Shown here: piece after piece, positions 1 through 64,000 of the stretch | Position numbering within the stretch: the stretch's first letter is position 1 | Layout of the letters: every line of letters begins with the position of its first letter | From: Escherichia coli | Lineage (GTDB): Bacteria > Pseudomonadota > Gammaproteobacteria > Enterobacterales > Enterobacteriaceae | Assembly (NCBI RefSeq): GCF_050920415.1 | Contig: NZ_CP169309.1 | Strand: one strand, 5' to 3' | Length of the DNA: 64,000 nt | Notes under the pieces: generated by a model | What the model was told of the DNA's origin: nothing | Databases searched by the model: none | Seen by the model: only the letters and a program-made list of their open reading frames with translations | Program-made: the position numbers and the translations under genes

Positions 1-753
1 TAAACCGGCTTCCGTGGTGGTTTGGGGTTTATATTCACACCCAACCCAACCGTTGTAGTCAGAATTTTCAATTACCGTAAAGAGATACTCATAATTAATT
101 TCTCCGGTTCCCGGTTCGCCGCGATGCGGATTATCGGCAATTTGCAGGTGGCCAATTTTATCGGCCCATTGAGTCATAGTGTTGGTTAATTCACCTTCCA
201 TCCGCTGCATATGATAAATGTCATACTGAATTTTCAAATTGCAGCAACCAACATCATCAATCAATTTCAGCGCCTGTTGAGTTCCGGTGAGATAGAAACC
301 AGGAATATCAAAATGGTTAATAGGTTCAATCAGTAATAAAATATCTTCTTTCATCAGCATATTCGCGGCATAACGCAGGTTTTCTACAAGCGTTGCGTGA
401 ATCTGTTCACTGCTGAAACCAGCCGGCGTTTTACCGACCAGACAGTTGATTTTTTTATTACCCAGCGCACGAGCATAACGAATCGCTGCTGCTACGCCAT
501 CCCGAAACTCTTCTTCACGGCCAGGAATACAAGCAATACCGCGCTCCCCCGCCGCCCAGTCACCCGCCGGTAAATTGTGCAGAGTATGTTCGAGTTTATT
601 ACTCGCCAGCACCTGTTTTAATTCTTCAATGTCGTAGTCATAAGGAAACATAAATTCAACGCCGCGAAAACCACACTGCGCTGCTTTCTCAAAACGGGCG
701 AGAAAATCATATTCACCAAATAACATCGATAAATTCGCAGAGAAACGTAACAT
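1..753 (-). CDS. hyi: hydroxypyruvate isomerase, partial (3' end runs off the window start)
   Basis: Minus-strand translation from the ATG at 751-753 reads MLRFSANLSMLFGEYDFLARFEKAAQCGFRGVEF..., matching my recollection of E. coli Hyi; lies immediately downstream of gcl as in the gcl-hyi operon. Confidence 0.85.
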   Translation of the reverse strand, partial: MLRFSANLSMLFGEYDFLARFEKAAQCGFRGVEFMFPYDYDIEELKQVLASNKLEHTLHNLPAGDWAAGERGIACIPGREEEFRDGVAAAIRYARALGNKKINCLVGKTPAGFSSEQIHATLVENLRYAANMLMKEDILLLIEPINHFDIPGFYLTGTQQALKLIDDVGCCNLKIQYDIYHMQRMEGELTNTMTQWADKIGHLQIADNPHRGEPGTGEINYEYLFTVIENSDYNGWVGCEYKPQTTTEAGL

Positions 754-765
754 TATTTATCTCCC

Positions 766-2547
766 TTATTCATAGTGCATGAAGCAGGTTTCAGTCGGTG
801 CATCCACTGCGTTATCGGCGATATCTTCAAATTCCATGACATTATCCAGTTCGCTGCCCATCGAAATATTGGTCACACGTTCGAGAATAACTTCCACAAC
901 TACCGGAACACGGTATTGATTCATTAATGCTTTCGCCTGTTCAAATGCCGGAGCAATATCTTCCGGTTTGAAAACACGAATCGCTTTACAACCTAAACCT
1001 TCCGCTACTTTTACGTGGTCTACGCCGTAACCGTTCACTTCGCTGGAGTTAATATTTTCGAATGCGAGCTGTACGCAGTAATCCATATCAAAGGCGCGTT
1101 GCGACTGACGAATCAGACCCAGATAGGCGTTATTCACCAGCACATGGATGTACGGAATGTTGAACTGTGCGCCAACGGCTAATTCTTCAATCAGGAACTG
1201 GAAGTCGAAGTCACCGGAAATCGCCACCACATTGCGCTCTGGATCAGCGGCACACACGCCCAGCGCTGCCGGAATGGTCCAGCCCAACGGGCCTGCCTGC
1301 CCACAGTTGATCCAGTGGCGGTCTTTAAAGACATGCAGCATTTGTGCCGCAGCGATTTGTGACAGACCAATGGTGGTGACATAACAAACATCGCGACCAA
1401 AGGCTTTGTTCATCTCTTCATACACGCGCTGCGGTTTCACCGGCACATTGTCGAAGTGGGTTTTGCGCAGCAAAGTGCGTTTGCGCTGCTGGCAGTCGGC
1501 GACCCATTCTTTACGACACGGCAGACGACCCGCTTTTTGCATCTCCTGCGCCACTTCAACCAGTAAAGTCAGGGCAGCTTTAGCATCAGAGACAATCCCC
1601 AGATCCGGGCACAGCACGCGGCCAATTTGCGTCGGCTCAATATCGATATGGACGATTTTGCGCCCTTCGGTGTATTTCTCTACCGAACCGGTATGACGAT
1701 TGGCGAAACGGTTACCGATACCAAACACCAGGTCGGACGCCAGCAGCGTTGCGTTACCGTAACGATGCGCGGTTTGCAGACCCACCATCCCGGCCATCAG
1801 TTCATGATCGTCCGGGATACAGCCCCAGCCCATCAGCGTTGGGATCACCGGAACGCTGGTCAGTTCAGCAAACTGTTGTAACAGTGCAGCTGCGTCAGCA
1901 TTGATGACCCCGCCCCCAGCAACAATCACCGGACGTTCAGCCTGGATTAACATTTCGACCGCTTTTTCAATCTGCATACGGCTGGCAGCAGGTTTATAGA
2001 CCGGCAGCGGTTCGTACATGTCAGGATCAAACTCGATTTCCGCCACCTGAACGTCGAACGGTAAATCCACCAGTACCGGACCCGGACGACCAGAACGCAT
2101 CAGGTGAAATGCCTGTTGCAGCACGCGAGGCACCAGCGCCGCTTCACGAACTGTAACCGCCATTTTGCTGACCGGTTTAGCGATAGCTTCGATATCTACG
2201 GCCTGAAAATCTTCTTTATGCAGACGGGCGCGCGGTGCCTGGCCGGTAATGCACAGAATAGGAATGGAATCAGCAGAAGCAGAATAGAGCGCGGTGATCA
2301 TGTCCGTGCCCGCAGGACCGGAAGTCCCCAGACATACGCCGATATTCCCTGCCGTTGCGCGGGTATAACCTTCCGCCATGTGCGAAGCACCTTCCACATG
2401 ACGCGCCAGAATGTGACGAATACCGCCGTGCTTACGCATCGCTGAGTAGAACGGATTGATTGCAGCCCCCGGAACGCCGAAGGCGGTGGTAATACCTTCT
2501 TTCTCCAGCACATACATTGCCGCGTCAACGGCTCTCATTTTTGCCAT
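766..2547 (-). CDS. gcl: glyoxylate carboligase (tartronate-semialdehyde synthase), TPP-dependent
   Basis: ORF track 766..2637; protein from internal start [34 protein letters not shown] gives the 593-aa length I recall for Gcl; start trimmed to 2547. Confidence 0.92.
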
Positions 2548-2567
2548 TTTATTCCTACCTCTATTAA

Positions 2568-2584
2568 TTGGAAAAATTTTCCAA
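2568..2584. promoter_or_regulatory. putative AllR operator upstream of gcl (palindrome TTGGAAAAATTTTCCAA)
   Basis: Perfect 17-bp palindrome seen directly in sequence about 20 bp upstream of the gcl start; a near-identical palindrome is in the allS-allA intergenic region. Confidence 0.6.
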
Positions 2585-2598
2585 CTTTCAAATTTTGT

Positions 2599-2624
2599 CA
2601 AAAAAACCCGCTCCGCAGAGCGGG
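2599..2624 (-). terminator. intrinsic terminator downstream of allR
   Basis: GC stem CCCGCTC/GAGCGGG followed on the minus strand by a run of 7 T, just after the allR stop codon. Confidence 0.65.
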
Positions 2625-2636
2625 ATGCGACAGACA

Positions 2637-3452
2637 CTATGGATGTGCTTTCAGTCCCAACGCCGTGCTGATATCGCGGGCGGTGTCTCTGACCAGCTCA
2701 CCCTGACTGACAAAACGATCTTCTGTCAGTCTTGATGAAGGCCCGGAGATGGAGATAGCGGCAACAACGCTACCTACATCATCGTAAATTGCTGAAGCTA
2801 TGCAATTCAGACCTACAACATGCTCTTCTTTATCTACGGTATAGCCCAGTTCACGCGCTTGTTCCAGGTCCTTCAGCAAGGTGGGCATATCCACAAGCGT
2901 AGTTGGCGTAAACTGCTGCAAACCGGTTTGCAGAATGATGCTCATCAACTCCTCTTCCGCCAGCGGATAAAGCAGCGCTTTGCCCGCACCGGAAGCATGC
3001 AGCGGCAGACGACTGCCCAGCGGCGCACACATCCTGACCATCGATTTACACTCTAATTGACCAATTAATACTGCTTCATTGCCGTTACGAATCGCGACAT
3101 TGACCGTTTCGCCGGAAAGTAACATCAGGCGGCGCATAAATGGCCCAGCGACGGAGAGGACATCGCGGTTATGGATGTACGCCGCACCGACGTTAAAGAC
3201 ACCTAATCCTATATGCCACCAGCCTAACTGACTGTCCTGATAGACAAAATCCGCTGCCTGTAAAACCTTCAGCAAGCGAAAGGTCGTGGAGAGCGGCAAA
3301 TCCAGATTGAGAGAAATATCGCTAACCGACGAACTTCCCCCACTTTTTTCCAGATATTGCAGAATCGCAATTCCCCGCTCTAACGCCTGTGCGCCCTTTT
3401 GTGCCACAGGCTCCGCCTGTCCTGGCCTGCCGCGCCGTCTAACTTCCGTCAT
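2637..3452 (-). CDS. allR: IclR-family repressor of the allantoin regulon
   Basis: 271-aa ORF with N-terminal HTH and IclR-type effector domain; position between gcl and allA. Confidence 0.9.
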
Positions 3453-3529
3453 ACCTACGTTAACTCCGACCTACAAGTGAGCATAAACAATGAACAATTA
3501 GTTTATCTTATGCAAGTCGGTTGCAGGCG

Positions 3530-4012
3530 TCACGCAAAACAGAGTTCCTGTTCAGGAATACTTTCAACATCACAGTTGTCACTGCCGCCGCGATCGATGG
3601 TCAGAAAATCGGTGACGCGCTGCCAGGCGAAAAGTGGGTGATGCCAGACGTTACGATGGTAATTCACTCCCTGTTCACCGTTGGTAATAAACGCCCGCAG
3701 GGTTGACAGGTCTGGTTTGTCGTCACCTAACGCCACGACCACCACAAACACTTCCCCTTTCATCGGAATAAAGGCCTGAGTGCCCAGCGGATGACGTTCG
3801 AGTTCGTGAATGGTCAGCGGCAGATTCGCCGGTTGCGCGCGGTTAATGCTGATAAGCGTACGGTCTTGCTCAAGAATCTCAACCAGCGCCAAATCGTGGT
3901 AACGCTCCACCAGGCCATTGTTAATATGGAAAAAATCCCGTTGCTGCGTTTCGATTACGTCGCCATAAGCACTAAAGGCTTCCTGACTTAACGGTAATAC
4001 CTGAAGTTTCAT
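3530..4012 (-). CDS. allA: ureidoglycolate lyase
   Basis: 160-aa [24 protein letters not shown]...; conserved neighbourhood with allR and allS. Confidence 0.88.
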
Positions 4013-4116
4013 CTTTTTGTCCTTGTAACATAATTCCGTTCAACCACCGCCGACCGGTCAATGTGGTTCAATAACAGGCAATCTAAAACCTTAAGAGAAC
4101 AACATCAATACAAATG

Positions 4117-4133
4117 TTGGAATATTTTTCCAA
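4117..4133. promoter_or_regulatory. putative AllR operator in the divergent allA-allS intergenic region (TTGGAATATTTTTCCAA)
   Basis: 17-bp inverted repeat seen in sequence, near-identical to the site upstream of gcl. Confidence 0.6.
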
Positions 4134-4240
4134 AACTAGATTTAGTCCACAAATCACACAGGGTTATCATGTAAAAATACTGATAAATCAGAGGATAAGA
4201 AAATCACGCAACTTGCGGATTTAAAAGGGGATACCTGAAG

Positions 4241-5167
4241 ATGTTCGATCCAGAAACCTTGCGGACTTTCATTGCGGTTGCTGAAACAGGAAGTTTTTCA
4301 AAAGCGGCAGAACGATTATGTAAAACCACGGCGACGATCAGTTATCGCATTAAACTTCTGGAAGAGAATACCGGAGTGGCGCTGTTTTTCCGCACGACTC
4401 GCAGCGTGACGTTGACAGCGGCTGGCGAGCATCTACTTTCTCAGGCCAGAGACTGGCTGAGCTGGCTGGAAAGTATGCCCAGCGAGCTGCAACAGGTGAA
4501 TGATGGCGTGGAACGCCAGGTGAATATTGTCATCAACAACCTGCTCTACAACCCCCAGGCCGTCGCCCAGCTGCTGGCGTGGCTGAATGAACGTTACCCC
4601 TTTACCCAGTTTCACATCTCCCGACAAATCTATATGGGCGTCTGGGACTCGCTATTGTACGAAGGTTTTTCACTGGCTATCGGCGTCACGGGAACCGAGG
4701 CGCTGGCAAATACCTTTAGTCTTGATCCCTTAGGATCGGTGCAATGGCGCTTTGTCATGGCGGCGGATCATCCGCTGGCGAAAGTTGAAGAGCCGCTAAC
4801 AGAAGCGCAGTTGCGGCGCTTTCCGGCGGTTAATATTGAAGACAGCGCCCGCACCTTAACCAAGCGCGTCGCCTGGCGTTTGCCGGGGCAAAAAGAGATT
4901 ATTGTTCCCGATATGGAAACGAAAATCGCCGCCCATCTGGCGGGCGTTGGCATTGGTTTTTTGCCAAAATCACTTTGCCAGTCAATGATCGATAATCAAC
5001 AATTGATCTGCCGGGTAATCCCAACGATGCGCCCTCCTTCGCCATTGAGTCTGGCATGGCGCAAATTTGGCAGCGGCAAAGCGGTAGAAGATATTGTGGC
5101 CTTGTTTACCCAGCGCAGGCCGGAAATCAGCGGATTTTTAGAAATTTTCGGCAACCCACGCAGTTAA
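4241..5167 (+). CDS. allS: LysR-type transcriptional activator of allantoin catabolism
   Basis: 308-aa ORF with N-terminal LysR HTH ([20 protein letters not shown]) and LysR substrate-binding domain; divergent from allA. Confidence 0.88.
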
Positions 5168-5220
5168 AAATCAAGTTTCCTTGCGCGTTGGCGCGTAAAA
5201 TAGCGTGCAAGCTGATTTGA

Positions 5221-6330
<1,110 letters not shown>

Positions 6331-6364
6331 TGAGGGACACGGTGCCTGTTTCATAAAGATCATT

Positions 6365-6783
6365 TATACCCGTCATACTTCAAGTTGCATATGCGTTGGC
6401 AAGTTATTCAGGGATAGCCGGATGAGTGACATCACCATCCGGCTTAAGATTCCATACTATAATAATTCGAGTTGCAGGACAAAACGCCAGTGGCGTTTTG
6501 AACAACGCTTGCGTTGACCCTGAAAGGGTGAGGCCTAAGGCCGAGTAACGCGACAGGCGAGTGACAAATTCGTCGGGAACGAATTTGACCAGCCTCTGGC
6601 TGGCCTTCGGTGAAAGGCATCCTGCCTTTCAGTCATCCCCAGTCACTTACTGGGGTGAGCGACAAATCCGCATGGAGCGGATTTGAACGCTGCTTGCAGC
6701 GGTCCCGTAAGGGGTGAGGCCCATGGATGGGCCGAATAACTCGCAGACGCAGCACATGCAACTTGAAGTATGATGGGTATATA
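6365..6783. repeat. composite ERIC/IRU-like intergenic repeat with terminal inverted repeats and an embedded REP-like hairpin
   Basis: About 30-bp terminal inverted repeats (TACCCGTCATACTTCAAGTTGCATATGCG at 6365-6395, reverse complement at 6747-6783); internal ACTGGGGTGAGCG and GCAACTTGAAGTATGA match the ERIC consensus as I recall it; hairpin GCCGGATGAGTGACATCACCATCCGGC at 6418-6444. Confidence 0.5.
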
Positions 6784-6939
6784 CACAATGAACTTCAAGA
6801 CACTTGCTTCGGTATCTGGAAATTATCATTAATTCTGGATGCGACCAGCCTTGCTATATCTGGCAATGTTTCTTCAAAAACGTCGATATTGTATCCCAGA
6901 AATCTCACACACTGCTGAACCGGCATGTTCATTAATTAT

Positions 6940-7351
6940 TTATCCAGGCCATTTGCAATCAGTACCATCACTATTATATGCCTCAATATTTTCTTCAAAC
7001 TCAGTTATTTTTCCACTTTTCGATTTATAGTAAGAGCTATTAAATCTTGCACCCTGCGTAGCAACAACATACAATCCGTTGACTTTACATCCTATAACCT
7101 CACTCCATGTATATGTAAACTCTGAAGGTCTATCATCGAAAGTCACTTCCAATTTTTTCGTAAATGCAAGAGGTATGAAATTTGAGGATATTCCATAAAC
7201 CACATAACCTAAAACAACATCACCAGAAGATACTTCAACAAATTTTAAATTTATCTTCCCGAAACTAAAACAGCCAACCGTAGTTTGTTATTTAGCAAAT
7301 AAGAAAAAGGGCATCAAACAAAAAATTAAAACAAATAATTTAACTTTCATA
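6940..7351 (-). pseudogene. small secreted-protein gene interrupted by an in-frame TAA after the signal peptide
   Basis: ATG at 7351 encodes MKVKLFVLIFCLMPFFLFAK then TAA; the same frame continues open into ORF 6940..7203 (…VVYGISSNFIPLAF…). Confidence 0.35.
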
Positions 7352-7703
7352 TCATTTACTCCAATTCAGTTATTCGCCTCTGTACAAAAGCACACACAGA
7401 TTTTGAATTAATGGCGTACAAAAACATAATCGGATGAAAATACCACACCGGAATATTACTGATATAGCGGGATCTTACTCATTCGCTAGACTGAAAATGC
7501 AATTGAACAGAAATTTCTTACTAGTGTTTTTATCAGATGATCGGAAAGGAAATCAACTCACTGGCAAGTATCATAAGCTCAAATTGGCATATTGTATATT
7601 CCCATAAATACTTTTATTTTTTGATTAACATACTCAATACTACACATCACTAATTGAGAGAAGATTAACTTCATCATCTTTGATTAGGTACGTTTTTTAA
7701 TTT

Positions 7704-7922
7704 TCAATGACGCATCATAAAAAAGGGCTTACCAAGTTTAACACTAATAACAGGATATAAAGAAAACATATTGCTATATGAATCCTTTGGCGATGTTTTG
7801 GTTATGGTAATCTTTCCTTCTTTCAAGTGCTCTGCTATTATATGAAATTGAATCGGTCTTGTTGCATCACTTACCCGCAATGGATTACCAGCGTAAGCTT
7901 CATATCCTCCACCATTATTCAT
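7704..7922 (-). other. gene fragment in AT-rich debris (open frame extends upstream to 8020 without a start codon)
   Basis: ORF track plus manual frame extension; no start or RBS, low-complexity AT-rich context. Confidence 0.2.
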
Positions 7923-8268
7923 ATGTAAAATAGTGTATTCGTCATTTAAAAATGACTGCTTACTATCGTAGACTTGGTAGTATATATTACTTATATCAAG
8001 ATAAATTACTATAGAGATATACTTAATTTTTCATTTAGCATTAATGATGTATCCATGGAATCTATACATCTTTCAATATCAGTTATTTTTTCTTCTATAT
8101 ACGTAGCATAATTTTTTGGCACTGGCGTGTTTAGCCCTCATATACCCTCATTAACTAAGACACCATTTTGCTTGCTTTTTACATTGTAATAAAGACAATC
8201 AATATTGAATTTATTATTTTTATATTTCAGTGTTGTATATACAGTAAAATCATGCAGCGAACGCCCAT

Positions 8269-8544
8269 CTAAAACAATTGCGGGCGTGTCAGAAAAAAGT
8301 CAAATGAATAAGATGGATTATTTTCATAATCAGTCATAAATTTCATCTTTCTTATTTCATGATCAACGATCGCATAGATCTCATGATTAGATTCATCATA
8401 TCCATAAATGATTTCACCACCAGTACTGGCAGTAGCAGTAGCACTACTACAAATCAACATAATTACAAGTACATATCTAGTCAAGTTGAAAATCCTTAGG
8501 GGCAGATGATGTTTTTTCCAAGATGGATTGAAATTTTTCAACAT
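8269..8544 (-). CDS. hypothetical small protein with hydrophobic N-terminal segment, possibly a degraded or orphan immunity gene
   Basis: ORF track; segment YVLVIMLICSSATATAS resembles a signal peptide; AT-rich context. Confidence 0.25.
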   Translation of the reverse strand: MLKNFNPSWKKHHLPLRIFNLTRYVLVIMLICSSATATASTGGEIIYGYDESNHEIYAIVDHEIRKMKFMTDYENNPSYSFDFFLTRPQLF

Positions 8545-8854
8545 AAGAATCCATTAATTGCTTCTGATATTTTTCATTAATTATTTTTCGCGTATTATTA
8601 TATTAAATTTTATCACTGTTAATATATGTGGGGATTTTTACTCGTAAAAATCCCCGCCTCAATTCCCCAAATCATAATTGATACAGGACACAACTCTAGC
8701 AATGGTATCGTGAATAGTTTTCTTTAATAAGGCACGTCTCAATTCTTGAACATAAATTCGAATTATTTAGTAAAAAAACATCATCCCTGGGAGTATTACC
8801 TATTTTTGTATAATGCTATATTTATAGTAAACAATTCACAAGAAAATATTATTA

Positions 8855-9805
8855 CTAATATTTATATTCCTCCCACTGAGCACCGTATCGATGCTTTAAC
8901 AGTTTAACTTTAATTTCATCATATGTTTTAACTTTACTACCATCAATCTTAAGGCGAATTTTATTCGAGGTGATATCAACATAATTTCTATTTTCCCCAC
9001 CCGCAGGGAAAAAATCAAACATAAAATTAGACATGTTTTGTTCTTTTTTCATGAGAGCTCCATACTCACACATGTCATTTATATTTTGTATGTATGGAGT
9101 GCCCCCCTGACATGATGGATAATGAAAATCAATTATAGTAAAAAGCGATTTATTGACACTCCTCTGAAAGAACCACTTATTATTTACAATACGATAGGTT
9201 AAAGATTTAAATGTATACCAGTGACTTCCTGGAAGAAAAGAGTAAGCTTCATTAAGATTGACAGTAAATACCTTAGTTTCTCCAGAGGAAAGCTTTACCC
9301 ATTCTGATTTTATATCACAATTATCGCCCATACCAAAATAAAGCTCATCATTGGCATCATCCTCAACAAAATCACATATATTGGTTGCGGAAGGACGGAA
9401 TTTCAGATAGAAACCACTTGTGGATATTAAAAAAGAATCCTCACATAAAGGAGAAAAAAAATAAGGCTCCGATGTGTGTGAGGAGATAGGTAATAATCGT
9501 CTATGAATGAAATTTTCGCTACCCCCCAAATTTGTAAAACTTATTTTTGCTAACACACGAGAGTCAATTTGCTTAACGGTTAATCTAACATCAACATCAA
9601 ACATATTACGATTTGGCAATTTTTCCTCGACTCCGTCAGTGTAATGTGATAACTCAAGTATATTGTCCTCAAGAGTCATCGAATTTAATTTTTGTTCGGA
9701 AACATATTGTGCAATAACCTCATCATTGCAGTATCCATGAAATGAAATAAACATTAGCACTGCAATCTTAACTAATCTCAAAATACTTTTCAATATTGTA
9801 TGCAT
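8855..9805 (-). CDS. putative periplasmic immunity protein (paralogue of 11491..12312) for the HExxH effector
   Basis: N-terminal signal-like segment MHTILKSILRLVKIAVLMFISF; shares SFLPGSHWYTFKSLTYRIVNNKWF with [24 protein letters not shown] of the other immunity candidate; start chosen at the internal Met. Confidence 0.5.
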   Translation of the reverse strand: MHTILKSILRLVKIAVLMFISFHGYCNDEVIAQYVSEQKLNSMTLEDNILELSHYTDGVEEKLPNRNMFDVDVRLTVKQIDSRVLAKISFTNLGGSENFIHRRLLPISSHTSEPYFFSPLCEDSFLISTSGFYLKFRPSATNICDFVEDDANDELYFGMGDNCDIKSEWVKLSSGETKVFTVNLNEAYSFLPGSHWYTFKSLTYRIVNNKWFFQRSVNKSLFTIIDFHYPSCQGGTPYIQNINDMCEYGALMKKEQNMSNFMFDFFPAGGENRNYVDITSNKIRLKIDGSKVKTYDEIKVKLLKHRYGAQWEEYKY

Positions 9806-10567
9806 TATTAAAAACCAGCGGGTCATGTTTTGATTTTAATTCTTTTGCATTGGCAATTTCTCTTTTTTTTCCCAAATCGTTACTGCTTAATCCACCATAA
9901 TACTGTTCTCCATCCCAGATAATAAAAAGGTGAGATAACTCATGGCATAATGTGGAGACTCGAGAGTTTTCTCCCGTTGGATTTTTACATGTGAAATTTT
10001 GTAAGATATCTATAGATATTCTTTCTCGATACTCTAACTTTAAAAGTTCAGCCTTCGACTTATTTTTATACTCACTACTTTGGTATTGGGGCCGATTTAG
10101 ATCTATATGAGTCGTCTGAGCAGCCGGTATACGGGCTGAACCATTGACTAAATTGGTATAATTTTTAAAATTGCCATATATTAGTTGTACATTATCTTGC
10201 GTTCGAGTTTCAATGATCAAGCTATCACAAATCATGATCATTCTGTAAACCCCCTCTTTTATAAAAGTATGTGCGTCAATATTCTTGGTTTGTGGAGTGA
10301 AGTTCCCATTATTATCTGACTTTTGACAAGGAGCATAGTGTTCCATTGTTATAATAGCATCACCTGGTAATCCAAATATATCTTCAAAATTTTTCTGATC
10401 TGCTGGTGTCCATGCTTCCAGATTTTTGCTCTGATATTCAATACTCGCTTTGTTTCTTCCAAAGCAGGCGTTATCATGTTGTAAAATTGATCAGTAACCT
10501 TTGCTTCTTTTTTACATATATTGCCTTTTTGAGTTACCCCTTGTGAACTTCCTTTGTTATTATTCAT
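9768..10567 (-). pseudogene. frameshifted paralogue of the vgrG-linked HExxH effector
   Basis: N-terminal part in ORF 10349..10582 (KEAKVTDQFYNMI versus KEQKITDHFKIMI in the intact copy), remainder in a different frame 9768..10346 carrying STLCHELSH and NNAYNIEKYFEI; frames differ at about 10346-10351. Confidence 0.5.
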
Positions 10568-10975
10568 AAACACCTCCCTCAATCATATCTATACTTTGAT
10601 GCAATAGCCTGACTTTTATCGTCAGCTCACTGTCAGTGATAAATATTTCCGTATACCCATCCTTATCCGTTTCCCCTCGCGCTTGTGTGCCGTCCTCAAA
10701 AAAGGCAATGTAGCGTGTTTCTGAATACGGTATCCCGTCATCGTCTGTAAAATGAAACTGGAGGGTGTATTTCTCAGGTTCATCCTTATCTTCATTGTCG
10801 TTCCCAGAATCATTTCCATCGCCACCACCGACCCCGCCATTGCCTTGCCCGCCCTCTGCACCACCATCTTTATCACTACCTTCATCCGTCAGTGCCTCCA
10901 GCACGCCCGGTTGCAGTGTCGGTACCGGAGTCCCCGGACTACCCCCACCATTCAGATTTATCTTCGGCCCCCAGG
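10560..10975 (-). pseudogene. vgrG 3' fragment (C-terminal about 135 codons of a second vgrG allele)
   Basis: Nucleotide-level similarity to the 3' end of the intact vgrG (for example CCGTCCTCAAAAAAGGCAATGTAGCG..TTTCTGAATACGGTATCCCGTCATCGTCTGTAAAATG), breaking off at about 10975 where the H-repeat fragment begins; encodes DEPEKYTLQFHFTDDDGIPYSETRYIAFFEDGTQ. Confidence 0.6.
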
Positions 10976-11340
10976 GAAAGATTACGAAAGCCCGCTCCCC
11001 GCAAGGACTGACGCCAGATACTTTCTGTCCATGGCTGCTTTTCGCATCTTACGTCTTAACCCTGCCTTGAATACCTTATCATTCGTCAAAATATTAATAG
11101 CGATGTGCCGTATCCCTGAAAATAATTCTGCTGCATTTCCTCTTCTTATTTTGCAGTCGTCTTCATTCATTACCACGTCCAGACGCCAGTGCAGCTTATT
11201 CTCCACGTGCCCGTGGTTTCGGATTGCTGTGGCGAACTTCTCTGCGGTTAAATCAGCAGAACTGATATAATATCTGACCGTCATTTCTGGCTCTTTCTTT
11301 TGTTCTGCTATTATGGACCGAAAGGAGACTGCCACGCATA
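10976..11340 (-). mobile_element. H-repeat (ISAs1-family transposase) 3' fragment
   Basis: ORF 10982..11335 encodes ...[71 protein letters not shown]..., which I recognise as the C-terminal third of the Rhs-associated H-repeat protein; no intact transposase. Confidence 0.6.
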
Positions 11341-11490
11341 ATTTCTTCAGCCCTTTCCATTCAAACGTGAAATCAATAAGTTCATCAGGGACATCGCAAA
11401 CAATATGAAGACGGATTTCTTCTCTGCCGTGACTAAAATGCGAATTATTTAGTACAAAAAAAGCGGCGCACCTTGTTCTTTCCCAGATTC

Positions 11491-12312
11491 CTAATATGGC
11501 AACTTTAAGTTATCGCCGTCTATACTTATAGAAATTTCATCAGGGGTGACGTAAATAGAATTTTTTTCATCCTCAATTGCCCATAACTGATTAATAAAAA
11601 AGTGTTTTTTTTCATCTAATAACAAATTATCACATGTAGTAAAATTATTAATATCAAAAAGATCATCAGCACAATTAATTTTTAAATTTAAAAAATAAAG
11701 AAAAATATTATTGATTGATTTGAGTGTAAACCACTTGTCATTAACAAATTTATAGCCAGATGATTTTATAAAATAATAATTATCTCCTGGTATAAAGGCA
11801 TACATATCATTTAAGGTTATACTCAACAAAAAACTACGACCTGGTTTAATAGTATTCCACCGTTCAGGATTCGTATTAATTTCAAAAGGACATGAACCAC
11901 CTAAGTAGTCCAACGTGATATTCCCAGAGTTGATTCTGAATGGTTTTTTGCATATTGCATCATATTCATCTCCTTTTCCATCTTTTACTTTCATAGGTAG
12001 ATAATATTTAGAAAAAAAATACGTGGTAGAGCTTTTGTTAGTAAAGGTTATGTTAGCAAAAATCCTGTTATTTTTTTTACTCATAGCTAATTGAGCATTG
12101 ACATCCGCTATATAATTTATATGATTACATTTTTTCTTACACTCATCATAATTTTCGATAGGATAAATTAATGGCCTTCCTTTGATATCTCTCTCAAGCC
12201 CAAACCCGTATTTTTTTATTAAAACCATTTCATCTGCAGTCGATTGAAAGGAATAGAAAAATATAATATTTACGATTGTCATTATTATGATTTTTTTTAT
12301 AGCTTGCAGCAT
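11491..12312 (-). CDS. putative periplasmic immunity protein for the adjacent HExxH effector
   Basis: 273-aa ORF directly downstream of the effector; signal-peptide-like N-terminus [26 protein letters not shown]; paralogous to 8855..9805. Confidence 0.5.
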
Positions 12313-12335
12313 TAATATATTTCTCGACTTATTAG

Positions 12336-13127
12336 TTAATGGAGAAGTGCTTTTTCTAATTCCGCTATTTTTTTCTTAACTAAATTGCTTAATATTTCAT
12401 CATTAATCGAGTCTATCTCACTTTCAATTAATCTTATTTCAAAATATCTTTCTATGTTATATGCATTCTCAAATATTTGATCTTTTTGTTTAGAGATCAG
12501 TTTAGTTGCAATACGGATATGTTCGTCATATGAAACTTCATCCTCTTTGCACGTTGAATATTTATCAGTAGTTGTATAATCCTGTGACCACATACCACCT
12601 TTTTTATTATCCCTATAATACCACTGAATATGAGACATTTCATGACATAAAGTAGCAACATGAGAATCCTTTCCCGTTACTGGATTTTTTTTGCCATCTC
12701 TATACTCAAATTTTGCGCCTATGTTAATTATATAGGGCATATCCTTACTTGGGCTGACGAATGCTGCAAATTCATTACAACCTGTATAATTTATAAAACT
12801 GCTCATTGTTAAATCATTAGCTATAATCATTAATCTTCTCACACCATCCATCATAAGAAATCTAGCATTCATGCGCCTGCCTGTATTATGTCCATATTTT
12901 CTTATATTAACTTCCTTATTTCCTTTAACACCAAAGATCTTACTGAAATCATATTCCTCCTGTGCTCCCCATCTCAAAAGATCATCTGCTCTTTTTATCA
13001 AAACCAACTTTTGTGCCTTACGAGCCTTATCAATCATTATTTTAAAATGATCAGTTATTTTTTGCTCTTTCACACATTCTTCTGGCTCTGGCTTTGGTTG
13101 TCCAGAAGTTTGATTATTATCGTCCAT
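12336..13127 (-). CDS. putative T6SS effector, zincin-like metallopeptidase (HExxH motif), vgrG-linked
   Basis: HEMSH in ATLCHEMSHIQWY; no signal peptide; probable start MDDNNQ at 13127 overlaps the vgrG stop by 11 bp; conserved C-terminal ENAYNIERYFEI shared with the paralogue. Confidence 0.55.
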   Translation of the reverse strand: MDDNNQTSGQPKPEPEECVKEQKITDHFKIMIDKARKAQKLVLIKRADDLLRWGAQEEYDFSKIFGVKGNKEVNIRKYGHNTGRRMNARFLMMDGVRRLMIIANDLTMSSFINYTGCNEFAAFVSPSKDMPYIINIGAKFEYRDGKKNPVTGKDSHVATLCHEMSHIQWYYRDNKKGGMWSQDYTTTDKYSTCKEDEVSYDEHIRIATKLISKQKDQIFENAYNIERYFEIRLIESEIDSINDEILSNLVKKKIAELEKALLH

Positions 13128-15522
13128 AGTGTCCTTCCATTGAGAGAAAATCATCATTCGCAAATAGCAACTTCACTTTAATTTCATGTTTGCTAGATAC
13201 AAAAAAACGCTCTGTATACCCCTCTTCATCCGTTTCTCCGCGGGTCTGCGTGCCATCCTCAAAGAAGGCAATGTAGCGGGTTTCTGAATACGGTATCCCG
13301 TCATCGTCTGTAAAATGGAACTGGAGAGTATATTTTTCAGGTTCATCCTCATCGTCACCTCGATCATCACCACCACTTCCGGTCACGCAGTTCCCTCCAG
13401 AGTTTTCATTTTCTTCTCCGGAATCACTGCCATCACCACTCTTCTCATCCCCCAGTGTCTTCAGCACCGCCGGTTGCAGCGTCGGTACAGGCGTCCCCGG
13501 ACTGCCTCCCCCGTTCAGATTTATCTTCGGCCCCACTATATCCACGCCCCCTGAATGGATGACCACAAACGAGCCACCCAACTTCAGGCTTATCCGGCTG
13601 CTGCTCTCCAGCACGATATCCCCGTCCACCTTTATCCCCAGCGCACCACTCACCTTCCTCGCCAGGTCGCCTTTCACCTCCAGGCTGTGTTTTCCCTCCA
13701 CCAGGCTGATGTGGTTTCCTGTCGTTTTGTGCTCCTGCTTCCCTTCCACCGTCACCTTTCGGTCGTTTCTGACGTACAGACCGTCATCGTGGCTGACGTT
13801 CACCCGCCGGTCGTTCGTCACCTTCAGCGTCTGGTCGTTGCGCACCGTGATGCTCCGGTCATGGGCCACCGTGATACTCTGGTCGTGGCCCCCTTCTTTT
13901 CTGGTGCCGACCTCAACCGTCTGCCCCTTCACCACCCTTATCTTCTGGTCGTTACCGATGGTCTCCGTATGGTCATGCTTCACGTCCGTCGTCCGGTCGT
14001 TAAGCACCTCCGTGTCCATGTTCTTCTGCGCGTGGATATACACCTGCTCACTGTCCGTCGCATCCTCGAAACGCAGTTCATTAAAGCCGCTTCCTTTATA
14101 GGTCTTCGAGCGGATGGTCATCTGCGTCCGCGTGCCCGGTAAATCCCCCGGTGAACGGTTATCTTCATGGTAGGTCCGCCCCGTCACAATGGGCTGGTCC
14201 GGGTCTCCGTTCAGAAAGTCCACTATCACTTCCTGACCCACACGCGGTATCGCCAGATTGCCGAACCCCGGTCCCGCCCATGCCTGCGACACCCGTATCC
14301 AGCATGAACTCTCCTCCGTCATCCCGTGATAACGGTCCCAGTGAAACTTCACCCGTACCCGGCCATGCTCGTCGCAGAATATCTCCTCGCCCTTCGGCCC
14401 GGTCACGATGGCACTCTGCGGGCCGTCCACCTTCGGCTTCGGCAGCGGCGCGTGACGCCACGTCCTGTCTGCCGGTATCACCTCAAACTGGTTACTCAGC
14501 GTCGTCCCTTCACCGTGACTGCCGTGCAGCGCCTGCGGCTGTTCTCCCCGCAGTGTGCTTCCCACAACCTGCCATTCCCGGTTCAGCGTATCCGACGGGT
14601 GACCCGACAGGGTAAACCGCGTTCCCGGCCACAGCCGCGCCGTGTTACACACCCCGCTCGCCGTCTCCGCCCCGTTCCGCCACCCTTCCGTCTGGTAACG
14701 CGCAAAATCCTGGCCATGCTGCTCATCCTTGAAACGCCCCGGATAATCAAATATCTCGTACTGCGTTCCCTGCCCGTTCAGGCTCTCCCCGTCATGGCTG
14801 TAGTACCCCGGCCACCCCGGCACTTTAAACGTATAATCCTGCGTCTCCACCGACGCCACGCTTATCTGCGCACGGTAACGAAACTCACTGATGTACTCCG
14901 TCGTTCCCCCGGTCGTCGTGTTCGGGTTAAACGCCAGCGCCCCCATTCCCGTCAGCCCCGCCACGTCATCACACACCGCCAGCTTCTGTTCCGGCCCGTC
15001 CTGACTGCAGCGTTCATAAAAGAAGATACCTTCCTCCGCCCACAGCCGGGTCAGGAACGCCAGGTCGCTCTCCCCGTACTGCACGCAGAACTCCCGCGCC
15101 GGATGGTCTTCATAAAACAGCGGCATCCACGCCGTCACCCCGTTCTCTCTCAGAAGCTGTGCTGATATCGTCCCGATGTCCTGCTGCTGGAAGATACGGA
15201 AGTTCTGCCGTAACCCTGCCCGCCACAGCGGCGGGCTGATGCTCAGGGAATAACGCATCTGCCAGTCGTTGTTCTCACCGAGCTGCACCTCCGTCACGAT
15301 ACCGCTGACGTAACGCTGTGCAGTGTCGCCCTGCCAGACCGTCAGCACCGCGCTTTTCTCCAGAAAATCCTCCGCCGTCAGGTCGGACAGCCCGCTGGCG
15401 ATATCCACATCCAGGATGAACGGTGTGCAGTGGTGCTGGTACAGACGGAAGCTCACCACCGCCGTCGCCATCTCCACGATGTCGTCCACCGACAGCGTGA
15501 AACGTAATCCTTCTGAGGACAT
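13117..15522 (-). CDS. vgrG: T6SS spike protein VgrG with C-terminal extension (Gly/Asp/Glu-rich linker plus TTR-like adaptor domain)
   Basis: gp27/gp5-like core (LRFTLSVDD..., octapeptide beta-helix repeats KIRVVKGQTVEVGTRKEGGHDQSITVAHDRSITVRND...); likely start MSSEGLRFTL at 15522 (ORF track begins at 15555). Confidence 0.85.
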   Translation of the reverse strand: MSSEGLRFTLSVDDIVEMATAVVSFRLYQHHCTPFILDVDIASGLSDLTAEDFLEKSAVLTVWQGDTAQRYVSGIVTEVQLGENNDWQMRYSLSISPPLWRAGLRQNFRIFQQQDIGTISAQLLRENGVTAWMPLFYEDHPAREFCVQYGESDLAFLTRLWAEEGIFFYERCSQDGPEQKLAVCDDVAGLTGMGALAFNPNTTTGGTTEYISEFRYRAQISVASVETQDYTFKVPGWPGYYSHDGESLNGQGTQYEIFDYPGRFKDEQHGQDFARYQTEGWRNGAETASGVCNTARLWPGTRFTLSGHPSDTLNREWQVVGSTLRGEQPQALHGSHGEGTTLSNQFEVIPADRTWRHAPLPKPKVDGPQSAIVTGPKGEEIFCDEHGRVRVKFHWDRYHGMTEESSCWIRVSQAWAGPGFGNLAIPRVGQEVIVDFLNGDPDQPIVTGRTYHEDNRSPGDLPGTRTQMTIRSKTYKGSGFNELRFEDATDSEQVYIHAQKNMDTEVLNDRTTDVKHDHTETIGNDQKIRVVKGQTVEVGTRKEGGHDQSITVAHDRSITVRNDQTLKVTNDRRVNVSHDDGLYVRNDRKVTVEGKQEHKTTGNHISLVEGKHSLEVKGDLARKVSGALGIKVDGDIVLESSSRISLKLGGSFVVIHSGGVDIVGPKINLNGGGSPGTPVPTLQPAVLKTLGDEKSGDGSDSGEENENSGGNCVTGSGGDDRGDDEDEPEKYTLQFHFTDDDGIPYSETRYIAFFEDGTQTRGETDEEGYTERFFVSSKHEIKVKLLFANDDFLSMEGHYGR

Positions 15523-15805
15523 ATAAACCCCATAGCTACCGCACTCATGGTGCAAACCCTACAGAATTATAAGAAAGACTTAAGTGAGATATCCGTCAGA
15601 TAGCAACTATTAGGAAAATATTTATATACATTTCATGAATACATTCATTAATACCGAGATGTTTTTGTCTATATAAACAGAGCAAGCTAACGTCCTCACT
15701 CCATGAAAGAAACTACGTAGGGGCCTTTCGGTCCATAACAACTTTTTCCCTGTTATATCCTGACGTTCTGGTCTACTGGTGTAGTCATGCATATTGCAAC
15801 GTTCT

Positions 15806-15915
15806 ACCCATGGAAAGATAAATAAAGCCAGCTCTCCGCAAGGACTGAAGCGAGGTGCTTTCTGTCCATAGCTGCTTTTCGCAACTTACTCCTTAACCCA
15901 ACACTGAATTTCTTA
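15806..15915 (-). mobile_element. short H-repeat (ISAs1-family) 3'-end remnant, direct repeat of 10976-11065
   Basis: About 110 bp about 85% identical to the 3' end of the H-repeat fragment at 10976..11340 (..CCGCAAGGACTGA..CTTTCTGTCCAT.GCTGCTTTTCGCA..); encodes ..[25 protein letters not shown]. Confidence 0.45.
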
Positions 15916-16055
15916 TGATTTGTCACAGTATGAACTTTTAATTTCATACATTGCTCTTTAGTCAATAGAAGAAAAATAAGCACCCTCTCCCAAACGACAC
16001 AAATAACCTGCAAATGGGAAATGACTTATTACTTAGAAATTTGCAGAGATATAAA

Positions 16056-16337
16056 TCACGAGATATATCCACCTTTTGAGTTAACAGTTACAGACGTTAT
16101 AACATTATCTTTTATCCAGATATCAACAAAAAAGTCCTTACCACAATAAAGACATTCACAATATCCTTCAGAGATAAAGTTGTCCTTAAGTTTATTTCTG
16201 GTTATATTAATAAGTTTATCGCCAGGATTGTAATGTACTAAATTTCCAGATGGCACAAACATCTCAATTTCACACTGTCCTGACGTTCCACATCGAGGGC
16301 AAACGCACCATGCTTTCAATAAATCATAATTCGACAT
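16056..16337 (-). CDS. hypothetical Cys-rich zinc-ribbon-like small protein
   Basis: 93-aa ORF with two Cys clusters (CVCPRCG and CECLYCG); located between ybbP and vgrG. Confidence 0.35.
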   Translation of the reverse strand: MSNYDLLKAWCVCPRCGTSGQCEIEMFVPSGNLVHYNPGDKLINITRNKLKDNFISEGYCECLYCGKDFFVDIWIKDNVITSVTVNSKGGYIS

Positions 16338-16387
16338 TATATTACCTTAATTTATTTCACATCAGCATCCCCCCTTGCAAACCACAA

Positions 16388-16744
16388 CTAAACTATTCCC
16401 ATAAAATACAACGAGATAATTTTACTGTTAAACGTACATTCACAAAACTCAGGGGAAGAAAAATGACCATCAGTCAAAAATAAAGATAGTTTGCTTAGTG
16501 CGTAATCAATTGAATCAAGCGACAAGTATAATTTTATTACTAGTGAGTTCTGTATCAGGACATCATTTTCATTGGGGGATTGTAAAAGTAATAAATTTTT
16601 ATACGCTACAGGTGATCTGTTTTCCAGTCTAATAGGTTTGCTTGCTTCCGTCTCCAATAAACTATAAAGAGCACAAACCATCTCATGAGCATCATCTTTC
16701 TCAAAATGTAAATGAAACCCGCCCAGAGATTTATTAGCAATCAT
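16388..16744 (-). CDS. hypothetical protein
   Basis: 118-aa ORF from the ORF track in the AT-rich island flank; no recognisable motif. Confidence 0.3.
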   Translation of the reverse strand: MIANKSLGGFHLHFEKDDAHEMVCALYSLLETEASKPIRLENRSPVAYKNLLLLQSPNENDVLIQNSLVIKLYLSLDSIDYALSKLSLFLTDGHFSSPEFCECTFNSKIISLYFMGIV

Positions 16745-16841
16745 AATACGTTTCTAAAGTTGATTTGAAATTTTGCATTTCATGCTCATCAAAAAAATAA
16801 ATATATTTTAACTACAAAGCAAACATCACAGCGCATAGCGG

Positions 16842-17057
16842 TTAATATTCTACCTTAACGACTTTCATTCCTCTTTCAATCATACCATTAATTAATTGAT
16901 AATACTCTTTATCCCCTACATCTACTATTAGAATATGTCCGGTAAGTTCATTGATGAATAAATACTCAGGTTCCTCATCTGTACCAGCATTTGAAATAAC
17001 CCAACCTGGATCAGTACCATCTATAAAAAACTCCCACTCTTTAAAATTAACACTCAT
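16842..17057 (-). CDS. hypothetical small acidic protein (possible orphan immunity protein)
   Basis: 71-aa ORF, compact acidic protein, AT-rich context next to a polymorphic-toxin island. Confidence 0.3.
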   Translation of the reverse strand: MSVNFKEWEFFIDGTDPGWVISNAGTDEEPEYLFINELTGHILIVDVGDKEYYQLINGMIERGMKVVKVEY

Positions 17058-17179
17058 TTAATCCTCCTTTTTATACTCGCAAGAAAAGGAGAGTATCGTT
17101 TCTAACTCTGAAATAAAAGTATGATAAAAGACAGGACCTGGCCTCATTGAATGTTATTTCTCAATTCTTGATAGTTTTT

Positions 17180-17280
17180 GCCGGATGCGGCTTGAACGCT
17201 TATCTGGCCTACACAATCTTGCAAAATCAATATATTGCACGCTCTTCGTAGACCAGATAAGCGTAGCGCATCAGGCAATC
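17180..17280. repeat. REP/BIME-type palindromic units downstream of ybbP
   Basis: GCCGGATGCGGCTTGAACGCTTATCTGGCCTAC and CAGATAAGCGTAGCGCATCAGGC are REP consensus-like hairpins. Confidence 0.55.
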
Positions 17281-17292
17281 TAACACCTGTCA

Positions 17293-19707
17293 TCACCCCG
17301 CAAACTGCCTGAACAGCGCCTTACCCTTAACCAGTCGCGCACCCAACCAGCCGCCGAAAAGCGACAGCAGCAGTGCACCGCTACAAGGCAGAACAATCCA
17401 CAATCGCCAGTCTGGCTCCCACGGGAAATCAAACACTTTTGATTGCAGTACCGCCAGTGCCGTTTCCGCACCAATTGCGGCCACCAGGCCGGAGACAAAC
17501 CCGAGCATGGCGAACTCACACCACAATGTCGTGCGCAGCAGTTTTTTGCCCGCACCGAGAGTGCGCCACACCACCAGCTCCTGATGACGCTGACGCATTC
17601 CCACCTGCACCTGTGCCAGCAACAGCAACATACCGCAGGCGGTGACCAGCACCACCATCACTTCCAGCGCCCGACTTACCTGCTCCAGCACCTGACCGAC
17701 CTGTTTTAAAATCGCGCCAATGTCTAACAGGCTAATGGTCGGGAACTGGCGGTTGAGTTGCGTCAACATGCCGTTGCCATTCTCCCAGCGGAAACTGGTA
17801 AGCCAGCTCTGCGGTTGCCCGTCTAATGCCCCTTCCGGGAAAATAAAATAGAAATTAGGCCGCAGACTTTCCCAGTCCACTTTGCGCAGGCTGGTCACTT
17901 TAGCGCGGAACTCCTGGGTATCGCCCATAAAGGTGACGGTATCGCCGAGGGTAACATTTAAGCGTTTCGCCAGCCCCTCTTCCATCGATACTTCATCGGC
18001 TTTTGGCGGCCAGTTACCAGCGACAATCGGATTATGATCGGGCCGCGTATTTTGCCAGGTGAGATTGAGTTCGCGGTTGAGCGCCTCATCTTCATTGCCT
18101 TCTGTCGGCTTGCCGTTAATCGCCGTCAGCCGCGCCCGCACCACCGGATAAAACGATTCCGGGACTATCTGATGTTCCGCGAGGAACGCTTTTAGCGGAG
18201 TAACCTGTTCTGTGGCGATGTTGATTAAAAAGTAGTTAGGACTTTCTGGCGGTAGCTGCTGTTGCCAGCGATCGAGCAGATCGCCACGCAACACCAGCAA
18301 CAGTGCCAGCAGCATAAAGGAGAGCGAAAATGCCGAAAGCTGGCTTAACGTTGACCACGGCTGACGTAACAGGCGGCTAACCGCCAGGCGCAGAGGCAGC
18401 GATTTCAGCGTCATGCGGCGAAGTACATTCAGCAGCATCCAGCCCAGGACACCGCACAGCAAAGCTAGTACTATCGCGCCCGCCAGCACCGCCCAGAGCA
18501 GCATACTGCCGCCCATCAGTCCGGCGAGCAGCAGCACAACCACCACACTGACAATCGGCAGATAAAACTTGAGCGGCCAGACGTTCGCTACCACATCATT
18601 ACGTAATACGCGTAAAGGCTGCGTTGCCAGCAACAAGCGGTACGGTCGTAGCCCCACCAGCAGCGAGATGACCGTCATGGTGCCAAGCGCCCACAGCCAT
18701 GGCCAGAGGCTGGCAGGCGGTAGTGCGGCAGGCAGAACGGGCTTGAGCAGTACCATCAACACGTTTTCGAACAACAGGCCTATCGCCCCGCCGGTAACGG
18801 CTGAAAGCGCCAGCACCATCAGCCACTGACCGACGATTAGCTTACGCAGTTGCGCTCGCCCAGCCCCCAGCGTTTTGAGGATCGCCACCAGATCGTAGCG
18901 ACTACGACAGTAATGATTCATCGCCACCGCCACCGCTGCCACTGCCAGCAGCAAGGTCAGAAGCGCCGAAAGCAGCAGAAACTGTTGCGAGCGTTCCATC
19001 GATCGCCCCAGCGCGCCTTCGTCCTGTTCCAGACCGTACCAGCGTTGTTCGGGTTTAAGCTGGGGTAACAACCATTTCTCATAGCCGTCGAGCTGGTTCT
19101 CGCTGCCGCCGAATTTATAGCGCCAGGTGACCCGACTCCCCGGCTGCACGGCTCCGGTTTTATCGACATCCGCCAGATTCATCATCAGACGCGGAGCCAT
19201 CTGGAAGGGGTTAAAACCGGAATCCGGTTCCTGAATCACTTCTCCGGCAATCCGCAAGGTGGCATCGCCCACGTCAATGGTGTCGCCTGTTTTCAGGTTA
19301 AGCAGTGCCATCAGGCGTGGGGCCAGCAATACGCTGCCCGCCTGCGGTTTCAGGCCAGGGGGATTGGTTTGCAGATCGCCATACATCGGGTAGATATCAT
19401 CCACCGCTTTAACATTCGCCAGCTGCGGCGTATCGCCCGCAAAAGTCATCGTGGCGAAAGTCAGCTGCTTGCCGACTTTCAGGCCGCGCTTTTGCGCTTC
19501 CTCCAGCCACGCTTGCGGCACTTCGCGTGAACTGCGCAACGCCCGATCGCCCGCCATAAACTCACGGCTTTGCTGGCTTAAGCCCTTCTCCATGCGATCG
19601 CTGATATTGCCCAGCGCCAGCACGCAGGCCACCGCCAGGCTTAGCGCCAGCCAGACAATTAATAGCGACGGCGAGCGCCATTCGCGCCAGAACCAACGTG
19701 CAATCAT
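17293..19707 (-). CDS. ybbP: ABC transporter permease (FtsX-like, two permease domains)
   Basis: About 804 aa from MIARWFWREWRSPSLLIVWLALSL; overlaps ybbA by 4 bp. Confidence 0.88.
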   Translation of the reverse strand: MIARWFWREWRSPSLLIVWLALSLAVACVLALGNISDRMEKGLSQQSREFMAGDRALRSSREVPQAWLEEAQKRGLKVGKQLTFATMTFAGDTPQLANVKAVDDIYPMYGDLQTNPPGLKPQAGSVLLAPRLMALLNLKTGDTIDVGDATLRIAGEVIQEPDSGFNPFQMAPRLMMNLADVDKTGAVQPGSRVTWRYKFGGSENQLDGYEKWLLPQLKPEQRWYGLEQDEGALGRSMERSQQFLLLSALLTLLLAVAAVAVAMNHYCRSRYDLVAILKTLGAGRAQLRKLIVGQWLMVLALSAVTGGAIGLLFENVLMVLLKPVLPAALPPASLWPWLWALGTMTVISLLVGLRPYRLLLATQPLRVLRNDVVANVWPLKFYLPIVSVVVVLLLAGLMGGSMLLWAVLAGAIVLALLCGVLGWMLLNVLRRMTLKSLPLRLAVSRLLRQPWSTLSQLSAFSLSFMLLALLLVLRGDLLDRWQQQLPPESPNYFLINIATEQVTPLKAFLAEHQIVPESFYPVVRARLTAINGKPTEGNEDEALNRELNLTWQNTRPDHNPIVAGNWPPKADEVSMEEGLAKRLNVTLGDTVTFMGDTQEFRAKVTSLRKVDWESLRPNFYFIFPEGALDGQPQSWLTSFRWENGNGMLTQLNRQFPTISLLDIGAILKQVGQVLEQVSRALEVMVVLVTACGMLLLLAQVQVGMRQRHQELVVWRTLGAGKKLLRTTLWCEFAMLGFVSGLVAAIGAETALAVLQSKVFDFPWEPDWRLWIVLPCSGALLLSLFGGWLGARLVKGKALFRQFAG

Positions 19708-20390
19708 GCTTCCTCCTGCAACTGCCCGTTCACCAGCCGTAAGCAGCGGTCGCAACGTGCCGCCAGTTGAAGGTCGTGGGTCACCATAATCAACGTGGTG
19801 CCATGTTCACGGTTGAGAGAAAACAGCAGGTCGGCAATTTTATCGCCTGTCTGGCGGTCAAGGTTGCCGGTGGGTTCGTCGGCAAACAGCACATCAGGCC
19901 GACCGTTAAAGGCACGCGCCAGCGCCACTCGTTGCTGTTCGCCGCCGGAAAGCTGTGCCGGAAGATGATCAAGACGTTTACCCAGCCCTAACTGTTCGAG
20001 CAACGCTTTCGCCCCATTACGACTTTCCACGCTACTCTCACCGCGCAGCAGCGCCGGAAGCTCGACGTTTTCCAGCGCGTTAAGGGTAGGAATTAACATA
20101 AATGACTGAAAAACAAAGCCTACGTGCTTCGCGCGCAACTTTGCCCGCGCTTCTTCGTCCATATTATGTAGCGGTTGTCCCACCAGATTTACTTCGCCAC
20201 TGCTGCCGTCATCCAGTCCGGCGAGGATCGCCAGCAACGTTGACTTACCCGATCCCGACTCGCCTACCAGCGCGATGGTCTCGCCACGTTTGACAACCAG
20301 CTCAACTCCGGTGAGGATGGAGAGTTCATGCTCCCCCTGACCGACGGACTTCTTAAGATGATGAACTTCAACAATGTTTTCCGCTGGCAT
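19704..20390 (-). CDS. ybbA: ABC transporter ATP-binding protein
   Basis: 228-aa ORF with Walker A GESGSGKST, signature LSGGEQQR and Walker B LFADEPTGNLD. Confidence 0.88.
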   Translation of the reverse strand: MPAENIVEVHHLKKSVGQGEHELSILTGVELVVKRGETIALVGESGSGKSTLLAILAGLDDGSSGEVNLVGQPLHNMDEEARAKLRAKHVGFVFQSFMLIPTLNALENVELPALLRGESSVESRNGAKALLEQLGLGKRLDHLPAQLSGGEQQRVALARAFNGRPDVLFADEPTGNLDRQTGDKIADLLFSLNREHGTTLIMVTHDLQLAARCDRCLRLVNGQLQEEA

Positions 20391-20984
20391 TTGCCCTTCC
20401 TGTTCCTGGTCCTGTTAACCTTCCGTGCCGCCGCAGCGGACACGTTATTGATTCTGGGTGATAGCCTGAGCGCCGGGTATCGAATGTCTGCCAGCGCGGC
20501 CTGGCCTGCCTTGTTGAATGATAAGTGGCAGAGTAAAACGTCGGTAGTCAATGCCAGCATCAGCGGCGACACCTCGCAACAAGGGCTGGCGCGCCTTCCG
20601 GCTCTGCTGAAACAGCATCAGCCGCGCTGGGTGCTGGTAGAACTGGGCGGCAATGACGGTTTGCGTGGTTTTCAGCCACAGCAAACCGAGCAAACGCTGC
20701 GCCAGATTTTGCAGGATGTCAAAGCCGCCAACGCTGAACCATTGTTAATGCAAATACGTCTGCCTGCAAACTATGGTCGCCGTTATAATGAAGCCTTTAG
20801 CGCCATTTACCCCAAACTCGCCAAAGAGTTTGATGTTCCGCTGCTGCCCTTTTTTATGGAAGAGGTCTACCTCAAGCCACAATGGATGCAGGATGACGGT
20901 ATTCATCCCAACCGCGACGCCCAGCCGTTTATTGCCGACTGGATGGCGAAGCAGTTGCAGCCTTTAGTAAATCATGACTCATAA
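20358..20984 (+). CDS. tesA: multifunctional acyl-CoA thioesterase I / protease I / lysophospholipase L1 (SGNH hydrolase)
   Basis: Start MMNFNNVFRWHLPFLFLVLLTFRAAAADTLLILGDSLSAGY (signal peptide plus GDSL motif); divergent from ybbA. Confidence 0.88.
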   Translation: MMNFNNVFRWHLPFLFLVLLTFRAAAADTLLILGDSLSAGYRMSASAAWPALLNDKWQSKTSVVNASISGDTSQQGLARLPALLKQHQPRWVLVELGGNDGLRGFQPQQTEQTLRQILQDVKAANAEPLLMQIRLPANYGRRYNEAFSAIYPKLAKEFDVPLLPFFMEEVYLKPQWMQDDGIHPNRDAQPFIADWMAKQLQPLVNHDS

Positions 20985-21783
20985 AGCAACGGAGATCCTG
21001 ACAGGTAAAGTTATGCAAAAATCGGTCTTAATTACCGGATGTTCCAGTGGAATTGGCCTGGAAAGCGCGCTCGAATTAAAACGCCAGGGTTTTCATGTGC
21101 TGGCAGGTTGCCGGAAACCGGATGATGTTGAGCGCATGAACAGCATGGGATTTACCGGCGTGTTGATCGATCTGGATTCGCCAGAAAGTGTTGATCGCGC
21201 AGCCGATGAAGTGATCGCCCTGACCGATAATTGTCTGTATGGGATCTTTAACAATGCCGGCTTCGGCATGTATGGCCCCCTTTCCACCATCAGCCGCGCG
21301 CAGATGGAACAGCAGTTTTCTGCCAACTTTTTCGGCGCACACCAACTCACCATGCGCCTGTTACCCGCGATGTTACCGCACGGTGAAGGGCGTATTGTGA
21401 TGACCTCATCGGTGATGGGATTAATCTCCACGCCGGGTCGCGGCGCTTACGCAGCCAGTAAATATGCGCTGGAGGCGTGGTCGGATGCGCTGCGCATGGA
21501 GCTGCGCCACAGCGGAATTAAAGTTAGCCTGATCGAACCCGGTCCCATTCGTACTCGCTTCACCGACAACGTCAACCAGACACAAAGCGATAAACCGGTC
21601 GAAAATCCCGGCATCGCCGCCCGCTTTACGTTGGGGCCGGAAGCGGTGGTCGACAAAGTGCGCCATGCTTTTATTAGCGAGAAACCGAAGATGCGCTATC
21701 CGGTAACGCTGGTGACCTGGGCGGTAATGGTGCTCAAGCGCCTGCTGCCGGGGCGCGTGATGGACAAAATATTGCAGGGGTGA
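20974..21783 (+). CDS. ybbO: short-chain dehydrogenase/reductase
   Basis: 269-aa ORF with the SDR glycine motif TGCSSGIG and a YxxxK active-site motif. Confidence 0.85.
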   Translation: MTHKATEILTGKVMQKSVLITGCSSGIGLESALELKRQGFHVLAGCRKPDDVERMNSMGFTGVLIDLDSPESVDRAADEVIALTDNCLYGIFNNAGFGMYGPLSTISRAQMEQQFSANFFGAHQLTMRLLPAMLPHGEGRIVMTSSVMGLISTPGRGAYAASKYALEAWSDALRMELRHSGIKVSLIEPGPIRTRFTDNVNQTQSDKPVENPGIAARFTLGPEAVVDKVRHAFISEKPKMRYPVTLVTWAVMVLKRLLPGRVMDKILQG

Positions 21784-21801
21784 GTTGAAGCGCGCGCTTA
21801 A

Positions 21802-22698
<897 letters not shown>

Positions 22699-22727
22699 TT
22701 TTCCGTTGAAATGCGATGCTGTGCTGG

Positions 22728-22878
22728 TTTGTAGGCCTGATAAGACGCGCCAGCGTCGCATCAGGCATCCGCGCATAGCCGCCGGATGCGGCGTGAACGC
22801 CTTATCCGGCCTACCAAACCGTGCTAATTCAATACATTGCAGGTGCCATGTAGGTCTGATAAGACGCATCAGGCATCG
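22728..22878. repeat. BIME cluster of three REP units between cnoX and fetB
   Basis: GTAGGCCTGATAAGACGCGCCAGCGTCGCATCAGGC, GCCGGATGCGGCGTGAACGCCTTATCCGGCCTAC, GTAGGTCTGATAAGACGCATCAGGCATCGC. Confidence 0.6.
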
Positions 22879-22880
22879 CA

Positions 22881-23660
22881 TTATTTCTTCTTCAATTGCG
22901 TCACCACCAACTGGTGGCGCGAATTATAAAACTTACGATAGGTTAAATAGCAGGCAATAATGGTCGACAAGCTGGCGGTGGAGAGCAGCATAAAGGTCAC
23001 CATAATCTGATATTTAATCGCCTTCACCGGATCAATCCCGGCAAATATCAGCCCGGACATCATTCCCGGTAAACTCACTAAGCCAACCGTTTTTGCTGAA
23101 TCGACCGTCGGAATTAAAGCCGCGCGAATACTGTCGCGAATCAATATCGCTGAAGCCTGTTTCGGCGTCGCGCCAAGACTCAGTTTCTCCTGAATCTGTT
23201 GTTGTTCGCTAATGACCCGTTGCCCTAAATTGTTGTAACACAGCCCTACCGCGACCATCGCGTTACCGGCAATCATCCCGGCAATAGGAATCACTTGCAT
23301 CGGGATAAACTCAATCGACCCTGAGAGTATCAGCACCGCCAGGGTAATTCCCGCCCCGACCGTAATAGCAATAAACGATGAAACAAAGGCTTTAGCAATA
23401 TATTTACTGCGTTTTTGCGCATTCCACGCCGCATTAAAGCAGATAAATAACACCATCAATAATGTCAGGCTGGCATCATCCACGCTGAAAATATACTTCA
23501 GCACATAGCCGACAATAATCAGCTGAATTATCGCCCGCCCGACGCTCCAGAGAATATCTTTCTCCAGCGCCAGTTTTTCTTTATGGCTAATTAAGATTGC
23601 TACCACCACCAGCATTAATGCCAGTGCCAATGATTCGTTAGTAATATTATGCGAGTTCAT
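22881..23660 (-). CDS. fetB: iron export ABC transporter permease
   Basis: Start MNSHNITNESLALALMLVVVAILI (259 aa); multi-TM protein; overlaps fetA. Confidence 0.85.
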   Translation of the reverse strand: MNSHNITNESLALALMLVVVAILISHKEKLALEKDILWSVGRAIIQLIIVGYVLKYIFSVDDASLTLLMVLFICFNAAWNAQKRSKYIAKAFVSSFIAITVGAGITLAVLILSGSIEFIPMQVIPIAGMIAGNAMVAVGLCYNNLGQRVISEQQQIQEKLSLGATPKQASAILIRDSIRAALIPTVDSAKTVGLVSLPGMMSGLIFAGIDPVKAIKYQIMVTFMLLSTASLSTIIACYLTYRKFYNSRHQLVVTQLKKK

Positions 23661-24324
23661 AGCGTGCTTCCTGCATTTCTCCGGCATGCGGTTGCAGTGT
23701 AATCACTTTATCCGCATGATTAATTTCGTCTTTATCGTGTGTCACCCACAGCACGGCAATATTTTGCTCGCGCACATAACGGTGGATCATCTCATTAACG
23801 TTATGTTTATTACTTTCATCCAGTGCACTGGTGATTTCATCCAGCAATAATACCTTTGGCATAAATTGCAGGTTACGAATCAATGAGATGCGTTGTTTTT
23901 CACCACCAGATAGCTCGGCGATATTCTTTGTCAAAATGCTGTCCGGCAAAGCGAAGCGTTCGAGAAAATCGAGAAAAATGGCTGGGTCAGGCTGCTGGTT
24001 ACGGATCTGCCAGGGAAAGATCAGATTATCGTATACCGTATCGCCAAACAGCGTCGGCGTCTGGGCGCAGTAAGATACTTGCTGGCGGTAGATTTCTGGC
24101 TTGAGTGTACTGACATCCTCACCTTCAAACAGCAACGTTCCGCTGGTTGGGCTGATTAATGAAGCAACAATTTTCAGCAGCGTACTTTTGCCACAACCGG
24201 AAGGGCCGGTAATTAACTTAAATTCGCCAGCACGTAGCGAAAAATTGATGTTATTAAGAATCTTCGTATCACCCGCCAGATATCCTACGTTTTGTAGCTG
24301 AAGCAAAGGACTATTTTCCTGCAT
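23647..24324 (-). CDS. fetA: iron export ABC transporter ATP-binding protein
   Basis: 225-aa ORF with Walker A GPSGCGKST, signature LSGGEKQR and Walker B LLLDEITSALD. Confidence 0.85.
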   Translation of the reverse strand: MQENSPLLQLQNVGYLAGDTKILNNINFSLRAGEFKLITGPSGCGKSTLLKIVASLISPTSGTLLFEGEDVSTLKPEIYRQQVSYCAQTPTLFGDTVYDNLIFPWQIRNQQPDPAIFLDFLERFALPDSILTKNIAELSGGEKQRISLIRNLQFMPKVLLLDEITSALDESNKHNVNEMIHRYVREQNIAVLWVTHDKDEINHADKVITLQPHAGEMQEARYELA

Positions 24325-24469
24325 CGCTGTTCCCTTTTTCTGATTTTTACTAAAAACAGTTTATCCTTCGCAGGAATAAGGGGGAACTCTCTTTCAGTAA
24401 TCAGGTATAATTTGTTTAATCAAGCAGCAATTTTGCTGATTATGGACGGTACAACAGGAGGTTTTTCCG

Positions 24470-25387
24470 ATGCTTATCTTTATCCCGATTCTCATTTTTG
24501 TCGCGCTGGTCATTGTTGGCGCGGGCGTCAAAATCGTGCCGCAGGGCTATCAGTGGACAGTAGAACGTTTTGGTCGCTATACCAAAACGTTACAGCCAGG
24601 GCTAAGTCTGGTGGTGCCGTTTATGGATCGCATTGGTCGCAAGATCAATATGATGGAGCAAGTGCTCGATATCCCTTCCCAGGAAGTTATCTCGAAAGAT
24701 AACGCCAACGTTACCATCGACGCCGTGTGCTTTATTCAGGTGATTGATGCCCCGCGCGCGGCTTATGAAGTCAGCAATCTGGAGCTGGCGATCATCAATC
24801 TGACCATGACTAACATCCGTACCGTACTGGGTTCAATGGAACTTGACGAAATGCTCTCCCAGCGCGACAGCATCAACTCACGCCTGCTGCGTATTGTCGA
24901 TGAGGCCACCAACCCGTGGGGGATTAAAGTCACCCGTATTGAAATTCGCGACGTGCGCCCACCGGCAGAGCTTATCTCTTCAATGAACGCGCAGATGAAA
25001 GCGGAACGTACCAAACGCGCTTACATCCTTGAAGCGGAAGGGATCCGTCAGGCGGAAATCCTCAAAGCCGAAGGTGAAAAACAGTCGCAAATCCTGAAAG
25101 CGGAAGGTGAGCGTCAGTCGGCATTTTTGCAAGCTGAAGCGCGTGAACGTTCCGCCGAAGCAGAAGCCCGTGCCACTAAAATGGTGTCGGAAGCCATCGC
25201 CTCTGGTGATATTCAGGCAGTGAACTACTTCGTCGCACAGAAATACACCGAAGCGTTACAGCAGATCGGTTCATCCAGTAACAGCAAAGTAGTGATGATG
25301 CCATTAGAGGCCAGCAGCCTGATGGGGTCGATTGCCGGGATTGCCGAGCTGGTGAAAGACAGCGCCAACAAACGGACTCAGCCATGA
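24470..25387 (+). CDS. qmcA: SPFH/band-7 (stomatin/prohibitin-family) membrane protein
   Basis: 305-aa ORF with N-terminal TM segment and SPFH domain, coiled-coil rich in EAEG/KAEG repeats. Confidence 0.88.
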
Positions 25388-25842
25388 TGGAGTTAATGGT
25401 CGTTCATCCACATATTTTCTGGCTCAGTCTCGGCGGGTTGTTGCTGGCAGCCGAGATGTTGGGCGGAAATGGTTATCTGTTGTGGAGCGGCGTGGCAGCG
25501 GTGATTACCGGCCTGGTGGTCTGGCTGGTGCCGCTGGGTTGGGAGTGGCAAGGGGTGATGTTTGCCGTCCTGACGCTGCTCGCCGCCTGGTTGTGGTGGA
25601 AATGGCTGGCACGAGGCGTGCGCGAACAAAAGCACAGTGACAGTCATTTAAACCAGCGCGGGCAGCAGCTTATTGGCCGACGTTTTGTGCTGGAATCTCC
25701 GCTGGTCAACGGGCGCGGTCATATGCGCGTCGGTGACAGTTCATGGCCTGTCAGCGCCAGCGAGGATCTCGGCGCAGGTACGCATGTTGAGGTGATTGCG
25801 ATAGAAGGGATAACGCTGATTATCCGTGCGGTCATCGCCTGA
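25384..25842 (+). CDS. ybbJ: NfeD-like inner membrane protein, partner of QmcA
   Basis: 152-aa ORF overlapping the qmcA stop by 4 bp; TM segments plus C-terminal OB-like domain. Confidence 0.85.
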
Positions 25843-25844
25843 CG

Positions 25845-25915
25845 CGTCTTATCACACCCGGAAATCTGTACTAAAAATCATGCCGGATAAGGCGTTTACG
25901 CCGCATCCGGCATAT
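25845..25915. repeat. REP palindromic units downstream of ybbJ
   Basis: ATGCCGGATAAGGCGTTTACGCCGCATCCGGCAT matches the REP consensus. Confidence 0.55.
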
Positions 25916-25933
25916 AGCCGAGTAGTGGCAAAA

Positions 25934-26296
25934 TTACTCTTCCCGGCCTTTCCCCATACTTTTTTGGTCTTCATCCGGATAGTGTTTTTTTAGATATTCC
26001 AGGACGTTTTTATTGACCTTGTGTTGCGTATACACCCACCCTTTCCAGTAATCAGGCTGGTCCAGATAAACTTCTGGCGGAATGGTGAAATCAGAAAGCG
26101 TTAACCATTCGGCTAACAGATCGGGGTTTCGCTTCTGGATCAACTGCAACAGCATGATCAGCGACATGGCAGAGGCAGGAGCCGTACTATCGCCACTTAA
26201 ATATTTCCACACCGTTGATCGGTTCGAACGAAAAAGGATGGGAAGCAGCGCCCGGTCCAGATTCATTTCATTAAAAATCTTCTCAAATTCATTCAT
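25934..26296 (-). CDS. hypothetical protein (strain-specific insertion between ybbJ and cueR)
   Basis: 120-aa ORF; not part of the K-12 ybbJ-cueR junction as I recall it; function unknown. Confidence 0.4.
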   Translation of the reverse strand: MNEFEKIFNEMNLDRALLPILFRSNRSTVWKYLSGDSTAPASAMSLIMLLQLIQKRNPDLLAEWLTLSDFTIPPEVYLDQPDYWKGWVYTQHKVNKNVLEYLKKHYPDEDQKSMGKGREE

Positions 26297-26661
26297 TTAA
26301 TTTTCCTGCCTGGCGTAAACCTCTTAAAAATTGAGATTTATCAAAGAAACGCATTTTAGCACACATCAGGAACTGCTTCACGTTTAGTCCAGAAACAGAA
26401 TTTATTTCGCTTATCAAAACAAGTCTTTACTCTTTTTTACATTGAAAGAGCACGAAATGATTTCCTTTTTTATTTATATGAGAAACCATTTTTGTTTCTT
26501 ATTGATGGCGTTTACGCTTACACCAGACAAAAATGCGCTTTACATCACACAAATGGCGGCGTAGATTTCGATTAAATTGCAACGTAGTTTATTTCTTAAA
26601 ACAATATTATTTGTTTCTTATAGAAACATTAATGCGACTTATTTTGAACAAGAGAAAATGA

Positions 26662-27678
26662 ATGAAAACTGTAAACGTAGCTTTACTGGCACTCATAATT
26701 TCAGCAACATCCAGCCCTATTGTTTTAGCTGGTGATACCATTGAAGCGGCGGCAACAGAGCTTTCAGCCATTAACTCTGGCATGTCGCAATCGGAGATTG
26801 AGCAGAAGATTACCCGCTTTTTAGAACGCACCGACAACAGCCCCGCTGCATATACCTATTTGACTGAACATCACTACATCCCTTCTGAAACACCTGATAC
26901 CACTCTGACTCCCCCTGTCCAGACAGATCCTGACGCAGGACAAAAAACCGTTGCCGCTACAGGTGATGTACAGACAACCGCCCGTTATCAGAGCATGATC
27001 AACGCCCGACAGTCTGCGGTAACTGATGCCCAGCAAACGCAAATTACAGAGCAACAGGCGCAGATCGTAGCCACACAAAAAACGCTCGCCGCGACTGGAG
27101 ATACGCAAAATACCGCGCATTATCAGGAGATGATTAATGCCAGGCTGGCGGCTCAAAATGAGGCTAATCAGCGCACTACCACTGAACAAGGGCAGAAAAT
27201 GAATGCGCTGACAACCGATGTGGCAGCACAACAGCAATATGAAAGGACTCAATACGATAAACAAATGCAAAGTCTGGCGCAGAAGTCTGTCCAGGCACAT
27301 GAGCAAATTGAAAGTCTGAGACAAGATTCCGCACAAACGCAGCAACAGTTAACCAACACCCAAAACCGGGTCGCTGATAACAGCCAGCAAATTAACACGC
27401 TCAATAACCATTTCGATTCGCTGAAAAACGAAGTTGAGGACAATCGTAAAGAAGCCAATGCGGGAACTGCATCTGCCATCGCTATCGCCTCACAACCACA
27501 GGTGAAAACCGGTGACTTGATGATGGTGTCAGCGGGAGCGGGAACGTTCAACGGTGAATCTGCGGTGTCTGTAGGAACATCTTTTAATGCCGGAACGCAT
27601 ACGGTACTTAAAGCAGGTATTTCTGCGGATACACAATCTGATTTCGGTACGGGTGTCGGCGTGGGATATTCGTTCTAA
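26662..27678 (+). CDS. mini trimeric-autotransporter-like protein (signal peptide, Gln-rich coiled-coil stalk with internal repeat, YadA-type C-terminal anchor)
   Basis: N-terminal signal peptide MKTVNVALLALIISATSSPIVLA; C-terminal AGTASAIAIASQPQ...GDLMMVSAGAGTFNGESAVSVGTSF...KAGISADTQSDFGTGVGVGYSF follows the YadA/Hia/Eib anchor pattern with terminal aromatic residue; repeat KTVAATGDVQTTARYQSMINAR / KTLAATGDTQNTAHYQEMINAR. Confidence 0.6.
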   Translation: MKTVNVALLALIISATSSPIVLAGDTIEAAATELSAINSGMSQSEIEQKITRFLERTDNSPAAYTYLTEHHYIPSETPDTTLTPPVQTDPDAGQKTVAATGDVQTTARYQSMINARQSAVTDAQQTQITEQQAQIVATQKTLAATGDTQNTAHYQEMINARLAAQNEANQRTTTEQGQKMNALTTDVAAQQQYERTQYDKQMQSLAQKSVQAHEQIESLRQDSAQTQQQLTNTQNRVADNSQQINTLNNHFDSLKNEVEDNRKEANAGTASAIAIASQPQVKTGDLMMVSAGAGTFNGESAVSVGTSFNAGTHTVLKAGISADTQSDFGTGVGVGYSF

Positions 27679-27731
27679 TTTTAACAGCAATTTCTTATTC
27701 GCAATTTTCCGTACATTATTTAAGGTTAACA

Positions 27732-28154
27732 ATGATGAATAGCTCCATTAAATCGTTTTCCCTGCTGGCGGTTATATTACTGGCTGGCTGTAGTTCACCC
27801 ACTTCCCGCATCGCAGATTGCCAGGCGCAGGGCGTCAGTCATGATACCTGTTATCTCGCAGAACAACAGCGTCAGACGGCTATTTTAAGTGCATCCGAGG
27901 CGCAGGCATTTAAAAATGCAGAAGCCGCACAACATGCCCAGGCGGCAAAGAAAGCCATTTATAAAGGATTTGGCATGACCTTTAGAATGAGCAGTAAGAA
28001 CTTTGCTTATCTCAATGATTCATTATGTGCAATTGATGAAGACAATAAAGATGCCACTGTTTATCAGTCAGGTCTTTATAACGTCATTGTTTATCACCAC
28101 ACGGGAAAAGTCGCCTTAATGAAGGAAGGTCAGTTTGTGGGTTATTTAAAATGA
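27732..28154 (+). CDS. putative lipoprotein
   Basis: Signal peptide with lipobox LLAGC (MMNSSIKSFSLLAVILLAGCSS); stop overlaps the next start (ATGA). Confidence 0.5.
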   Translation: MMNSSIKSFSLLAVILLAGCSSPTSRIADCQAQGVSHDTCYLAEQQRQTAILSASEAQAFKNAEAAQHAQAAKKAIYKGFGMTFRMSSKNFAYLNDSLCAIDEDNKDATVYQSGLYNVIVYHHTGKVALMKEGQFVGYLK

Positions 28155-28357
28155 AGGAGCAAAGGAAAATCCCCCTGACGCATATTATGATTATCGGTGC
28201 GTTTATTTTTGCCTTCTTACAAGTGGTGTTATTAGCCTCCCTGGTTCACGCTGTGAATGTTAACAACGAAATCCAGGAAGGCTTATTTCAGTCGGGGCGC
28301 ATTATGGTAGAAAGTTTGCAGCATATTCTGTCTGTGCAACCGGTGATTAACGGGTAA
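28151..28357 (+). CDS. small single-pass membrane protein
   Basis: 68-aa ORF with one hydrophobic helix IMIIGAFIFAFLQVVLLASLV; translationally coupled to the lipoprotein gene. Confidence 0.3.
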   Translation: MKEQRKIPLTHIMIIGAFIFAFLQVVLLASLVHAVNVNNEIQEGLFQSGRIMVESLQHILSVQPVING

Positions 28358-28439
28358 GAGCACCGCTTCCATTTATAGAGCAATAGTCACCAGCGTAATT
28401 TTCTGGCACAGTTCAGGGAACTGAAATTTTGGCTAAGGA

Positions 28440-29669
28440 GTGGCCATGCTTTTTCCCTTTCGAAAACCTGAAGTACGTCTGCTGAAAAATACCGCTGCGG
28501 GCGTCATTTTTTCGGTGAAGTCAGGTAAAGGATTTCTGCGTCAATGTGTGATTTACGATCCGCACCCTTATGGGCTTATCCGTTCGCTCTGCTGGCAGGA
28601 TGTCCCGTTAATACGTTTCTGGTCCGAGGCTGGCTGCCCCACCTGTGCGGAATTTGTCTACAGCGGTTTTGCGGATGATGAACAGGGAGCCGCCCGGTTT
28701 TTGTCTGCTCTCGAAAACTGGAATCGCCCGTGGTCTGGCATGACGGACGCTTTTGCCGCGCTGACACCGCTGTTCTCATGCATGGCTGATGGCTATTATC
28801 TGCTCGAAGATCGTGAACTTTACCCGACGGATGGCAACGGGCATTTCTTTTGGGCGGCAACGGACCATAGCGCCAGTAATCCGGCGACCGTTGCCGTCTG
28901 GGATCCTGAATATTGCTATTTCAGTGACACCGCCCCCTGTTTTCTTCTACCCGGCCAGCCGCCATCACATTTTAATCCTGAGCGTGCGACGTTTTATCGC
29001 GATAAACCGGACGCCCGCGCTCTGGCCTGGTATCTCCCTGATTCCTATCTCTGCGTTCTGCTCGACGGACACCATAAAGCAACAGCCGCCGCGCTGGAAG
29101 GGCGACCGCTCAAAACACTGGTGCTCAGCACGGCAACCCATTTTAATGATGAGCAACAAACCCTGGTATTTCCGGGCGGAGAATGTCTGCACAAAACAGA
29201 GCTACTGTGCCAGGTTCCCAAACTCACTGAGTGGAAAACATTACCGCCCGGCGCATGGGAGAGTTTCGGCCCTGATAAGCACATCAGCCCATCCGAAACC
29301 TGGTCAGAAGAGTTGCAGCAGAGCGTCAGTCGGTACCCTTCACTGGATCAAGCCTGGCAAATTGTTGAGGCCGGGAATTTGAGCGAAGCTCGTATTAAGC
29401 GCATGATCCAACAAGGTTTGGAGGGGGATGAAAAGGCTGATGTTATTTTGCAGGCACTGTTTTCCACATACTCGCCGCTTTTTGTTGACTTTGCTCGATT
29501 CGTTATCAGCCATCCGGCATACGCCATTTATCGCCCTCTCACCTTCCGGTTGATGGCGCAAAACCGAACGCCGCAAGCAGATGCTTTTTTTCTGGATTTT
29601 GCCATCAATGATGACGGCGAACGTCCGGAGTTGACGAAAATAATGGACGACTATTTTCGCAAGCCTTAA
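28440..29669 (+). CDS. hypothetical cytoplasmic protein (409 aa, Trp/Cys-rich), unknown function
   Basis: Long ORF with an SD-like AGGAG upstream; ends exactly at the cueR stop (convergent); no motif I can assign. Confidence 0.45.
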   Translation: MAMLFPFRKPEVRLLKNTAAGVIFSVKSGKGFLRQCVIYDPHPYGLIRSLCWQDVPLIRFWSEAGCPTCAEFVYSGFADDEQGAARFLSALENWNRPWSGMTDAFAALTPLFSCMADGYYLLEDRELYPTDGNGHFFWAATDHSASNPATVAVWDPEYCYFSDTAPCFLLPGQPPSHFNPERATFYRDKPDARALAWYLPDSYLCVLLDGHHKATAAALEGRPLKTLVLSTATHFNDEQQTLVFPGGECLHKTELLCQVPKLTEWKTLPPGAWESFGPDKHISPSETWSEELQQSVSRYPSLDQAWQIVEAGNLSEARIKRMIQQGLEGDEKADVILQALFSTYSPLFVDFARFVISHPAYAIYRPLTFRLMAQNRTPQADAFFLDFAINDDGERPELTKIMDDYFRKP

Positions 29670-30077
29670 TCACCCCGCTCGATGATGACAGCAGCCGGAG
29701 AGATTTTCGATAATTGGGCAGTCGGCGCTGTCATCACCGGGGCAGGCATTCGCCAGCGCCAGTAGCTGGTCGCGCATGGATTGCAGCTCCTCAATGTGCC
29801 GTTCGATCTCCGCTACCTTCTCCAGCGTACGACGTTTGACGTCGGCACTGTGACGCTGCGGATCGTTAAACAGATTCACCAGTTCGCCGCTCTCTTCCAG
29901 GTTAAAGCCCACCTGGCGCGCCTGGCGCAGTAAGGTCAGTTCGTTGAGATGCTGCTGCGTGTAGGTTCGATAACCATTTTCGCTGCGCATCGGCGGCGTC
30001 ACTAGCCCCTTTTCTTCATAGAAGCGAATGGCTTTGCTGGTCAGGCCGGTAATTTTTGCTACATCGCTAATGTTCAT
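29670..30077 (-). CDS. cueR: MerR-family copper-responsive transcriptional regulator
   Basis: 135-aa [29 protein letters not shown]... with C-terminal metal-binding Cys pair (CPGDDSADC), matching recalled CueR. Confidence 0.92.
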
Positions 30078-31249
30078 CGTTCGCGCAACGCCTCCTGTGC
30101 TTTGTTAAAGGGTTTCAACAGATAATCCAGCACGCTTTTTTTGCCGGTGCGGATATCGACCGTCGCCACCATGCCGGGAAATATCGGAAACTGCTGTTTA
30201 TGTTTATTTTCCAGATGGTTGCTGAAAGTGCGAATGTACACCCGATAGTAATAAACATCGCGTCGCACTTCATCCTGCACGGTGTCTGGTGATATCACCG
30301 CCACTTCCCCCGGCAGGCCGCCGTAGATGGAGTAGTCGTAAGCGGTTATTTTCACCAGCGATTTTTGCCCCGGATGGATAAACGCCACATCGCGGGGGGA
30401 GATTTTTGCCTCGATCAACAGTTGCTCATCCAGCGGCACGATAGTCATAAGTTTACCACCGGGGGCGATGACGCCGCCAACCGTGGTGACGTCAATGTCC
30501 TGAACAATGCCTCGCACCGGCGCAGTAAAGTTGAGCCGGGTGAGAGAATCTTCCCGCCCGCGGATCACCGAACGCTGGGTTTCCACTTCCGCATTGGCTT
30601 TCGCTAACTCTTCCCGCGCCTGTACGTAGTATTGCGTACGCACGTCGCTAAGTTTGTTTTCCAGTTCATTGGCCTGGCGTTGCAGGCGCAGCACTTCAAC
30701 GCTGCTCGCCGCCCCCTGTTTCACCAGCGGCTGGGTCATCGCCAGTTCGCGGTTGACCAGGCTGATCCCCTGCGTCAGCCCGGTGGTGGCTTTGTTCAAC
30801 CCGTCGCGGCGAGTGTTATATAACGCCGTTTCCGACTCGATAAGTTCGGGGAATTTATTCAGTTCGTCAGGAAAGACCAGCGGTTTATTGCTCACTTCTG
30901 CCCGCAGCCGCGCCGAGGTTGCCAGCGCCGCATACAGCCGCGACATCGCTTCCTGGACGTCGGATTCCGTTTTGGTGCGGTTAAGCTGCGCCAGCGGCTG
31001 CCCCTGTTCGACAATATCGCCAACCTTCACGTCGAGATGATACAAAATCCCGCCTTCCAGCGACTGCACCACCTGTTCGCGTCCAGAAGGTTCTACCGTG
31101 CCGCTGCCGGTGGTGACTTCATCAAGCTGGAAGTACCACGCCCAGCCGAGAAAACAGAGCAGCATCACAGCGGTAACGCGCACCGCCAGCGCCGAACGTG
31201 GCAGGCGGGGTTCAGTCAGGCCACGGTTGTATTGCAGTTGTCCGTTCAT
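30074..31249 (-). CDS. type I secretion periplasmic adaptor (HlyD-family membrane fusion protein)
   Basis: 391-aa ORF with N-terminal TM segment, coiled-coil and beta-barrel domains; overlaps the ABC gene by 4 bp. Confidence 0.85.
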
Positions 31250-33408
31250 GCGGCAGACCCCTTATTCTTCTCCTGCAACACCACGCGTCGCGTCGTGGGT
31301 TCGCCCTGTTCACGCAAAATGGTCTCTTTCGCGCCGTCCATCACAATGCGCCCCTGATCCATCACAATTATCCTGTCCACCAGTTGCAGCATTGCCGTGC
31401 GGTGAGTAGCGATGACCAGCGTGCGATGCCCAATCCACTGTTTTAGTTGTTCAATTAAATACGCTTCCGCCATTTCATCCAGCGAGGCACTGGGTTCATC
31501 GAGCAGGACGATATTGGGTTGAGAGATGAGCAGCCGCGCCAGCAGCAGCGTTTGCCGCTGGCCGCCAGAAAGACCAAATCCCCCTTCCTGAATCATGTAG
31601 TTAAGGCCGTTTTTCTGCTTCTGCACAAACGGCAGCGCCCCGCTGAGGGTCAACGCGCGTTCGATATCTTCATCGCTGGCTTCTGGCATCCCCATGGTGA
31701 GATTTTCCCGCAGCGAACCGAAGAACAGTCGCCCAGTCTGGCTCAGCAGCCCCATGTCGCGGCGCAGATCCGCCGGATCAAGTTGCCCGATGCTGATGTT
31801 ATCCAGCAGCACCTGCCCCTGCTGGGCGATACGCATTCCGGCGAGCATTTGCAGTAGCGTTGATTTACCCGCGCCGTTGCGCCCGAGAATGGCGATTTTC
31901 TCTCCGGCCTGAATGTTGAGTTTGCCGATCGCCACATCGGCAATCTTCTCTTCTTCGTCGTAATAAAACACCGCGTTGCTGAACTGATAATTTCCGTGCA
32001 GCACTGCTTTATGCACCAGTTTGCCGTGTTCCGGCTGATCCACCGGGCGCTTCATCAGTTCATCAAGGCCATTACGCGCCACTTTCGCCTGCTGCCAGCG
32101 CGAAAGCACGCCGGATATCTGCGACAGCGGCGCAATGGTGCGCGAAGCCAGGATCGTCGTCCCGACCAGCGCGCCGGTGGTCATGTCGCCGCTCATCACC
32201 ATAAAGCAGCCCACCAACAGCACCACCACATAGACGATGGATTGCACTTCCTGCGTCCAGGTGAGCAGCAGCCCGGTGAGAAAACGTTGCTTCATACTGA
32301 TGGACGAGGCCACGTCGTTGGTGTGATTCCACTGATTCTGGAAACGCTGTTCAGCACGCAGCAGTTTAATGTCTTCAATCGACTGCACGGCCTCGACAAG
32401 CGTAGCGTTGCGCACTGCCGATTCGCGCATCCCTTCGTTCGCCAGCCGCGCCAGCGGGCGTTGCACCAGCAGGCCGGGGATCACCAGCAACGGCAGCGCC
32501 AGCAAAACAACCAGCACCAGCCAGCCGCCGATCATCCACAGAATAAAAACAAACAGCAGGAAGAACGGCAGATCCGCCACCGCGCCAATGGTGGTGGAGG
32601 TGATCAGCTCCCGCACCGATTCCAGTTCGCGGATCTGTGAGATAAACGATCCGGTGGATTTCGATCGCACGTTATTTTTCAGCCGTAATGCGTGACCAAA
32701 CACGCGATCCGAAATACGCAGATCCGCCCGTTTGCCGATCACATCGGAAAGGTGTGTGCGCACCATGCGCATACAGAACTCAAACAGGATCGCCATCATC
32801 ACCCCGGCGAACAGCACCCATAGCGTCGGGTAGGACTGCGCCGGAACAACGCGGTCGTAAACCTGCATCGAGAAAATCATCGCCGCCAGCGCCAGCACGT
32901 TCGCCACCAGCGAGGCCAGCATAATATCGCCATAGCGCCGCCAGTCTTTTAGCGAAAGATTCCAGAACCAGTTAGCCTGATACGGGCGAATGTAGTCATC
33001 CACCCGCGCATCGGGGATGGCGCTGAGCGGGCGCAGTAGCGCCAGTTCAACGATTTTGTCTTCTATATCCGTGACGTTTAGCGTAGTTTCCAGCCCTTCG
33101 TCACCGCTGAACTGAACGCTGATATTATCGTGATTGTCGCGGCGGGTGATCACGCCAATCTGTTGATTATCAAACACCGCGATCAACGGCAGACGCCAGG
33201 GGTTAAGCGAATCAGTGGAAAACTCCACCAGCCGTAGCCCCATCCCCAACTGCCGCGCCATGTCGGTGAGCAACTCTTCCCGCTTGCTGTCGCGCTCCCA
33301 GTTGACGGTCGCGCGCACGTTCTCCTGGGAAAAATCGAGGCGGTAATAACGCGCCACGGCGATCATCGCCTCCAGCCAGGCTTCCACGGACTGGGCATTT
33401 TTTTTCAT
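31246..33408 (-). CDS. type I secretion ABC transporter (N-terminal C39-like domain, permease, ATPase)
   Basis: 720-aa ORF with Walker A GRNGAGKST, signature LSGGQRQ and Walker B LLDEPSASLD; about 130-aa N-terminal extension typical of HlyB-type exporters. Confidence 0.88.
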   Translation of the reverse strand: MKKNAQSVEAWLEAMIAVARYYRLDFSQENVRATVNWERDSKREELLTDMARQLGMGLRLVEFSTDSLNPWRLPLIAVFDNQQIGVITRRDNHDNISVQFSGDEGLETTLNVTDIEDKIVELALLRPLSAIPDARVDDYIRPYQANWFWNLSLKDWRRYGDIMLASLVANVLALAAMIFSMQVYDRVVPAQSYPTLWVLFAGVMMAILFEFCMRMVRTHLSDVIGKRADLRISDRVFGHALRLKNNVRSKSTGSFISQIRELESVRELITSTTIGAVADLPFFLLFVFILWMIGGWLVLVVLLALPLLVIPGLLVQRPLARLANEGMRESAVRNATLVEAVQSIEDIKLLRAEQRFQNQWNHTNDVASSISMKQRFLTGLLLTWTQEVQSIVYVVVLLVGCFMVMSGDMTTGALVGTTILASRTIAPLSQISGVLSRWQQAKVARNGLDELMKRPVDQPEHGKLVHKAVLHGNYQFSNAVFYYDEEEKIADVAIGKLNIQAGEKIAILGRNGAGKSTLLQMLAGMRIAQQGQVLLDNISIGQLDPADLRRDMGLLSQTGRLFFGSLRENLTMGMPEASDEDIERALTLSGALPFVQKQKNGLNYMIQEGGFGLSGGQRQTLLLARLLISQPNIVLLDEPSASLDEMAEAYLIEQLKQWIGHRTLVIATHRTAMLQLVDRIIVMDQGRIVMDGAKETILREQGEPTTRRVVLQEKNKGSAA

Positions 33409-33411
33409 TCT

Positions 33412-36400
33412 CTACACCACCATCAACTGATGATTCGCCAGTAAGGTGGCGAGGTCGGTATGCACGCCCGTCAGCGTGACCACGTTAGTTGTCGCAAAGC
33501 CGCCGCCCGTGCCGTCACGGTCGATCTGCACGATGGTGTCGCTGCCGCTCTGGGTGACTTTGACAAAATCACCGATGTTCCCGACCTGGGCATCCAGCGT
33601 TGCCACACCGTTGACATAGCTAGCTTTGCCGTTTCCGGTGTAGCCGCTGCCCTGTAACAGTTCACGAATATCAATGCGATCGGTGTCGGCGGTGCCTTCC
33701 CAGGTGCCTACCGTAAAGCCATTCACCACGTCCGAACCGTTGCCCCCGGTGGCGTCACTGGCGTTAAGCAGTTTATAGAGCAAGGTATCGTGGCCGCCGT
33801 TGCCGATGTTGAGCGTGTCGTTACCGCCGCGCCCTTCCAGTTGGTTATCGCCGCTGCTGCCGGTCAGAGTGTCATTAAAATTCGAGCCGGAAATCCCTTC
33901 GATATTGGTAAATGTCGAGGTATTAAAACCGGTGGCCTGTGCAGTGGTGACGCTTAAGTTAGCGGTGACGCCCACCGTTGAGAGACGGAAATCGACCACG
34001 TCCATGCCGCCGTTCGCCAGCCAGGTTCCTGTGCCGGAGCTGTACACCCAGCCGCCGGAACCGTCGTAGGTGTCGGTGCCTGCGGTGGCGAAGAAGGTGT
34101 CGTTATAGCCAGTGCCGACAAACTTGCCGTTGTTGCTCGCCGTACCCGCTTCAGCACTGAGATCGTAAGCGTGAGTAGCATCGGTGGCCTGTAAGCCGCC
34201 CCATGTGGTGTTTACCGTCTGGTCGATATTGCTGGCGGTAGTACCGGTGGATTTGATCAGCACCGCGTTGTAGGTTTCTCCCGCGTTAAGTCCGTAGAAG
34301 TTGACCAGCGCCGAGGTGTCGTTAACGCCCATTCCCGACTGCGGGTTGATGATTTGTGTCGCCACCAGCACACCCGCCGAGTTGTACAGCTTCACGGTAT
34401 TGCCGTAATAGACGTTAATACCGTTAGGATCGGTGATACGCAGGTGCAGCGAGGTGCCGTAGCTCACCGTGTTGGTGTTGCGGATCAGGAACACGCTGCC
34501 CGACTGTTTGGTCACCAGCACATCCACCGCGCCGTCCCAGTCGTAGTCCATTGCCGCCACGCCGCTGGTAGTGCCGCTCTGGCTGCCACCGAGTGCCGAT
34601 TGTGTCCAGTTACTGGCGTTACTGACGTTGGTATAAAGATACGACTGCCCGGTCTGGGCGATACGGGCGATGTCCATTAACCCGTCATGATCCCAGTCGA
34701 CGGCCAGGCTGAATTGACTGGCGTAGGTGGTTGCCGTCGCGCCGACCGCCACCGGGCTACCCAGCACGCCGTTGGTGTTGAATAACAGCGAGCCGTAGTT
34801 AGCTCTTCCCTGGCTGGCGGGCAGGAAGAGATCCATATCGCCGTCACCATCGAAATCGGCCCATGTCATGGAAACGGATGCCGAGTTTCCCCCCGAGCCA
34901 GGACTACTGAGGAAAGTATTGACGGTGTTTTGTCCCCAGACGAAGGTGCCATTGCCCTGACTTATCAACGATGAGAGGGTGAAGTTGTTGTTCAGGTTGA
35001 AAGTGTGCTGAACCAGATCAATTCTGCCGTCATTATTGAGATCGACACCGGAACCTTCGTTGAGTGACAGATAACCGGTTACCGCCCCACCGACCGTAGC
35101 ACTCCCCCCGTTATTAGCGGTGGTGGAGTTGCCTGTCAGGGTGCCGGCGTTGTTCCACAGGAAGGTATTAGAGTCCGGTCCACCGGCGTCGCCAATCCAG
35201 AAATCAAGATAACCGTCGCCCTCTTTATCGAACGCCACAATCGAGCCATACCACGTCAGGGTGCCAACGTTCACCTGGATGGCGCTGGAAAACGTACCAT
35301 CGCCGTTATTAGTAAAGCCGTTGATATACCCCGTGCCGTAGTCATCACGGGTAATAAACAGATCGCCCGTACCGTTACGGTTGTAATCGGCGATGGAGCT
35401 GGTGGCATAGTTGTTGCCACTTTGCACCAGCGTCAGGGCGGTTTTCGACCAGGTGAGCGGATCGGTGGATTGCATAATTTGCTGGTTGGCCAGCACTGTC
35501 CACATCCCGTGTGTGTCGAGGCCGTAGGTCAGCCCCCATGCGGTGGATTTGCTGGTGGTGGTCCAGGTCGGTGTGTAATCTATCGCCGCGTTAACCGTCA
35601 CCGTGCCAGTGCTGACGTTAGCGGTGTTACCGTTACCCGCCGAGCTTTTTACCTGCGCGGTGACGTTATAGGCGGTCGCAGACGCCGCCAGCGCGTCGGT
35701 ATCCGGCAGTTGCACATACCAGGTGTTGTGCGCCGGATCGACCACCACCGCACCGCCCGGTTGCGAGGTGTAAGTTTTGCCGTTGATCACCACTTCAACA
35801 TACTGCCCACTGGCAAGTGCCGCCGTGATTACGCCGCTGATAATCGGCGTGGTATCGCGTGTGGTTTGATTGGTGATTTGCGCAAGCGTGGTCGGAATAG
35901 AGGTATCGACAGTCAGGATAAAATCGCTGGAGGAGGTGATATTCCCTGCCAGATCCACCACTCGTGCGCTGTAGGTATAGGCACCGCTGACCAGACCACT
36001 GTCGCTGTAAGTCCAGTTCAGCGCGCCGACCATCGTTACCGCACCTAACAGCAGACCGTTACGGTAGAGGTAAACGACTTCACCGCTGGCAAGCGGCGCA
36101 GAGAGCACGCCGTTTAACAGCGGCGTAGTGTCGTCGGTGGCCTGCGAACTGCTTAATGTCCCCTGCCGCTGCCCGACATCATCGGTATACGACACAATGG
36201 TCGGCGTGGCGGTGGGGTTAATCGTATCGACCACCACCGTTTTCGATACCACCGGGCCTGTATTTCCCGCCAGATCCAGCACCCGTACCTGATAAACGTA
36301 GCTGCCGTCGGTCAGCGTGCGGCTGTCAGTGTAAGTCCACTGCGTACCGTTGGTGGTGAGCGTGGTCCAGGTCGCGCCGCCATCGAGGCTAATCTGCGCC

Positions 36401-39400
36401 ACTTCGCCGCTGGCAAGCCCCGCCCCCAGCGAACCGGTCAGCGTGAGCGTGGTATCGCTGGTGATAAAGTCGGTGGCCGAACTCCCCGTATCGGTGCTGA
36501 TGCTGGCGATGGTGAGCACCTGCGCCGGGTTAACGGTGTCAATCTGCGCCGACTGGCTGCCGGTTGCGCCAACGTTGCCCGCTAAATCAACCACCCGCAC
36601 CTGCCAGGTGGTGGTGCCGTTGGTCAGCGTACGCCCGTCCACATATGTCCAGTTCAGACCGTCTGCGGCAACGGTCACGTTCACCCAGGTTGAGCCGTTG
36701 TCGGTACTGATTTGCGCGAACTCATTAGCGCCGAGCGCCGCGCCCAGCACGCCGCGCACGGTAAGCGTGGTGTCGCTGGTAATAAAATCGCTGCTGCTGG
36801 CTCCGGTGTCATCGCTGATACCGGTAATAGTGATGCTTTTCGCCGCTTCCGGGATGATGGTGTCGACCACCACATTTTGCGTCGCGGTCTGCCCGACGTT
36901 CCCCGCCAGATCCACCACCCGCACCGTGTAGTTCCAGGTGCCGTCGGTCAGTGTGCGACCATCGGCATAGCTCCAGCTGGTGCCGATAACGGTTAACGTA
37001 GCCCAGGTAACGCCACCATCAAGGCTGATTTGCGCCCGTTCATCTGCCGCCAGCGCCGCGCCGAGCGTCCCGCGCACGGTCAGCGTAGTGTCACGGGTCA
37101 CAAAATCGCTGCTGCTTAACCCGGTGTCATCGCTGATGCCCGCAATGACGATGGTTTTGCTCGCCAGCGGCGCGGTGGTATCCACGGTGACTATCTGGCT
37201 GGCGGTCGCGCCGATATTTCCGGCGGTGTCGATCACCCGTACCTGATAGTTGTAGTTACCGTCGGTCAGCGTGCGCCCGTCAAGATAAGTCCAGGTTAAT
37301 CCATTTACCGCCAGATTCTGCCAGGTGGTGCCGCCATCGATACTGATTTGCGCGAACTCACCAGCAGAGAGCGCCGCGCCGAGCGTACCACTCACCGCAA
37401 GCGTCGTGTCGCTGGTGACAAAATCATTAGTAATCAGACCTGTATCGGTGGTGATCGCGCTAATGGCGATGGTTTTCACCGCGGGATCTGGCGCAGTAGT
37501 GTCGATCACCACATTCTGGCTATCAGTCGCCCCGACGTTGCCCGCCGCATCAATAACCCGCACCTGATAGAGATAGTTACCATCGGTCAGCGTGCGGCTG
37601 TCGTTATAGCGCCAGGTCGTGCCAGTAACGGTAAGCGTGCTCCAGGTTATACCGCCGTCGATACTGATTTGCGCCGTCTCGTTACTGGCAAGCGCGGCGG
37701 TGAGTGAGCCGTTGACCACCACCGGGCTGACGCTGGTGATAAAGTCGCTGGCGCTAAGGCCAGTGTCGGCTTGCAGGGAATCAATATTAATGCCCATCGC
37801 CGGGGCGCTGAGATCGACGGTAATGGTGTGATTGCTGCTACCGATGTTGCCAATGGCATTGCTCACCGAAGCGTTAATCACATAGGCATTGCCGTCCGCC
37901 AGCGCGGTGACATCGGCGCTGCCGAGGGTGTAGCTCCAGCTACCGCCGGTCTGTACCGTGGTGGTGTAGGTTTTGCCATTTAAGGTCAGGGTTAGCGTCT
38001 GCCCGACCGGTGCGGTCGTGGTGCCGCTGATAACCAAAGACGCGCCGTGTTCCGCCGCGTTCACTACATCATCGCCCGCAAAGGTGTTGATGGTGACGGT
38101 GGGCACGTCGCCATTCAACGTCACGCCACGGCTGGCGCTACCGGGGTTTCCAGCCTGATCGCTGACCGTCGCGCTGATGGTGTAGCTGCCGTCGCTTAAT
38201 CCGGCAAACTGCTGCGCCGGAATAAATACCGACCAGCTTCCGCCACTGCCGACCGTTGCGGTCCAGGTCTGTCCGTTAAAGGTGACGGTGACAGTCTGAC
38301 CTACTTCGGCGGTGGTGGTGCCGCTGATAGTCTGCCCGGCAAGCTGTTCGGCGTTGTTGATAATATCGTCACCCGCAACGGTGGCGATGGTGACCGTCGG
38401 CGCAACGGTGTCAACAGTCAGGGCGTGCGTGGTTTGACCGGGGTTACCGGCGCGATCGTTCACGCTGGCGGTAATGGTCTGCGCGCCTTGCCCGAGTGCT
38501 GCCAGATCCGCCGCAGGCACGTTCAGCGCCCAGGTGCCATTGGCGGCAACCGTGGCGGTATAGGTTTTGCCGCCAAAGGTGACAGTGACCGTCTGCCCCA
38601 CTTCCGCGCTGGTCGAGCCGTTAAGGGTTAACGGCTGCTGCTGTTCGGCGGCGTTGAGTCGGTCATCCGTCGAAACGGTATTAATGTTGATAACCGGTGC
38701 GGTGAGATCCACCGCCACGCTGCGCGAGGCCGTGGCGCTGTTTCCTGCGCTGTCCTGGGCGGAGGCGCTAACCGTGTAGCTGGTGCCATCCGCAAGTGCC
38801 GCGACGTCTGCCGCCGACACATTCACGCTCCAGCTCCCGTTGTTCTGAATGGTGGCGCTGTAGCCCTTGCCATTAAGCAACACGGTCACCACCGTGCCTG
38901 TCGCGAAATTAGTGCCAGTGCCGCTCAGGGTCAGCGCACTGCCTGCTTCGGCGGCGTTAATAATATTATCGCCACTGATGGTGCTGACTGAGAGCGACAC
39001 CACCGCCGTATTGACCTGCACGTTGTGCGTCTGCGTGCTGCTGTTGCCTGCGCTGTCGGTGATGGTGGCGCTGATGGTCACCGTGCCGTCTGCAAGGCCG
39101 GAAACCACGCTGGCTGGCACGCCAACGCTCCAGTTGCCGCTGGCATCGGTGCTGGTGACATACTGCAGCCCGGCGATGGTCACCACCAGGCGGTCACCCG
39201 CCACCGCGCCCGTGGCGGTGCCGCTGATAATCTGCGCCTGAGAGTGTTCGACGTTGTTAATCACGTCATCGCCTGCCACGGTGTTGAAGCTGATGACGGG
39301 CGCGGTGGTATCGACGGTGACGCCTTTGCTGGCGCTGCCAGGGTTACCCGCCAGATCGCTGACCGTGGCGGTCAGGGTGTAGCCGTTATTAGCAAGTGCG

Positions 39401-42400
39401 GTTAAGTCACTGGCAGGCAGCGTTAAGCTCCAGCTGCCGTCTGCCTGCACCGTGGTCTGGTAGTTAGTGCCGTTTAGCGTGACGGTGAGCGTTTGCCCGG
39501 TTTCCGCGGTGCTGGTGCCGGACACCGTGACGCCCGCCGCCGCTTCGCTGGCGTTGATGATGTTATCGCTGGCAATGGTGTTGATGGTCACCGTTGGCGC
39601 AGCGCTATCGATGCTGTATTCATGCGTTGCCGTGGCGCTGTTGCCGTTGACGTTAGTCACCCGTACCTGGGCGCTGGCATCGCCGTCACGAAGAGCCGCC
39701 ATATCCGCTGCCGGAACGGTGGTGCTCCAGCTACCGTTTGCCGCCACCGTGGTGGTGTAGGTTTTGCCGCCAAAGGTAATAGTAACGGTTTGCCCCGCTT
39801 CGACGCCGGACGTGCTGCCGGAAAGCGTTAGCGCCGCGCCTTTTTCGGCGGCGTTAATCACATCATCAGGGGTAATAGCGTTAATGCTGATGGCGACGGT
39901 AGTGAGATCAACGCTCAGCGGATGGGTAATGCTGGTTTGCGTTCCGGCACTGTTCGCGCCGCTAACGGTAATATTCAGCGTTCCCGCAGGCCAGTTACTG
40001 ACATCCGCCGCCGGAATGCCGACGCTCCAGGTGCCGTTCGCCAACACCGTGGCGGCATAAGTTTGGTTATTTATCACCACGGTCAGCGCCGTGCCTGCCG
40101 TAAAGCCGGAGCTGCTCCCGGTAATCACCTGCGCCTGAGCGTGTTCGATGATATTGACCACATCATCTCCTGCGACGGTATCCACCCGCAGACCGGGCAG
40201 ACTGGCATCGATGGTGATATCGCGCGTGCTGCTGCCGGTGTTGCCAACGGCGTTGGTCACCGAGGCATTAACCGTTAATTCACCGTTACCCAGCGCCTGC
40301 CAGTCGGCGGCAGGCACGCTCACATTCCAGCTTAAATCTGGCTGGACGGTGGCGGTGTAAGTTTTACCGCCCAGCGTAACGGTGACGGTGCTGCCCGCCG
40401 CCGCACCGGTTACCTGGCCGCTGATGGTTTGCGCGCTGCCCGCCTCTGAAGCGTTGATAATATCGTCCGTCGCCACCGGATTGATGGTGACGCCCGGCAG
40501 CGCGGTATTGACCTGTACGTTATGGCTGGCGGTGCTGCTGTTGCCCTGAGCGTTGGTAACGCTCGCCGTGACGCTGTAGGTGGCTTCGCCAAGCGCACTG
40601 ACCGCCGAGGCGGGCACGGTGACGCTCCAGTTGCCGGAGGCGTCGGTAGTGGCGCTGTAGTTTTGTCCATTCAGCGTGACGGTGATCGCCGTACCCGCAG
40701 GCTGATCGCTGGTGCCGGAAAGCGCCAGATCAGATCCTTTTTCCGTCGCGTTGATCACGTCATCGCCCGCGATGGTGTTGATGCTAATCGCTGGCGCGGT
40801 GAGGTTAACAGTGACGGTTCGGCTGGCGTCGTCGCTGTTGCCCGCCCTATCGCTAACGCTGGCGGTGATGCTCTGTGCGCCGCTACCGAGCGCCGTAACA
40901 TCCGCCGTCGGTACGCCAACGCTCCAGTTACCGGAGGCATCCAGCGTCGTGGTATACGTTTTGCCATTGAGCACAACGCTCACCACATCGCCCGCTTCCC
41001 CGCCCGTGCTGGTACCGGAGATCACCAGCGCCTGGGCGTGTTCGGCGTCGTTGATGATGTCATCGCCCGCCACGGTGTTAATGGTGAGAACCGGCGCGGT
41101 GGTGTCTACCGCCAGATTATGGCTGGCGCTGCCGGGATTGCCCGCTTTGTCGTTGACCGTGGCGCTGACGGTGTAATTGCTTGCAGTCAGAGCGCCCAGG
41201 GCTGAAGTGGGAACGCTGACGCTCCAGCTACCGTCCGCCTGTACATTGCCGGTGTAGGTTGCGCCGTTAAGAGTGACGGTCACCGTCTGTCCGGTTTCGG
41301 CGGTGCTGGTGCCGCTGATGGTGAGCGGGCTTCCGGCTTCCGTGGCGTTAAGAATATCGTCGCTGGCGATGGTGTTAATGGTGAGCGTCGGTGCGCTGGC
41401 GTCAACGCTATACGCATGAGTTGCCGACGCGCTGTTGCCGCTCGCGCTGCTGACACTGGCCTGCACGTTCGCCGCGCCGTCTGGCAAGGTTGCCAGATCT
41501 GCCGCTGGAACGTTCACGCTCCAGCTACCGTTAGCGGCGACGCTTGCGGTGTAGTTTTTGCCGCCAAAAGTGACGGTAACGGTTTGCCCACTTTCAATTC
41601 CGCTGGTGCTGCCAGAAAGGGTCAGATTGGTGCCTTTTTCGGCGGCGTTAATCACGTCGTCGCTGGCAACGGTGTTGATGCTGATTGCCACCGCCGTTAA
41701 ATCGACGGTGAACGGATGGCTGACGCTGACCGGGTTTCCGGCGCTGCTCTGGCCTGCCACCTCAACGGTTAACGGCCCCGCAGGCCAGGCGCTGACGTTT
41801 GCCGCTGGAATGCCGACGCTCCAGCTCCCGTCTGCCTGTACCGTGGCAGAATAAGCCACACTGTTGATGGTAACCGTCAGCACAGTACCTGCATTCAGGC
41901 CACTACTGCCACCAGTGATCACCAGTGCCTGACCATGCTCGATGCTGTTGACGATATCATCGCCCGCCACGGTATCCACCCGCAGCCCCGGCAGGTTGGC
42001 ATCAATGGTGATATCCCGCGTGCCGCTGCCGGTGTTGCCATTCGCGTTGGTGACCGAGGCGTTAATGGTCAAATCGCCATTTCCCAACGCCTGGAGATCG
42101 GCTGCCGGAACGGTGACGCTCCAACTTAAGTTGCCCTGTACCGTAGCGGTGTAAGTGTTACCGCCCAGCGTCACGGTGACTGTATCGCCTGCGGCGGCGC
42201 GGGTCACCACCCCGCTGATGGTTTGATCGGCCCCGGCTTCGGCGGCGTTGATAATATCGTCGTCAGCCACGGTATTGATGGTGACGCCTGGCAGGCCGCT
42301 GTCGACCAGTAAATTCGCCTGGCTGCTGGCGGTGTTGCCTGCCGCACTGGTGGCGCTGGCGCTGACGGTATAGTTAGCCTGACCTAAGGCCGCCAGATCG

Positions 42401-45400
42401 CTCACCGGTACGGTTAAGGTCCAGTTGCCTGCTGCGTCGGTGGTAGCGCTGTAGTTATGACCGTTGAGCGTGACGGTAACCTGTGCGCCGGTCGCCAGCC
42501 CCGTACTGCTACCGCTGATGGTCAACGGCTGGCCTTTTTCATCGGCGTTCAGGACGTTATCGCTGCTGATGGCGTTAAAGGTAATGGTCGGCAGCCCGGT
42601 ATTGACCGTCACCTGATGGGTGGCGCTGCCGCTGTTTCCGGCGGCGTCAGTGACGCTGGCGTTAATGGTCACCGTGCCGTTTGCCAGTGCCGAAACAACG
42701 CTTGCCGGGACGCCGACGCTCCAGTTGCCGCTGGCATCCAGCACCGTGGTGAAGGTATTTGTGCCGATAGTCACCGTCACGGTGTTACCGGTTGCCGCAC
42801 CCGTGGCGGAGCCGCTGATAATCTGCGCCTGGGCGTGTTCCGTCGCGTTGATCACATCATCACCCGCGACAGTGTTGATGGTGACGACCGGAACGGAAGT
42901 ATCCACCGTCAGGTTGTGGTTAACCGAGGTCGGGTTTCCGGCCTTGTCGCTCACCGCCGCGCTGACGGTGTAGATGCTGGCGGTCAGAGCGCTTAAGTCG
43001 GCTGGCGGTACGCTGATACTCCAGCTGCCGTCCGTTTGTACCGTGCCAGTATAGTTTGCGCCATTGAGCGTGACGGTCACCGTCTGCCCGGCTTCCGCCG
43101 TGCTGCTGCCAGTGATGGTCAGCGCCGCACCCGCTTCGGCGGCGTTAAGAATATCGTCGCCCGCAATGGTGTTAATGGTCACCGTTGGCGCGGTGGCATC
43201 GACGCTGTAAGCGTGGGTAGTGGTGGCACTGTTGCCGTTAACGTTGCTGACGCTGGCCTGTGCGCTGGCATCGCCATCACGCAGGGCCGCCATATCTGCC
43301 GCCGGAACCGTGGTGCTCCAGGAACCATTCGCCGCGACGCTTGCCGTGTAGGTTTTGCCGCCAAAGGTCACGGTGACCGTTTGTCCGGCTTCGACGCCGG
43401 AAGTGCTGCCGGAGAGCGTTAACGCCGCGCCTTTCTCAGCGGCGTTAATCACATCATCGGCGGTAATGGCGTTGATGCTGACCGCCACCGCCGAGAGATC
43501 GACAGTCACCGGATGGGTGACGCTGACCGGGTTTCCGGCAGTAGTGCTGCCGCTCGCCGTAATCGTCACCGCCCCCGCAGGCCAGGCGCTGACATCCACC
43601 GCCGGAACGCCGACGCTCCAGGTGCCATCCGCCAGTACCGCCGCAACATAGGTTTGCCCACTGATGGTCAGCGTGACGTTGCTGCCCGCTGCCAGACCGG
43701 AGCTGCTGCCGGTAATCACCAGCGCCTGATCGTGCTCGATAATGTTGACCACATCATCGCCCGTCACGGTGTCAATCCGCAGACCGGGCAAATTCGCGTC
43801 TATGGTGATTTCACGCGTGCCGTTGCCGGTATTGCCTACGCTGTTTGTCACCGAGGCCGAAATGGTCAGTTCACCGTTGCCCAGCGCCTGTAACGCCGGG
43901 GCCGGAACATCGACGCTCCAGCTAAAATCCGCCTGCACCGTGGCGGTGTAAGTCGCCCCGCCGAGCGTGACGGTCACCGTGTCGCCAGCCGCAGCACCCG
44001 TGACCAGCCCGTTGATAGTTTGATCTGCCCCTGCTTCGGCAGCGTTAATAATATCGTCCGTTGCCACAACGTTAATGGTGACGCCCGGCAGCGCGGTATT
44101 AACCTGCACGTTATGGCTGGCGGAACCGCTGTTACCATCGGTGTCAGTGGCGGAAGCGGTCACCGTATAACTGGCTTCACCGAGGGCGCTCACCCGTGAC
44201 GCCGGAACAGTCACGCTCCAGTTCCCGGAAGCATCGGCAGTGGTGGTGTAATTTTGCCCGTTGAGCGTAACAGTTACCTGCGTGCCCGCAGGCTGGTTGC
44301 TGGTGCCGGAAATCGACAGATCCGCGCCTTTCTCCGTGGCGTTGATGATGTCATCGACGGCGATGGTGTTAATGGCGAGTATCGGTGCACCGAGCGCCAC
44401 GCTGACAGTGTGCGAGGCCGTGCCGCTGTTGCCTGCGGAGTCGGTAACCGTGGCGGTAATGGTCACATCGCCCTGGGCCAGCGCGGAAATCACGCTGGCA
44501 GGCACACCGATGCTCCAGTTGCCGTTGGCGTCCAGCACGGTGGTGTAGGTGGTCGAGCCAATCGTCACGGAAACCGTGTTACCCGTCGTCGCGCCCGTTG
44601 CCGAGCCGCTGATAATCTGCGCCTGAGCATGTTCCGTGGCGTTAATCACGTCATCGCCCGCTACCGTGTTAATGGTGACGACCGGAGCGGCAAGGTCTAC
44701 CGTCAGGTTATGCGTTGCCGAGGCCGGATTTCCGGCTTTGTCGCTTACCGAGGCGTTGACGGTATACGAGCTGGCAGTGAGGTTAGCTAAATCGCCAGTT
44801 GGTACGCTGACGCTCCAGCTCCCGTCTGCCTGCACGTTGCCGCTGTAATTGATGCCGTTTAGCGTCACGGTCACTGTCTGCCCGGCTTCTGCGGTGCTGG
44901 TGCCGCTGATAGTCAGCGCCGATCCCGCTTCGGCGGCATTAAGAATATCGTTGCTGGCAATGGTGTTGATGGTGACGGAGGGCGCGGTGGCATCGACGCT
45001 ATAAACATGCGTTGCCTGGGCGTTGTTACCCGCGACGTTGCTGACGCTGGCCTGGACGTTTGCTGCGCCATCCGGCAAGGTTGCGAGATCGGCGGCTGGG
45101 ATCGTCAGCCCCCAGGTATTATCCGCGGCAACCGTGGTGGTGTAGCTTTTGCCACCGAAAATAACGGTAATGGTCTGCCCCGCTTCCACGCCGGAGGTGG
45201 TGCCGGAAAGCTGCAAATCAGTGCCTTTTTCGGCGGCGTTTATTACATCGTCAGTGGAGAGTGTATTGATGGTAATCGCCACGGCAGCGAGATTGACCGT
45301 GACCGGATGAGTAATGCTGGTTGTGGTTCCTGCGGTATTGGTGCCAGAGACGGCAATATTAACCGTCCCCGCAGGCCAGTCAGCCACGTCCGCTGCCGGA

Positions 45401-48400
45401 ACGCCGACGCTCCAGGTGCCATCGGCGAGTACCGTTGCGCCGTAGGTGACGTTGTTGATGACTACCGTCAACGCCGCGCCCGCCGCCAGTCCGCTACTGC
45501 TACCGGTGACCACCAGCGCCTGAGTGTGCTCAATGCTGTTAATCACATCATCGCCTGCCACGGTATCGACCCGCAGGCCTGGCAGATTGGCGTCTATCAC
45601 GATGTCGTGCGTTGCGGTGCCAGTATTATTTGCGGAATTAGTCACCGAGGCGCTGATGGTCAGTTCACCGTTACCCAGCGCCTGCAAATCTGCCGCAGGC
45701 ACGCTGACGCTCCAGCTTAAATCTGGCTGCACGGTGGCAATGTATTGATTACCACCAATAGTGACAATCACCGTATTCCCCGCAACCGCCGTCCCCGTAA
45801 CCTGTCCGCTGAGGGTCTGGTTAACGGCGATTTCAGCGGCGTTGATAATGTCATCACCCGCCACAGTATTAATGATTACCCCTGGCAGGAGCGATTCGAC
45901 ATTCACCGTATGGGTAGTACTACCGCTGTTACCCGCGCTGTCGGTGGCGCTGGCGCTAATCGAATAAACCGCCTCGCCCAGTGCGCCGACCGCCGAAGCC
46001 GGCACGGTAACGCTCCAGTTGCCGGAGCCGTCGGTGGTGGCGCTGTACGCCAGGCCGTTCAACATCACGGTGACCGTAGTGCCTGCCGCCAGGCCGCTGG
46101 AGACGCCGCTGATGATCAGATCCTGGGTTTTCTCCGCATTATTAATAATGTCATCACCGGAGACAGTGTTAATGGTCAGCGTCGGGCCACTGAGATCAAC
46201 GGTCACATCGTGAGTCGTGCTGTCGCTGTTGCCCGCGCGATCGCTCAGGCTGGCGGTGATGGTCTGGCTACCGGTTGCCAGTGCCGTGACATCCGCCGCC
46301 GGAATACCCACACTCCAGTTACCGGAGGCGTCCAGCGTTGTGGTGTAGTTTTTACCGTTCAGCGTGACGGTCACCACATCGCCTGCCGCCGCGCCCGTAC
46401 TGGTTCCGCTCACCACCAGCGCCTGCCCGTGTTCGATGGCGTTGATAATGTCATCGCCCGCGACGGTGTTAATGGTGAGATCCGGCGCGGTCACGTCCAC
46501 CGCCAGTGCATGATCCGCGCTTGCCGGATTGCCCGCTTTGTCGCTCACCGTGGCGGTCACGGTATAACTGCTGGCGGTTAATCCGCTTAAATCTGTCGCC
46601 GGAACGTTCACACTCCAGGTGCCATCGGCCTGGACGGTAGTCTGGTACGTGTTGTTATTGAGCGTGACAGTCAGCGTCTGCCCGGCCTGCGCCGTGGTGG
46701 TGCCGCTGATGGTTATCCCCGCGCCCGCTTCGCTCACGTTGAGAATATCGTCGCTGGCGATGGTGTTGATGGTCACAAGCGGCGCGGTGGCATCGACGCT
46801 GTACGCGCGATCGGCCTGGGCGCTGTTGCCGTAAATGTTGCTGACACTCGCCTGCACGTTGCCCGCGCCGTCCGGCAACGCAGCGAGATCGGCAGGCGGC
46901 ACATTCACCGTCCAGCTACCGTTGGTTTCCACAGTGGTGGTGTAATTTTTGCCGCCAAAGGTGACGGTCACCGTCTGCCCGGCTTCTACACCGCTGGTAC
47001 TGCCGCTCACCACCAGCGTTTCGCCTTTTTCGACGGCATTGATCACATCATCGCCGGAGAGAGTGTTAATGGTTATGGCGACCGCCGCCAGATCGACGGT
47101 AACCGGATGGGTAATGGTGGAGGTTGTTCCGGCACTGTTGGTGCCGCTTACCGTGATATCCACCGTACCCGCAGGCCAGTTGCTGACGTCTGCCGCCGGA
47201 ACGCCGAGGTTCCATGTGCCGTCGGCTAACACCGTGGCAGCGTAAGTGACGTTGTTAATCACGACCGTTAATGCCGTTCCTGCCGTCAGCCCGGTGCTGC
47301 TACCTGTTATCACCAGCGCCTGATTGTGCTCAATGCTGTTAATAACATCATCGCCCGCTACGGTATCGACCCGCAAACCAGGCAGATTGGCATCGATCGT
47401 AATATCGCGCGAGCCGCTGCCGGTATTACCAACGTCATTGGTGACCGAGACGTTAACTGTCAGGTCGCCGTTACCCAGCGCCTGAATATCCGCCGCTGGA
47501 ACGCTAACACTCCAGCTTAAATTAGCCTGCACCGTGGCGGTGTAGGTGTTGCCGCCCAGCGTGACGGTAACCGTATCCCCCTGCGCTGCGCCCGTGACCT
47601 GGCCGCTGATGGTCTGGGCGTTACCAGATTCAGCGGCGTTAATAATATCGTCAGTCGCCACTGCGTTAATGGTGACGGCAGGCAAGGCGCTGTTGACCAG
47701 CACATTATGGCTGGCGGAATTACTGTTGCCTGCCGTATCAGTGACGTTCGCGGTTACTGTGTAGTTAGCTTCACCCAACGCGCTAACCGCTGACACTGGC
47801 ACCGTGGCGCTCCAGTTGCCACTGCTATCGGTGGTAGCGGTGTAATTTTGTCCGTTCAGCGTCACTGTAATGGTGGTGCCTGCGGGCTGATTACTGGTGC
47901 CAGTAATTTGCAGATCCGCGCCTTTTTCTGTGGCGTTAATCACGTCATCGCTGGCGATAGTGTTGATGCCAATGGTTGGCGCGGTGAGATTTACGGTGAC
48001 CGTGCGGCTGGCATCATCGCTGTTGCCTGCCGCATCGGTAATGGCCGCAGTGATGGTTTGCGGGCCGCTGCCCAGCGCAGTGACGTCTGCTGCCGGAACG
48101 CCGACGCTCCAGTTGCCGGAGGCGTCCAGCGTGGTAGTGTAGGTTTTACTGTTTAACGTGATGGTGATGACATCGCCCGCTTCGCCGCCAGTGCTGGAAC
48201 CGGAGATCACCAGCGCCTGTCCGTGTTCGGCGGCGTTAATGATGTCATCGCCGGAGACGGTGTTAATGGTTAAAACTGGCACGGTGAGATCCACCGCCAG
48301 GCCGTGAGTGGCGGTCGCCGGGTTACCCGCTTTGTCGCTTACCGAGGCGCTGACCGTGTACGGGCTGGCGGTCAGATTGCTGAGATCTGTTGTCGGCACG

Positions 48401-51400
48401 CTGACGCTCCAGCTACCGCCCGCCTGAACGGTGCCGATGTAAGCCACACCATTAAGCGTGACGGTTACCGTTTGCCCCGCTTCGGCGGTGCTGGTGCCGC
48501 TGATGGTTAACGGATTTCCCGCCTCAGCGGCGTTAAGAATATCGTCGGTGGCGATGGTGTTAATGGCAAGCGTCGGGGCCGTGGCATCGACGCTATAGGC
48601 GTGGGTTGCCGAAGCCGTGTTGCCGTTAATATTGCTGACACTGGCCTGTACCGTGGCGTCGCCGTCACGTAACGCGCTGAGATCGGCGGTGGGTAGCGTA
48701 GTTGTCCAGCTACCATCGCCCGCTACGGTAGCGATATAGGTTTTGCCGCCAAAGGTGACGGTGACGGTTTGCCCCGCTTCCACGCCGGAAGTGCTGCCGG
48801 AAAGGGTTAAATCTGCCCCTTTTTCGGCGGCGTTAATCACATCATCGCCGGAAACGGTGTTAATGGAGATCGCCACCGCCGCCAGATCGACGGTGACCGG
48901 ATGGGTGATGGTGGAGGTTGTTCCGGCAGTGTTAGTGCCGCTTACCGTGATATCCACCGTCCCCGCAGGCCAGTTGCCCACATCTGCCGCCGGAACGCCA
49001 ACGCTCCATGTGCCATCGGCTAATACTGTCGCGCCATAGGTGACGTTATTGATCACCACCGTCAGCGCCGCGCCCGCCGCCAGCCCGCTGCTGCTACCGG
49101 TTATCACCAGTGCCTGACCGTGCTCGATGCTGTTAACCACATCATCGCCCGCCACGGTATCAACGCGCAGACCTGGCAGATTGGCATCTATCACAATATC
49201 GCGCGCACCGCTGCCAGTATTACCCACGCCGTTGGTTACCGAGGCGTTAACTGTCAGGTCGCCATTACCGATGGCCTGAATATCCGCCGCCGGAACGTCC
49301 ACGCTCCAGCTAAAATTGCCCTGCACAGTAGCGGTGTAGGTTTTCCCGCCAAGCGTCACGGTAACCGTATCGCCCGCCGCCGCGCCCGTCACCTGGCCGC
49401 TGATGGTCTGCGCCACGCCCGATTCCGCCGCGTTAATAATATCGTCGGTCGCCACCGGATTAATGGTGACACCCGGCAGCGCGGTATTCACCTCCACGTT
49501 ATGGCTGGCGGAATTGCTGTTGCCCGCGCTGTCGGTGACGTTCGCCGTCACCGTGTAACTGGCTTCGCCCAGCGCACCGACGGCAGAGGCTGGCACCGTG
49601 GTGCTCCAGTTGCCTGCGGCGTCCGTCGTGGCGGAGTAATTTTGCCCGTTAAGCGTCACCGTAATTGTGGTGCCTGTTGGCTGATTACTGGTGCCGGAAA
49701 TTTGCAGATCCGCGCCTTTTTCCGTGGCATTAATCACGTCATCGCTGGCAATGGGGTTGATGCCAATGGTCGGCGCGGTAAGGTTAACGGTGACCGTGTG
49801 CGTCTCGTTGTCGCTGTTGCCAGCCACATCGGTAACGGTCGCCGTCACGGTTTGCGGGCCGCTGCCCAGCGCAGAGACATCCGCAGCCGGAACGCCGACG
49901 CTCCAGTTGCCGGAGGCATCCAGGGTGGTGGTGTAGGTTTTATTGTTTAGCGTGACGCTGACGATATCGCCCGCCTCCCCGCCAGTGCTGGAACCGGAAA
50001 TCACCAGCGCCTGCCCGTGTTCGGCGGCGTTAATAATATCATCGCCCGCAATGGTGTTAATGGTCAGTACCGGAACGGTGAGATCCACCGCCAGATTATG
50101 CGTGGTGCTCGCCGGGTTGCCCGCTTTGTCATTAACCGTGGCGGTCAGGGTGTGGCTGCCATCCGTCAATGCCTCAAGGTCTGCCGCCGGAATAGTAATA
50201 CTCCAGCTGCCGTCGGCCTGTACCGTTGCCTGATAGGTCTGCACGGTCGGGCTATTGAGCGTTACCGTAACAATCTGCCCCGCTTCAGCGGTGGTGGTGC
50301 CGCTCACCGTCACACCCGCATCGGCTTCGCTGGCGTTGACGATATTGTCGCTGGCGACGGTATTGATAATGATGGTTGGCGCGCTGCTATCGACGCTGTA
50401 GTTATGCACCGCCGAGGCGCTATTGCCATTGATATTGCTGACGCTGGCCTGCGCGGAGGCGCTGCCCTCAGGTAATGCTGCCAGATCGGCGGCAGGAACG
50501 GTGGCAGTCCAGCTACCATCGCTCGCCACGCTGGCGGTGTAATTTTTCCCGCCAAAGGTGACGGTGACGGTTTGACCGGGTTCTACATTCGTGGTGGTGC
50601 CGGAAAGGGTTAAATCAGCGCCTTTTTCTGCGGCGTTAATCACGTCGTCCGTAGCGATGGTGTTGATGGTGATCGCCGCTGGCGTGAGATCGACCGTTAC
50701 CGGATGCGTAATGCTTATCGGATTTCCGGCGCTACTTTCCCCGGACACAGTAACCGTCACTGTTCCCGCAGGCCAGGCGCTAACCTGCGCCGCCGTGACG
50801 CCCACGCTCCAGCCACCATCGGCCAGCACCGCAGTGGTGTATTCCACATTGTTAATCATAACGGTAAGCGGCGTGCCTTCTGCCAGCCCCGAGCTGCTGC
50901 CGCTGACCACCAGCGCCTGCCCGTGTTCGATGATATTGACCACATCATCACCCGCCACCGTATCGACCCGCAGACCGGGCAGATTGGCGTCGATGGTGAT
51001 ATCCCGCGTGCCGCTGCCGGTGTTGCCGTTTTGATTGGTGACCGAGGCGCTCACCGTTAAATCACCATTACCCAGCGCCTGAATATCCGCCGCCGGAACG
51101 CTCACGCTCCAGCTTAAACCGGCCTGCACGGTGGCGGTGTAAGTATTACCGCCAAGCGTAACGGTTACCGCGTCGCCAACGGCGGCTCCGGTAACCTGCC
51201 CGCTGATGGTTTGCGCAACGCCCGCTTCGGCGGCGTTAATAATATCGTCGGTTGCCACCGGGTTAATGGTCACGCCGGGCAACGCGCTGTCGACCAGCAT
51301 GTTATGGCTGGCGGTGGCGCTGTTACCGATACCGCTGGTCACTGCTGCTGTCACCGTATAGTTGGCCTGGCCCAAGGCGGTTACCGCCGATGCCGGAACG

Positions 51401-54186
51401 GTGACGCTCCAGTTGCCGGAAGAGTCGGTCGTGGTGGTGTAATTTTGCCCGTTCAGCGTCACTGTGATGGCGGTATTGGCAGGCTGATCGCTGGTGCCGG
51501 TAATCTGGAGATCGGCTCCTTTTTCGCTGGCGTTGATCACATCATCGCCCGCGATAGTGTTAATGCCAATCACCGGCGCGGCGGTATCAACCGTGACGGT
51601 CAATGACTGGCTGCCGCTGTTTCCAGCGCGGTCAGTCACTGAAACGTTGATCGGATAACTGCCGTCCACCAGTCCGCTGACAACGGAGGCCGGAACGCCC
51701 AGACTCCAGTTGCCGGAAGCATCCACCACCGTGGTGTAATCCACATTATTCAGCGTCACGGTGACAATATCACCCGCCTGCGCGCCGGTGACCGTGCCGC
51801 TGATAATTTGCGCCTGAGTGTGTTCCGGCGTGTTAATGACGTTATCGGTTGCCACCGGATTAATGGTCACCACGGGCGGCGTGGCATCGACCAGCGCCAC
51901 CCGTGAGACGCTGGTCGGATTACCCGCGACATCGTTCACGCTGGCGGTCACCGTGGCGTTGCCGTCAGCCAGTACGCCAACGTTGGCGGCGGGAACGGTC
52001 ACGCTCCAGGTGCCATCTGACTGCACGACGCCCTGATAGGTCTGCCCATTAAGCGTGACGGTCACCGTCTGCCCCGACTGGGCGTCGGTGATGCCAGTGA
52101 TTTGCAGATCCTGACCACTTTCGGCGGCGTTGATGATGTTATCAGCCGTCAGCGAGTCAATGCTTAAGGCCGGGGCCTGGCTGTCGACGGTAATGGTGCG
52201 GGAGGTGTTGCCGGTATTGCCGCTGAGATCCGTCACTGAAGCGGTAATCGCCACCGCGCCGTCAGGCAGATTTCCCATCGCGGCGGCAGGTACCGTCAGA
52301 CTCCAGGAGCCATCGGCCTGTACGGTAGTGGTAAAACTCTGTCCAGCCAGGGTTACTGTGACAGTTTGTCCTGTCTCGGCCTGTTGAGTGCTACCGGTAA
52401 GGGTCAGTGGCGCACCTTTTTCTGCGCCACTGATAATGTCATCGCCGGAGACGGTGTTAATGGTGATCAACGGAGAAACACCGACCAGCGTGATTGCTCG
52501 AGACGCCGCGCCGGTATTTCCTGCAGCATCTGTCACGGTGACGAAAATCGTATTGGCTCCGCGATCCAGCGTGCGGGTTACCGCCGGGTCCAGTGCCACA
52601 TTCCAGCTGCCATCTGCCAGCACGATGCCCGTCAGGACATGAGTGCCCAATTTCACCGTTACCGTATCGCCTGGAGAAGCACCGCTGACTTGTCCGGAGA
52701 TGATCTGCGCGACGGCCTGCTCGGCATTATTAAGAATATCGTCGCCCGCCACGGTGTTAACGCTGACCACGGGTGCTGAGGTGTCTACCGTGAAATTCGC
52801 GCTGTTGCTGGTGGTGTTCCCTGCCCGATCGCTGACACTGGCATTGACAGCGTAGTTCCCCTCCGCCAGTGCCTGGACCTCCGTGGCAGGCAGCGTCACT
52901 TGCCAGGTTCCGTCGCTACCGACGGTTGCTGAATGGCTTTTCCCGTTAACGTTCAGTGTTACGGTTTGCCCGGCTTCTGCGTTCGAAGTGCCGCTCACTA
53001 CCAGCGCGGCGTTATGTTCTGAGGCGCTGACAATGTTGTCCTGAGCGATGGTGTTGATAGCAAGTGTTGGCGGCTGGGTATCGACCGTTAGCAGCTGCGC
53101 TCCGGTGACCGTATTGCCCGTGGCATCTTTCCCACTGACCAGCACCGCCTGATTCCCTTCGCCTAACGCTTGCGCGTCGGCGGTCGGCACCTGCACGCTC
53201 CACGCGCCGTTAGCGCCTACGCTGGTGGTGTAGGTTTTACCATTTAGCGTGACGGTGAGTTCGGTTCCCTGCGCCAGGTTGCTCGTCGTGCCAGAAAGCG
53301 TAAACCCGGCGGCCTGTTCGCTGGCGTTAATGATGTTATCGCCTGCGGTGGTGGCAACCTGTACGACAGCCTGACTATTGTCGATGGTTAACGTTATCGA
53401 CCCAGCGTTGGTAATGGTGCTGCCGACGATTTGCACCACTGACCAGGTATGTTCGCCCGCGCTTTGTGTGGGTAAATCGACGCTCCAGCGCCCGTTGCTG
53501 TCTACCTGAGTGCTGGCGATAGTATTGCCGTTACTGTCTTTGATCTGAATGGTCGCCCCCGCCTGACCGCTGCCGCTAAAGGTTGGCGTGGTGTCATCGG
53601 TGATATCGTTGGCGGAAAGAATACCGCGTTGATCGCCCTGATTATCGGTTACCAAAAACGATGGCGTGGCATTGCCGGGTTCGGCTGGCGGTGGGTTGTT
53701 AACCACTTCAGTTTTTGAGTCATCATCACCACCGCTTGCCAGTAAAGCGCCAAGCGCGCCACCACCTACCGCGGCACCCGCTAACCATCCCCACGGGAAG
53801 GCACTGGTCTGAGCGACGGTATCAAGATACGGCGCAATGCTTTCAATTGCGGTAGTCTGAGCGGTCAGCTCCACGGGCGCTAATCCACCCGCCGCGGTAT
53901 CGGCAAAGGTGACATGAGTCAGCTGTTGACCATCGGCAAACACCAGTTGAGATTGTTCGCTGGTATTTGCCGCTTGCAGGAAATAACCGTTGCAGCGGAT
54001 CACCGTGCCGTCTTGCATATAGATCAACAGGTCATTTCCGTCACGGACATAACGCACAACGGCAGATGCCTGAGCATGAACCTGCACTACAGAGGGCTCA
54101 TAAATGACAACCGTAACGTCGCCTGGATTAATCAGCGTTTGTTTGACGGATGTTTTTCGCGAAATAACATCAATAATCAGGCTCAT
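33412..54186 (-). CDS. giant T1SS-secreted repeat adhesin (6,924 aa; BapA/SiiE/LapA-like) with Ig-like repeat array, FG-GAP/VCBS-like region, RTX-like repeats and C-terminal secretion signal
   Basis: Single uninterrupted 20.8-kb ORF; dozens of about 100-aa Ig-like repeats (…TINTVAGDDIINAAEHGQALVISGS…GNWSVGVPAADV…); Asp-rich motifs DFDGDGDMDLF, DWDHDGLMDI and DYDWDGAVDV; glycine/aspartate nonapeptides GSSGDNQLEGRGGNDTLNIGNGGHDTL near the C-terminus; flanked by T1SS OMP, ABC and MFP genes. Confidence 0.9.
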   Translation of the reverse strand: MSLIIDVISRKTSVKQTLINPGDVTVVIYEPSVVQVHAQASAVVRYVRDGNDLLIYMQDGTVIRCNGYFLQAANTSEQSQLVFADGQQLTHVTFADTAAGGLAPVELTAQTTAIESIAPYLDTVAQTSAFPWGWLAGAAVGGGALGALLASGGDDDSKTEVVNNPPPAEPGNATPSFLVTDNQGDQRGILSANDITDDTTPTFSGSGQAGATIQIKDSNGNTIASTQVDSNGRWSVDLPTQSAGEHTWSVVQIVGSTITNAGSITLTIDNSQAVVQVATTAGDNIINASEQAAGFTLSGTTSNLAQGTELTVTLNGKTYTTSVGANGAWSVQVPTADAQALGEGNQAVLVSGKDATGNTVTGAQLLTVDTQPPTLAINTIAQDNIVSASEHNAALVVSGTSNAEAGQTVTLNVNGKSHSATVGSDGTWQVTLPATEVQALAEGNYAVNASVSDRAGNTTSNSANFTVDTSAPVVSVNTVAGDDILNNAEQAVAQIISGQVSGASPGDTVTVKLGTHVLTGIVLADGSWNVALDPAVTRTLDRGANTIFVTVTDAAGNTGAASRAITLVGVSPLITINTVSGDDIISGAEKGAPLTLTGSTQQAETGQTVTVTLAGQSFTTTVQADGSWSLTVPAAAMGNLPDGAVAITASVTDLSGNTGNTSRTITVDSQAPALSIDSLTADNIINAAESGQDLQITGITDAQSGQTVTVTLNGQTYQGVVQSDGTWSVTVPAANVGVLADGNATVTASVNDVAGNPTSVSRVALVDATPPVVTINPVATDNVINTPEHTQAQIISGTVTGAQAGDIVTVTLNNVDYTTVVDASGNWSLGVPASVVSGLVDGSYPINVSVTDRAGNSGSQSLTVTVDTAAPVIGINTIAGDDVINASEKGADLQITGTSDQPANTAITVTLNGQNYTTTTDSSGNWSVTVPASAVTALGQANYTVTAAVTSGIGNSATASHNMLVDSALPGVTINPVATDDIINAAEAGVAQTISGQVTGAAVGDAVTVTLGGNTYTATVQAGLSWSVSVPAADIQALGNGDLTVSASVTNQNGNTGSGTRDITIDANLPGLRVDTVAGDDVVNIIEHGQALVVSGSSSGLAEGTPLTVMINNVEYTTAVLADGGWSVGVTAAQVSAWPAGTVTVTVSGESSAGNPISITHPVTVDLTPAAITINTIATDDVINAAEKGADLTLSGTTTNVEPGQTVTVTFGGKNYTASVASDGSWTATVPAADLAALPEGSASAQASVSNINGNSASAVHNYSVDSSAPTIIINTVASDNIVNASEADAGVTVSGTTTAEAGQIVTVTLNSPTVQTYQATVQADGSWSITIPAADLEALTDGSHTLTATVNDKAGNPASTTHNLAVDLTVPVLTINTIAGDDIINAAEHGQALVISGSSTGGEAGDIVSVTLNNKTYTTTLDASGNWSVGVPAADVSALGSGPQTVTATVTDVAGNSDNETHTVTVNLTAPTIGINPIASDDVINATEKGADLQISGTSNQPTGTTITVTLNGQNYSATTDAAGNWSTTVPASAVGALGEASYTVTANVTDSAGNSNSASHNVEVNTALPGVTINPVATDDIINAAESGVAQTISGQVTGAAAGDTVTVTLGGKTYTATVQGNFSWSVDVPAADIQAIGNGDLTVNASVTNGVGNTGSGARDIVIDANLPGLRVDTVAGDDVVNSIEHGQALVITGSSSGLAAGAALTVVINNVTYGATVLADGTWSVGVPAADVGNWPAGTVDITVSGTNTAGTTSTITHPVTVDLAAVAISINTVSGDDVINAAEKGADLTLSGSTSGVEAGQTVTVTFGGKTYIATVAGDGSWTTTLPTADLSALRDGDATVQASVSNINGNTASATHAYSVDATAPTLAINTIATDDILNAAEAGNPLTISGTSTAEAGQTVTVTLNGVAYIGTVQAGGSWSVSVPTTDLSNLTASPYTVSASVSDKAGNPATATHGLAVDLTVPVLTINTVSGDDIINAAEHGQALVISGSSTGGEAGDVITITLNSKTYTTTLDASGNWSVGVPAADVTALGSGPQTITAAITDAAGNSDDASRTVTVNLTAPTIGINTIASDDVINATEKGADLQITGTSNQPAGTTITVTLNGQNYTATTDSSGNWSATVPVSAVSALGEANYTVTANVTDTAGNSNSASHNVLVNSALPAVTINAVATDDIINAAESGNAQTISGQVTGAAQGDTVTVTLGGNTYTATVQANLSWSVSVPAADIQALGNGDLTVNVSVTNDVGNTGSGSRDITIDANLPGLRVDTVAGDDVINSIEHNQALVITGSSTGLTAGTALTVVINNVTYAATVLADGTWNLGVPAADVSNWPAGTVDITVSGTNSAGTTSTITHPVTVDLAAVAITINTLSGDDVINAVEKGETLVVSGSTSGVEAGQTVTVTFGGKNYTTTVETNGSWTVNVPPADLAALPDGAGNVQASVSNIYGNSAQADRAYSVDATAPLVTINTIASDDILNVSEAGAGITISGTTTAQAGQTLTVTLNNNTYQTTVQADGTWSVNVPATDLSGLTASSYTVTATVSDKAGNPASADHALAVDVTAPDLTINTVAGDDIINAIEHGQALVVSGTSTGAAAGDVVTVTLNGKNYTTTLDASGNWSVGIPAADVTALATGSQTITASLSDRAGNSDSTTHDVTVDLSGPTLTINTVSGDDIINNAEKTQDLIISGVSSGLAAGTTVTVMLNGLAYSATTDGSGNWSVTVPASAVGALGEAVYSISASATDSAGNSGSTTHTVNVESLLPGVIINTVAGDDIINAAEIAVNQTLSGQVTGTAVAGNTVIVTIGGNQYIATVQPDLSWSVSVPAADLQALGNGELTISASVTNSANNTGTATHDIVIDANLPGLRVDTVAGDDVINSIEHTQALVVTGSSSGLAAGAALTVVINNVTYGATVLADGTWSVGVPAADVADWPAGTVNIAVSGTNTAGTTTSITHPVTVNLAAVAITINTLSTDDVINAAEKGTDLQLSGTTSGVEAGQTITVIFGGKSYTTTVAADNTWGLTIPAADLATLPDGAANVQASVSNVAGNNAQATHVYSVDATAPSVTINTIASNDILNAAEAGSALTISGTSTAEAGQTVTVTLNGINYSGNVQADGSWSVSVPTGDLANLTASSYTVNASVSDKAGNPASATHNLTVDLAAPVVTINTVAGDDVINATEHAQAQIISGSATGATTGNTVSVTIGSTTYTTVLDANGNWSIGVPASVISALAQGDVTITATVTDSAGNSGTASHTVSVALGAPILAINTIAVDDIINATEKGADLSISGTSNQPAGTQVTVTLNGQNYTTTADASGNWSVTVPASRVSALGEASYTVTASATDTDGNSGSASHNVQVNTALPGVTINVVATDDIINAAEAGADQTINGLVTGAAAGDTVTVTLGGATYTATVQADFSWSVDVPAPALQALGNGELTISASVTNSVGNTGNGTREITIDANLPGLRIDTVTGDDVVNIIEHDQALVITGSSSGLAAGSNVTLTISGQTYVAAVLADGTWSVGVPAVDVSAWPAGAVTITASGSTTAGNPVSVTHPVTVDLSAVAVSINAITADDVINAAEKGAALTLSGSTSGVEAGQTVTVTFGGKTYTASVAANGSWSTTVPAADMAALRDGDASAQASVSNVNGNSATTTHAYSVDATAPTVTINTIAGDDILNAAEAGAALTITGSSTAEAGQTVTVTLNGANYTGTVQTDGSWSISVPPADLSALTASIYTVSAAVSDKAGNPTSVNHNLTVDTSVPVVTINTVAGDDVINATEHAQAQIISGSATGAATGNTVTVTIGTNTFTTVLDASGNWSVGVPASVVSALANGTVTINASVTDAAGNSGSATHQVTVNTGLPTITFNAISSDNVLNADEKGQPLTISGSSTGLATGAQVTVTLNGHNYSATTDAAGNWTLTVPVSDLAALGQANYTVSASATSAAGNTASSQANLLVDSGLPGVTINTVADDDIINAAEAGADQTISGVVTRAAAGDTVTVTLGGNTYTATVQGNLSWSVTVPAADLQALGNGDLTINASVTNANGNTGSGTRDITIDANLPGLRVDTVAGDDIVNSIEHGQALVITGGSSGLNAGTVLTVTINSVAYSATVQADGSWSVGIPAANVSAWPAGPLTVEVAGQSSAGNPVSVSHPFTVDLTAVAISINTVASDDVINAAEKGTNLTLSGSTSGIESGQTVTVTFGGKNYTASVAANGSWSVNVPAADLATLPDGAANVQASVSSASGNSASATHAYSVDASAPTLTINTIASDDILNATEAGSPLTISGTSTAETGQTVTVTLNGATYTGNVQADGSWSVSVPTSALGALTASNYTVSATVNDKAGNPGSASHNLAVDTTAPVLTINTVAGDDIINDAEHAQALVISGTSTGGEAGDVVSVVLNGKTYTTTLDASGNWSVGVPTADVTALGSGAQSITASVSDRAGNSDDASRTVTVNLTAPAISINTIAGDDVINATEKGSDLALSGTSDQPAGTAITVTLNGQNYSATTDASGNWSVTVPASAVSALGEATYSVTASVTNAQGNSSTASHNVQVNTALPGVTINPVATDDIINASEAGSAQTISGQVTGAAAGSTVTVTLGGKTYTATVQPDLSWNVSVPAADWQALGNGELTVNASVTNAVGNTGSSTRDITIDASLPGLRVDTVAGDDVVNIIEHAQAQVITGSSSGFTAGTALTVVINNQTYAATVLANGTWSVGIPAADVSNWPAGTLNITVSGANSAGTQTSITHPLSVDLTTVAISINAITPDDVINAAEKGAALTLSGSTSGVEAGQTVTITFGGKTYTTTVAANGSWSTTVPAADMAALRDGDASAQVRVTNVNGNSATATHEYSIDSAAPTVTINTIASDNIINASEAAAGVTVSGTSTAETGQTLTVTLNGTNYQTTVQADGSWSLTLPASDLTALANNGYTLTATVSDLAGNPGSASKGVTVDTTAPVISFNTVAGDDVINNVEHSQAQIISGTATGAVAGDRLVVTIAGLQYVTSTDASGNWSVGVPASVVSGLADGTVTISATITDSAGNSSTQTHNVQVNTAVVSLSVSTISGDNIINAAEAGSALTLSGTGTNFATGTVVTVLLNGKGYSATIQNNGSWSVNVSAADVAALADGTSYTVSASAQDSAGNSATASRSVAVDLTAPVININTVSTDDRLNAAEQQQPLTLNGSTSAEVGQTVTVTFGGKTYTATVAANGTWALNVPAADLAALGQGAQTITASVNDRAGNPGQTTHALTVDTVAPTVTIATVAGDDIINNAEQLAGQTISGTTTAEVGQTVTVTFNGQTWTATVGSGGSWSVFIPAQQFAGLSDGSYTISATVSDQAGNPGSASRGVTLNGDVPTVTINTFAGDDVVNAAEHGASLVISGTTTAPVGQTLTLTLNGKTYTTTVQTGGSWSYTLGSADVTALADGNAYVINASVSNAIGNIGSSNHTITVDLSAPAMGINIDSLQADTGLSASDFITSVSPVVVNGSLTAALASNETAQISIDGGITWSTLTVTGTTWRYNDSRTLTDGNYLYQVRVIDAAGNVGATDSQNVVIDTTAPDPAVKTIAISAITTDTGLITNDFVTSDTTLAVSGTLGAALSAGEFAQISIDGGTTWQNLAVNGLTWTYLDGRTLTDGNYNYQVRVIDTAGNIGATASQIVTVDTTAPLASKTIVIAGISDDTGLSSSDFVTRDTTLTVRGTLGAALAADERAQISLDGGVTWATLTVIGTSWSYADGRTLTDGTWNYTVRVVDLAGNVGQTATQNVVVDTIIPEAAKSITITGISDDTGASSSDFITSDTTLTVRGVLGAALGANEFAQISTDNGSTWVNVTVAADGLNWTYVDGRTLTNGTTTWQVRVVDLAGNVGATGSQSAQIDTVNPAQVLTIASISTDTGSSATDFITSDTTLTLTGSLGAGLASGEVAQISLDGGATWTTLTTNGTQWTYTDSRTLTDGSYVYQVRVLDLAGNTGPVVSKTVVVDTINPTATPTIVSYTDDVGQRQGTLSSSQATDDTTPLLNGVLSAPLASGEVVYLYRNGLLLGAVTMVGALNWTYSDSGLVSGAYTYSARVVDLAGNITSSSDFILTVDTSIPTTLAQITNQTTRDTTPIISGVITAALASGQYVEVVINGKTYTSQPGGAVVVDPAHNTWYVQLPDTDALAASATAYNVTAQVKSSAGNGNTANVSTGTVTVNAAIDYTPTWTTTSKSTAWGLTYGLDTHGMWTVLANQQIMQSTDPLTWSKTALTLVQSGNNYATSSIADYNRNGTGDLFITRDDYGTGYINGFTNNGDGTFSSAIQVNVGTLTWYGSIVAFDKEGDGYLDFWIGDAGGPDSNTFLWNNAGTLTGNSTTANNGGSATVGGAVTGYLSLNEGSGVDLNNDGRIDLVQHTFNLNNNFTLSSLISQGNGTFVWGQNTVNTFLSSPGSGGNSASVSMTWADFDGDGDMDLFLPASQGRANYGSLLFNTNGVLGSPVAVGATATTYASQFSLAVDWDHDGLMDIARIAQTGQSYLYTNVSNASNWTQSALGGSQSGTTSGVAAMDYDWDGAVDVLVTKQSGSVFLIRNTNTVSYGTSLHLRITDPNGINVYYGNTVKLYNSAGVLVATQIINPQSGMGVNDTSALVNFYGLNAGETYNAVLIKSTGTTASNIDQTVNTTWGGLQATDATHAYDLSAEAGTASNNGKFVGTGYNDTFFATAGTDTYDGSGGWVYSSGTGTWLANGGMDVVDFRLSTVGVTANLSVTTAQATGFNTSTFTNIEGISGSNFNDTLTGSSGDNQLEGRGGNDTLNIGNGGHDTLLYKLLNASDATGGNGSDVVNGFTVGTWEGTADTDRIDIRELLQGSGYTGNGKASYVNGVATLDAQVGNIGDFVKVTQSGSDTIVQIDRDGTGGGFATTNVVTLTGVHTDLATLLANHQLMVV
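38000..52000. repeat. tandem array of about 1.8-kb super-repeats inside the adhesin gene (about 7-8 copies; approximate bounds)
   Basis: Antisense ORF-track artefacts with near-identical sequence recur at 1,794-1,797-bp spacing (39764, 41558, 43355, 46949, 48743); the motif LPGLRVDTVAGDDV recurs 7 times about 600 aa apart in the protein. Confidence 0.7.
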
Positions 54187-54294
54187 AATGGCATTCCTGA
54201 TAAATGGCGCACATCCTTAGCGAGTCCATTTATCTAAATAAGACAAAGGTAATCACTCAACAACGATGCATACCTGATATTAATAATGGCAGGA

Positions 54295-55650
54295 TTATTT
54301 CAAGTCGGGTAAGTCGTTGTATAAGCCCTGCTTAATTCCCGCTAATGGAATAAGGTTATTCACCGCAGCGGCATAATTCACAGCGGCAACCCAGCCATCA
54401 TAATTGACATTTATTTCAGCTGATTGCGCCTGAAAGACATCTTGCTCAACGGTTAAGAGATCGTTCAGGCTGCGTTTACCCAATTTATATTCATTTTGGT
54501 ACACATCTCGCGTTCTGTGCGCACTTTCAGATTGCGCTAACCCAGCCTCTTCACGACCCCGTGCCCCAGTCCAGTTGGCATACGCCACCGACGCCCGTTG
54601 CATAACATCTAATTTCGCCTGCTCAACCTGCGACGCGGATATTTTTTGTTGCCCTTCGGCTTGCTGAACCTGAGCCGAAACCGCGCCGCCCTGATACAAC
54701 GGCGCGTTGACGTTCAACTGTAACTGGTCGTCCCAGTACGAGCGGTCGCTGGTCTGGTAGCGTGTTTTGCCGCCCTGAATACTGAGCGTCGGCCAGTATT
54801 GCGCTTTCGTTTTTTCCACACCGTACTGTGCTGACTGGCGTAAGTTTTCTGCCGCCAGCACCAGTGGGATGGACTGGTAATCAATATTTTTCAGCGATAC
54901 CGGCTGCTCGGCTAATTCAGCAGGTGGCGCGGCTATCGCCTCCGGCTGTACGCCAGTAAGCACCGCCAGTTGCGCTTTGGCGCTCGCCATCTGCGCTTGA
55001 TATTTCTCCAGGGTTGAGCGCATTCCGGCAATACGCGTCTGGGCCTGTAATTCATCCGACGATGAGTTCAGGCCAGCGTTAGCGCGCAGCGCCGCCATGT
55101 TGTAGACGTTTTCCAGCGAGTGGATATTGCGTTGAGCCGCATCGCACAACGCCTGATAACGACTGACCTCCATATAGGCAGTCGCCGTTTTTTCGGCAAC
55201 ATCGGTTAAAGTTGCCATCAATTTAAAGCGGTAGCTGTCACGAGCGGCGGTTTGCAGTTTGATATCGTTATCTGTTTTACCGAAGTCATACACCAGCTGT
55301 GTCAGGGTTATGCCATACGAAACGTTGTTATCAAGCCTGCCGCTGGAGTCCGTTTGCCGTGACGGCCCCGCGTTGCTGGTTAATCCAACGTGTGGATACC
55401 AGGCACTTTTGGCTTCATCAATTTGCGCTTCGCCAATACCTATCTGCGCCGCCTGTTGAGTGACGTCGGGATTTCGCGCAAAGGCGCGTAATATACTTTC
55501 CTGTAAAGATAATCGGGCAACTGGCGTTACCGCTGGGGCGTTCGCCCATTGTGGCAGCGGTGCAGCAATTGTAGCTTCTCCCATCACCATAAAACTTATT
55601 AAAAAAATAAGTCCATTATTTTTACGGTTTTTAAACTGGAATCGCGCCAT
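54295..55650 (-). CDS. TolC-family outer membrane channel of the T1SS
   Basis: 451-aa ORF with signal peptide and two-repeat OEP architecture rich in Q/A coiled-coil segments; first gene of the apparent T1SS operon. Confidence 0.82.
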   Translation of the reverse strand: MARFQFKNRKNNGLIFLISFMVMGEATIAAPLPQWANAPAVTPVARLSLQESILRAFARNPDVTQQAAQIGIGEAQIDEAKSAWYPHVGLTSNAGPSRQTDSSGRLDNNVSYGITLTQLVYDFGKTDNDIKLQTAARDSYRFKLMATLTDVAEKTATAYMEVSRYQALCDAAQRNIHSLENVYNMAALRANAGLNSSSDELQAQTRIAGMRSTLEKYQAQMASAKAQLAVLTGVQPEAIAAPPAELAEQPVSLKNIDYQSIPLVLAAENLRQSAQYGVEKTKAQYWPTLSIQGGKTRYQTSDRSYWDDQLQLNVNAPLYQGGAVSAQVQQAEGQQKISASQVEQAKLDVMQRASVAYANWTGARGREEAGLAQSESAHRTRDVYQNEYKLGKRSLNDLLTVEQDVFQAQSAEINVNYDGWVAAVNYAAAVNNLIPLAGIKQGLYNDLPDLK

Positions 55651-55952
55651 AGATAAGTCACTTCCTTCCAGGTCATTATTTTAACTAGTTTTTACAACCA
55701 GTCTCATTTTATTAAGAAGGGTAATAACTTGTGCACCTCTTTTGTCGAACATTGAGATTGGAAAAGAAATGCAGTTAAAAAGCTTATACGTTATTTATTT
55801 AGAATACACTACGACTTTTAGATTACCATCATACGCATTAAGAATAATCCACAGCAATAAGTGATTAGCATCACAGATTTATCGCGTATATATCATTTTT
55901 TTGTGACTTATTTATTAAAGGAATAAGAAAGGAAATTTGAATTAAAGACAAA

Positions 55953-55978
55953 GGCGCAGTACAGAAAGTACTGCGCCC
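55953..55978 (-). terminator. putative intrinsic terminator downstream of ybaT
   Basis: Perfect 10-bp stem GGCGCAGTAC/GTACTGCGCC with AGAAA loop just past the ybaT stop; T-rich tract follows on the minus strand. Confidence 0.5.
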
Positions 55979-55987
55979 AGAGAGGTT

Positions 55988-57280
55988 TTATACGGCTTTA
56001 TTGCGCTTCATGACCATTGCCACAATAAGGCTGAGTAAGAGCGCGCCAATAATCCATACCAGAGCACGACTGCCCTGGGACCACAGACTGTAGATGAAGC
56101 CAACGATCACCAACAACATAACCAACGTGCCAACGATAAGAATCGGCAACGAGGCATGGATATCATGACGCAGGCGGATCGCCACCACAAACACCGCCAG
56201 GTAGCAGATCAAAAAGGTGGCACTGGCAACGCTGGCGAGTGAGCCTAAATTTAGCGCCGCCGTCATCAACATAATCAACACCACGACGATGATGTTGCCC
56301 CAGGTACTCTGCCGCCACAGAGATTTATTCATTAGCTTCGGCAGTTCGCGTTCGCTTCCCATGTTGTCCATGATGTTAAACACGGCGAACAGGTTCGCGT
56401 TGATGGCTGAAGCCGTCGCCAGTAAAGCACCGATGACAACGATCACATAACCCACATGCCCGAGGAGCGGAGATGCGGCCTGCGCTACGGCGGTATCGGC
56501 ATATTTTTCTAACTCTAATGCCGATACATCGCTAAGCAGTACCAGCGCCAGCGAGATATAAAGCAACGTGGTAACGCCAATCGCCACCAGAAACGCCCGT
56601 GGCATAATGACCGCCGGATCTTTCACTTTATCCGCCGCGTTCGCCATCATGCCAAAGCCCGCATAGGCAAGGAAGGTTATCCCGATACAGGAGAAGAACG
56701 CACCGGAGCTGGGAGGCGCAGAGACGGAAATATGCGCCGGTTGTAGCGACCAGACACCGGCAATAATCAGCAATAACAGGATCATCATTTTAATGCCGAC
56801 GAGGATCACTTCCAGCCGTCCTACCGCATGGTTGCTTAAGGAGTTGAATAGCGTCATCACCGCAATGATCCCCAACGCGTAGAGCAGAATAAGGTGCTCC
56901 TCCTGGCTGCCTTCATGCAAAAACTGCACGGCATAAGCGCCAAAAGCACGGGCGACCATGGCGATGCTTACCGCCAGCGTCAACAGGTACAGTAACGAGA
57001 GCGCCAGCGAAAAGACGCCGTTGCCTAATCCGCGACGAAAGAAGTCGATAATACCGCCATTGCTGGGATAGCTCGCCCCCAGACGCGCATAGGCATAACC
57101 AGAAAACATCGCCACAATACCACCAAAAGCAAAGGCGACCCAGGTCGAGGCTTCCATTAGCAACGCAGCCTGCCCCAGCAGCGCGAAGATCCCCGCCCCC
57201 ACCATTGCCCCAATGCCAATGGAAACGACGTTCCATAGACCGAGGGGTTTGTTACCGTTATTACCTTCCGTGTTCATCAT
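55988..57280 (-). CDS. ybaT: APC-family amino acid transporter
   Basis: 430-aa polytopic membrane protein; position next to glsA. Confidence 0.88.
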   Translation of the reverse strand: MMNTEGNNGNKPLGLWNVVSIGIGAMVGAGIFALLGQAALLMEASTWVAFAFGGIVAMFSGYAYARLGASYPSNGGIIDFFRRGLGNGVFSLALSLLYLLTLAVSIAMVARAFGAYAVQFLHEGSQEEHLILLYALGIIAVMTLFNSLSNHAVGRLEVILVGIKMMILLLLIIAGVWSLQPAHISVSAPPSSGAFFSCIGITFLAYAGFGMMANAADKVKDPAVIMPRAFLVAIGVTTLLYISLALVLLSDVSALELEKYADTAVAQAASPLLGHVGYVIVVIGALLATASAINANLFAVFNIMDNMGSERELPKLMNKSLWRQSTWGNIIVVVLIMLMTAALNLGSLASVASATFLICYLAVFVVAIRLRHDIHASLPILIVGTLVMLLVIVGFIYSLWSQGSRALVWIIGALLLSLIVAMVMKRNKAV

Positions 57281-57282
57281 GA

Positions 57283-58215
57283 TCAGCCCTTAAACACGTT
57301 ATAGCCGAGTTGCTTAGCGACCGATGCCACCATTTTTTGACCGCGAACACTATTGCCTTCTTCGTCCAGCGGTGGTGAGAACGCGGCAATTCCCATCACA
57401 CCAGGAACGACCGCCAGAATACCGCCACCTACACCGCTTTTGCCCGGTAAACCAACGCGATATGCCCAGTCACCGGAGCGACCATACAGCCCTTCCATCA
57501 TCATTTCGGCCAGAATGTACGGCACATTGTCGGCCTGAAGAACGCGTTTATGCGTCAGCGGATTCACTCCGCCCGCCGCCAGCGTCGCGCCAAGCGTTGC
57601 CAGTTCAATAGTATTGATGAGCGTGGAGCACTGACGGGTGTACACGTCACAGGCTTCCATTGCATCACAATAGAGATATCCGGCGGAGTACAGCAGCCAG
57701 GCAATGGCCCGGTTATGGAAGTTGGTTGTTTGTTCCGACTGGTTGACTTCATCAGAGAGCGCTACCTGCTCACCAGCCAGTTGTTGTTGGATATGTAAAA
57801 TTCGCTGCCAGCGTTGTTCGGCATTTTCAGCGTTAATCAGGCTGGTGGTGGCAATAGCGCCAGCATTTACCAGTGGCGAAAGCGGTTTGCCGCCATGCAA
57901 CTCTAAGGCGATAACCGAGTTAAAGGGCAATCCGGTCGGGTCAGCGCCAATTTTGTCCTGTACCGCCTGCGGGCCGACATCTTCTAACGCGAGGGCTAAC
58001 GTACAGACTTTTGAGATGGATTCCAGCGCAAAGCGGTAATCACTGTCACCCGCGCTAAAGACTTTACCATCGCAGGTCACGATAGCCACTGCCGCCAGTT
58101 GACTGGGCACATTCGCCAGAAAGGGAATGTAATCGGCATTTTGTCCGCCGTTAAGTGAGTGAAATTGGGTGTAAGCCTGATCCACTGCCTGCTGTAATGT
58201 GTTTGCATCTAACAT
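57283..58215 (-). CDS. glsA: glutaminase 1
   Basis: 310-aa ORF with serine-dependent glutaminase fold; adjacent to ybaT and copA. Confidence 0.88.
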   Translation of the reverse strand: MLDANTLQQAVDQAYTQFHSLNGGQNADYIPFLANVPSQLAAVAIVTCDGKVFSAGDSDYRFALESISKVCTLALALEDVGPQAVQDKIGADPTGLPFNSVIALELHGGKPLSPLVNAGAIATTSLINAENAEQRWQRILHIQQQLAGEQVALSDEVNQSEQTTNFHNRAIAWLLYSAGYLYCDAMEACDVYTRQCSTLINTIELATLGATLAAGGVNPLTHKRVLQADNVPYILAEMMMEGLYGRSGDWAYRVGLPGKSGVGGGILAVVPGVMGIAAFSPPLDEEGNSVRGQKMVASVAKQLGYNVFKG

Positions 58216-58406
58216 CTTTTGTTAACTCCTTTTTATAGATGCGGGAGGGGATTCCTCACCCTGGTGCCGATTTTCAGGCATCCTGATTTAACTTAGCACC
58301 CGCGACTTAACTACAGGAAAACAAAGAGATAAATGTCTAATCCTGATGCAAATTGAGCCGATTTTTTAATCTTTACGGACTTTTACCCGCCTGGTTTATT
58401 AATTTC

Positions 58407-58437
58407 TTGACCTTCCCCTTGCTGGAAGGTTTAACCT
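58407..58437 (+). promoter_or_regulatory. copA promoter with CueR (MerR-type) operator: -35 TTGACC, 19-bp spacer containing dyad CCTTCC-N7-GGAAGG, -10 TAACCT
   Basis: TTGACCTTCCCCTTGCTGGAAGGTTTAACCT seen about 40 bp upstream of the copA start; the 19-bp spacer is diagnostic of MerR-family promoters. Confidence 0.75.
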
Positions 58438-58476
58438 TTAACACAGTCAGTCAACACTGTCTTAAAGGAGTACGTT

Positions 58477-60981
58477 ATGTCACAAACTATCGACCTGACC
58501 CTGGACGGCCTGTCCTGCGGTCACTGCGTTAAACGCGTGAAAGAAAGTCTCGAACAGCGCCCGGACGTTGAGCAGGCGGATGTGTCTATCACTGAAGCAC
58601 ACGTTACGGGTACTGCCAGTGCAGAACAGCTGATCGAAACCATCAAACAAGCGGGTTATGACGCATCTGTAAGCCACCCAAAGGCTAAACCGCTGGCGGA
58701 GTCATCAATCCCGTCGGAAGCACTGACAGCGGTTTCTGAGGCGCTTCCGGCAGCAAACGCCGATGACGATGACAGCCAGCAGTTGCTGCTGAGCGGCATG
58801 AGCTGCGCCAGCTGTGTCACCCGCGTACAAAATGCGCTGCAAAGCGTACCGGGCGTCACTCAGGCACGGGTAAACCTGGCGGAGCGTACTGCGCTGGTGA
58901 TGGGCAGTGCCTCTCCACAAGATTTAGTGCAGGCGGTGGAAAAAGCGGGCTACGGCGCGGAAGCGATTGAAGATGACGCTAAACGCCGCGAGCGCCAGCA
59001 GGAAACCGCCGTCGCTACCATGAAGCGCTTCCGCTGGCAGGCAATTGTCGCTCTGGCGCTAGGTATCCCGGTGATGGTCTGGGGGATGATCGGCGATAAC
59101 ATGATGGTCACCGCCGACAACCGCAGTCTGTGGTTAGTTATCGGCCTGATAACGCTGGCGGTAATGGTTTTCGCCGGCGGGCATTTTTACCGTAGCGCAT
59201 GGAAAAGCCTGCTGAACGGTGCGGCGACAATGGATACGCTGGTGGCGCTGGGTACTGGCGTGGCGTGGCTCTATTCAATGAGCGTCAACCTGTGGCCGCA
59301 GTGGTTCCCGATGGAAGCGCGACATCTTTATTACGAAGCCAGTGCGATGATTATCGGTCTGATTAATCTCGGTCATATGCTGGAAGCGCGCGCACGTCAG
59401 CGTTCTTCAAAGGCGCTGGAAAAGTTACTCGATTTAACCCCGCCGACGGCGCGCCTGGTCACTGACGAAGGTGAAAAAAGCGTGCCGCTGGCAGATGTTC
59501 AGCCTGGTATGTTACTGCGCCTGACGACCGGCGATCGCGTACCGGTAGATGGTGAAATTACCCAGGGCGAAGCGTGGCTGGATGAAGCAATGCTGACGGG
59601 CGAACCTATCCCACAGCAAAAAGGCGAAGGCGATAGCGTTCATGCAGGTACCGTGGTGCAGGACGGTAGCGTGCTGTTTCGTGCCAGTGCGGTTGGCAGC
59701 CATACTACGCTGTCACGGATCATTCGTATGGTGCGCCAGGCCCAGAGCAGTAAACCGGAAATCGGCCAGTTGGCGGATAAAATCTCTGCCGTATTTGTGC
59801 CGGTAGTGGTGGTGATTGCGCTAGTCAGTGCGGCCATCTGGTACTTCTTTGGTCCGGCACCGCAAATTGTTTATACCCTGGTGATTGCCACTACGGTACT
59901 GATTATCGCCTGCCCGTGTGCGCTGGGGCTGGCAACGCCAATGTCGATTATTTCCGGCGTCGGGCGTGCGGCTGAATTTGGCGTGCTGGTACGGGACGCC
60001 GACGCGCTGCAACGCGCCAGTACGCTCGACACCGTAGTGTTCGATAAAACCGGGACGCTGACCGAAGGGAAGCCGCAGGTTGTCGCAGTGAAAACATTTG
60101 CTGATGTTGACGAAGCGCAGGCGCTGCGTCTGGCGGCGGCACTGGAACAAGGTTCCAGCCATCCGCTGGCACGAGCGATCCTCGATAAAGCAGGCGATAT
60201 GCAACTGCCGCAGGTCAACAGCTTCCGTACATTGCGTGGGCTGGGCGTGAGCGGTGAAGCAGAAGGTCATGCGTTATTGCTGGGTAATCAGGCGTTGTTA
60301 AATGACCAGCAAGTCGATACTAAAGCGATTGAAGCAGATATTTCAGCTCAGGCATCGCAAGGGGCAACGCCTGTGCTGCTGGCGATTGACGGGAAAGCGG
60401 TGGCCCTGCTGGCGGTGCGCGATCCGTTGCGTAACGATAGCGTGGCGGCACTGCAACGTCTGCATAAAGCGGGATATCGTCTGGTGATGCTAACCGGGGA
60501 TAACCCGACCACCGCCAATGCGATCGCCAAAGAAGCAGGGATTGATGAGGTGATAGCCGGGGTGCTGCCAGACGGTAAAGCCGAAGCGATCAAACGTCTG
60601 CAAAGTGAAGGACGTCAGGTGGCAATGGTGGGTGACGGCATTAACGACGCGCCAGCACTGGCCCAGGCGGATGTCGGTATTGCGATGGGGGGCGGCAGCG
60701 ATGTTGCCATTGAAACCGCGGCGATTACCCTGATGCGCCATAGCCTGATGGGTGTTGCGGATGCGCTCGCAATTTCCCGCGCAACGCTGCGCAACATGAA
60801 GCAGAACCTGCTCGGTGCGTTTATCTACAACAGCATTGGTATTCCGGTCGCCGCCGGTATTTTGTGGCCGTTCACTGGAACCCTGCTTAACCCGGTGGTT
60901 GCCGGAGCGGCAATGGCGCTCTCGTCGATCACCGTAGTGAGTAACGCCAACCGGTTGCTGCGGTTTAAACCGAAAGAGTGA
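58477..60981 (+). CDS. copA: Cu(I)-translocating P1B-type ATPase
   Basis: 834-aa ORF with two N-terminal metal-binding domains ([16 protein letters not shown]), CPC motif, phosphorylation motif DKTGTLT and [10 protein letters not shown]. Confidence 0.93.
58677..58683 (+). other. slippery heptamer CCCAAAG in copA at codon about 69 (candidate -1 programmed frameshift site giving the short CopA(Z) product)
   Basis: Heptamer seen in sequence at the end of the first metal-binding domain (…SHPKAKP…); recalled from published E. coli copA work. Confidence 0.5.
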
Positions 60982-61021
60982 TTGGTATTTACTTAATGCG
61001 TTTGTGAGATCCAGTTCTTGT

Positions 61022-61265
61022 TGCGCTCCTTTTATGAGTCATGCCATATAAAGTGACTGGCGCAAGGAGCGCGCAGGGGGCGGCCAATCGCCGCCGCCCC
61101 CTGCACCCCCGGGCTCTGGCGAACAAAATCGCCGCTGCGCGGTACCCTCGGCTTATCCCTTGCGGCTACCGGGTCGGGCGCGAGGTAACATCCCTGTAAA
61201 ACGCGCCCTCAGCCCACATCCATGTGGGCTGCCCCGGCCTTCAGGGAACGCCTCGGCGATTTTGA
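61022..61265. repeat. GC-rich palindromic intergenic element (multiple perfect hairpins) between copA and ybaP
   Basis: Hairpins GCAGGGGGCGGC/GCCGCCCCCTGC (61073-61104), AGCCCACAT/ATGTGGGCT (61211-61230), TGCGCTCCTT/AAGGAGCGCG (61022-61073) and long-range CAAAATCGCCG/CGGCGATTTTG; no ORF. Confidence 0.4.
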
Positions 61266-61409
61266 CGCCACCAACACCCGTGCAGTCTTTCGTTTCAAAG
61301 CAAAAACAATTTTTCGATCATATTTAAGCTACCACTGAACAAGCCTCATAACTCCATTTGCGCCATCCCTCACCGCGCGCTAGCATGATATTTCACAAAG
61401 GGAGGTCGT

Positions 61410-62204
61410 ATGGATCTGTTGTACCGGGTAAAAACGCTTTGGGCCGCGCTGCGCGGTAATCATTACACCTGGCCTGCTATCGATATCTCTCTTCCCGACC
61501 ATCGCCATTTTCATCTGATCGGCAGTATTCATATGGGTAGCCACGATATGGCTCCCCTGCCCACCCGTTTGCTCAAAAAGCTCAAAAACGCCGATGCGCT
61601 GATCGTCGAGGCGGATGTTTCCACCAGCGATACGCCTTTTGCCAATTTGCCTGCCTGCGAGGCGCTGGAAGAGCGCATTAGCGAGGAGCAACTCCAAAAC
61701 CTGCAGCACATTAGCCAGGAGATGGGCATTTCTCCGTCGCTCTTTTCTACCCAACCGCTGTGGCAAATCGCGATGGTTCTTCAGGCGACGCAGGCACAAA
61801 AACTGGGGCTGCGGGCAGAATATGGTATCGATTACCAGCTATTGCAGGTGGCGAAGCAACAACATAAACCCGTGATTGAACTGGAAGGGGCAGAAAACCA
61901 GATTGCCATGTTGCTCCAGCTCCCTGACAAAGGACTGGCGCTGCTGGACGATACGCTGACCCACTGGCACACCAACGCTCGTTTGCTGCAACAAATGATG
62001 AGCTGGTGGCTGAATGCACCACCGCAAAATAATGAAATAACGCTGCCTAATACGTTCAGTCAGTCGCTGTACGATGTGCTGATGCATCAGCGAAATCTCG
62101 CCTGGCGGGACAAATTACGCGCTATGCCGCCGGGGCGCTATGTGGTCGCGGTCGGTGCACTACACCTGTATGGAGAAGGGAATTTGCCACAAATGTTGCG
62201 CTAA
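61410..62204 (+). CDS. ybaP: TraB/GumN-family protein
   Basis: 264-aa ORF MDLLYRVKTLWAALRGNHYTWPAIDISLPDHRHFHLIGSIHMG...; followed by hairpin GGCCAATATCGCTATTGGCC. Confidence 0.85.
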   Translation: MDLLYRVKTLWAALRGNHYTWPAIDISLPDHRHFHLIGSIHMGSHDMAPLPTRLLKKLKNADALIVEADVSTSDTPFANLPACEALEERISEEQLQNLQHISQEMGISPSLFSTQPLWQIAMVLQATQAQKLGLRAEYGIDYQLLQVAKQQHKPVIELEGAENQIAMLLQLPDKGLALLDDTLTHWHTNARLLQQMMSWWLNAPPQNNEITLPNTFSQSLYDVLMHQRNLAWRDKLRAMPPGRYVVAVGALHLYGEGNLPQMLR

Positions 62205-62407
62205 AAAAATGGCCAATATCGCTATTGGCCCGTCAAAGAGGAATTTCATTTTTTTATTATTATGCCGTCACTTTAAGCGACGGTGTAACTCGATTGTCGC
62301 TCAATCTCACCATCCTGCCAATACTCTTAGGCAAGATGACTCTTTTTTTTGGACCGCCATCAGGCGTATGCTTGCTTCGTTTTTTTGTTTAAGGCAGGAA
62401 AATTACC

Positions 62408-62887
62408 ATGACACCCGCAGTTAAATTACTCGAAAAAAACAAGATTTCGTTTCAAATCCACACCTACGAGCACGATCCGGCTGAAACCAATTTTGGCGAT
62501 GAAGTCGTCAAAAAATTAGGTTTGAATCCGGATCAGGTCTACAAAACGCTGCTGGTGGCAGTGAATGGTGATATGAAACACCTTGCCGTGGCCGTTACGC
62601 CGGTCGCAGGTCAACTGGATCTTAAAAAAGTAGCAAAAGCGCTGGGTGCCAAGAAAGTTGAGATGGCCGATCCGATGGTCGCGCAGCGTTCGACGGGGTA
62701 TCTGGTTGGGGGGATTAGCCCACTGGGGCAGAAAAAGCGTCTGCCAACGATTATCGACGCCCCCGCGCAAGAATTTGCCACTATTTTTGTTTCTGGCGGC
62801 AAGCGCGGGCTGGACATCGAACTGGCGGCAAGCGACCTGGCGAAGATCCTTGATGCCACATTTGCTGATATCGCTCGTCGCGATTAA
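62408..62887 (+). CDS. ybaK: Cys-tRNA(Pro)/Cys-tRNA(Cys) deacylase
   Basis: 159-aa [27 protein letters not shown]... with YbaK/ProX fold hallmarks. Confidence 0.88.
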
Positions 62888-62910
62888 GTGATGCACACGG
62901 AAGATGAGAT

Positions 62911-63710
62911 GTGGAAAGGATTACAGAGACATTAAGTATCGCTTGTGCAGATGAGATACCGGATATCGCCTTACTTCGGCAAACATCGAGAGAGAAGGTA
63001 TTACATCTGCATTTTGCCAGCGAAGCAGAGAGGTATCGTGAGGAATTCGGGCTGGTGCTGAAAGCACAGCTCGATGAATTTGTTGTTGGCATGCATTCTG
63101 CCGACCCGGTTATCAGGATCGCCAGATTAATATCGCTTGAAGAGATTAACCGCCATCAGGATTTTTTCGAACACTGCGCGAAAGAATATCGTAAGCTGGC
63201 GACAGAGCTTATATTTGCATTGGCTGAACAACTGAATGTTGAGATGGCGGAAAATAACCCGCTAGTTACCTTTGCCCCCTTCAAATGCAACCGTAAGCGA
63301 AAAGGCAAAATGGGAAAGTGGCAGTATTGTTTTCACGGTTTTCATTGTGCATTTGAGAATAAAAAAACAGAGCAAAATATTGAAGTTCCCCTCGCCTACG
63401 GCTTTGATTTCGGCGATCTGGACCCGTATTTTTTTCCGGATTTATCAAATCGACCCCCGACTGGCAGCCTCTGCCAGTGGCTATTTACGATGATTACCAC
63501 GACGGCAGCAGGATCATTCAACAACTGCTGGCGCTGGGAAAGTTAGAAAAAATCCCTTCACCGATCCCACAATACACGGGGGTTGCTGCGGTAGATCGGT
63601 CCAATGTCGACATCGCAAATTTTCGCTCAACACTGGAGAGTCGCCTGCACCGATGTAAATTACGCTGGCTTTTGAAGCGTGTAAAAAATTCACAAAGGAG
63701 CGAAAGATGA
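62911..63710 (+). pseudogene. hypothetical gene apparently split by a +/-1 frameshift (frames 62911..63546 and about 63406..63710)
   Basis: Two overlapping open frames; homopolymers T7 (about 63427-63433) and C5 (about 63455-63459) lie in the overlap; the downstream frame ends in ATGA overlap with the next gene. Confidence 0.4.
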
Positions 63711-64000
63711 AATTTGACCATCTTGTTGATGTTAGCTTCCACAATTTTGTCTTTAACGGAAAATTAGATTTTGTCGAACCGGGGCAAACAATGGCATGGC
63801 TGGAACAAAACTTTGTTGAGCCGGACTCTAAAAATGATATGGGAAATGGTTTTTATATCTGGCTATTTGGCAATGTTGAGTTTCATTTCGAAAGCAACAA
63901 GCTATATATGATTTGGTGCGATTATTTGAGCCAAATCCATTTGGGCAAAGCGATCCGATTTGATAAAGGAATATTGAATAACGTCGCTGAGTTGAACGTT
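63707..64000 (+). CDS. hypothetical protein, partial (runs off window end)
   Basis: Open frame from ATG 63707 with SD-like AAGGAGCG upstream (MKFDHLVDVSFHNFVFNGKLDFVEPGQTMAWLEQNF...); no stop before the window end. Confidence 0.4.
   Translation, partial: MKFDHLVDVSFHNFVFNGKLDFVEPGQTMAWLEQNFVEPDSKNDMGNGFYIWLFGNVEFHFESNKLYMIWCDYLSQIHLGKAIRFDKGILNNVAELNV

Follow-up and report, generated by a model that had tools for sequence, protein, structure and literature searches.

An H-repeat terminus at the joint between two vgrG effector-immunity cassettes in Escherichia coli

Rhs elements of Escherichia coli with H-repeats and dissociated C-terminal tips were described by the Hill laboratory, and a link between H-repeats and Rhs and vgr elements has been on record since the 1990s; the locus considered here, an ordinary example of toxin cassette replacement and downstream pushing, therefore refines an established picture rather than opening a new one. 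It lies in a 64-kb stretch of E. coli DNA, analyzed as a whole and referred to below as the window. Like an Rhs element, it has a main gene that is intact and, after it, a 5'-truncated copy that keeps a conserved stretch with its own variable tip and immunity gene, it has AT-rich DNA downstream, and copies or fragments of the H-repeat (ISEc1) occur after or between the units. It also occupies the chromosomal site of K-12 RhsD and has an rhsC-type leader upstream, and the rhs counterpart of its H-repeat joint was seen directly in fEC.1. Unlike in an Rhs element, what has been displaced is not the tip of an rhs core but the C-terminal adaptor region of a vgrG, along with an immunity gene and a separate gene for the effector, and the island has no sequence in common with the rhsD element that K-12 carries at the ybbP-mnmH site.

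The "C-terminal displacement" model is that of Jackson et al. 2009 (PMC2935791), who mention neither H-repeats nor transposases. The structure that it describes is present in the window, where an intact vgrG1 (801 aa) and a 5'-truncated vgrG2 (136 codons) are each followed by a different effector and immunity gene. In Vibrio cholerae's type VI secretion system (T6SS), effector-immunity modules are displaced sequentially (Kirchberger et al. 2017, PMC5361080), and the resemblance to our locus lies in the conserved 5' region of vgrG, in exchangeable 3' ends with cognate effector and immunity genes, and in the entry of new modules by recombination within vgrG, which shifts older genes downstream and yields mosaic clusters. 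However, mostly orphan immunity genes remain in V. cholerae and no IS or integrase is implicated there (PMC5361080), whereas here the older cassette is kept entire, with its vgrG C-terminus, its effector and its immunity gene, and the joint is an IS terminus.

VgrG-linked toxins of the M35 type are described from the E. coli PAR locus and as P. aeruginosa VgrG2b/PA0261, and experiments have tested an E. coli M35 toxin linked to VgrG, along with its immunity protein (PMC10673891). By gene order and by name, the first cassette of the window is similar, with vgrG followed by an HExxH effector that NCBI names M35 and then by a gene with a hydrophobic N-terminus. It is unlike these systems in lacking a separate DUF2345 gene and in a Pfam M35 score below threshold, and the toxin and immunity roles are presumed here.

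Gene content of the island

Homology to other E. coli genomes ends at 6338-6358 and restarts at 17179-17287, delimiting an island (Table 1) that only 3 of 5,426 complete E. coli genomes carry. Three complete genomes are likewise the only ones with the vgrG core, with the region 15540-17179 and with the effector 2/immunity 2 cassette. The leader matches, at 91-93% identity, an intergenic stretch without annotation in 3,884 of the 5,426 genomes; in the two genomes inspected, this stretch is located between ybfA and the rhsC core gene.

Table 1. Features of the island, in window coordinates.
Feature	Start	End	Strand	Description
Whole island	6358	17179		Between mnmH and ybbP, the RhsD site of K-12
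H-repeat remnant R3	8679	8790	-	5'-end pieces, ISEc1 ~25-79 and ~349-387, terminus-like CAGGGATGATG
Immunity gene 2, presumed	8855	9826	-	316-323 aa
Effector 2	9768	10567	-	Second HExxH effector, 29% identical to effector 1
vgrG2 3' fragment	10560	10970	-	Last 136 codons, starts at GPKINLNGGG
Mini H-repeat	10971	11485	-	ISEc1 ~1-51 fused to 828-1291, both termini kept
Immunity gene 1, presumed	11491	12312	-	273 aa, hydrophobic N-terminus; directly after effector 1
Effector 1	12336	13127	-	263-aa HExxH metallopeptidase; M35 family per NCBI name
vgrG1	13117	15522	-	Intact, 801 aa, chimeric; Pfam Phage_GPD, Phage_base_V, Gp5_trimer_C
Probable left crossover zone of imported tract	13880	13940	-	Placed from island strain RMDEC465
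rhsC-type leader	15554	15644	-	91 bp, immediately upstream of vgrG1
H-repeat remnant R2	15808	15934	-	3'-terminal ~127 bp of divergent ISAs1-family element; ISEc1 match 79%, E = 8e-27

Both effectors carry an HExxH motif (CHEMSH and CHELSH). The protein identical to effector 1, WP_000342580.1, is an "M35 family metalloendopeptidase" in RefSeq, although it scores 19 bits against Pfam Aspzincin_M35, for which the cut-off is 30 bits; effector 2 gave no match to that Pfam family, and the NCBIfam search of the effectors gave no match. Immunity gene 1 has no family match in Pfam or NCBIfam, and its product is 23% identical (E = 1e-21) to immunity protein 2, which is encoded at the equivalent position.

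The vgrG2 fragment is 63% identical in amino acid sequence to the C-terminus of vgrG1, and the corresponding nucleotide repeats (10648-10971 and 13211-13534) are 86-87% identical. Effector 2 is a pseudogene in the window, with a 1-bp deletion near 10427, and is intact at 266 aa in MFDS1022581. Its exact protein is known solely in the present arrangement, the nearest relative being 66% identical.

H-repeat remnants

Three pieces of the island have nucleotide homology to ISEc1, the H-repeat of the ISAs1 family, taken as a 1,291-bp reference that we delimited by comparing two full copies; the family's terminal sequences (5' CAGGGAAAGAT..., 3' ...ATCTTGCCCTGG) are present at these pieces. An initial annotation had pointed out two of them, placing them in one orientation and one IS family on either side of the first cassette, and to this extent it is borne out by a repeat search, by BLAST and alignment to full ISEc1 and by the terminal motif. 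A direct repeat of 128 nt at 80% identity joins 10970-11097 to 15807-15934, the motif ATCTTKCCMTGG occurs at 10971-10982 and 15808-15819 (chance expectation 0.06 matches), and in both pieces the IS sense strand is the minus strand of the window.

The downstream piece had been read as an approximately 360-bp 3' fragment of a transposase gene. Those 360 bp are merely the longest open reading frame left (10982-11335), and the element itself, which we call the mini H-repeat, is a 515-bp derivative that has lost 776 bp internally and has true IS termini at both ends, ATCTTTCCCTGG at 10971 and TGGGAAAGAAC at about 11485. Its 3' part (464 bp, 10971-11434) is 98% identical to ISEc1, with E = 0 when the full 1,291-bp element is compared by BLAST with the whole window, and its 5'-terminal part of ~51 bp (11434-11485, within a match at 11434-11487) is 85% identical. 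Only the C-terminal 153 codons of the transposase are retained, and the residual reading frame scores 121 bits against NCBIfam transpos_ISAs1 (cut-off 70) over profile positions 204-314 of 314. The 5' end begins 4-6 bp after the stop codon of immunity gene 1. At the 3' terminus the old vgrG fragment directly adjoins, and the junction alignment moves the boundary between IS and vgrG2 from the originally proposed 10975/10976 to 10970/10971. The same deletion derivative is already present at the RhsE site, the usual home of cassette 1, in 221 genomes with an identical deletion junction, and the internal deletion is therefore older than the transfer.

The upstream piece, R2, had been given as about 110 bp (15806-15915) at about 85% identity; it measures 127-134 bp (15808-15934, with a BLAST match to ISEc1 across the 64-kb window spanning 15801-15934) and is 79-81% identical to the mini H-repeat and to every ISEc1 copy compared. 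R2 ends in the IS terminus ATCTTTCCATGG at 15808, 286 bp upstream of the vgrG1 ATG, has no outer (5') end, and is seen only in genomes carrying the island. About 40 transposase codons survive, and the residual peptide is 59% identical to the C-terminus of the ISEc1 transposase (E = 2e-12). Ordinary ISEc1 copies are 93-98% identical to one another, whereas these two are only ~80% identical; the mini H-repeat and R2 differ in IS lineage or age and do not stem from a single event.

A third remnant, R3, had been overlooked. It matches ISEc1 at 8679-8717 (92%) and 8725-8778 (84%), reaches its terminus-like sequence at about 8790, and follows immunity gene 2 directly in the same orientation as the other pieces. 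None of the three copies has an intact ISAs1-type DDE transposase (about 378 aa), and all are defective relics rather than active elements. No matching flanks that could be a target-site duplication were found at the mini H-repeat, nor at the canonical copies inspected (L006, L007), so that such flanks are no guide for this IS.

Extent and source of the shared tract

The segment from 11491 to 13540 is found at 98-99% identity in 508 of the 5,426 genomes. The shared tract comes to ~2.9 kb, running from the last ~800 bp of vgrG through the genes for the M35-type effector and its presumed immunity protein to the mini H-repeat, and matches the module of these 508 genomes at 99-100%. In all seven cassette-bearing loci fetched (among them HR12-1, 042, PapM-32-1, O145:H28, 85.0412 and M-17) the module is at the yncG-yddH (RhsE) site.

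On the left, the tract begins inside vgrG1. The window is about 99% identical to 042 over 11500-13500 and 61-87% identical over the vgrG core, with the change at about 13,900, downstream of which identity to 042 is 99-100%. In RMDEC465 the 042-like tract is unbroken to about 13,880, with 0-6 mismatches to 042 per 60 bp from 13,100 to that point and 5-30 per 60 bp further upstream. From these identity profiles, the vgrG1 core (about 13,940-15,522) is of the rare resident type, while the part from about 13,900 to 13,117 is of the common 042/RhsE type. The gene is visibly recombining, as patches of 25 SNPs and 15 SNPs separate the vgrG1 of otherwise identical island strains.

On the right, homology to the RhsE-site module stops at the H-repeat 3' terminus, and what lies beyond varies with context, being pptA in one setting, two hypothetical genes in 042 and the vgrG2 fragment in the window. 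Differing flanks on the two sides of a single IS are what recombination between IS copies at separate sites leaves behind, the IS serving as portable homology.

With both edges placed, we considered the suggestion that the whole vgrG-effector-immunity module arrived in a unit resembling a composite transposon, with the mini H-repeat and R2 as its ends. Direct repeats of one family do stand on either side of the module, as around the cargo of a composite transposon, and in M-17 the RhsE-site module likewise has a 3' H-repeat piece (ISEc1 positions 547-1290) upstream and an H-repeat remnant downstream. However, neither copy is complete, and the two are ~20% divergent where near-identical copies with usable outer ends would be looked for; target-site duplications are absent too, as they are at the canonical H-repeat copies inspected. 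The left edge of the shared tract falls about 1.9 kb short of R2; R2 with its 163-bp spacer, like the vgrG core, is confined to the rare island; and the upstream flank at the RhsE site is a PAAR gene with an H-repeat 5' piece (ISEc1 positions 1-154, upstream of PAAR) in place of R2. Nowhere among the genomes does the bracketed segment come or go as one block, and strain 2017-02-2CC has the ybbP-proximal island DNA while both R2 and the module are absent. The breakpoint within vgrG contradicts this explanation, which we regard as very improbable. The repeats thus do not bracket the moved DNA, as had been proposed, and only the downstream H-repeat marks an edge of it.

What survives of that proposal is an IS-linked recombination as the route by which cassette 1 arrived, which is plausible because an H-repeat is at the exact joint and H-repeats recur at other joints. 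H-repeat termini or fragments are present at most of the cassette joints examined, in several loci and strains and in both vgrG and rhs contexts: ISEc1 positions 1-31 lie at the edge of the orphan copy in PapM-32-1 and O145, and in fEC.1 a full ISEc1 3' terminus adjoins a 5'-truncated rhs core between the main rhs-immunity pair and the orphan pair, with a second partial H-repeat beside the full one.

These joints also bear on the possibility that the IS copies are passengers, accumulating in AT-rich, non-essential DNA downstream of toxin cassettes, with the exchange unrelated to them and the terminus-exact junction incidental. A Phytobacter T6SS locus has vgrG-effector-immunity followed by truncated vgrG-effector-immunity and no H-repeat, which shows that displacement of a vgrG C-terminus needs no IS, and no H-repeat was found beside the nearest E. 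coli relative of effector 2 in the two contigs tested against ISEc1 (four were checked for context). Yet the last base of the shared tract is that of the IS terminus, which is also the exact point of truncation of the old vgrG, and chance residence accords poorly with the recurrence just described, so that we consider it decidedly unlikely that the elements are bystanders.

Possible history of the array

The reading that we favor, at a probability of roughly 55%, is that the locus is a vgrG C-terminal displacement array in which H-repeats provided portable homology and also truncated the older gene. The starting point would have been a rare island resident at ybbP-mnmH, holding an old, divergent H-repeat remnant, the rhsC-type leader and its own vgrG core, followed by a resident cassette of vgrG C-terminus, effector 2 and immunity 2 and then another H-repeat. 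An H-repeat 3' terminus would then have come to sit within the resident vgrG at the GPKINLNGGG codons, severing effector 2 and immunity 2 as well as the C-terminal adaptor region. Later, the ~2.9-kb cassette common at yncG-yddH, its 515-bp H-repeat already defective, may have been copied in by ordinary homologous recombination, with the left crossover in the conserved vgrG repeat region at about 13,900-13,940 and the right crossover within the H-repeat. The outcome would be a chimeric, intact vgrG1 with matched C-terminus, effector and immunity gene, then the H-repeat, then the orphaned older cassette, while R2 would be older debris of another H-repeat lineage, part of the resident island and with no role in the exchange. 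On this account the incoming cassette need not have displaced the older one, as the initial annotation had it, because the older one may already have been severed by the H-repeat.

A crossover or conversion boundary inside the H-repeat would produce clustering of differences from the PapM-32-1 copy, and 11 of the 25 differences in the 2,202 bp compared do fall within the last 345 bp of the H-repeat (binomial P = 7e-4), although this clustering could instead reflect later gene conversion among H-repeat copies. The postulated intermediate, an H-repeat-interrupted vgrG2 without cassette 1, was found in no genome, nor was an intact vgrG2-effector 2-immunity 2.

Cassette 1 and the mini H-repeat might instead have entered an intact vgrG2 in one step, by homology-facilitated illegitimate recombination, so that the import would be what pushed out effector 2, immunity 2 and the old C-terminus, with a left crossover in vgrG and the right end joined at the H-repeat terminus, either by an ISAs1 transposase acting in trans or by illegitimate joining. 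An insertion of this kind predicts the final structure equally well. The junction exactly at the IS terminus and the retention of both terminal repeats by the mini H-repeat would suit it, full-length ISEc1 copies in nearly all E. coli genomes are possible transposase donors, and Kirchberger et al. proposed such recombination for orphan immunity arrays (PMC5361080). Against this, reportedly no one has ever seen an H-repeat transpose (PMC3032704), double homologous exchange is more frequent than homology-facilitated illegitimate recombination by orders of magnitude (PMC5361080), the 464-bp H-repeat segment of ~98% identity offers an easy homologous crossover, and the full and partial H-repeats at the truncated rhs of fEC.1 fit IS insertion first and recombination second. 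A single-step origin seems unlikely.

A wider reading is that H-repeats are a regular coupling device for T6SS cassette exchange in E. coli, each vgrG or rhs tip-effector-immunity unit traveling with a 3'-side H-repeat whose termini, mobilized in trans even if internally deleted, form the non-homologous joint, at which the resident gene is truncated and an orphan arises. We think this unlikely; if true, the illegitimate step of C-terminal displacement, long without explanation, would have a mechanism driven by an IS.

The locus illustrates clearly how the T6SS armament of E. coli is renewed. An effector-immunity cassette that is common in the species has been joined, with its matching VgrG C-terminal adaptor, to a vgrG core foreign to it at a second site in the chromosome, and the older cassette survives downstream, its effector already decaying in the window strain. 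The base-exact H-repeat terminus at the joint, together with the recurrence of H-repeats at vgrG and rhs joints, makes this element a testable candidate for the non-homologous step of C-terminal displacement.

The island between mnmH and ybbP

At the site that carries the RhsD element in K-12, the window has an island (~6358-17179) placed between mnmH and ybbP, with no sequence common to it and RhsD and with every gene on the minus strand. Window positions 1-20000 are 99.8-100% identical to E. coli MFDS1022581. Reading from ybbP, the island contains two successive vgrG-effector-immunity cassettes, each of which is followed by an H-repeat (H-rpt, ISAs1 family): cassette 1 ends in a shortened copy (the mini H-rpt), and a group of 5'-end pieces in the same orientation (R3) comes directly after immunity 2. 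In vgrG the GC content is 53-64%, compared with 27-34% across the effector and immunity genes. The immunity proteins and the three small ORFs nearest ybbP have no Pfam or NCBIfam match; the ORFs are conserved among the island genomes. Neither a promoter/terminator scan nor an Rfam search of the region found any signal above background.

Features of the island in order from ybbP (window positions), with H-rpt pieces at the RhsE site of other strains (positions in the fetched loci)
Feature	Position	Strand	Basis or remark
Three small ORFs (93, 118, 71 aa)	16056-17057	-	Pfam/NCBIfam: none
H-rpt remnant R2	15808-15934	-	ISEc1 homology
Spacer, 163 bp	between R2 and leader		gene order from ybbP
Leader, 91 bp	15554-15644	-	directly upstream of vgrG1
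vgrG1, 801 aa	13117-15522	-	
Effector 1	12336-13127	-	
Immunity 1 (putative)	11491-12312	-	
Mini H-rpt	10971-11485	-	ISEc1 homology
vgrG 3' fragment	10560-10970	-	
Effector 2	9768-10567	-	
Immunity 2 (putative)	8855-9826	-	
H-rpt remnant R3	~8679-8790	-	ISEc1 homology
RhsE-site H-rpt pieces	L008 13581-13733; L009 10786-10816; L030 10693-11437		ISEc1 comparison

Of 5,426 E. coli genomes, 3,884 have an unannotated intergenic counterpart of the 91-bp leader (91-93% identity); both genomes inspected place this counterpart between ybfA and rhsC. The leader matches no Rfam family, and may represent a leader or promoter that rhs-type genes have in common and that has been grafted onto a vgrG. At the mnmH-side edge, 6472-6554 and 6654-6747 match the Rfam family AaHKsRNA22 at 36 and 25 bits, below the 39.8-bit cut-off, and we suspect repeated extragenic elements rather than this sRNA. 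Two insertions in sister strains are absent from the window: an IS2 in MFDS1022581 at the position of window 7594-7599, and a group II intron between ybbP and the island in RMDEC465 (IS2 and intron together, L001 9775-11003 and L005 13787-15475).

Strain 2017-02-2CC has 16034-17179, including the three ORFs, at 97% identity and adjoining ybbP, with no vgrG cassettes; an internal H-rpt fragment (ISEc1 ~289-361) lies right at the boundary, followed by unrelated DNA. We considered this strain as an empty site and rejected it, as it represents a different rearrangement that offers no clean before-and-after comparison.

Anatomy of the H-rpt remnants

H-repeats have long been known as components of Rhs elements. 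A comparison of two complete copies, one being K-12 ydcC and the other from an O-antigen cluster, set the length of the full element (ISEc1) at 1,291 bp. The initial annotation described two H-rpt remnants, of about 360 and 110 bp and about 85% identical, as direct repeats bracketing the intact cassette. Alignment to the full element, with its termini and transposase remnants, confirms that both are real, while their sizes and identity need revision. A repeat search pairs 10970-11097 with 15807-15934 as a direct repeat of 128 nt at 80% identity. The downstream remnant consists of 464 bp of the ISEc1 3' end (10971-11434, 98% identity) fused to the 5'-terminal ~51 bp (11434-11485). The result is a 515-bp derivative that has lost 776 bp internally and kept both termini; the second of these termini had been overlooked, as had R3. 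Its residual ORF matches the NCBIfam ISAs1 transposase model at 121 bits (cut-off 70) over profile positions 204-314 of 314. The upstream remnant, R2, comprises the 3'-terminal 127-134 bp (79% identical to ISEc1, E = 8e-27), and its peptide is 59% identical to the C-terminus of the ISEc1 transposase. Both remnants end in the H-rpt 3' terminal motif, for which the chance expectation in the window is 0.06. A third exact match to this motif, ATCTTTCCCTGG, lies on the minus strand at 24010-24021, inside the conserved core gene fetA, and is probably due to chance because the surrounding DNA has no other H-rpt similarity.

The two repeats do not form a matched pair. Over 119 shared columns the identity of R2 to each of the other H-rpt copies is 79-81%, whereas ordinary ISEc1 copies, including the mini H-rpt of the window, are 93-98% identical to one another. 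R2 is also confined to the rare island genomes: together with the spacer and the DNA up to 17179 it occurs in only 3 of 5,426 complete genomes and in every effector-2-bearing draft contig checked. Conversion between the mini H-rpt and R2 was considered, since at 10977 and 11021, within its last 51 bp, the mini H-rpt has substitutions that match the R2 state, but nine other R2-specific differences are not shared and this is too little to support it. Strain IH5 carries, beside pptA, a ~126-bp 3' fragment of an H-rpt (L004 10001-10126) joined to the first 297 bp of rhsC. Its truncation point is almost the same as that of R2, which may be coincidence or a preferred H-rpt breakpoint.

Source and boundaries of the imported tract

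The segment 11491-13540 (vgrG C-terminus, effector 1 and immunity 1) occurs at 98-99% identity in 508 genomes, a count that may be a slight underestimate, as MFDS1022581, identical to the query over 11491-13460, is missing from a listing headed by 042 (99.3%). In all seven loci fetched (from HR12-1, 042, PapM-32-1, O145:H28, 85.0412 and M-17), the cassette lies between yncG and yddH, the RhsE site of K-12, in the order PAAR-vgrG-M35-immunity-H-rpt remnant. A total of 221 genomes contain the mini H-rpt's exact deletion junction along with the end of the immunity gene, so the element was already defective before it reached the island. B2-type strains share the 5' junction and continue into a different decay product (ISEc1 2-65 and 620-782), indicating that a full H-rpt once stood directly after immunity 1. 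Further pieces precede the RhsE-site module: ISEc1 1-154 in 042, HR12-1, PapM-32-1, O145 and 85.0412, and ISEc1 25-52 plus 547-1290 in M-17. In PapM-32-1 and O145, an orphan copy of effector 1-immunity 1 immediately follows an H-rpt piece (positions 1-31).

Compared with strain 042, the window has ~99% identity over 11500-13500 and 61-87% across the vgrG core, and base-level alignment gives 100% identity downstream of ~13470. In the island strain RMDEC465 the 042-like tract runs on to ~13,880, and the mismatches that the window shows at 13460-13579 and 13640-13880 are best read as later conversion patches; the left crossover thus lies inside vgrG at ~13,900-13,940. The 65-bp stretch 13470-13534, unlike 042 in the window, was considered as the left crossover and as the mark of a one-step insertion with duplication, and rejected because RMDEC465 is 042-like there; the window's version appears to be a later micro-conversion patch. 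The same dense SNP patches separate the window from MFDS1022581, with 25 differences falling within 200 bp in one patch of an otherwise identical 12.4 kb. At least three variants of the patches exist among the island strains, that of the window being identical to draft contig L021, and no complete E. coli genome matches 13380-13900 above 95%. The patches look like gene-conversion tracts from other vgrG paralogues.

On the right side, homology to the RhsE-site module stops at the H-rpt 3' terminus. Past this terminus the flank is pptA in K-12, PapM-32-1 and O145, two hypothetical genes in 042 and HR12-1, and, in the window, the old vgrG at GGGGCCGAAG, encoding GPKINLNGGG. R2, some 1.9 kb past the left crossover, sits in resident DNA.

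Cassette displacement and the possible role of the H-rpt

When the flanks of an IS derive from different loci, it has usually arisen by recombination between two IS copies. The initial annotation suggested that IS-mediated insertion or recombination had brought in the current cassette and displaced the older one. In the simplest history, insertion of an H-rpt truncated the resident vgrG, and a double homologous exchange would then have copied in an RhsE-type cassette, on the left through the vgrG repeat region and on the right through up to 464 bp of ~98% identical H-rpt. The order of these events is inferred; among the complete genomes and the effector 2 contigs, no intermediate or precursor genome was found. 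Of the 25 differences from the PapM-32-1 copy, 11 fall in the last 345 bp of the H-rpt (P = 7e-4), a cluster consistent with an exchange that ended within the IS, or equally with later conversion between copies of the H-rpt. A one-step insertion, with its right end joined at the IS terminus, would yield an identical final structure. The role of the IS may also have been purely passive, given that a Phytobacter locus has vgrG displacement without any H-rpt, but this leaves the base-exact joint at the terminus unexplained. Other cassette joints at the RhsE site also hold H-rpt pieces.

Cassette 2 DNA is present in only three complete genomes; strains with the island include MFDS1022581, N96 and RMDEC465, besides draft genomes. 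Relative to the intact copy in MFDS1022581 (266 aa), a 1-bp deletion at 10427 frameshifts effector 2 in the window while immunity 2 remains intact, and the displaced effector is thus in decay in this strain. Neither an intact vgrG2-effector 2-immunity 2 precursor nor an island without cassette 1 was found: among the matches listed (24 contigs, 10 places), exact effector 2 occurs only in the present arrangement, and its nearest relatives, at most 66% identical, are in unrelated contexts.

The rhs counterpart of this array is the fEC.1 locus, where an rhs gene and an immunity gene are followed by a partial H-rpt, a full ISEc1 with its 3' terminus directly against an rhs core that is truncated at the 5' end, then ydcD and further H-rpts. 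H-rpt transposition has reportedly never been observed (PMC3032704). Experimental tests of VgrG-linked M35 toxins, paired with their immunity proteins, exist for E. coli PAR and P. aeruginosa (PMC10673891). The effectors here have the HExxH motif, with a Pfam M35 match only below threshold. The architecture is of the Rhs "C-terminal displacement" type (PMC2935791) and also resembles the sequential displacement of T6SS effector-immunity modules in Vibrio (PMC5361080); the locus in the window belongs to an already known type of displacement array.

Follow-up and report, generated by a model that had tools for sequence, protein, structure and literature searches.

What do the two genes directly behind an intact vgrG in this Escherichia coli genome encode, and how would their products work together? 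The window analyzed here is a stretch of 64,000 nucleotides from contig NZ_CP169309.1 (GCF_050920415.1). Our reading, to which we assign a probability of roughly 0.78, is that it carries a T6SS spike-cargo module consisting of a VgrG-loaded M35 protease toxin and an exported, propeptide-like immunity protein, with an orphan cassette beside it. The first-pass annotation had taken the effector for an uncharacterised protein of no recognised family, which was not upheld: RefSeq already names its family "M35 family metalloendopeptidase" or "peptidase M35", and a related pair from E. coli PAR has been reported to be toxic and neutralised (PMC10673891). The family is thus already annotated and partly tested, and the pair in the window adds a member to it.

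Organization of the vgrG Module

All features described below lie on the minus strand. The intact vgrG (tssI) spans 13117..15555 as the longest ORF (812 aa from a TTG) and 13117..15522 with the RefSeq start (801 aa). It is followed by the effector gene, which encodes 275 aa in its longest form (12336..13163, from a TTG) and 263 aa in the RefSeq form WP_000342580 (12336..13127), a putative aspzincin (M35-like) metallopeptidase without a signal peptide. The ATG of the RefSeq form, at 13127, is located 5 nt past the Shine-Dalgarno-like run GGAAGGA, and the effector start overlaps the vgrG end by 11 nt (13117..13127). The effector stop codon is separated by 23 nt from the ATG of the immunity gene (11491..12312), whose 273-aa product, WP_001355187, is predicted to be exported. 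An ISAs1-family (H-repeat) transposase remnant (10982..11443) then lies between the main module and the orphan one.

The first-pass annotation had described an intact vgrG with an adaptor-like C-terminal extension, an HExxH protein without a signal peptide overlapping the vgrG stop codon, and a 273-aa signal peptide-bearing protein acting as exported immunity. These descriptions agreed with our results: the extension was common to every examined VgrG preceding a family member, the overlapping protein contains TLCHEMSH and no hydrophobic segment, and the downstream protein begins with a hydrophobic core and a cleavage-like site, as judged by inspection. The vgrG, effector, and immunity ORFs were all intact in the window. 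They lie in a low-GC, IS-scarred island between ybbP and mnmH that also contains a frameshifted effector paralogue and vgrG fragments, and according to the annotation the window's first 50 kb contain no T6SS core cluster.

Motifs and Predicted Fold of the Effector

The HEMSH codons (12630..12644) correspond to residues 162-166 of the 263-aa form, with H162 and H166 as predicted zinc ligands and E163 as the predicted catalytic base. HExxH was invariant across 18 aligned homologues, with identity down to about 30%, and aligned with the HExxH of AsaP1 and GfMEP. Aspzincins are defined by a third zinc ligand, an Asp within GTxDxxYG downstream of HExxH (PMC12924839). The candidate for this ligand in the effector is D183 (12579..12581), which was invariant in the 18-homologue alignment and sits 17 residues past H166 in GGMWSQDY, a degenerate version of the motif. 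In the same alignment the Tyr at +3 from D183 was not conserved, and it is absent in the effector; the canonical GTxDxxYG was kept in more distant relatives from the same profile search. A further block, NAYNIERYFEI (12435..12467), is the counterpart of the AsaP1 tail NADNHEYFAE, reading NAYNIERYF in the window effector versus NADNHEYF in AsaP1; N221, A222, Y223, N224, E226, R227, Y228, and F229 were invariant in the alignment, and I225 was nearly so, with Ile or Val at this position. In GfMEP, the Asp of the NAD motif contributes to Lys specificity. Because this Asp is replaced by Tyr223 in the window effector, Lys-N specificity should not be assumed. No hydrophobic segment was seen in the effector by inspection (maximum Kyte-Doolittle 15-mer score 1.11), and the protein carries neither a propeptide nor a signal peptide in cis, starting about 25 residues ahead of the catalytic domain.

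The profile of the 18 effector homologues matched AsaP1 (2X3A, residues 255-337) with E=1.1e-6 and the Grifola peptidyl-Lys metalloendopeptidase (1G12) with E=1.2e-3. The AlphaFold model of the effector (pLDDT 89.5) gave 1G12, 2X3A, and 1EB6 as its top Foldseek matches, so the zincin-fold check proposed in the first-pass annotation placed M35 peptidase structures on top and not a non-peptidase fold. As modeled, the effector unambiguously has the aspzincin (M35) fold. Two of these structures, Grifola frondosa 1G12 and the Aspergillus deuterolysin 1EB6, are fungal secreted enzymes, which differ from the effector in having the canonical GTxDxxYG. Pfam Aspzincin_M35 (PF14521) matched the effector alone with only E=0.0045; among family members, 14 of 18 matched at E<=0.1 and 2 of 18 at E<=0.001. 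An NCBIfam search with the effector returned no matching model. The effector would bind zinc and act as a peptidase; given the degenerate GTxDxxYG, its catalytic competence is assumed here.

The family assignment bears on what the toxin would do. If the effector instead belonged to the thermolysin-like gluzincin family of the VgrG2b C-terminal domain and Tpe1 (DUF4157), its expected effect, like that of VgrG2b, would be to dislodge lipoproteins or to disturb division of the cell. The PAR effector AKO63_2955 (M35^PAR) was likened to, and indeed equated with, the metallopeptidase domain of P. aeruginosa VgrG2b (PA0262) (PMC10673891), and M35 effectors and VgrG2b are both VgrG-delivered HExxH zincins that are reported to be toxic on periplasmic targeting and countered by exported immunity. 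However, VgrG2bC-ter is classed as a DUF4157 gluzincin with Glu983 as the third ligand, whereas the invariant candidate here is Asp183; Pfam found Aspzincin_M35 and no DUF4157 in the effector family; and the solved VgrG2b C-terminal structure was not among the PDB sequences that the profile matched (E<=10). In addition, the immunity partners reported for the VgrG2b family comprise lipoproteins, the soluble periplasmic PA0261, and one protein that has a transmembrane helix at its N-terminus; these descriptions set them apart from the propeptide-like beta-sandwich found here. Membership in that family is, in our view, highly improbable. The likeness of the window pair to VgrG2b C-terminal domain-PA0261 and A. 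baylyi Tpe1-Tpi1 (PMC6899460), systems whose delivery involves a TTR-like linker, is a functional analogy between VgrG-delivered, periplasm-acting HExxH metallopeptidases with exported immunity, as their gluzincin fold with Glu as the third ligand showed no sequence or fold match to the window effector.

A Propeptide-Like Immunity Protein

Residues 1-26 of the immunity protein (12235..12312) form a predicted Sec signal peptide without a lipobox, identified by inspection only; its hydrophobic core (Kyte-Doolittle score 2.35-2.9) is followed by S-T-A and then D, and the predicted cut falls between QSTA and DE. Of six other homologues in the alignment, five (L005, L007, PAR/L004, L011, and L009) also have Ala in the -1 column, and the sixth, the orphan immunity copy of the window, has Tyr. 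The protein contains 6 Cys. Two of them, C121 and C141, are held in a predicted beta-sandwich core (residues ~70-207; 11692..12105) and were invariant in the immunity alignment together with W152, Y171, and F173. This core is homologous to the AsaP1 zymogen propeptide. The only PDB matches of the immunity profile were to AsaP1 residues 31-125, a signal that is weak alone (E=0.31 PDB-wide); hhalign gave E=7e-5, and BLASTP of a relative E=2e-4. The structure model was moderately confident overall (pLDDT 68.6), and no Lys or other residue that would make an obvious "plug" was conserved in the immunity alignment.

AsaP1 of Aeromonas salmonicida (2X3A/2X3B/2X3C) is one Sec-secreted polypeptide activated by propeptide removal, whereas the window encodes two separate genes with opposite localization signals, and exit of the protease by the T6SS is proposed; moreover, the inhibitor domain in the window has acquired extensions at both its N- and C-termini that bring additional Cys. 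We are inclined to think that an M35 zymogen underwent fission to give the pair; the catalytic domain would have become the cargo toxin, and the propeptide, together with a Sec signal and disulfide-bearing extensions, an immunity protein with AsaP1-like cleft-capping. Such an origin was not described in the literature searched. If true, it would stand as a clear case in which a T6SS immunity protein descends from the pro-domain of its own toxin, and a structural template for the inhibited toxin-immunity complex would already be at hand.

At every examined locus of this subfamily, the downstream protein carried an N-terminal hydrophobic signal and the effector did not. Because only the downstream protein has a signal, the two would reside in different compartments of the producer. 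This separation, the killing of E. coli by the PAR homologue with rescue by its partner, and the intact orphan immunity gene next to a frameshifted toxin, a pattern typical of antibacterial effector-immunity systems, all argue against a protease that is mainly an anti-eukaryotic T6SS toxin like AsaP1, with the downstream protein serving as a trans-acting folding chaperone or pro-domain and not as immunity. That alternative, which we consider unlikely, draws on the nature of AsaP1, a toxic virulence protease from a fish pathogen. M35 propeptides are reportedly both intramolecular chaperones and inhibitors, and such a chaperone role would fit the propeptide homology of the downstream protein. 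Furthermore, the immunity homologues of PAAR-fused relatives (L015 and L017) lack signal peptides, so that such a partner could meet its toxin in the cytoplasm. For the effector-immunity reading that we favor, this also means that the toxin domain is not by its nature confined to the periplasm.

The VgrG C-Terminal Domain and the E. coli PAR Pair

VgrG matched TIGR03361 with E=9e-177. Pfam identified Phage_GPD, Phage_base_V, and two Gp5_trimer_C domains and assigned no domain to residues 633-812. Within this region, an acidic Gly/Asp-rich linker precedes a C-terminal domain of ~73 aa (EKYTLQFHFTDDDGIPYSETRYIAFFEDGTQTRGETDEEGYTE..., 13120..13338), a candidate effector-binding adaptor for which the searches gave no Pfam and no PDB sequence match. 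It was 54% identical over 67 aa (E=8e-22) to the E. coli PAR "DUF2345" piece and is the sole part of VgrG in common with it; the same ~70-aa terminal domain was present in 8 of 8 VgrGs or VgrG remnants upstream of family members. The domain may have a TTR fold. In the EAEC VgrG1(TTR)-Tle1 system, the cargo is likewise encoded beside vgrG and recognized by a small C-terminal VgrG domain, but it is a phospholipase.

A study published in 2023 in Commun Biol reported that AKO63_2955 was toxic in E. coli and rescued by AKO63_2956, and that M35^PAR co-immunoprecipitated with the VgrG C-terminal "DUF2345" piece; periplasmic targeting was given as the authors' statement (PMC10673891). The primers published there match L004:2630-3418 and 3503-4429. 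The window and PAR effectors are 30% identical (E=2e-33) and their immunity proteins 31% (E=6e-22). Both effectors keep HExxH, the Asp, and NAYNIERYFEI, and the gene order and the ~70-aa VgrG C-terminal domain are the same. In contrast to PAR, the window effector belongs to a diverged subfamily and ends in an additional helical tail (residues ~232-263), its VgrG is intact, with a gp5-C type body and acidic linker and no Pfam DUF2345 match, and the module is located in a satellite island and not within a T6SS cluster. By analogy with the ~30%-identical PAR pair, toxicity and neutralization would be expected of the window pair. No report of T6SS-dependent secretion or delivery for any aspzincin-family member was found in the literature searched, the evidence in PMC10673891 being co-immunoprecipitation only.

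Distribution and Domain Fusions

Among the 5,426 complete genomes of E. coli, ~508 carried the whole module at >=80% coverage, and the effector protein cluster contained >1,100 member sequences. EAEC 042 is among these genomes, carrying the module at 99.2% identity in the yncG/yddH locus, behind a PAAR gene; the contrast with EAEC drawn in the first-pass annotation was therefore misleading. The check on co-occurrence gave the expected picture, with vgrG directly upstream across the genera examined. The vgrG-effector-immunity order was kept in Salmonella, Buttiauxella, Franconibacter, locus L011/L012, E. coli PAR, and EAEC 042, and at nine loci from five or more genera the effector start overlapped the vgrG end and the downstream genes were homologous. 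M35 domains were also found fused to VgrG (P0119), PAAR (P0087, P0112, and P0117), and Rhs proteins (P0193 and P0140), with immunity-core homologues encoded downstream of these fusions. Under the fission reading, the pro-domain relationship would extend to all aspzincin toxins, those that travel as cargo as well as those fused to VgrG, PAAR, or Rhs.

This distribution also bears on whether HExxH is incidental, or whether the module is a decayed leftover among vgrG and ISAs1 debris that lacks catalysis or function. Shuffling the effector sequence produced HExxH by chance in 1.3% of cases, and the low-GC, IS-scarred island, the frameshifted paralogue, the vgrG fragments, and a frameshifted neighboring vgrG in strain N96 would all be in keeping with decay. 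Nevertheless, the three genes are intact, the motif residues show no variation between genera, the predicted fold is that of M35, and the cluster size and the number of complete genomes that keep the whole module weigh on the same side, making a decayed module very unlikely.

Proposed Mechanism

In the spike-cargo reading that we propose, the effector of 263 aa would be a zinc metallopeptidase of the aspzincin (MEROPS M35-like) type, synthesized with neither signal peptide nor propeptide. The conserved ~70-aa domain at the C-terminus of VgrG would hold it on the VgrG trimer without a covalent bond. The effector would then be fired into neighboring Gram-negative cells as a proteolytic toxin, most probably acting in the periplasm. 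The 273-aa protein would be exported by Sec to the periplasm of the producer and its kin, where it would bind and neutralize incoming effector, its beta-sandwich core, a homologue of the inhibitory propeptide that secreted M35 zymogens (AsaP1 among them) carry at their N-terminus, most likely capping the active-site cleft in the way this propeptide does in cis. The pair would in this way resemble a zymogen split over two genes. For the window's effector, the periplasmic site of action, the mode of inhibition, and T6SS-dependent delivery are inferred.

The Orphan Second Copy

The ISAs1-separated second copy, comprising a vgrG tail, an effector, and an immunity gene, is best read as an orphan cassette whose immunity gene is intact and whose toxin is frameshifted in this window. 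Its vgrG 3' fragment (10560..10904) keeps the C-terminal adaptor domain and matches the tail of the intact VgrG at 73% identity across 71 aa. The effector paralogue (9768..10582) is 29% identical to the main effector, no closer to it than the PAR effector is; as the first-pass annotation had noted, it contains TLCHELSH and NAYNIEKYFEIS, but a 1-nt deletion near 10428, relative to the intact copies in strains N96 and MFDS1022581, frameshifts it. The intact immunity paralogue (8855..9826; 323 aa as the longest ORF, 316 aa in RefSeq) has an N-terminal hydrophobic signal and is 23% identical to the main immunity protein (E=1e-21).

Module organization

The module genuinely encodes an aspzincin effector of the VgrG-cargo type together with its exported immunity protein, and an orphan cassette accompanies it. 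On the minus strand were located vgrG (13117..15555; 812 aa, or 801 aa from the RefSeq start), the gene for the HExxH effector (12336..13127), a 273-aa immunity ORF (11491..12312), an ISAs1-family transposase remnant (10982..11443), and the orphan cassette, which consists of a vgrG 3' fragment (10560..10904), a second HExxH gene (9768..10582), and another copy of the immunity ORF (8855..9826). The layout claimed in the first-pass annotation, vgrG with an HExxH gene and a downstream ORF, was borne out by the ORFs themselves, by an 11-nt overlap between the vgrG end and the effector ATG at 13127 (with GGAAGGA in front), and by the match of VgrG to full TssI (TIGR03361, E=9e-177). The effector stop and the immunity gene start were separated by 23 nt. 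The window's first 50 kb held no T6SS core cluster.

The effector has an aspzincin fold

H162, E163, H166, D183, and the NAYN(I/V)ERYF block were invariant in an alignment of 18 effector homologues. Aspzincin_M35 was the sole Pfam match of the single effector sequence (E=0.0045), and a single-sequence phmmer search of the PDB gave no match. The effector profile matched residues 255-337 of AsaP1, an Aeromonas salmonicida M35 aspzincin (2X3A, E=1.1e-6), and the Grifola frondosa peptidyl-Lys metalloendopeptidase (1G12, E=1.2e-3), and the AlphaFold model was confident (pLDDT 89.5, pTM 0.88). The invariant motifs, the profile matches, and the confident model together indicate that the effector fold is that of an aspzincin and that HExxH is not incidental. 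We infer that the effector binds zinc, is proteolytic, acts in the periplasm, and is delivered in a T6SS-dependent manner.

The canonical third-ligand motif of aspzincins is GTxDxxYG (PMC12924839). This motif was degenerate in the enterobacterial subfamily (GGMWSQDY), and farther relatives recovered with the same profile carried canonical GTxDxxYG together with a NADNFEYY tail. The tail motif of the effector was NAYNIERYF, as against NADNHEYF in AsaP1. In the Grifola enzyme, the Asp and Glu of the NADNHEYF-type motif shape the Lys-specific S1' pocket. Because the effector tail has Tyr in place of this Asp and an inserted Arg, Lys specificity should not be assumed. Speculatively, E226/R227, both invariant in the tail equivalent to S1', could accommodate a zwitterionic side chain (that of meso-diaminopimelate, for example), in which case the effector would cleave peptidoglycan or the Lpp linkage.

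The C-terminal domain of VgrG2b is a thermolysin-like gluzincin of the DUF4157 type, with Glu983 as its third ligand, and is grouped with Tpe1 (PMC6899460). Membership of the effector in this group was rejected: Pfam gave no DUF4157 match for the effector family, and VgrG2b chains were found neither in the effector profile search of the PDB nor among all 21 Foldseek matches (E<=10) of the effector model. T6SS aspzincin toxins and the better-studied VgrG2b/Tpe1 gluzincins have been conflated but are distinct; the two are functional analogues from separate families, and the joint "M35" label in PMC10673891 is loose. A Salmonella effector labeled 'Peptidase_M91 / Tox-HopH1' (SED_RS06335), considered on a weak M91 Pfam lead, was also rejected as unrelated: it is a PAAR-Rhs protein, and its immunity partner is a transmembrane protein of 110 aa.

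A tested homologue and prior annotation

The E. coli PAR locus comprises VgrG^PAR, DUF2345^PAR, M35^PAR (AKO63_2955), and the immunity gene AKO63_2956 (PMC10673891, Commun Biol 2023). Expression of M35^PAR from pET22b, a vector that according to the authors sends proteins to the periplasm, was toxic; the toxicity was relieved by co-expression of AKO63_2956, and M35^PAR bound to VgrG solely via the DUF2345^PAR piece (PMC10673891). We found this locus in NZ_CP012379, where the primers of PMC10673891 fit either end of L004:2630-3418 and of L004:3503-4429 (L004 being the PAR locus). A frameshift has made its vgrG a pseudogene, and this accounts for VgrG^PAR and DUF2345^PAR having been reported as two "genes". 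Identity to M35^PAR was 30% for the effector (E=2e-33); between the immunity protein and its PAR counterpart it was 31% over 137 residues (E=6e-22). Since the M35^PAR pair has been tested and is homologous, experimental support exists at the level of the family, of which the window's effector is a diverged member.

The forward primer for pET22b-AKO63_2955 is printed with GAATTC joined straight to ATGAGT (PMC10673891, supplementary primer table). If the primer is as printed, M35^PAR may have been expressed without periplasm targeting; the printed form may also be a transcription artefact. In the pET-22b reading frame, such a primer would leave AKO63_2955 unfused to the pelB leader, the two being in different frames (…AAT TCA TGA).

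RefSeq labels the effector gene "M35 family metalloendopeptidase" or "peptidase M35", and the effector protein cluster holds >1,100 member sequences. As determined by megablast, 11400..13300 was present in full (>=80% coverage) in 508 of the 5,426 complete E. coli genomes, or ~1 in 10. With this annotation and frequency, and with M35^PAR already tested, the claim that the family was unrecognised did not hold: the family is annotated and partly characterised, and the effector-immunity pair itself is no discovery. The same PAAR–vgrG–M35–immunity module lies between yncG and yddH in EAEC 042 (EC042_RS08385-08395) at 99.2% identity. NCBIfam and PADLOC scans of the effector, the immunity protein, and their paralogues gave no match, nor did literature searches joining aspzincin or peptidase M35 with type VI secretion. 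Because the module occurs in so many E. coli genomes and also in Salmonella, it probably helps in interbacterial competition in the gut.

Four homologues from diverse sources (Salmonella, Buttiauxella, Franconibacter, and one further assembly, L011/L012) were traced to their contigs. In all four, the gene overlapped the end of vgrG and was followed by a 206-301-aa ORF that had no Pfam domain and aligned with the window's immunity protein. HMMER, run against 1.84 billion representatives, recovered 266 proteins at E<=1e-3, of which 25 reached E<=1e-30. Among them, the aspzincin domain was found fused to VgrG (P0119), to PAAR (P0087, P0112, and P0117), and to Rhs (P0193 and P0140); such fusions are typical behaviour of polymorphic T6SS toxins.

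The immunity protein as a probable detached pro-domain

At its N-terminus the immunity protein had a hydrophobic core and then an S-T-A|D site, so that the mature form is predicted to span residues 27-273; it had six Cys and no lipobox. The -1 column was Ala in five of the six other immunity homologues. A scan of the effector for a hydrophobic segment found none. The model of the immunity protein was of moderate confidence (pLDDT 68.6), and its residues ~70-207 formed a beta-sandwich (block means 69-93). The propeptide-less M35 structures 1G12 and 1EB6 (Aspergillus deuterolysin), which topped the effector list, were absent from the matches of the immunity model, indicating that its match was to the non-protease part of 2X3A.

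Pfam gave DUF4352 alone for the single immunity sequence, below threshold, and the first immunity profile retrieved only noise from the PDB (PDZ fragments). The AsaP1 propeptide match was seen solely after two distant immunity proteins were added to the profile. Across all PDB entries, this broader profile matched AsaP1 alone, over residues 31-125 (E=0.31), as compared with 255-337 for the effector profile. When aligned with the AsaP1 31-125 fragment, the broader profile gave E=7e-5 with hhalign, and a distant immunity protein gave E=2e-4 with BLASTP. Together with the model match, these results suggest that the effector and the immunity protein are the two domains of an M35 zymogen, each with a gene of its own; the immunity protein thus looks like a protease pro-domain that has become detached.

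The AsaP1 propeptide reportedly inhibits its protease in cis, in keeping with the PDB entry titles. In the simplest mechanism, the immunity protein would cap the active-site cleft of the effector in trans in the same way. We did not find this split-zymogen origin stated in the literature searched. It suggests a way in which one zymogen gene can give rise to a toxin-immunity pair, and it makes a prediction of how inhibition works; like the conserved tail of VgrG, this origin is worth following up.

Genes downstream of the VgrG-fused and PAAR-fused toxins encoded homologues of the same immunity core (hhalign 95-98%). A signal peptide was predicted in immunity homologues of cargo and VgrG-fused toxins, and the immunity-core homologues at the PAAR-M35 metagenomic loci L015:1024-1428 and L017:1155-1571 had none. 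This mixed presence suggests different target compartments, and the aspzincin domain may be active in different compartments in different lineages.

The VgrG C-terminal tail

Pfam assigned nothing to VgrG residues 633-812. The VgrG end consisted of an acidic Gly/Asp linker and a ~73-aa domain (EKYTLQFHFTDDDGIPYSETRYIAFFEDGTQ...; 13120..13338), which was the sole region common to VgrG and DUF2345^PAR (54% identity over 67 aa, E=8e-22). The same domain terminated all eight VgrGs or remnants upstream of family members, irrespective of body type, and was kept in the orphan vgrG fragment at 73% identity. Searching the PDB sequences with the tail gave nothing meaningful, the sole match being to an acidic low-complexity stretch. 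The tail domain is a putative cargo-binding adaptor, and its motif would be consistent with a TTR-like fold.

The last ~10-20 VgrG residues grouped with the effector subtype (13120..13180 versus 10563..10620 and other tails): EGHYGR ends occurred with 263-270-aa effectors, GGV(Y/H)E ends with PAR and orphan-type effectors, and short acidic ends with 195-221-aa effectors. The extreme C-terminus is a possible determinant of cargo specificity, and the conserved ~70-aa tail with its co-varying end would offer a simple system for studying such specificity.

Orphan cassette and flanking regions

The orphan effector gene carried a 1-nt deletion near 10428 that caused a frameshift relative to the intact reference WP_001063571; intact copies were present in two other strains, N96 and MFDS1022581. 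Beside the frameshifted gene, the orphan immunity gene was intact. The frameshift reflects either toxin decay with immunity kept or a sequencing error. Apart from this deletion, 8800..15600 was identical to MFDS1022581 except at 13669..13864, inside the beta-helix repeat region of vgrG, where 26 substitutions in ~200 bp look like a gene-conversion or recombination patch.

The chromosomal island with the module had 27-35% GC versus ~53-59% in its flanks and was bounded by mnmH (ybbB) on one side and ybbP/ybbA on the other, a hotspot that corresponds to the rhsD locus in K-12. The module was flanked by two ISAs1/H-repeat transposase 3'-end remnants (15804..16013 and 10982..11443), both encoding ...GLR(R/S)K(M/L)RKAAMDRK(Y/H)LASVLA..., and this pairing suggests IS-mediated assembly or movement of the cassette. 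Between vgrG and ybbP, 16056..17057 held three small low-GC ORFs of no known function, encoding a 93-aa protein with CxxC...CxxC spacing (16056..16337) and proteins of 118 aa and 71 aa; these may be remains of older effector-immunity cassettes at the hotspot. The region 7700..8550 (~30% GC), with no function annotated in the matched strains, contained short ORFs, including one (8269..8544) whose 91-aa product has a hydrophobic segment at its N-terminus. By correspondence with the compared contig L016, the downstream third of the window (~30000..50000+) was assigned genes for type I secretion (an HlyD-family adaptor and a permease/ATPase) and the giant BapA-related adhesin gene siiEA.

Follow-up and report, generated by a model that had tools for sequence, protein, structure and literature searches.

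The ybbJ–cueR interval of an Escherichia coli genome probably combines O-island 29, a predicted surface-fibre cassette, with a separate and older resident gene

The analysed window is a 64,000-nt stretch of Escherichia coli DNA in which ybbJ (25384–25842, + strand) and cueR (29670–30077, − strand) are separated by a spacer with a REP-type palindrome and by five open reading frames. The first of these, for a 120-aa cytoplasmic protein (25934–26296, − strand), is transcribed divergently from the other four, which lie on the + strand and encode a short trimeric autotransporter (TAA) of 338 aa (26662–27678), a 140-aa lipoprotein (27732–28154), a 68-aa single-pass membrane protein (28151–28357) and a 407-aa cytoplasmic protein of an uncharacterised family (28446–29669). 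An earlier note, made from the letters of the window, had listed the REP element, the five frames, the LLAGC lipobox and an overlapping stop and start, all of which are present. Its reading of a mini-TAA, a lipoprotein and a coupled small membrane protein is borne out by a YadA_anchor match, the lipobox, and an ATGA overlap followed by a hydrophobic segment, and its statement that ybbJ and cueR adjoin in K-12 is correct, with 0 nt between the two stop codons in K-12-type genomes. The palindrome (GCCGGATAAGGCG...GCCGCATCCGGC) lies in the ybbJ 3′ spacer within 25843–25933, where the REP-derived Rfam family naRNA4 matches 25881–25939 (+) at 38.6 bits, under the gathering score of 59.5; a stretch of 34 bases of this element is also found elsewhere in E. 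coli genomes.

Boundaries were set by blastn against ATCC 25922, E. albertii, O157:H7 and K-12. The spacer at 25843–25919 is common to cassette-free genomes, and its alignment with ATCC 25922 and E. albertii ends at 25919. The laterally mobile part spans about 25920–28418 (roughly 2.5 kb), and the 407-aa frame ends at 29669, immediately against the cueR stop. The 3.8 kb that the earlier note took for an insertion is absent from K-12, as it said, but is not one insertion: it consists of a 2.5-kb cassette and a 1.3-kb resident gene.

Positions 25926–28351 align with O157:H7 at 94.6% identity over 2464 bases (blastn). Moreover, the published deletion primers for z0638, gmrA and z0640 (PMC5826968) map to the lipoprotein, TAA and 120-aa genes with 0–2 mismatches in the window, the z0640 primer at 26296–26333, and match O157 exactly. 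Given this identity and the positions of the primers, the cassette is, as judged from sequence, O-island 29 (OI-29) of enterohaemorrhagic E. coli O157:H7, comprising z0640, z0639 and z0638 together with an unannotated 68-aa frame, and has already been described. The set, which the earlier note could not assign, does belong to a described system: there is a published study of the island (PMC5826968), and RefSeq already names the z0639 product a YadA family autotransporter adhesin. The cassette is probably also S-loop 43/ECs0548, the ‘Saa-like protein’ of strain Sakai, an equation based on description and strain distribution only and not on sequence.

By its distribution the locus is accessory, and the island is a known one. 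The cassette occurs in about 1413 of 5426 complete E. coli genomes (about 26%), close to the published OI-29 prevalence of 64 of 231. The 120-aa gene is full length in 1413 of the 5426, as is the lipoprotein and 68-aa pair, and the TAA was detected in 1381. Outside E. coli, Pseudocitrobacter has the same four-gene order (regulator-like, TAA, lipoprotein, 68-aa type) in two loci elsewhere on the chromosome; Enterobacter asburiae has a TAA and lipoprotein pair without the 68-aa gene, and Symbiopectobacterium has a decayed copy. The divergent position of the 120-aa gene is kept in Pseudocitrobacter and Symbiopectobacterium, and the 407-aa gene is never part of the cassette in the other genera examined. 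Taken together, the TAA, lipoprotein, 68-aa and divergent 120-aa genes travel as a unit. The earlier note's same-strand set accordingly holds for the first three, joined by the 120-aa gene, but not for its last member.

The TAA gene, z0639 or ‘gmrA’, encodes a protein whose residues 279–338 match Pfam YadA_anchor PF03895 over the whole model (1–60 of 60, E 1.5e-11) and whose PDB matches are the anchors of AtaA (4e-7), Hia (4e-6) and YadA. Residues 1–23 form a predicted Sec signal peptide (MKTVNVALLALIISATSSPIVLA↓G; mean hydropathy 1.9). The passenger, with 0 Cys and a Q+A+T content of 42%, begins with a conserved cap (about 50 aa) and continues as a Q/A/T-rich stalk with a repeated TxAATGDxQxTAxYQxMINAR unit, which the anchor follows. 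NCBIfam returned TAA and coiled-coil matches only. Alleles of 338 aa and about 471 aa exist, with variation in length and sequence confined to the passenger; in about 350 genomes the TAA allele is 60–90% identical while the flanking cassette genes remain at 90% or above. Variation restricted to the passenger is consistent with a surface antigen. From its domain content, the protein is predicted to be a trimeric autotransporter (type Vc) that trimerises and is displayed at the surface.

The lipoprotein z0638 (lipobox LLAG↓CSS) has a helical hairpin with a Cys-x9-Cys pattern, one long helix and a C-terminal eight-stranded β-barrel resembling the MliC/PliC barrels. Its Ser at +2 predicts sorting to the outer membrane, and the lipid Cys is followed by SS, ST, TS or VS in 22 of 22 family members. 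In E. coli, the two Pseudocitrobacter loci and E. asburiae, a YadA_anchor gene immediately precedes that of the lipoprotein; two stand-alone family copies without a TAA adjoin ecotin and umuDC, respectively. The 68-aa gene overlaps the z0638 stop through ATGA and is not annotated in EDL933. Its product has one strongly hydrophobic segment (best 19-residue hydropathy window 2.65), in both Pseudocitrobacter loci a homologue (38–47% identity, E ~1e-11) comes after the lipoprotein, and it co-occurs with the lipoprotein in the 1413 genomes.

Between the divergent genes lies an AT-rich control region (26297–26661, about 34% GC by composition scan) with GAAAC/GTTTC repeats, palindromes and, in a promoter scan, a promoter-like site, TTTACA-17-TAGATT, at 26539–26567 (+). 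Across four loci from three genera there is no variation in the promoter block or in four GAAAC motifs. The 120-aa z0640 homologue gave mutually concordant helix–turn–helix (HTH) matches, all below significance (Pfam MqsA_antitoxin, E 0.12 and 0.012; Xre-like-HTH, 0.047), as is its PDB match to the HTH of HigA-2 (E ~0.6 over residues 3–51). These weak matches suggest that the protein probably regulates the cassette as a small HTH protein of the Xre/MqsA type, most likely by controlling the shared AT-rich promoter region.

The 407-aa gene has a different history. Its likely start is the ATG at 28446, 5 nt after AAGGAG and also the PGAP start; the GTG at 28440, which gives the 409 aa of the earlier note, is less likely. 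The product, described there as rich in Trp and Cys, is only modestly enriched in them (2.7% and 2.5%), and of these residues the family conserves no more than C64, C67 and W136. A structural model shows an N-terminal β-domain that bears a CPTC motif, then a core of ParB/sulfiredoxin-like type and, at the C-terminus, a HEAT-like helical repeat. Across 75 sequences D207, G208, H209, H210 and A214 do not vary, and we take the invariant DGHH to be the DGHHR / GxxRxxA-type nucleotide-binding-loop signature of Pfam ParBc. A search of Pfam gave no ParBc match at E up to 10 and only an irrelevant match to P2_C. The modelled core is ParB/sulfiredoxin-like in fold, and the protein may bind or hydrolyse nucleotide. 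E. albertii, ATCC 25922 and a further enterobacterial contig (a copy 49% identical) have the gene by itself at the ybbJ–cueR site; a Salmonella homologue lies between rihA and hscC, and Firmicutes homologues occupy unrelated contexts. It is deleted in O157 and K-12, intact in 270 of the 5426 complete genomes and present as a pseudogene or remnant only in about 700. From these comparisons, the 407-aa gene is an older resident of the site, separate from OI-29; it appears to be undergoing loss in many E. coli lineages and would have no functional tie to the cassette.

We weighed several accounts of the interval, of which the one we favour, as probable, holds that it contains two independent things: a self-contained, horizontally mobile surface-fibre cassette, OI-29, and the older, functionally unconnected 407-aa gene. 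The alternative of one five-gene envelope system, in which the earlier note had cast the 409-aa protein as cytoplasmic partner, draws on the adjacency of the same-strand genes, on the 88 nt from the 68-aa stop to the 407-aa start with no convincing terminator, and on at least 133 genomes that carry all five genes. Gene distribution largely refutes it: in about 1280 genomes, O157 among them, the cassette is present but an intact 407-aa gene is not, in about 137 the intact gene occurs where the cassette is missing, and homologues elsewhere never adjoin a TAA; we regard it as highly improbable. Equally hard to credit is the idea that the cassette is left over from a prophage or mobile element and that its fibre and lipoprotein serve superinfection exclusion or receptor masking. 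The TAA does match PHROG families of prophage-encoded adhesins and tails (phrog_17426, E 4.5e-21), and one Pseudocitrobacter copy adjoins a large serine recombinase, but the PHROG matches are confined to the generic stalk and anchor, and the E. coli cassette contains no phage or integrase genes. Nor does PADLOC lend support to phage defence, and with it to the phage-related role that had been suggested: nothing passes the default cut-off of 0.001, and coiled-coil cross-matching accounts for the weak TAA matches (best E 0.003, JetC/LmuB types). The lipoprotein might instead be an autonomous envelope-protection factor, for example a host lysozyme inhibitor of the MliC/PliC type, rather than a helper of the fibre, making the cassette a host-defence evasion module of a serum-resistance-type fibre plus an inhibitor. 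The barrel fold speaks for this reading, which we nevertheless consider unlikely. Pfam MliC matched none of the 22 family members and, to our knowledge, the family does not carry the conserved inhibitory loop motifs of MliC/PliC.

The published account of the island differs from all of these. It makes z0639 (GmrA) a cytoplasmic activator that binds the fliA promoter and turns on flagellar genes, and OI-29 a regulatory island. Deletion of z0639 or of OI-29 lowered motility and flagella as well as transcripts of fliA, fliC and motA; motility was complemented by z0639 alone; His-tagged z0639 (0–120 nM) shifted a fliA promoter fragment in EMSA; ChIP–qPCR gave enrichment at that promoter; and deletion of the orthologue had the same effect in eight strains (PMC5826968). 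Δz0638 and Δz0640 had no motility phenotype (PMC5826968). However, the gmrA deletion arms and primers of Yang et al. 2018 exactly flank the 338-aa TAA frame, in the window and in O157, so that the gene deleted and expressed in that study is the YadA-anchor autotransporter, with a passenger that differs among alleles in the manner of a surface antigen. Its N-terminal signal peptide and C-terminal barrel predict export of the native protein from the cytoplasm. For the in vitro work, a His tag was placed ahead of the intact signal peptide, and the ChIP construct had 3xFLAG straight after the terminal Phe of the barrel; both tag positions would keep the protein out of the outer membrane. No recognisable DNA-binding domain was found with Pfam or NCBIfam, the only DNA-binding-like match being Pfam TMF_DNA_bd (E 0.088) to coiled-coil residues 203–252, which is typical coiled-coil cross-matching. 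Because a signal peptide and an outer-membrane anchor are encoded in the same gene, a direct DNA-binding role of ‘GmrA’ seems doubtful, and we judge the activator model quite unlikely; the motility loss of Δz0639 would more likely be indirect and envelope-mediated. An adhesion role, as the earlier note had offered, has weak published support, as adherence of the ΔOI-29 mutant to HeLa and Caco-2 cells was normal (PMC5826968). The three OI-29 genes of O157 are co-transcribed and are jointly shut off upon HeLa contact (Table S3).

Under the favoured reading of a fibre cassette beside an unrelated gene, the 338-aa protein would cross the inner membrane through Sec and be inserted as a trimer by BAM, and its passenger would form a short, mostly coiled-coil surface stalk with a small N-terminal cap. 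The outer-membrane-sorted lipoprotein and the coupled 68-aa inner-membrane protein would act with the fibre in the periplasm, where the pair may aid export or folding or anchor the fibre base, as SadB and TpgA do for other TAAs; we infer this helper role from synteny only, and the stand-alone lipoprotein copies and the lack of the 68-aa gene in E. asburiae count against it. More tentatively, z0638 and the 68-aa protein could be a third class of TAA-dedicated envelope partners, structurally unrelated to SadB and TpgA, with ‘GmrA’ not a transcription factor and the motility defect reflecting a signal passed to the flagellar regulon by a fibre in the outer membrane, a proposal we hold as possible rather than probable. 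A 2026 survey reported no TAA helpers beyond SadB and TpgA; it covered only TAAs with a YadA head and would therefore have missed the headless z0639 group.

Compared with OI-29 of O157, the cassette lies at the same chromosomal site with the same genes in the same order, but the window additionally has the 407-aa gene, lost from O157. The original annotation overlooked the 68-aa frame, and the published function, a transcription factor, is at odds with the domains of the protein. Relative to the ParB/sulfiredoxin superfamily (ParB/KorB, PadC, sulfiredoxin and the serine kinases SerK/SbnI), the 407-aa protein adds the CPTC β-domain and the HEAT-like solenoid, and lacks an HTH or other DNA-binding domain and partner genes. 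The TAA resembles Saa and the prophage-encoded Eib proteins in size class, in its coiled-coil stalk and YadA anchor, and in matching the same PHROG adhesin families; by contrast, it lacks a YadA-like head or neck and any other Pfam passenger domain, and the z0639 group is set apart by its N-terminal cap (about 50 aa) and its YQxMINAR stalk repeat. AtaA–TpgA of Acinetobacter exemplifies the kind of role proposed here, in that a small envelope protein encoded beside a TAA aids its display or anchoring, but TpgA is BamE/OmpA-like and no BamE or OmpA domain was detected in any cassette protein. In the SadA–SadB system of Salmonella, SadB is the dedicated trimeric lipoprotein of the SadA trimeric autotransporter (PMC3953254), likewise encoded in an operon-like unit with the TAA. 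Both lipoproteins have a long helix followed by a β-domain, and both families have stand-alone paralogues (YajI for SadB; the copies beside ecotin and umuDC for z0638). However, z0638 has no sequence or fold relation to SadB: its C-domain is an eight-stranded MliC/PliC-like barrel as opposed to the MATH-like domain of SadB, its +2 residue is Ser (outer membrane) where SadB has Asp (inner membrane), and its gene lies downstream of the TAA gene and is accompanied by that of the 68-aa membrane protein, whereas sadB lies upstream.

The segment between ybbJ and cueR contains every feature that the earlier note had named in it. ybbJ ends at 25842 and is followed by a spacer bearing a REP-type palindrome; an Rfam scan returned a sub-threshold naRNA4/REP match there (25881–25939) and no other match. 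Beyond it lie a 120-aa ORF on the minus strand (25934–26296), an AT-rich gap of 365 bp (about 34% GC) and, on the plus strand, a 338-aa trimeric autotransporter (TAA) ORF (26662–27678), a 140-aa lipoprotein ORF (27732–28154) and a 68-aa ORF (28151–28357) whose start overlaps the stop of the 140-aa ORF in an ATGA. The last plus-strand ORF ends at 29669, abutting the stop of cueR (29670–30077, minus strand). It had been read as 409 aa, and a better start is the ATG at 28446, preceded 5 nt upstream by AAGGAG and also used by PGAP, giving 407 aa. This gene and cueR are convergent with no spacer (window 29666–29673), and their counterparts on a homologous contig overlap by 4 nt (L014, 6200–6203). 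The adjacency of ybbJ and cueR that the earlier note gives for K-12 is borne out in a K-12 derivative, in which the two stops touch with 0 bases between them.

We aligned the window by blastn to five reference configurations. In ATCC 25922 and Escherichia albertii, the spacer alignment runs to 25919 and picks up again at 28419 or 28427, and the site holds only ybbJ, the 407-aa gene and cueR. In O157:H7, positions 25926–28351 align at 94.6% identity and lead directly to cueR, leaving a four-gene cassette without the 407-aa gene. In ST131-like genomes the 407-aa gene has lost two internal stretches and is annotated as frameshifted, and on a metagenomic enterobacterial contig the ybbJ–cueR slot is occupied by a homologue of 49% identity. 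On the evidence of these alignments, the 407-aa gene has long occupied the site and the cassette (about 25920–28418) is an insertion between it and ybbJ. Neither a target-site duplication nor an integrase was found at the cassette ends. A terminator scan of the junction with the 407-aa gene gave nothing convincing, so transcriptional read-through from the cassette into that gene is possible.

On its distribution, counted across 5,426 complete E. coli genomes, we reject a single five-gene operon or system. The 120-aa gene occurs in 1,415 genomes (1,413 full length) and the lipoprotein and 68-aa pair in 1,416 (1,413 full length), and the TAA gene is detectable in 1,381. Of the 5,426 genomes, 965 have the 407-aa gene, with at least 80% length coverage in 270 copies only, and 133 have the entire 4.1 kb; E. 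coli is in the process of losing this gene. The earlier note had suggested that the surface protein, the lipoprotein and the 409-aa cytoplasmic protein could form an adhesion, phage-receptor-masking or envelope module. An accessory TAA module is indeed real, but the distribution places the cytoplasmic protein outside it, and the island had already been described.

That island is O-island 29 (OI-29), reported as a 2,643-bp element carrying z0638, z0639 ('gmrA') and z0640 (Yang et al. 2018, PMC5826968). The identification comes from mapping the Datsenko–Wanner homology arms in Table S2 of PMC5826968 onto the window and O157:H7. The gmrA arms fall at 26623–26661 and 27679–27716 in the window and match O157:H7 exactly (4012–4050 and 5068–5105), where the ORF they precisely bracket is annotated by RefSeq as 'YadA family autotransporter adhesin'. 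The z0640 arm borders directly on the 120-aa gene, as one z0638 arm does on the lipoprotein gene; the 68-aa ORF is missing from the EDL933 annotation. The presence of the island is thus not new. ECs0548, entered in an older Sakai catalogue as a 'Saa-like protein' of S-loop 43, is missing from K-12 and found in UTI89 and APEC, which agrees with the strains in Table S4 of PMC5826968; by description and strain pattern, not by sequence, it is probably the same gene as z0639. Strain 042, in the OI-29 list of PMC5826968, has two trimeric autotransporters according to the EAEC 042 genome paper.

The residual interest lies in the pair of lipoprotein and small membrane protein, in the family of the 407-aa protein, and in the published mechanism of GmrA set against the evident nature of the protein. 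z0639 has a typical signal peptide (MKTVNVALLALIISATSSPIVLA|G) and a full-length Pfam YadA_anchor domain (residues 279–338, E = 1.5e-11), and from about residue 244 onwards it matches the anchor structures determined for AtaA, Hia and YadA. Its passenger is Q/A/T-rich and Cys-free, with an internal repeat, TxAATGDxQxTAxYQxMINAR; neither a head, a neck nor any other passenger domain was detected in it. The sole DNA-binding-like match is Pfam TMF_DNA_bd at E = 0.088, on coiled-coil residues 203–252, and the 'putative DNA-binding domain' that PMC5826968 took from the NCBI conserved-domain database may be such a coiled-coil hit. In the protein used there for EMSA a His tag preceded the signal peptide, which was left intact, and in the ChIP construct 3xFLAG followed immediately on the barrel's terminal Phe, arrangements that would block export and keep an autotransporter from its normal compartment. 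The motility phenotype, which was reported in eight strains with complementation (PMC5826968), is reproducible and may well be real. Direct promoter binding by native z0639 is, by contrast, hard to reconcile with its domain content; because the gmrA product reads as an exported outer-membrane fibre, the mechanism was probably misassigned. Later reviews, one from 2024, still treat GmrA as a transcription factor or DNA-binding activator, and within the searchable library the words 'GmrA' and 'autotransporter' occur together only in two such reviews.

Differences between TAA alleles are confined to the passenger: a long allele of about 471 aa shares its signal peptide, N-terminal cap and anchor with the 338-aa allele. 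In about 350 genomes the TAA alleles are at 60–90% identity and the adjoining cassette genes at 90% or more, which is the pattern that would be expected of an exposed surface protein. For E. coli CRE287 (L007, 3206–4639), RefSeq/PGAP starts the long allele internally, giving 349 aa and no signal peptide. The annotated start is probably wrong, since the open frame of 471–477 aa holds an intact signal peptide and the conserved cap. The stalk motif [AK][RH]YQxM[IV]NAR occurs twice in the E. coli TAA (window 26950–27170, residues about 96–170) and again in an otherwise dissimilar Pseudocitrobacter TAA (L018, 2840–3931); to our knowledge it matches no named TAA stalk motif.

The gene order recurs in two Pseudocitrobacter loci, one between fetA and qmcA and the other beside a large serine recombinase: after a divergent 111–121-aa homologue come one or two TAA genes, and then those for the lipoprotein and the small membrane protein. 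In Enterobacter asburiae the lipoprotein gene comes after that of a 293-aa TAA, and Symbiopectobacterium has a decayed copy. Judged from these loci, the cassette travels as a unit. Its control region (26297–26661) contains a promoter-like block, TTTACA-17-TAGATT (26539–26567), and four GAAAC motifs, all kept across E. coli, Pseudocitrobacter and Symbiopectobacterium, with the block invariant; the palindromes GAAAC-N7-GTTTC and GTTTC-N5-GAAAC also lie in this region. Residues 3–63 of the 120-aa protein give concordant, non-significant matches to Xre/MqsA/HigA-type HTH domains, and the GAAAC/GTTTC elements are candidate operators for it. In O157, the three annotated OI-29 genes are on in DMEM and none is on upon HeLa attachment, and adherence of ΔOI-29 to HeLa and Caco-2 cells is unchanged (PMC5826968).

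The 407-aa protein has no match in Pfam, NCBIfam, PHROGs or PADLOC, and has 357 relatives at E ≤ 0.001 among 50%-identity cluster representatives, including Salmonella, Superficieibacter, a betaproteobacterium, many Firmicutes and Fusobacterium. Invariant in the family are T66 (in CPTC), P127, F135, Y184, D207-G-H-H210 and A214. The AF2 model is confident (pLDDT 90.7), with a HEAT-like solenoid as the C-terminal third, and some AFDB50 neighbours sharing the architecture are auto-named ParB-like. A nucleotide-binding or phosphotransfer role, suggested by the fold, is the weakest part of our account. We also considered a possible link to copper: a CxxC motif is conserved in the protein, and the gene adjoins the copper sensor gene cueR in two genera, but its Salmonella and Firmicute homologues lie in unrelated contexts, the Salmonella copy being elsewhere. 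Nor are these contexts related to one another: the Salmonella homologue lies between rihA and hscC and that of Clostridium gelidum among miscellaneous small genes, and of two Firmicute contigs one has it in a T4SS/Tad-like cluster and the other among housekeeping genes. On a Firmicute-type contig (L016, 5001–6275), a member of 34% identity is embedded in a conjugation/Tad-like pilus cluster (TrwB/TraG, TrbL, prepilin peptidase, RcpC and T2SSE ATPase), with a SMODS (CBASS-type) gene and a reverse transcriptase close by. The gene marks a widespread family of the ParB/sulfiredoxin fold that is wholly uncharacterised, an orphan ParB/Srx family.

Past cueR lies an OI-28-type island (30074–55650), with all of its genes on the minus strand: an HlyD adaptor (30074–31249), a T1SS ABC exporter (31246–33408), a giant SiiEA/BapA-related adhesin of 6,924 aa (33412–54186) and a 451-aa ORF (54295–55650). 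With OI-29 on its other side, cueR stands between two different adhesin systems. K-12, ATCC 25922 and others have only a 98-bp HlyD remnant in place of this island.

The conserved pair of lipoprotein and small membrane protein is a candidate new kind of autotransporter partner. The 68-aa protein has a positively charged N-terminus and a single strongly hydrophobic segment, and its tail of about 35 residues is conserved; searches among NCBIfam, PHROGs, PADLOC and Pfam returned nothing. The lipoprotein (z0638) has the lipobox LLAG|CSS, and Asp at +2 is absent throughout the family, which under the standard Lol sorting rule predicts outer-membrane sorting. Its AF2 model comprises a Cys-x9-Cys helical hairpin, a long helix (37–71) and an eight-stranded barrel (75–139), with a C-domain pLDDT of about 90. 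None of 22 family members matches any Pfam family, MliC included, and profile matches are at noise level (TraV, 0.0013; 'XAC1346 secretion chaperone', 0.0017; Lpp-like, 0.03), attributable to the signal peptide and helix. Nothing on XAC1346 turned up in the literature searched, and PDB searches with single sequences and family profiles found nothing significant for the lipoprotein or the 120-aa protein. Any structural kinship of the lipoprotein with MliC/PliC is, from the modelled fold, distant at best. Membership of the family of SadB, the helper lipoprotein of the Salmonella TAA SadA, is ruled out by sequence, fold and sorting signal. Lipoprotein homologues of 42–48% identity also occur with no TAA nearby (L020, 4001–4423; L021, 4001–4411), one divergent from ecotin and one beside umuDC, and these count against an exclusive link to TAAs. 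SadB likewise has a stand-alone paralogue, YajI, just as the cassette lipoprotein has its lone homologues.

Follow-up and report, generated by a model that had tools for sequence, protein, structure and literature searches.

The Escherichia coli gene described as the flagellar activator GmrA is predicted to encode a small trimeric autotransporter within a conserved four-gene cassette

Trimeric autotransporters (TAAs; type Vc) such as YadA, Hia and AtaA combine a signal peptide with a coiled coil that runs into a four-strand YadA_anchor with an aromatic end, and they contain coiled-coil layers with Asn at position d. A head domain is typical of TAAs, yet it is not defining. Short E. coli TAAs are represented by Eib and Saa, which have long coiled coils, vary in repeat number and are associated with mobile elements; a YadA-like head and neck is present in Eib. 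At the other end of the size range are the giants UpaG, EhaG and SadA, which use the same secretion type and the same anchor family, are encoded by chromosomal adhesin genes and carry many head/neck repeats. Grin et al. are said to have described in 2014 that SadA of Salmonella is a TAA whose surface display is aided by a co-encoded lipoprotein, SadB. A protein of a quite different kind is GmrA (Z0639 of strain EDL933), which Yang et al. 2018 (PMC5826968) described as a cytoplasmic, fliA promoter-binding activator of flagella. Neither a signal peptide nor an autotransporter nor YadA is mentioned in that paper, and reviews from 2021-2024 repeat the account, listing GmrA among the transcription factors encoded on O-islands of EHEC O157:H7.

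The protein analysed here has 338 aa and is encoded at 26662..27678 on the plus strand of the window, by which we mean the whole stretch of 64,000 nucleotides that was studied. The ORF spans exactly 26662-27678, with 26662 being the first start codon past an in-frame stop. The gene belongs to an E. coli chromosome and lies in O-island 29 (OI-29), between ybbJ and cueR. It is the ortholog of ECs0548/Z0639/'gmrA', and the protein shares 94.7% aa identity with ECs_0548 of O157:H7 Sakai (Z0639 in EDL933). The OI-29 copy in the window is a 3.8-kb chromosomal islet without an integrase, and it bears an additional 409-aa gene that the O157 island lacks. RefSeq lists this CDS, in a genome that is 100% identical, as a 'YadA C-terminal domain-containing protein'; further labels are YadA-family adhesin (RefSeq), adhesin (UniProt) and 'Saa-like protein' (Ogura 2007). 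The type of protein is ordinary, and with its existing annotation as a YadA-family adhesin it is a putative adhesin. The earlier note had also considered short TAAs of this kind to be frequently prophage-borne. For the copy at 26662-27678 a prophage origin was rejected, since the islet contains neither an integrase nor a phage gene and its flanking core genes are neighbours in K-12; the description does hold for diverged cassettes, which are found in prophage-like elements.

This gene is Z0639, the one named GmrA by Yang et al. (PMC5826968). The deletion, cloning and qPCR primers of that study map exactly onto the ORF, covering its borders, start codon, last codons and interior. The lambda-Red arms end at 26661 and resume at 27679, and the complementing fragment begins at 26343, which means that it includes 319 bp of an AT-rich regulatory region. 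The assignment to Z0639 of EDL933 follows from the position of ECs_0548, the 94.7% identical Sakai copy, in OI-29. The literature searched by subject yielded no named E. coli TAA for the ybbJ-cueR locus, and GmrA surfaced only via its locus tag. Gene and island are thus the same as in the published work, but the protein, a cytoplasmic activator there, is by sequence predicted to be an exported outer-membrane trimer here.

At the N-terminus, residues 1-23 (26662..26730, +) constitute a predicted signal peptide, MKTVNVALLALIISATSSPIVLA followed by GDT, with a predicted cleavage site VLA/GD. As judged by eye, a basic n-region with K2 leads into a hydrophobic core, and the cleavage site shows V at -3 with A at -1; the peptide is kept in all homologs, where the site reads SAFA/GDT, and AF2 assigned pLDDT values below 50 to these residues. 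At the C-terminus, residues 279-338 (27496..27675, +) make up a YadA-type anchor of four beta-strands with the end GVGYSF. Pfam YadA_anchor (PF03895) matches exactly these residues over its whole model (1-60/60, E 1.5e-11), and when the whole protein was compared with the PDB by phmmer, the anchors of AtaA, Hia and YadA were the sole matches. The AF2 model consists overall of a 174-residue helix and a four-strand sheet, the anchor strands being located at 287-296, 299-309, 314-323 and 328-336. Foldseek comparison of this model with the PDB gave significant matches only to Hia (3emo/2gr7/2gr8), AtaA (9vnj) and YadA (2lme), with a probability of 1.0 and target-normalised TM values of 0.66-0.75. 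Both the signal peptide and the YadA/Hia/Eib-type C-terminal anchor that the earlier note had read from the sequence were therefore borne out.

The stalk runs into the anchor as a canonical heptad coiled coil, which was delimited by heptad analysis and AF2 to residues 184-278 (27211..27495, +). One heptad phase was obtained for all windows starting at 182-259, giving a single unbroken register over residues 182-278, and the 3.5-residue periodicity had a power of 1.25 as compared to ≤0.33 for other periods. The a/d positions are hydrophobic or Asn, with two N-at-d layers in VADNSQQ and VEDNRKE. In the AF2 model the helix of residues 148-276, which is continuous with the anchor, reaches pLDDT 96. 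The preceding part of the stalk consists of two 45-residue repeat units identified by local alignment: unit 1, residues 94-138 (26941..27075, +), opens with QKTVAATGDVQTTARYQSMINAR and unit 2, residues 139-183 (27076..27210, +), with QKTLAATGDTQNTAHYQEMINAR, each followed by helix. Residues 94-119 and 139-164 are 73% identical at the aa level and 68% at the nt level, and the alignment score of 117 far exceeds the 31 ± 6 of shuffled sequence (z ~14), which confirms the internal duplication reported previously. In an alignment of 12 repeat units, A6, G8, D9, Y16, Q17, M19, A22 and A26 (numbering of the 45-residue unit) are invariant; a profile search against the PDB found no solved relative of the repeat. 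The stalk helix starts at residue 103, directly after the ATGD motif of repeat 1, and its sole break in the model, at residues 146-147, falls within the TGD motif of repeat 2. The start of repeat 1 is overlapped by a Pro/Thr-rich linker (residues 76-102; 26887..26967, +), which is predicted to be disordered, with pLDDT 31-34 and no secondary structure assigned by AF2. This is the site where longer alleles hold an extra stalk cassette of ~120-130 aa. With 18% Q, 15% A and 12% T in residues 95-278, the stalk is Gln/Thr/Ala-rich, as had been described. However, the coiled coil of about 230 residues proposed in the earlier note was too long, since AF2 and heptad analysis delimit a helical stalk of ~175 residues (103-276), ~95 of which are canonical heptads.

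Residues 24-75 (26731..26886, +) form a three-helix domain, the helices spanning positions 27-35, 43-56 and 61-69 of the full-length protein. Modelled alone by AF2, the domain reached pLDDT 87 and pTM 0.71, and 20 of its columns are invariant among 13 variants. In the models it is likely to be the distal tip, or cap, of the fibre. Foldseek found no match for this domain in the PDB (best E 3.3). In AFDB50 only E. coli adhesins were matched at E≤0.006, including D3GVC4 of EAEC 042; three Serratia fonticola proteins followed at E 0.5-0.7, but with probabilities of 0.99-1.00. Given that there was no PDB match and that AFDB50 returned only its own family, the domain is not an HTH, nor is it any TAA head known so far. 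It also heads two further TAAs, namely P0131 (708 aa) and the 633-aa TAA of locus L009. When the N-terminal domain and the repeats were searched with HMMER over 1.84 billion cluster representatives, only 16 matches were obtained, and the family is therefore narrow. One of the 16 is a 3490-aa repetitive protein, a match that we judged to be compositional. The protein had been called headless at the outset; this is correct insofar as no known head family (YadA_head, Hep_Hag, Trp-ring etc.) or connector domain scored in Pfam, even at E≤10, but it overlooks the conserved and confidently modelled domain at residues 24-75.

Pfam, the PDB sequence search, AF2 with Foldseek, the heptad analysis and the RefSeq annotation all agree, and we therefore assign the protein to the short TAAs. 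Every test that was run is in line with the architecture outlined in the earlier note, i.e. a signal peptide, a coiled-coil stalk and a YadA-type anchor. The protein shares with YadA, Hia and AtaA the signal peptide, the coiled coil leading into the four-strand anchor, the aromatic end and the N-at-d layers. It departs from them in lacking all catalogued head, neck and connector domains; its disordered linker instead bears a three-helix cap specific to this family, and its 45-residue repeat has no solved relative. Unlike UpaG, EhaG and SadA, which are about five times longer (1778 aa in the case of UpaG), it lacks head/neck repeats.

Very probably, then, the gene encodes a small type Vc TAA with a fibre, a cap and an associated cassette, and the GmrA phenotype is indirect. 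According to established TAA biology, the 23-residue signal peptide would direct Sec export, BAM would assemble three C-terminal anchors of four strands each into one 12-stranded outer-membrane barrel, and the passengers would thread out via this barrel and zip into a trimeric fibre. From the membrane outward, such a fibre would comprise the ~95-residue heptad coiled coil with its two Asn-at-d layers, the two 45-residue repeats, the ~27-residue Pro/Thr linker and a cap made of three copies of the family-specific three-helix domain, with a reach of roughly 26 nm plus the linker. Each repeat opens with an invariant A-x-G-D...Y-Q-x-M motif, at which the helix would be broken and the register shifted; the monomer model and the likeness to a published consensus suggest that A-x-G-D may be a beta-layer-like connector. 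Judging from the sequence, the TAA most likely forms a fibre on the cell surface that serves in adhesion, autoaggregation or protection, with the cap and the strongly constrained repeat region as candidate interaction sites. O157:H7 lacking OI-29 adhered normally to HeLa and Caco-2 cells (PMC5826968), and an adhesin role is therefore not evident in this LEE-dominated assay.

The TAA gene is part of a conserved four-gene cassette, which consists of a divergent HTH-like gene (~120 aa), the TAA gene, a lipoprotein gene and a gene for a membrane protein of ~65 aa. The divergent gene (25934..26296, -) encodes 120 aa and is, by ORF and homology analysis, the ortholog of O157 Z0640/ECs0549, with 119/120 residues identical to Sakai ECs_0549. 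Its product possibly contains an Xre-like HTH, although the matches were weak (Xre-like-HTH E 0.047; HTH region of MqsA_antitoxin E 0.12). The lipoprotein gene (27732..28154, +), ortholog of Z0638/ECs0546, encodes 140 aa with the lipobox LLAGC/SS and a conserved Cys pair, 139/140 residues being identical to the Sakai protein. It is followed by a gene for a predicted single-pass membrane protein of 68 aa (28151..28357, +), which overlaps the lipoprotein stop by 4 nt and whose sequence exists in Sakai, unannotated. Single-sequence and profile searches of Pfam, NCBIfam, PHROGs and the PDB returned nothing significant for the lipoprotein or for the 68-, 120- and 409-aa proteins.

The cassette recurs in other Enterobacteriaceae, at times within recombinase-bearing elements. 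Homologs of the lipoprotein and of the ~65-aa and ~120-aa proteins are located beside very different TAAs in an E. coli prophage, Pseudocitrobacter, Enterobacter and a metagenome contig. Homologs of the 120-aa gene lie divergently upstream of the TAA gene in loci L012 (74% identity) and L009 (45%), and homologs of the 68-aa protein come after the lipoprotein in the same two loci (47% and 38%, respectively). Lipoprotein homologs with 40-66% identity were found at most two genes downstream of, or adjoining, a YadA_anchor gene in L004/L005, L009, L011 and L012. Linkage of lipoprotein and TAA was thereby observed in four of the five sampled lipoprotein contexts, L010 being the exception. This arrangement resembles that of SadA-SadB in Salmonella, in that a TAA gene and a gene for a small lipoprotein are conserved together and transcribed the same way. 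Here, however, the lipoprotein gene lies downstream of the TAA gene rather than upstream, and the small membrane protein and the divergent HTH-like gene are added. Furthermore, the lipoprotein showed no similarity to PDB chains, among which SadB would be expected if present in the searched copy. By analogy to SadB-SadA, it is plausible that the accessory genes control or aid the display of the TAA on the surface, and the lipoprotein would face the periplasm.

The published role of GmrA is doubtful, as it does not fit the sequence. It holds that GmrA is a cytoplasmic activator which turns on the flagellar genes through direct binding to the fliA promoter, any TAA-like features being irrelevant or misleading. 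In its favour, motility, flagella and fliA/fliC/motA transcripts were lost in the gmrA and OI-29 deletion mutants, untagged gmrA on pACYC184 complemented the motility defect, deletion of gmrA orthologs acted alike in eight strains, and expression in K-12 raised motility (PMC5826968). Moreover, His-tagged GmrA shifted a fliA promoter fragment in EMSA but not flhD or rpoS fragments, and ChIP-qPCR enriched PfliA with GmrA (PMC5826968). The ORF fixed by the primers nevertheless begins with a Sec signal peptide and closes with a complete YadA-type anchor for the outer membrane, predictions that argue against a cytoplasmic location, and no DNA-binding domain was found in GmrA by Pfam, NCBIfam, the PDB sequence search or Foldseek of both models. 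The best coiled-coil matches were non-significant: TMF_DNA_bd at residues 203-252 (E 0.088) and SMC (E 6e-5, 21 bits versus a cut-off of 567). A match of the TMF_DNA_bd type may be the source of the CDD-derived 'putative DNA-binding domain' in the paper. In addition, the EMSA protein carried the pET28a N-terminal tag ahead of the signal peptide and the ChIP protein a 3xFLAG behind the terminal Phe; tags on both targeting signals would be expected to block targeting, so that both experiments would have used mislocalised GmrA. The complementing fragment, for its part, brought the 319 bp of regulatory region along with the gene. Taken together, we consider direct activation of fliA by a cytoplasmic GmrA very unlikely; for an exported TAA, the motility phenotype would be an indirect effect of a surface/envelope protein and not of promoter binding. 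The specific EMSA and ChIP signals at PfliA, the complementation by the untagged gene and the agreement among eight strains are unexplained by a purely structural surface-fibre model. A further possibility, in our view rather doubtful, is that the motility phenotype is real and borne by the outer membrane: a mobile 'surface-fibre cassette' of TAA, lipoprotein, membrane protein and HTH-like protein would then feed back on fliA and the flagella, and the accessory proteins would be a new TAA-dedicated biogenesis/signalling set distinct from SadB. If true, this would represent adhesin-to-flagellum cross-talk in an unusual, activating direction. Still more exotic is the variant in which a second, signal-peptide-less product starting at Met41 would act in the cytoplasm.

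The distribution of the gene bears on two other readings, namely that the protein is an Eib/Saa-type factor or that it is a decaying remnant. An Eib/Saa-type TAA, of the Ig-binding or serum-resistance kind suggested in the earlier note, would be acquired via a prophage or plasmid, and its coiled coil would bind Ig Fc or confer serum resistance or autoagglutination. The size class is near that of Eib and Saa (392-535 aa), the 'Saa-like' annotation dates from 2007, residues 100-338 are matched by PHROG families of 'adhesins' carried by phages (E 4.5e-21), diverged cassettes occur in prophage-like elements, and OI-29 is enriched in pathogenic lineages (PMC5826968). However, no EibD passenger structure appeared among the PDB sequence matches even at E≤1, the YadA-like head/neck of Eib is missing from the 338-aa protein according to Pfam, and phage and plasmid TAAs align only to its C-terminal 26-41% (at most residues ~202-338, with a best coverage of 38-41%; 34-58% identity), i.e. 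to the anchor and the last coiled-coil segment. The examined E. coli plasmid TAAs align to residues 250-338 at 38% identity; the one inspected has 767 aa. The gene was found in 1381 of 5426 complete E. coli genomes (about a quarter), including O157:H7, O55:H7, O145:H28, K1 meningitis strains and APEC, and all 1384 places are chromosomal, none being on a plasmid. In the comparisons with the EibD structures and with phage and plasmid TAAs, an Eib-like function found no support in the passenger, and we regard the Eib/Saa reading as unlikely. On the remnant reading, the gene would derive from a longer TAA by truncation, its distal stalk and its function both being lost. Alleles range from 325 to 717 aa and have in common the N-terminal domain and the C-terminal ~245 residues, the stalk cassettes being different; most Escherichia relatives, at 456-717 aa, include a ~130-aa cassette that is missing from the 338-aa form. 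Yet the short allele is the commonest (1027 genomes at ≥80% coverage and 95-99% identity; 1187 member sequences in its 90%-identity cluster), the ORF is intact in ~1000 complete genomes, and the signal peptide, cap, both repeats and anchor are retained in frame. The gene is also transcribed (RPKM 96 in DMEM; PMC5826968) and under purifying selection, with an overall dN/dS versus the O157 allele of 0.28; no part of the gene has a lower value than the repeat region (0.06), and the anchor has 0.10. Decay is accordingly extremely improbable. Gain or loss of stalk cassettes between alleles of a functional TAA would change reach and antigenicity.

If GmrA is indeed an exported TAA, the direct-binding model of fliA activation needs re-examination, and about a quarter of the complete E. 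coli genomes carry an uncharacterised surface fibre, a possible adhesin or antigen. The lipoprotein and the small membrane protein would in that case become a candidate TAA helper system. The value of the finding lies in the corrected function and in the definition of the cassette.

Presumed promoters for both the TAA gene and the divergent 120-aa gene are located in the intergenic region 26297..26661 (31% GC). Its GC content of 0.312 contrasts with 0.526 across the whole window. Promoter and terminator scans gave matches no commoner than in shuffled sequence, and this includes the single sigma-70-like site at 26539-26567. The three OI-29 genes were co-repressed upon contact with HeLa cells (PMC5826968), which is in keeping with the cassette.

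The open reading frame (ORF) at 26662-27678 (+) encodes 338 amino acids, 26662 being the earliest start codon past an in-frame stop. The window is 100% identical to the chromosome of E. coli strain MFDS1022581, in which RefSeq labels the identical CDS 'YadA C-terminal domain-containing protein'. Residues 279-338 matched YadA_anchor over the full length of the Pfam model (E 1.5e-11), and the PDB matches of the protein (phmmer) were solely anchors of trimeric autotransporters (TAAs), namely AtaA (9vnj), Hia (2gr7/3emo/2gr8) and YadA (2lme). As read from the sequence, the N-terminus, MKTVNVALLALIISATSSPIVLA followed by GD, is built like a Sec signal peptide, and the C-terminal GVGYSF is a typical outer-membrane beta-signal. 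An AF2 model built from a 21-sequence family alignment (mean pLDDT 70.6, up to 96 in the stalk) left residues 1-23 unstructured and showed three short helices at 27-69, disorder at 76-102, helices at 103-145 and 148-276, and four strands at 287-336. Its only significant Foldseek matches in the PDB were the membrane anchors of Hia, AtaA and YadA, each with probability 1.0. These data upheld the earlier note's description of a real ORF with a signal peptide and a YadA-type C-terminal anchor. The evidence best supports a small autotransporter of type Vc, predicted to form a surface fibre of ~26 nm, with adhesion, autoaggregation or protection as possible roles. This TAA is a protein of an ordinary kind, for which an annotation as YadA-family adhesin already exists; its interest lies in the conflict with the published function of GmrA and in a conserved four-gene cassette.

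The passenger had been described as headless, with about 230 residues of coiled coil including a duplicated segment. Indeed, residues 94-119 are 73% identical to residues 139-164, with a local alignment score of 117 versus 31 +/- 6 in shuffles. Coiled coil is also present, but the canonical heptads are limited to residues 182-278, which follow a single unbroken register with strong 3.5-residue periodicity and a/d pairs M/L, I/L, L/T, V/N, I/L, F/L and V/N, including two V-x-x-N layers. Residues 95-181 are helical in the AF2 model, but lack a stable heptad phase and consist of two 45-residue units, each opening with K-T-x-A-A-T-G-D...Y-Q-x-M-I-N-A-R; in a 12-unit alignment, columns A6, G8, D9, Y16, Q17, M19, A22 and A26 (unit numbering) were invariant. 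In the monomer model the first stalk helix begins directly past the first ATGD, and the sole stalk break (residues 146-147) falls within the second. By this model, and by resemblance to the published beta-layer consensus of alpha/beta coiled coils, [aliphatic]-A-T-K-[polar]-[DE] (PMC4786415), we infer that the AATGD motif may be beta-layer-like. A PDB search found no solved structure containing the repeat. As for the head, Pfam detected none of the catalogued TAA types, yet residues 24-75 form a conserved three-helix domain of their own (pLDDT 87 and pTM 0.71 when modelled in isolation), so that the TAA is not a bare stalk; this small domain is the likely distal cap, joined to the stalk by a Pro/Thr-rich tether. 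Foldseek retrieved no structural match to the domain in the PDB (best E 3.3), and its AFDB50 matches were limited to E. coli members of this adhesin family, such as the 717-aa D3GVC4 of EAEC 042, and three Serratia fonticola proteins (E 0.5-0.7 yet probability 0.99-1.00).

The TAA family is a narrow one, with 16 matches to residues 24-176 among 1.84 billion cluster representatives scanned exhaustively by HMMER. Relatives, nearly all from Escherichia and 325-717 aa long, have the signal peptide, cap and last ~245 residues in common; their lengths differ by one or two added stalk cassettes of ~120-130 aa, with two or three repeat copies. Among the 16 matches, a 397-aa TAA (P0128) contains this repeat twice and has a different N-terminus, and a 708-aa TAA (P0131) has the same cap and a different stalk. 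P0124, a huge repetitive surface-type protein (3490 aa) with a C-terminal transmembrane segment, matched the 153-residue query at its residues 37-127 (~60-150 of the TAA), in 15 stretches with 33% identity and E 5e-14, which is probably compositional or helical-repeat similarity. The last coiled coil and YadA anchor of the TAA also matched, at 38-47% identity, the C-termini of proteins from virulent phages such as Escherichia ECML-606-1, Yersinia fHe-Yen8-01, Pantoea LIET2 and Salmonella SKML-39. The phage proteins bear the annotations tail protein, adhesin or receptor-binding protein, and an outer-membrane anchor-like module is puzzling in a virion protein.

In K-12, ybbJ abuts cueR, whereas in the window 3.8 kb is inserted between them (25843-29669). 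This islet comprises a divergent 120-aa gene (25934-26296 (-), ortholog of Z0640), a 365-bp intergenic region of 31% GC, the TAA gene, a 140-aa lipoprotein gene with an overlapping 68-aa membrane protein gene, and a 409-aa orphan gene (28440-29669 (+); RefSeq start 28446). It contains no integrase or phage gene, and the suggestion that the TAA is prophage-borne therefore fails for this chromosomal copy. The TAA interpretation was thus largely right, with three corrections: a cap, a shorter canonical coiled coil and a location outside a prophage. The O157:H7 Sakai islet holds ECs_0549, ECs_0548 ('adhesin') and ECs_0546 ('lipoprotein'), and the 409-aa gene is missing there. That gene lies between the cassette and cueR, its stop codon abutting that of cueR, and has a GC content of 52.6% versus 44-48% in the cassette. 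Its product matched nothing in Pfam, NCBIfam, PHROGs or the PDB, and its exact sequence, read from the GTG start, was absent from a collection of 15 billion proteins.

The lipoprotein served as probe for the cassette in other genomes, since conservation among its homologs exceeds that among the TAA passengers. Of the five contexts read, four had a lipoprotein homolog (40-66% identity) that adjoined a YadA_anchor gene or lay at most two genes downstream of one. A metagenome contig (L012) carries, between fetA and qmcA, a 111-aa divergent gene, a 363-aa TAA, the lipoprotein and a 67-aa protein; in Enterobacter asburiae (L011) the homolog is near a YadA_anchor gene; Pseudocitrobacter faecalis (L009) has two tandem TAA-like genes with a serine recombinase nearby, and a serine recombinase is also present in an E. 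coli prophage in qmcA (L004/L005). Homologs of the 120-aa protein were 74% (L012) and 45% (L009) identical, and those of the ~65-aa protein 47% and 38%. These recurring, co-conserved neighbours therefore define a mobile four-gene cassette, of which the TAA passenger is the most variable part. The accessory proteins had no match in Pfam, NCBIfam, PHROGs or the PDB, except for weak Xre/MqsA-type HTH hints in the 120-aa protein.

Several features of these loci were observed in passing. The prophage-like element (L004 3413-13194; L005 1155-10906) has a large serine recombinase, leaves qmcA residues 113-305, and encodes a paralogous 397-aa TAA (38% identity, two AATGD...RYQ repeats) and a lipoprotein homolog (55% identity); its host strain also retains the islet between ybbJ and cueR, where the TAA allele is a long one. 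In L009 (801-4532), TAA-like genes of 633 and 588 aa precede the lipoprotein; the 633-aa product has the three-helix N-domain, and the 588-aa product has no Pfam anchor match on record, yet ends in ...SLSVGW. Several lipoprotein homologs (L004 8243-8698, L012 5001-5471, P0176, P0182) contain a natural run of four to six His (e.g. AGHHHHHHAS) in the linker that joins the N-terminal region with the Cys pair to the beta-rich C-terminal region, which could be a metal-binding insert; the window lipoprotein has no such run.

In reviews up to 2025, the only TAAs listed for E. coli are UpaG/EhaG, Eib and Saa. ECs0548 was labelled a 'Saa-like protein' in 2007 (PMC2323221), and Z0639, the middle gene of O-island 29 (OI-29), was named GmrA in 2018 and reported to activate transcription by binding the fliA promoter and to be needed for flagella and motility (PMC5826968). 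Judged by the published primers, gmrA and the ORF at 26662-27678 are certainly the same gene, because the lambda-Red homology arms match 26623-26661 and 27679-27716, the pET28a primer starts at the ATG of the TAA (ATGAAAACTGTAAACGTAGCTTTA), the 3xFLAG primer joins the tag directly past ...GVGYSF, and the qPCR primer corresponds to the anchor region (27477-27496). The text of that paper mentions no signal peptide, autotransporter or YadA, and took the 'putative DNA-binding domain' from a CDD prediction (PMC5826968). In our scans, the only DNA-binding-type match to the TAA was to TMF_DNA_bd at residues 203-252, a coiled-coil hit short of significance (E 0.088), plus SMC noise; our guess is that this was the source of the domain call.

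That GmrA acts directly as a transcription factor is poorly compatible with the TAA sequence, and we consider it highly improbable. In the published constructs, the tag of the EMSA protein precedes the signal peptide and that of the ChIP protein follows the terminal Phe, and both would be expected to block normal export and insertion; the untagged complementing fragment also includes 319 bp of the AT-rich upstream region. The motility phenotype may well be real and indirect. The 120-aa gene, co-conserved with the TAA and the only cassette member with an MqsA/Xre-like HTH signal (E 0.05-0.12), would be a more natural candidate regulator than the TAA, and deletion of its O157 ortholog Z0640 is reported to have no effect on motility (PMC5826968). 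The three OI-29 genes were all expressed in DMEM and jointly shut off upon HeLa contact, which fits a co-regulated cassette, and adherence of the delta-OI-29 mutant to HeLa and Caco-2 cells was unchanged (PMC5826968). An Eib-like immunoglobulin-binding role, put forward in the earlier note for short TAAs, has no support in the sequence and seems quite doubtful. A decaying remnant is likewise unlikely in view of selection and prevalence. Over the whole gene, dN/dS relative to the O157 Sakai allele was 0.28; by segment it was 0.06 for the repeats, 0.10 for the anchor and 0.44 for the heptads. This indicates purifying selection on the gene, most strongly on its repeats. Furthermore, of 5426 complete E. 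coli genomes, 1381 carry the gene, chromosomally in every case; in 1027 of the 1381 the match has a coverage of 80% or more and an identity of 95-99%.

The far side of cueR is occupied by a type I secretion system (HlyD adaptor, ABC permease/ATPase; 30074-33408 (-)) and then by a giant gene of ~20.8 kb (33412 to beyond 48808 (-)), annotated 'BapA-related adhesin SiiEA', whose syntenic locus in O157 and EAEC 042 has been described as a frameshifted RTX-like exoprotein (PMC2808357). With the TAA islet on its other side, cueR thus sits between two accessory surface-protein islands. A further accessory region between mnmH and ybbP (6273-17057) contains IS2, an ISAs1 transposase fragment, about eight hypothetical genes and an orphan T6SS vgrG (13117-15522); in O157 Sakai, rhsD is located beyond ybbP.
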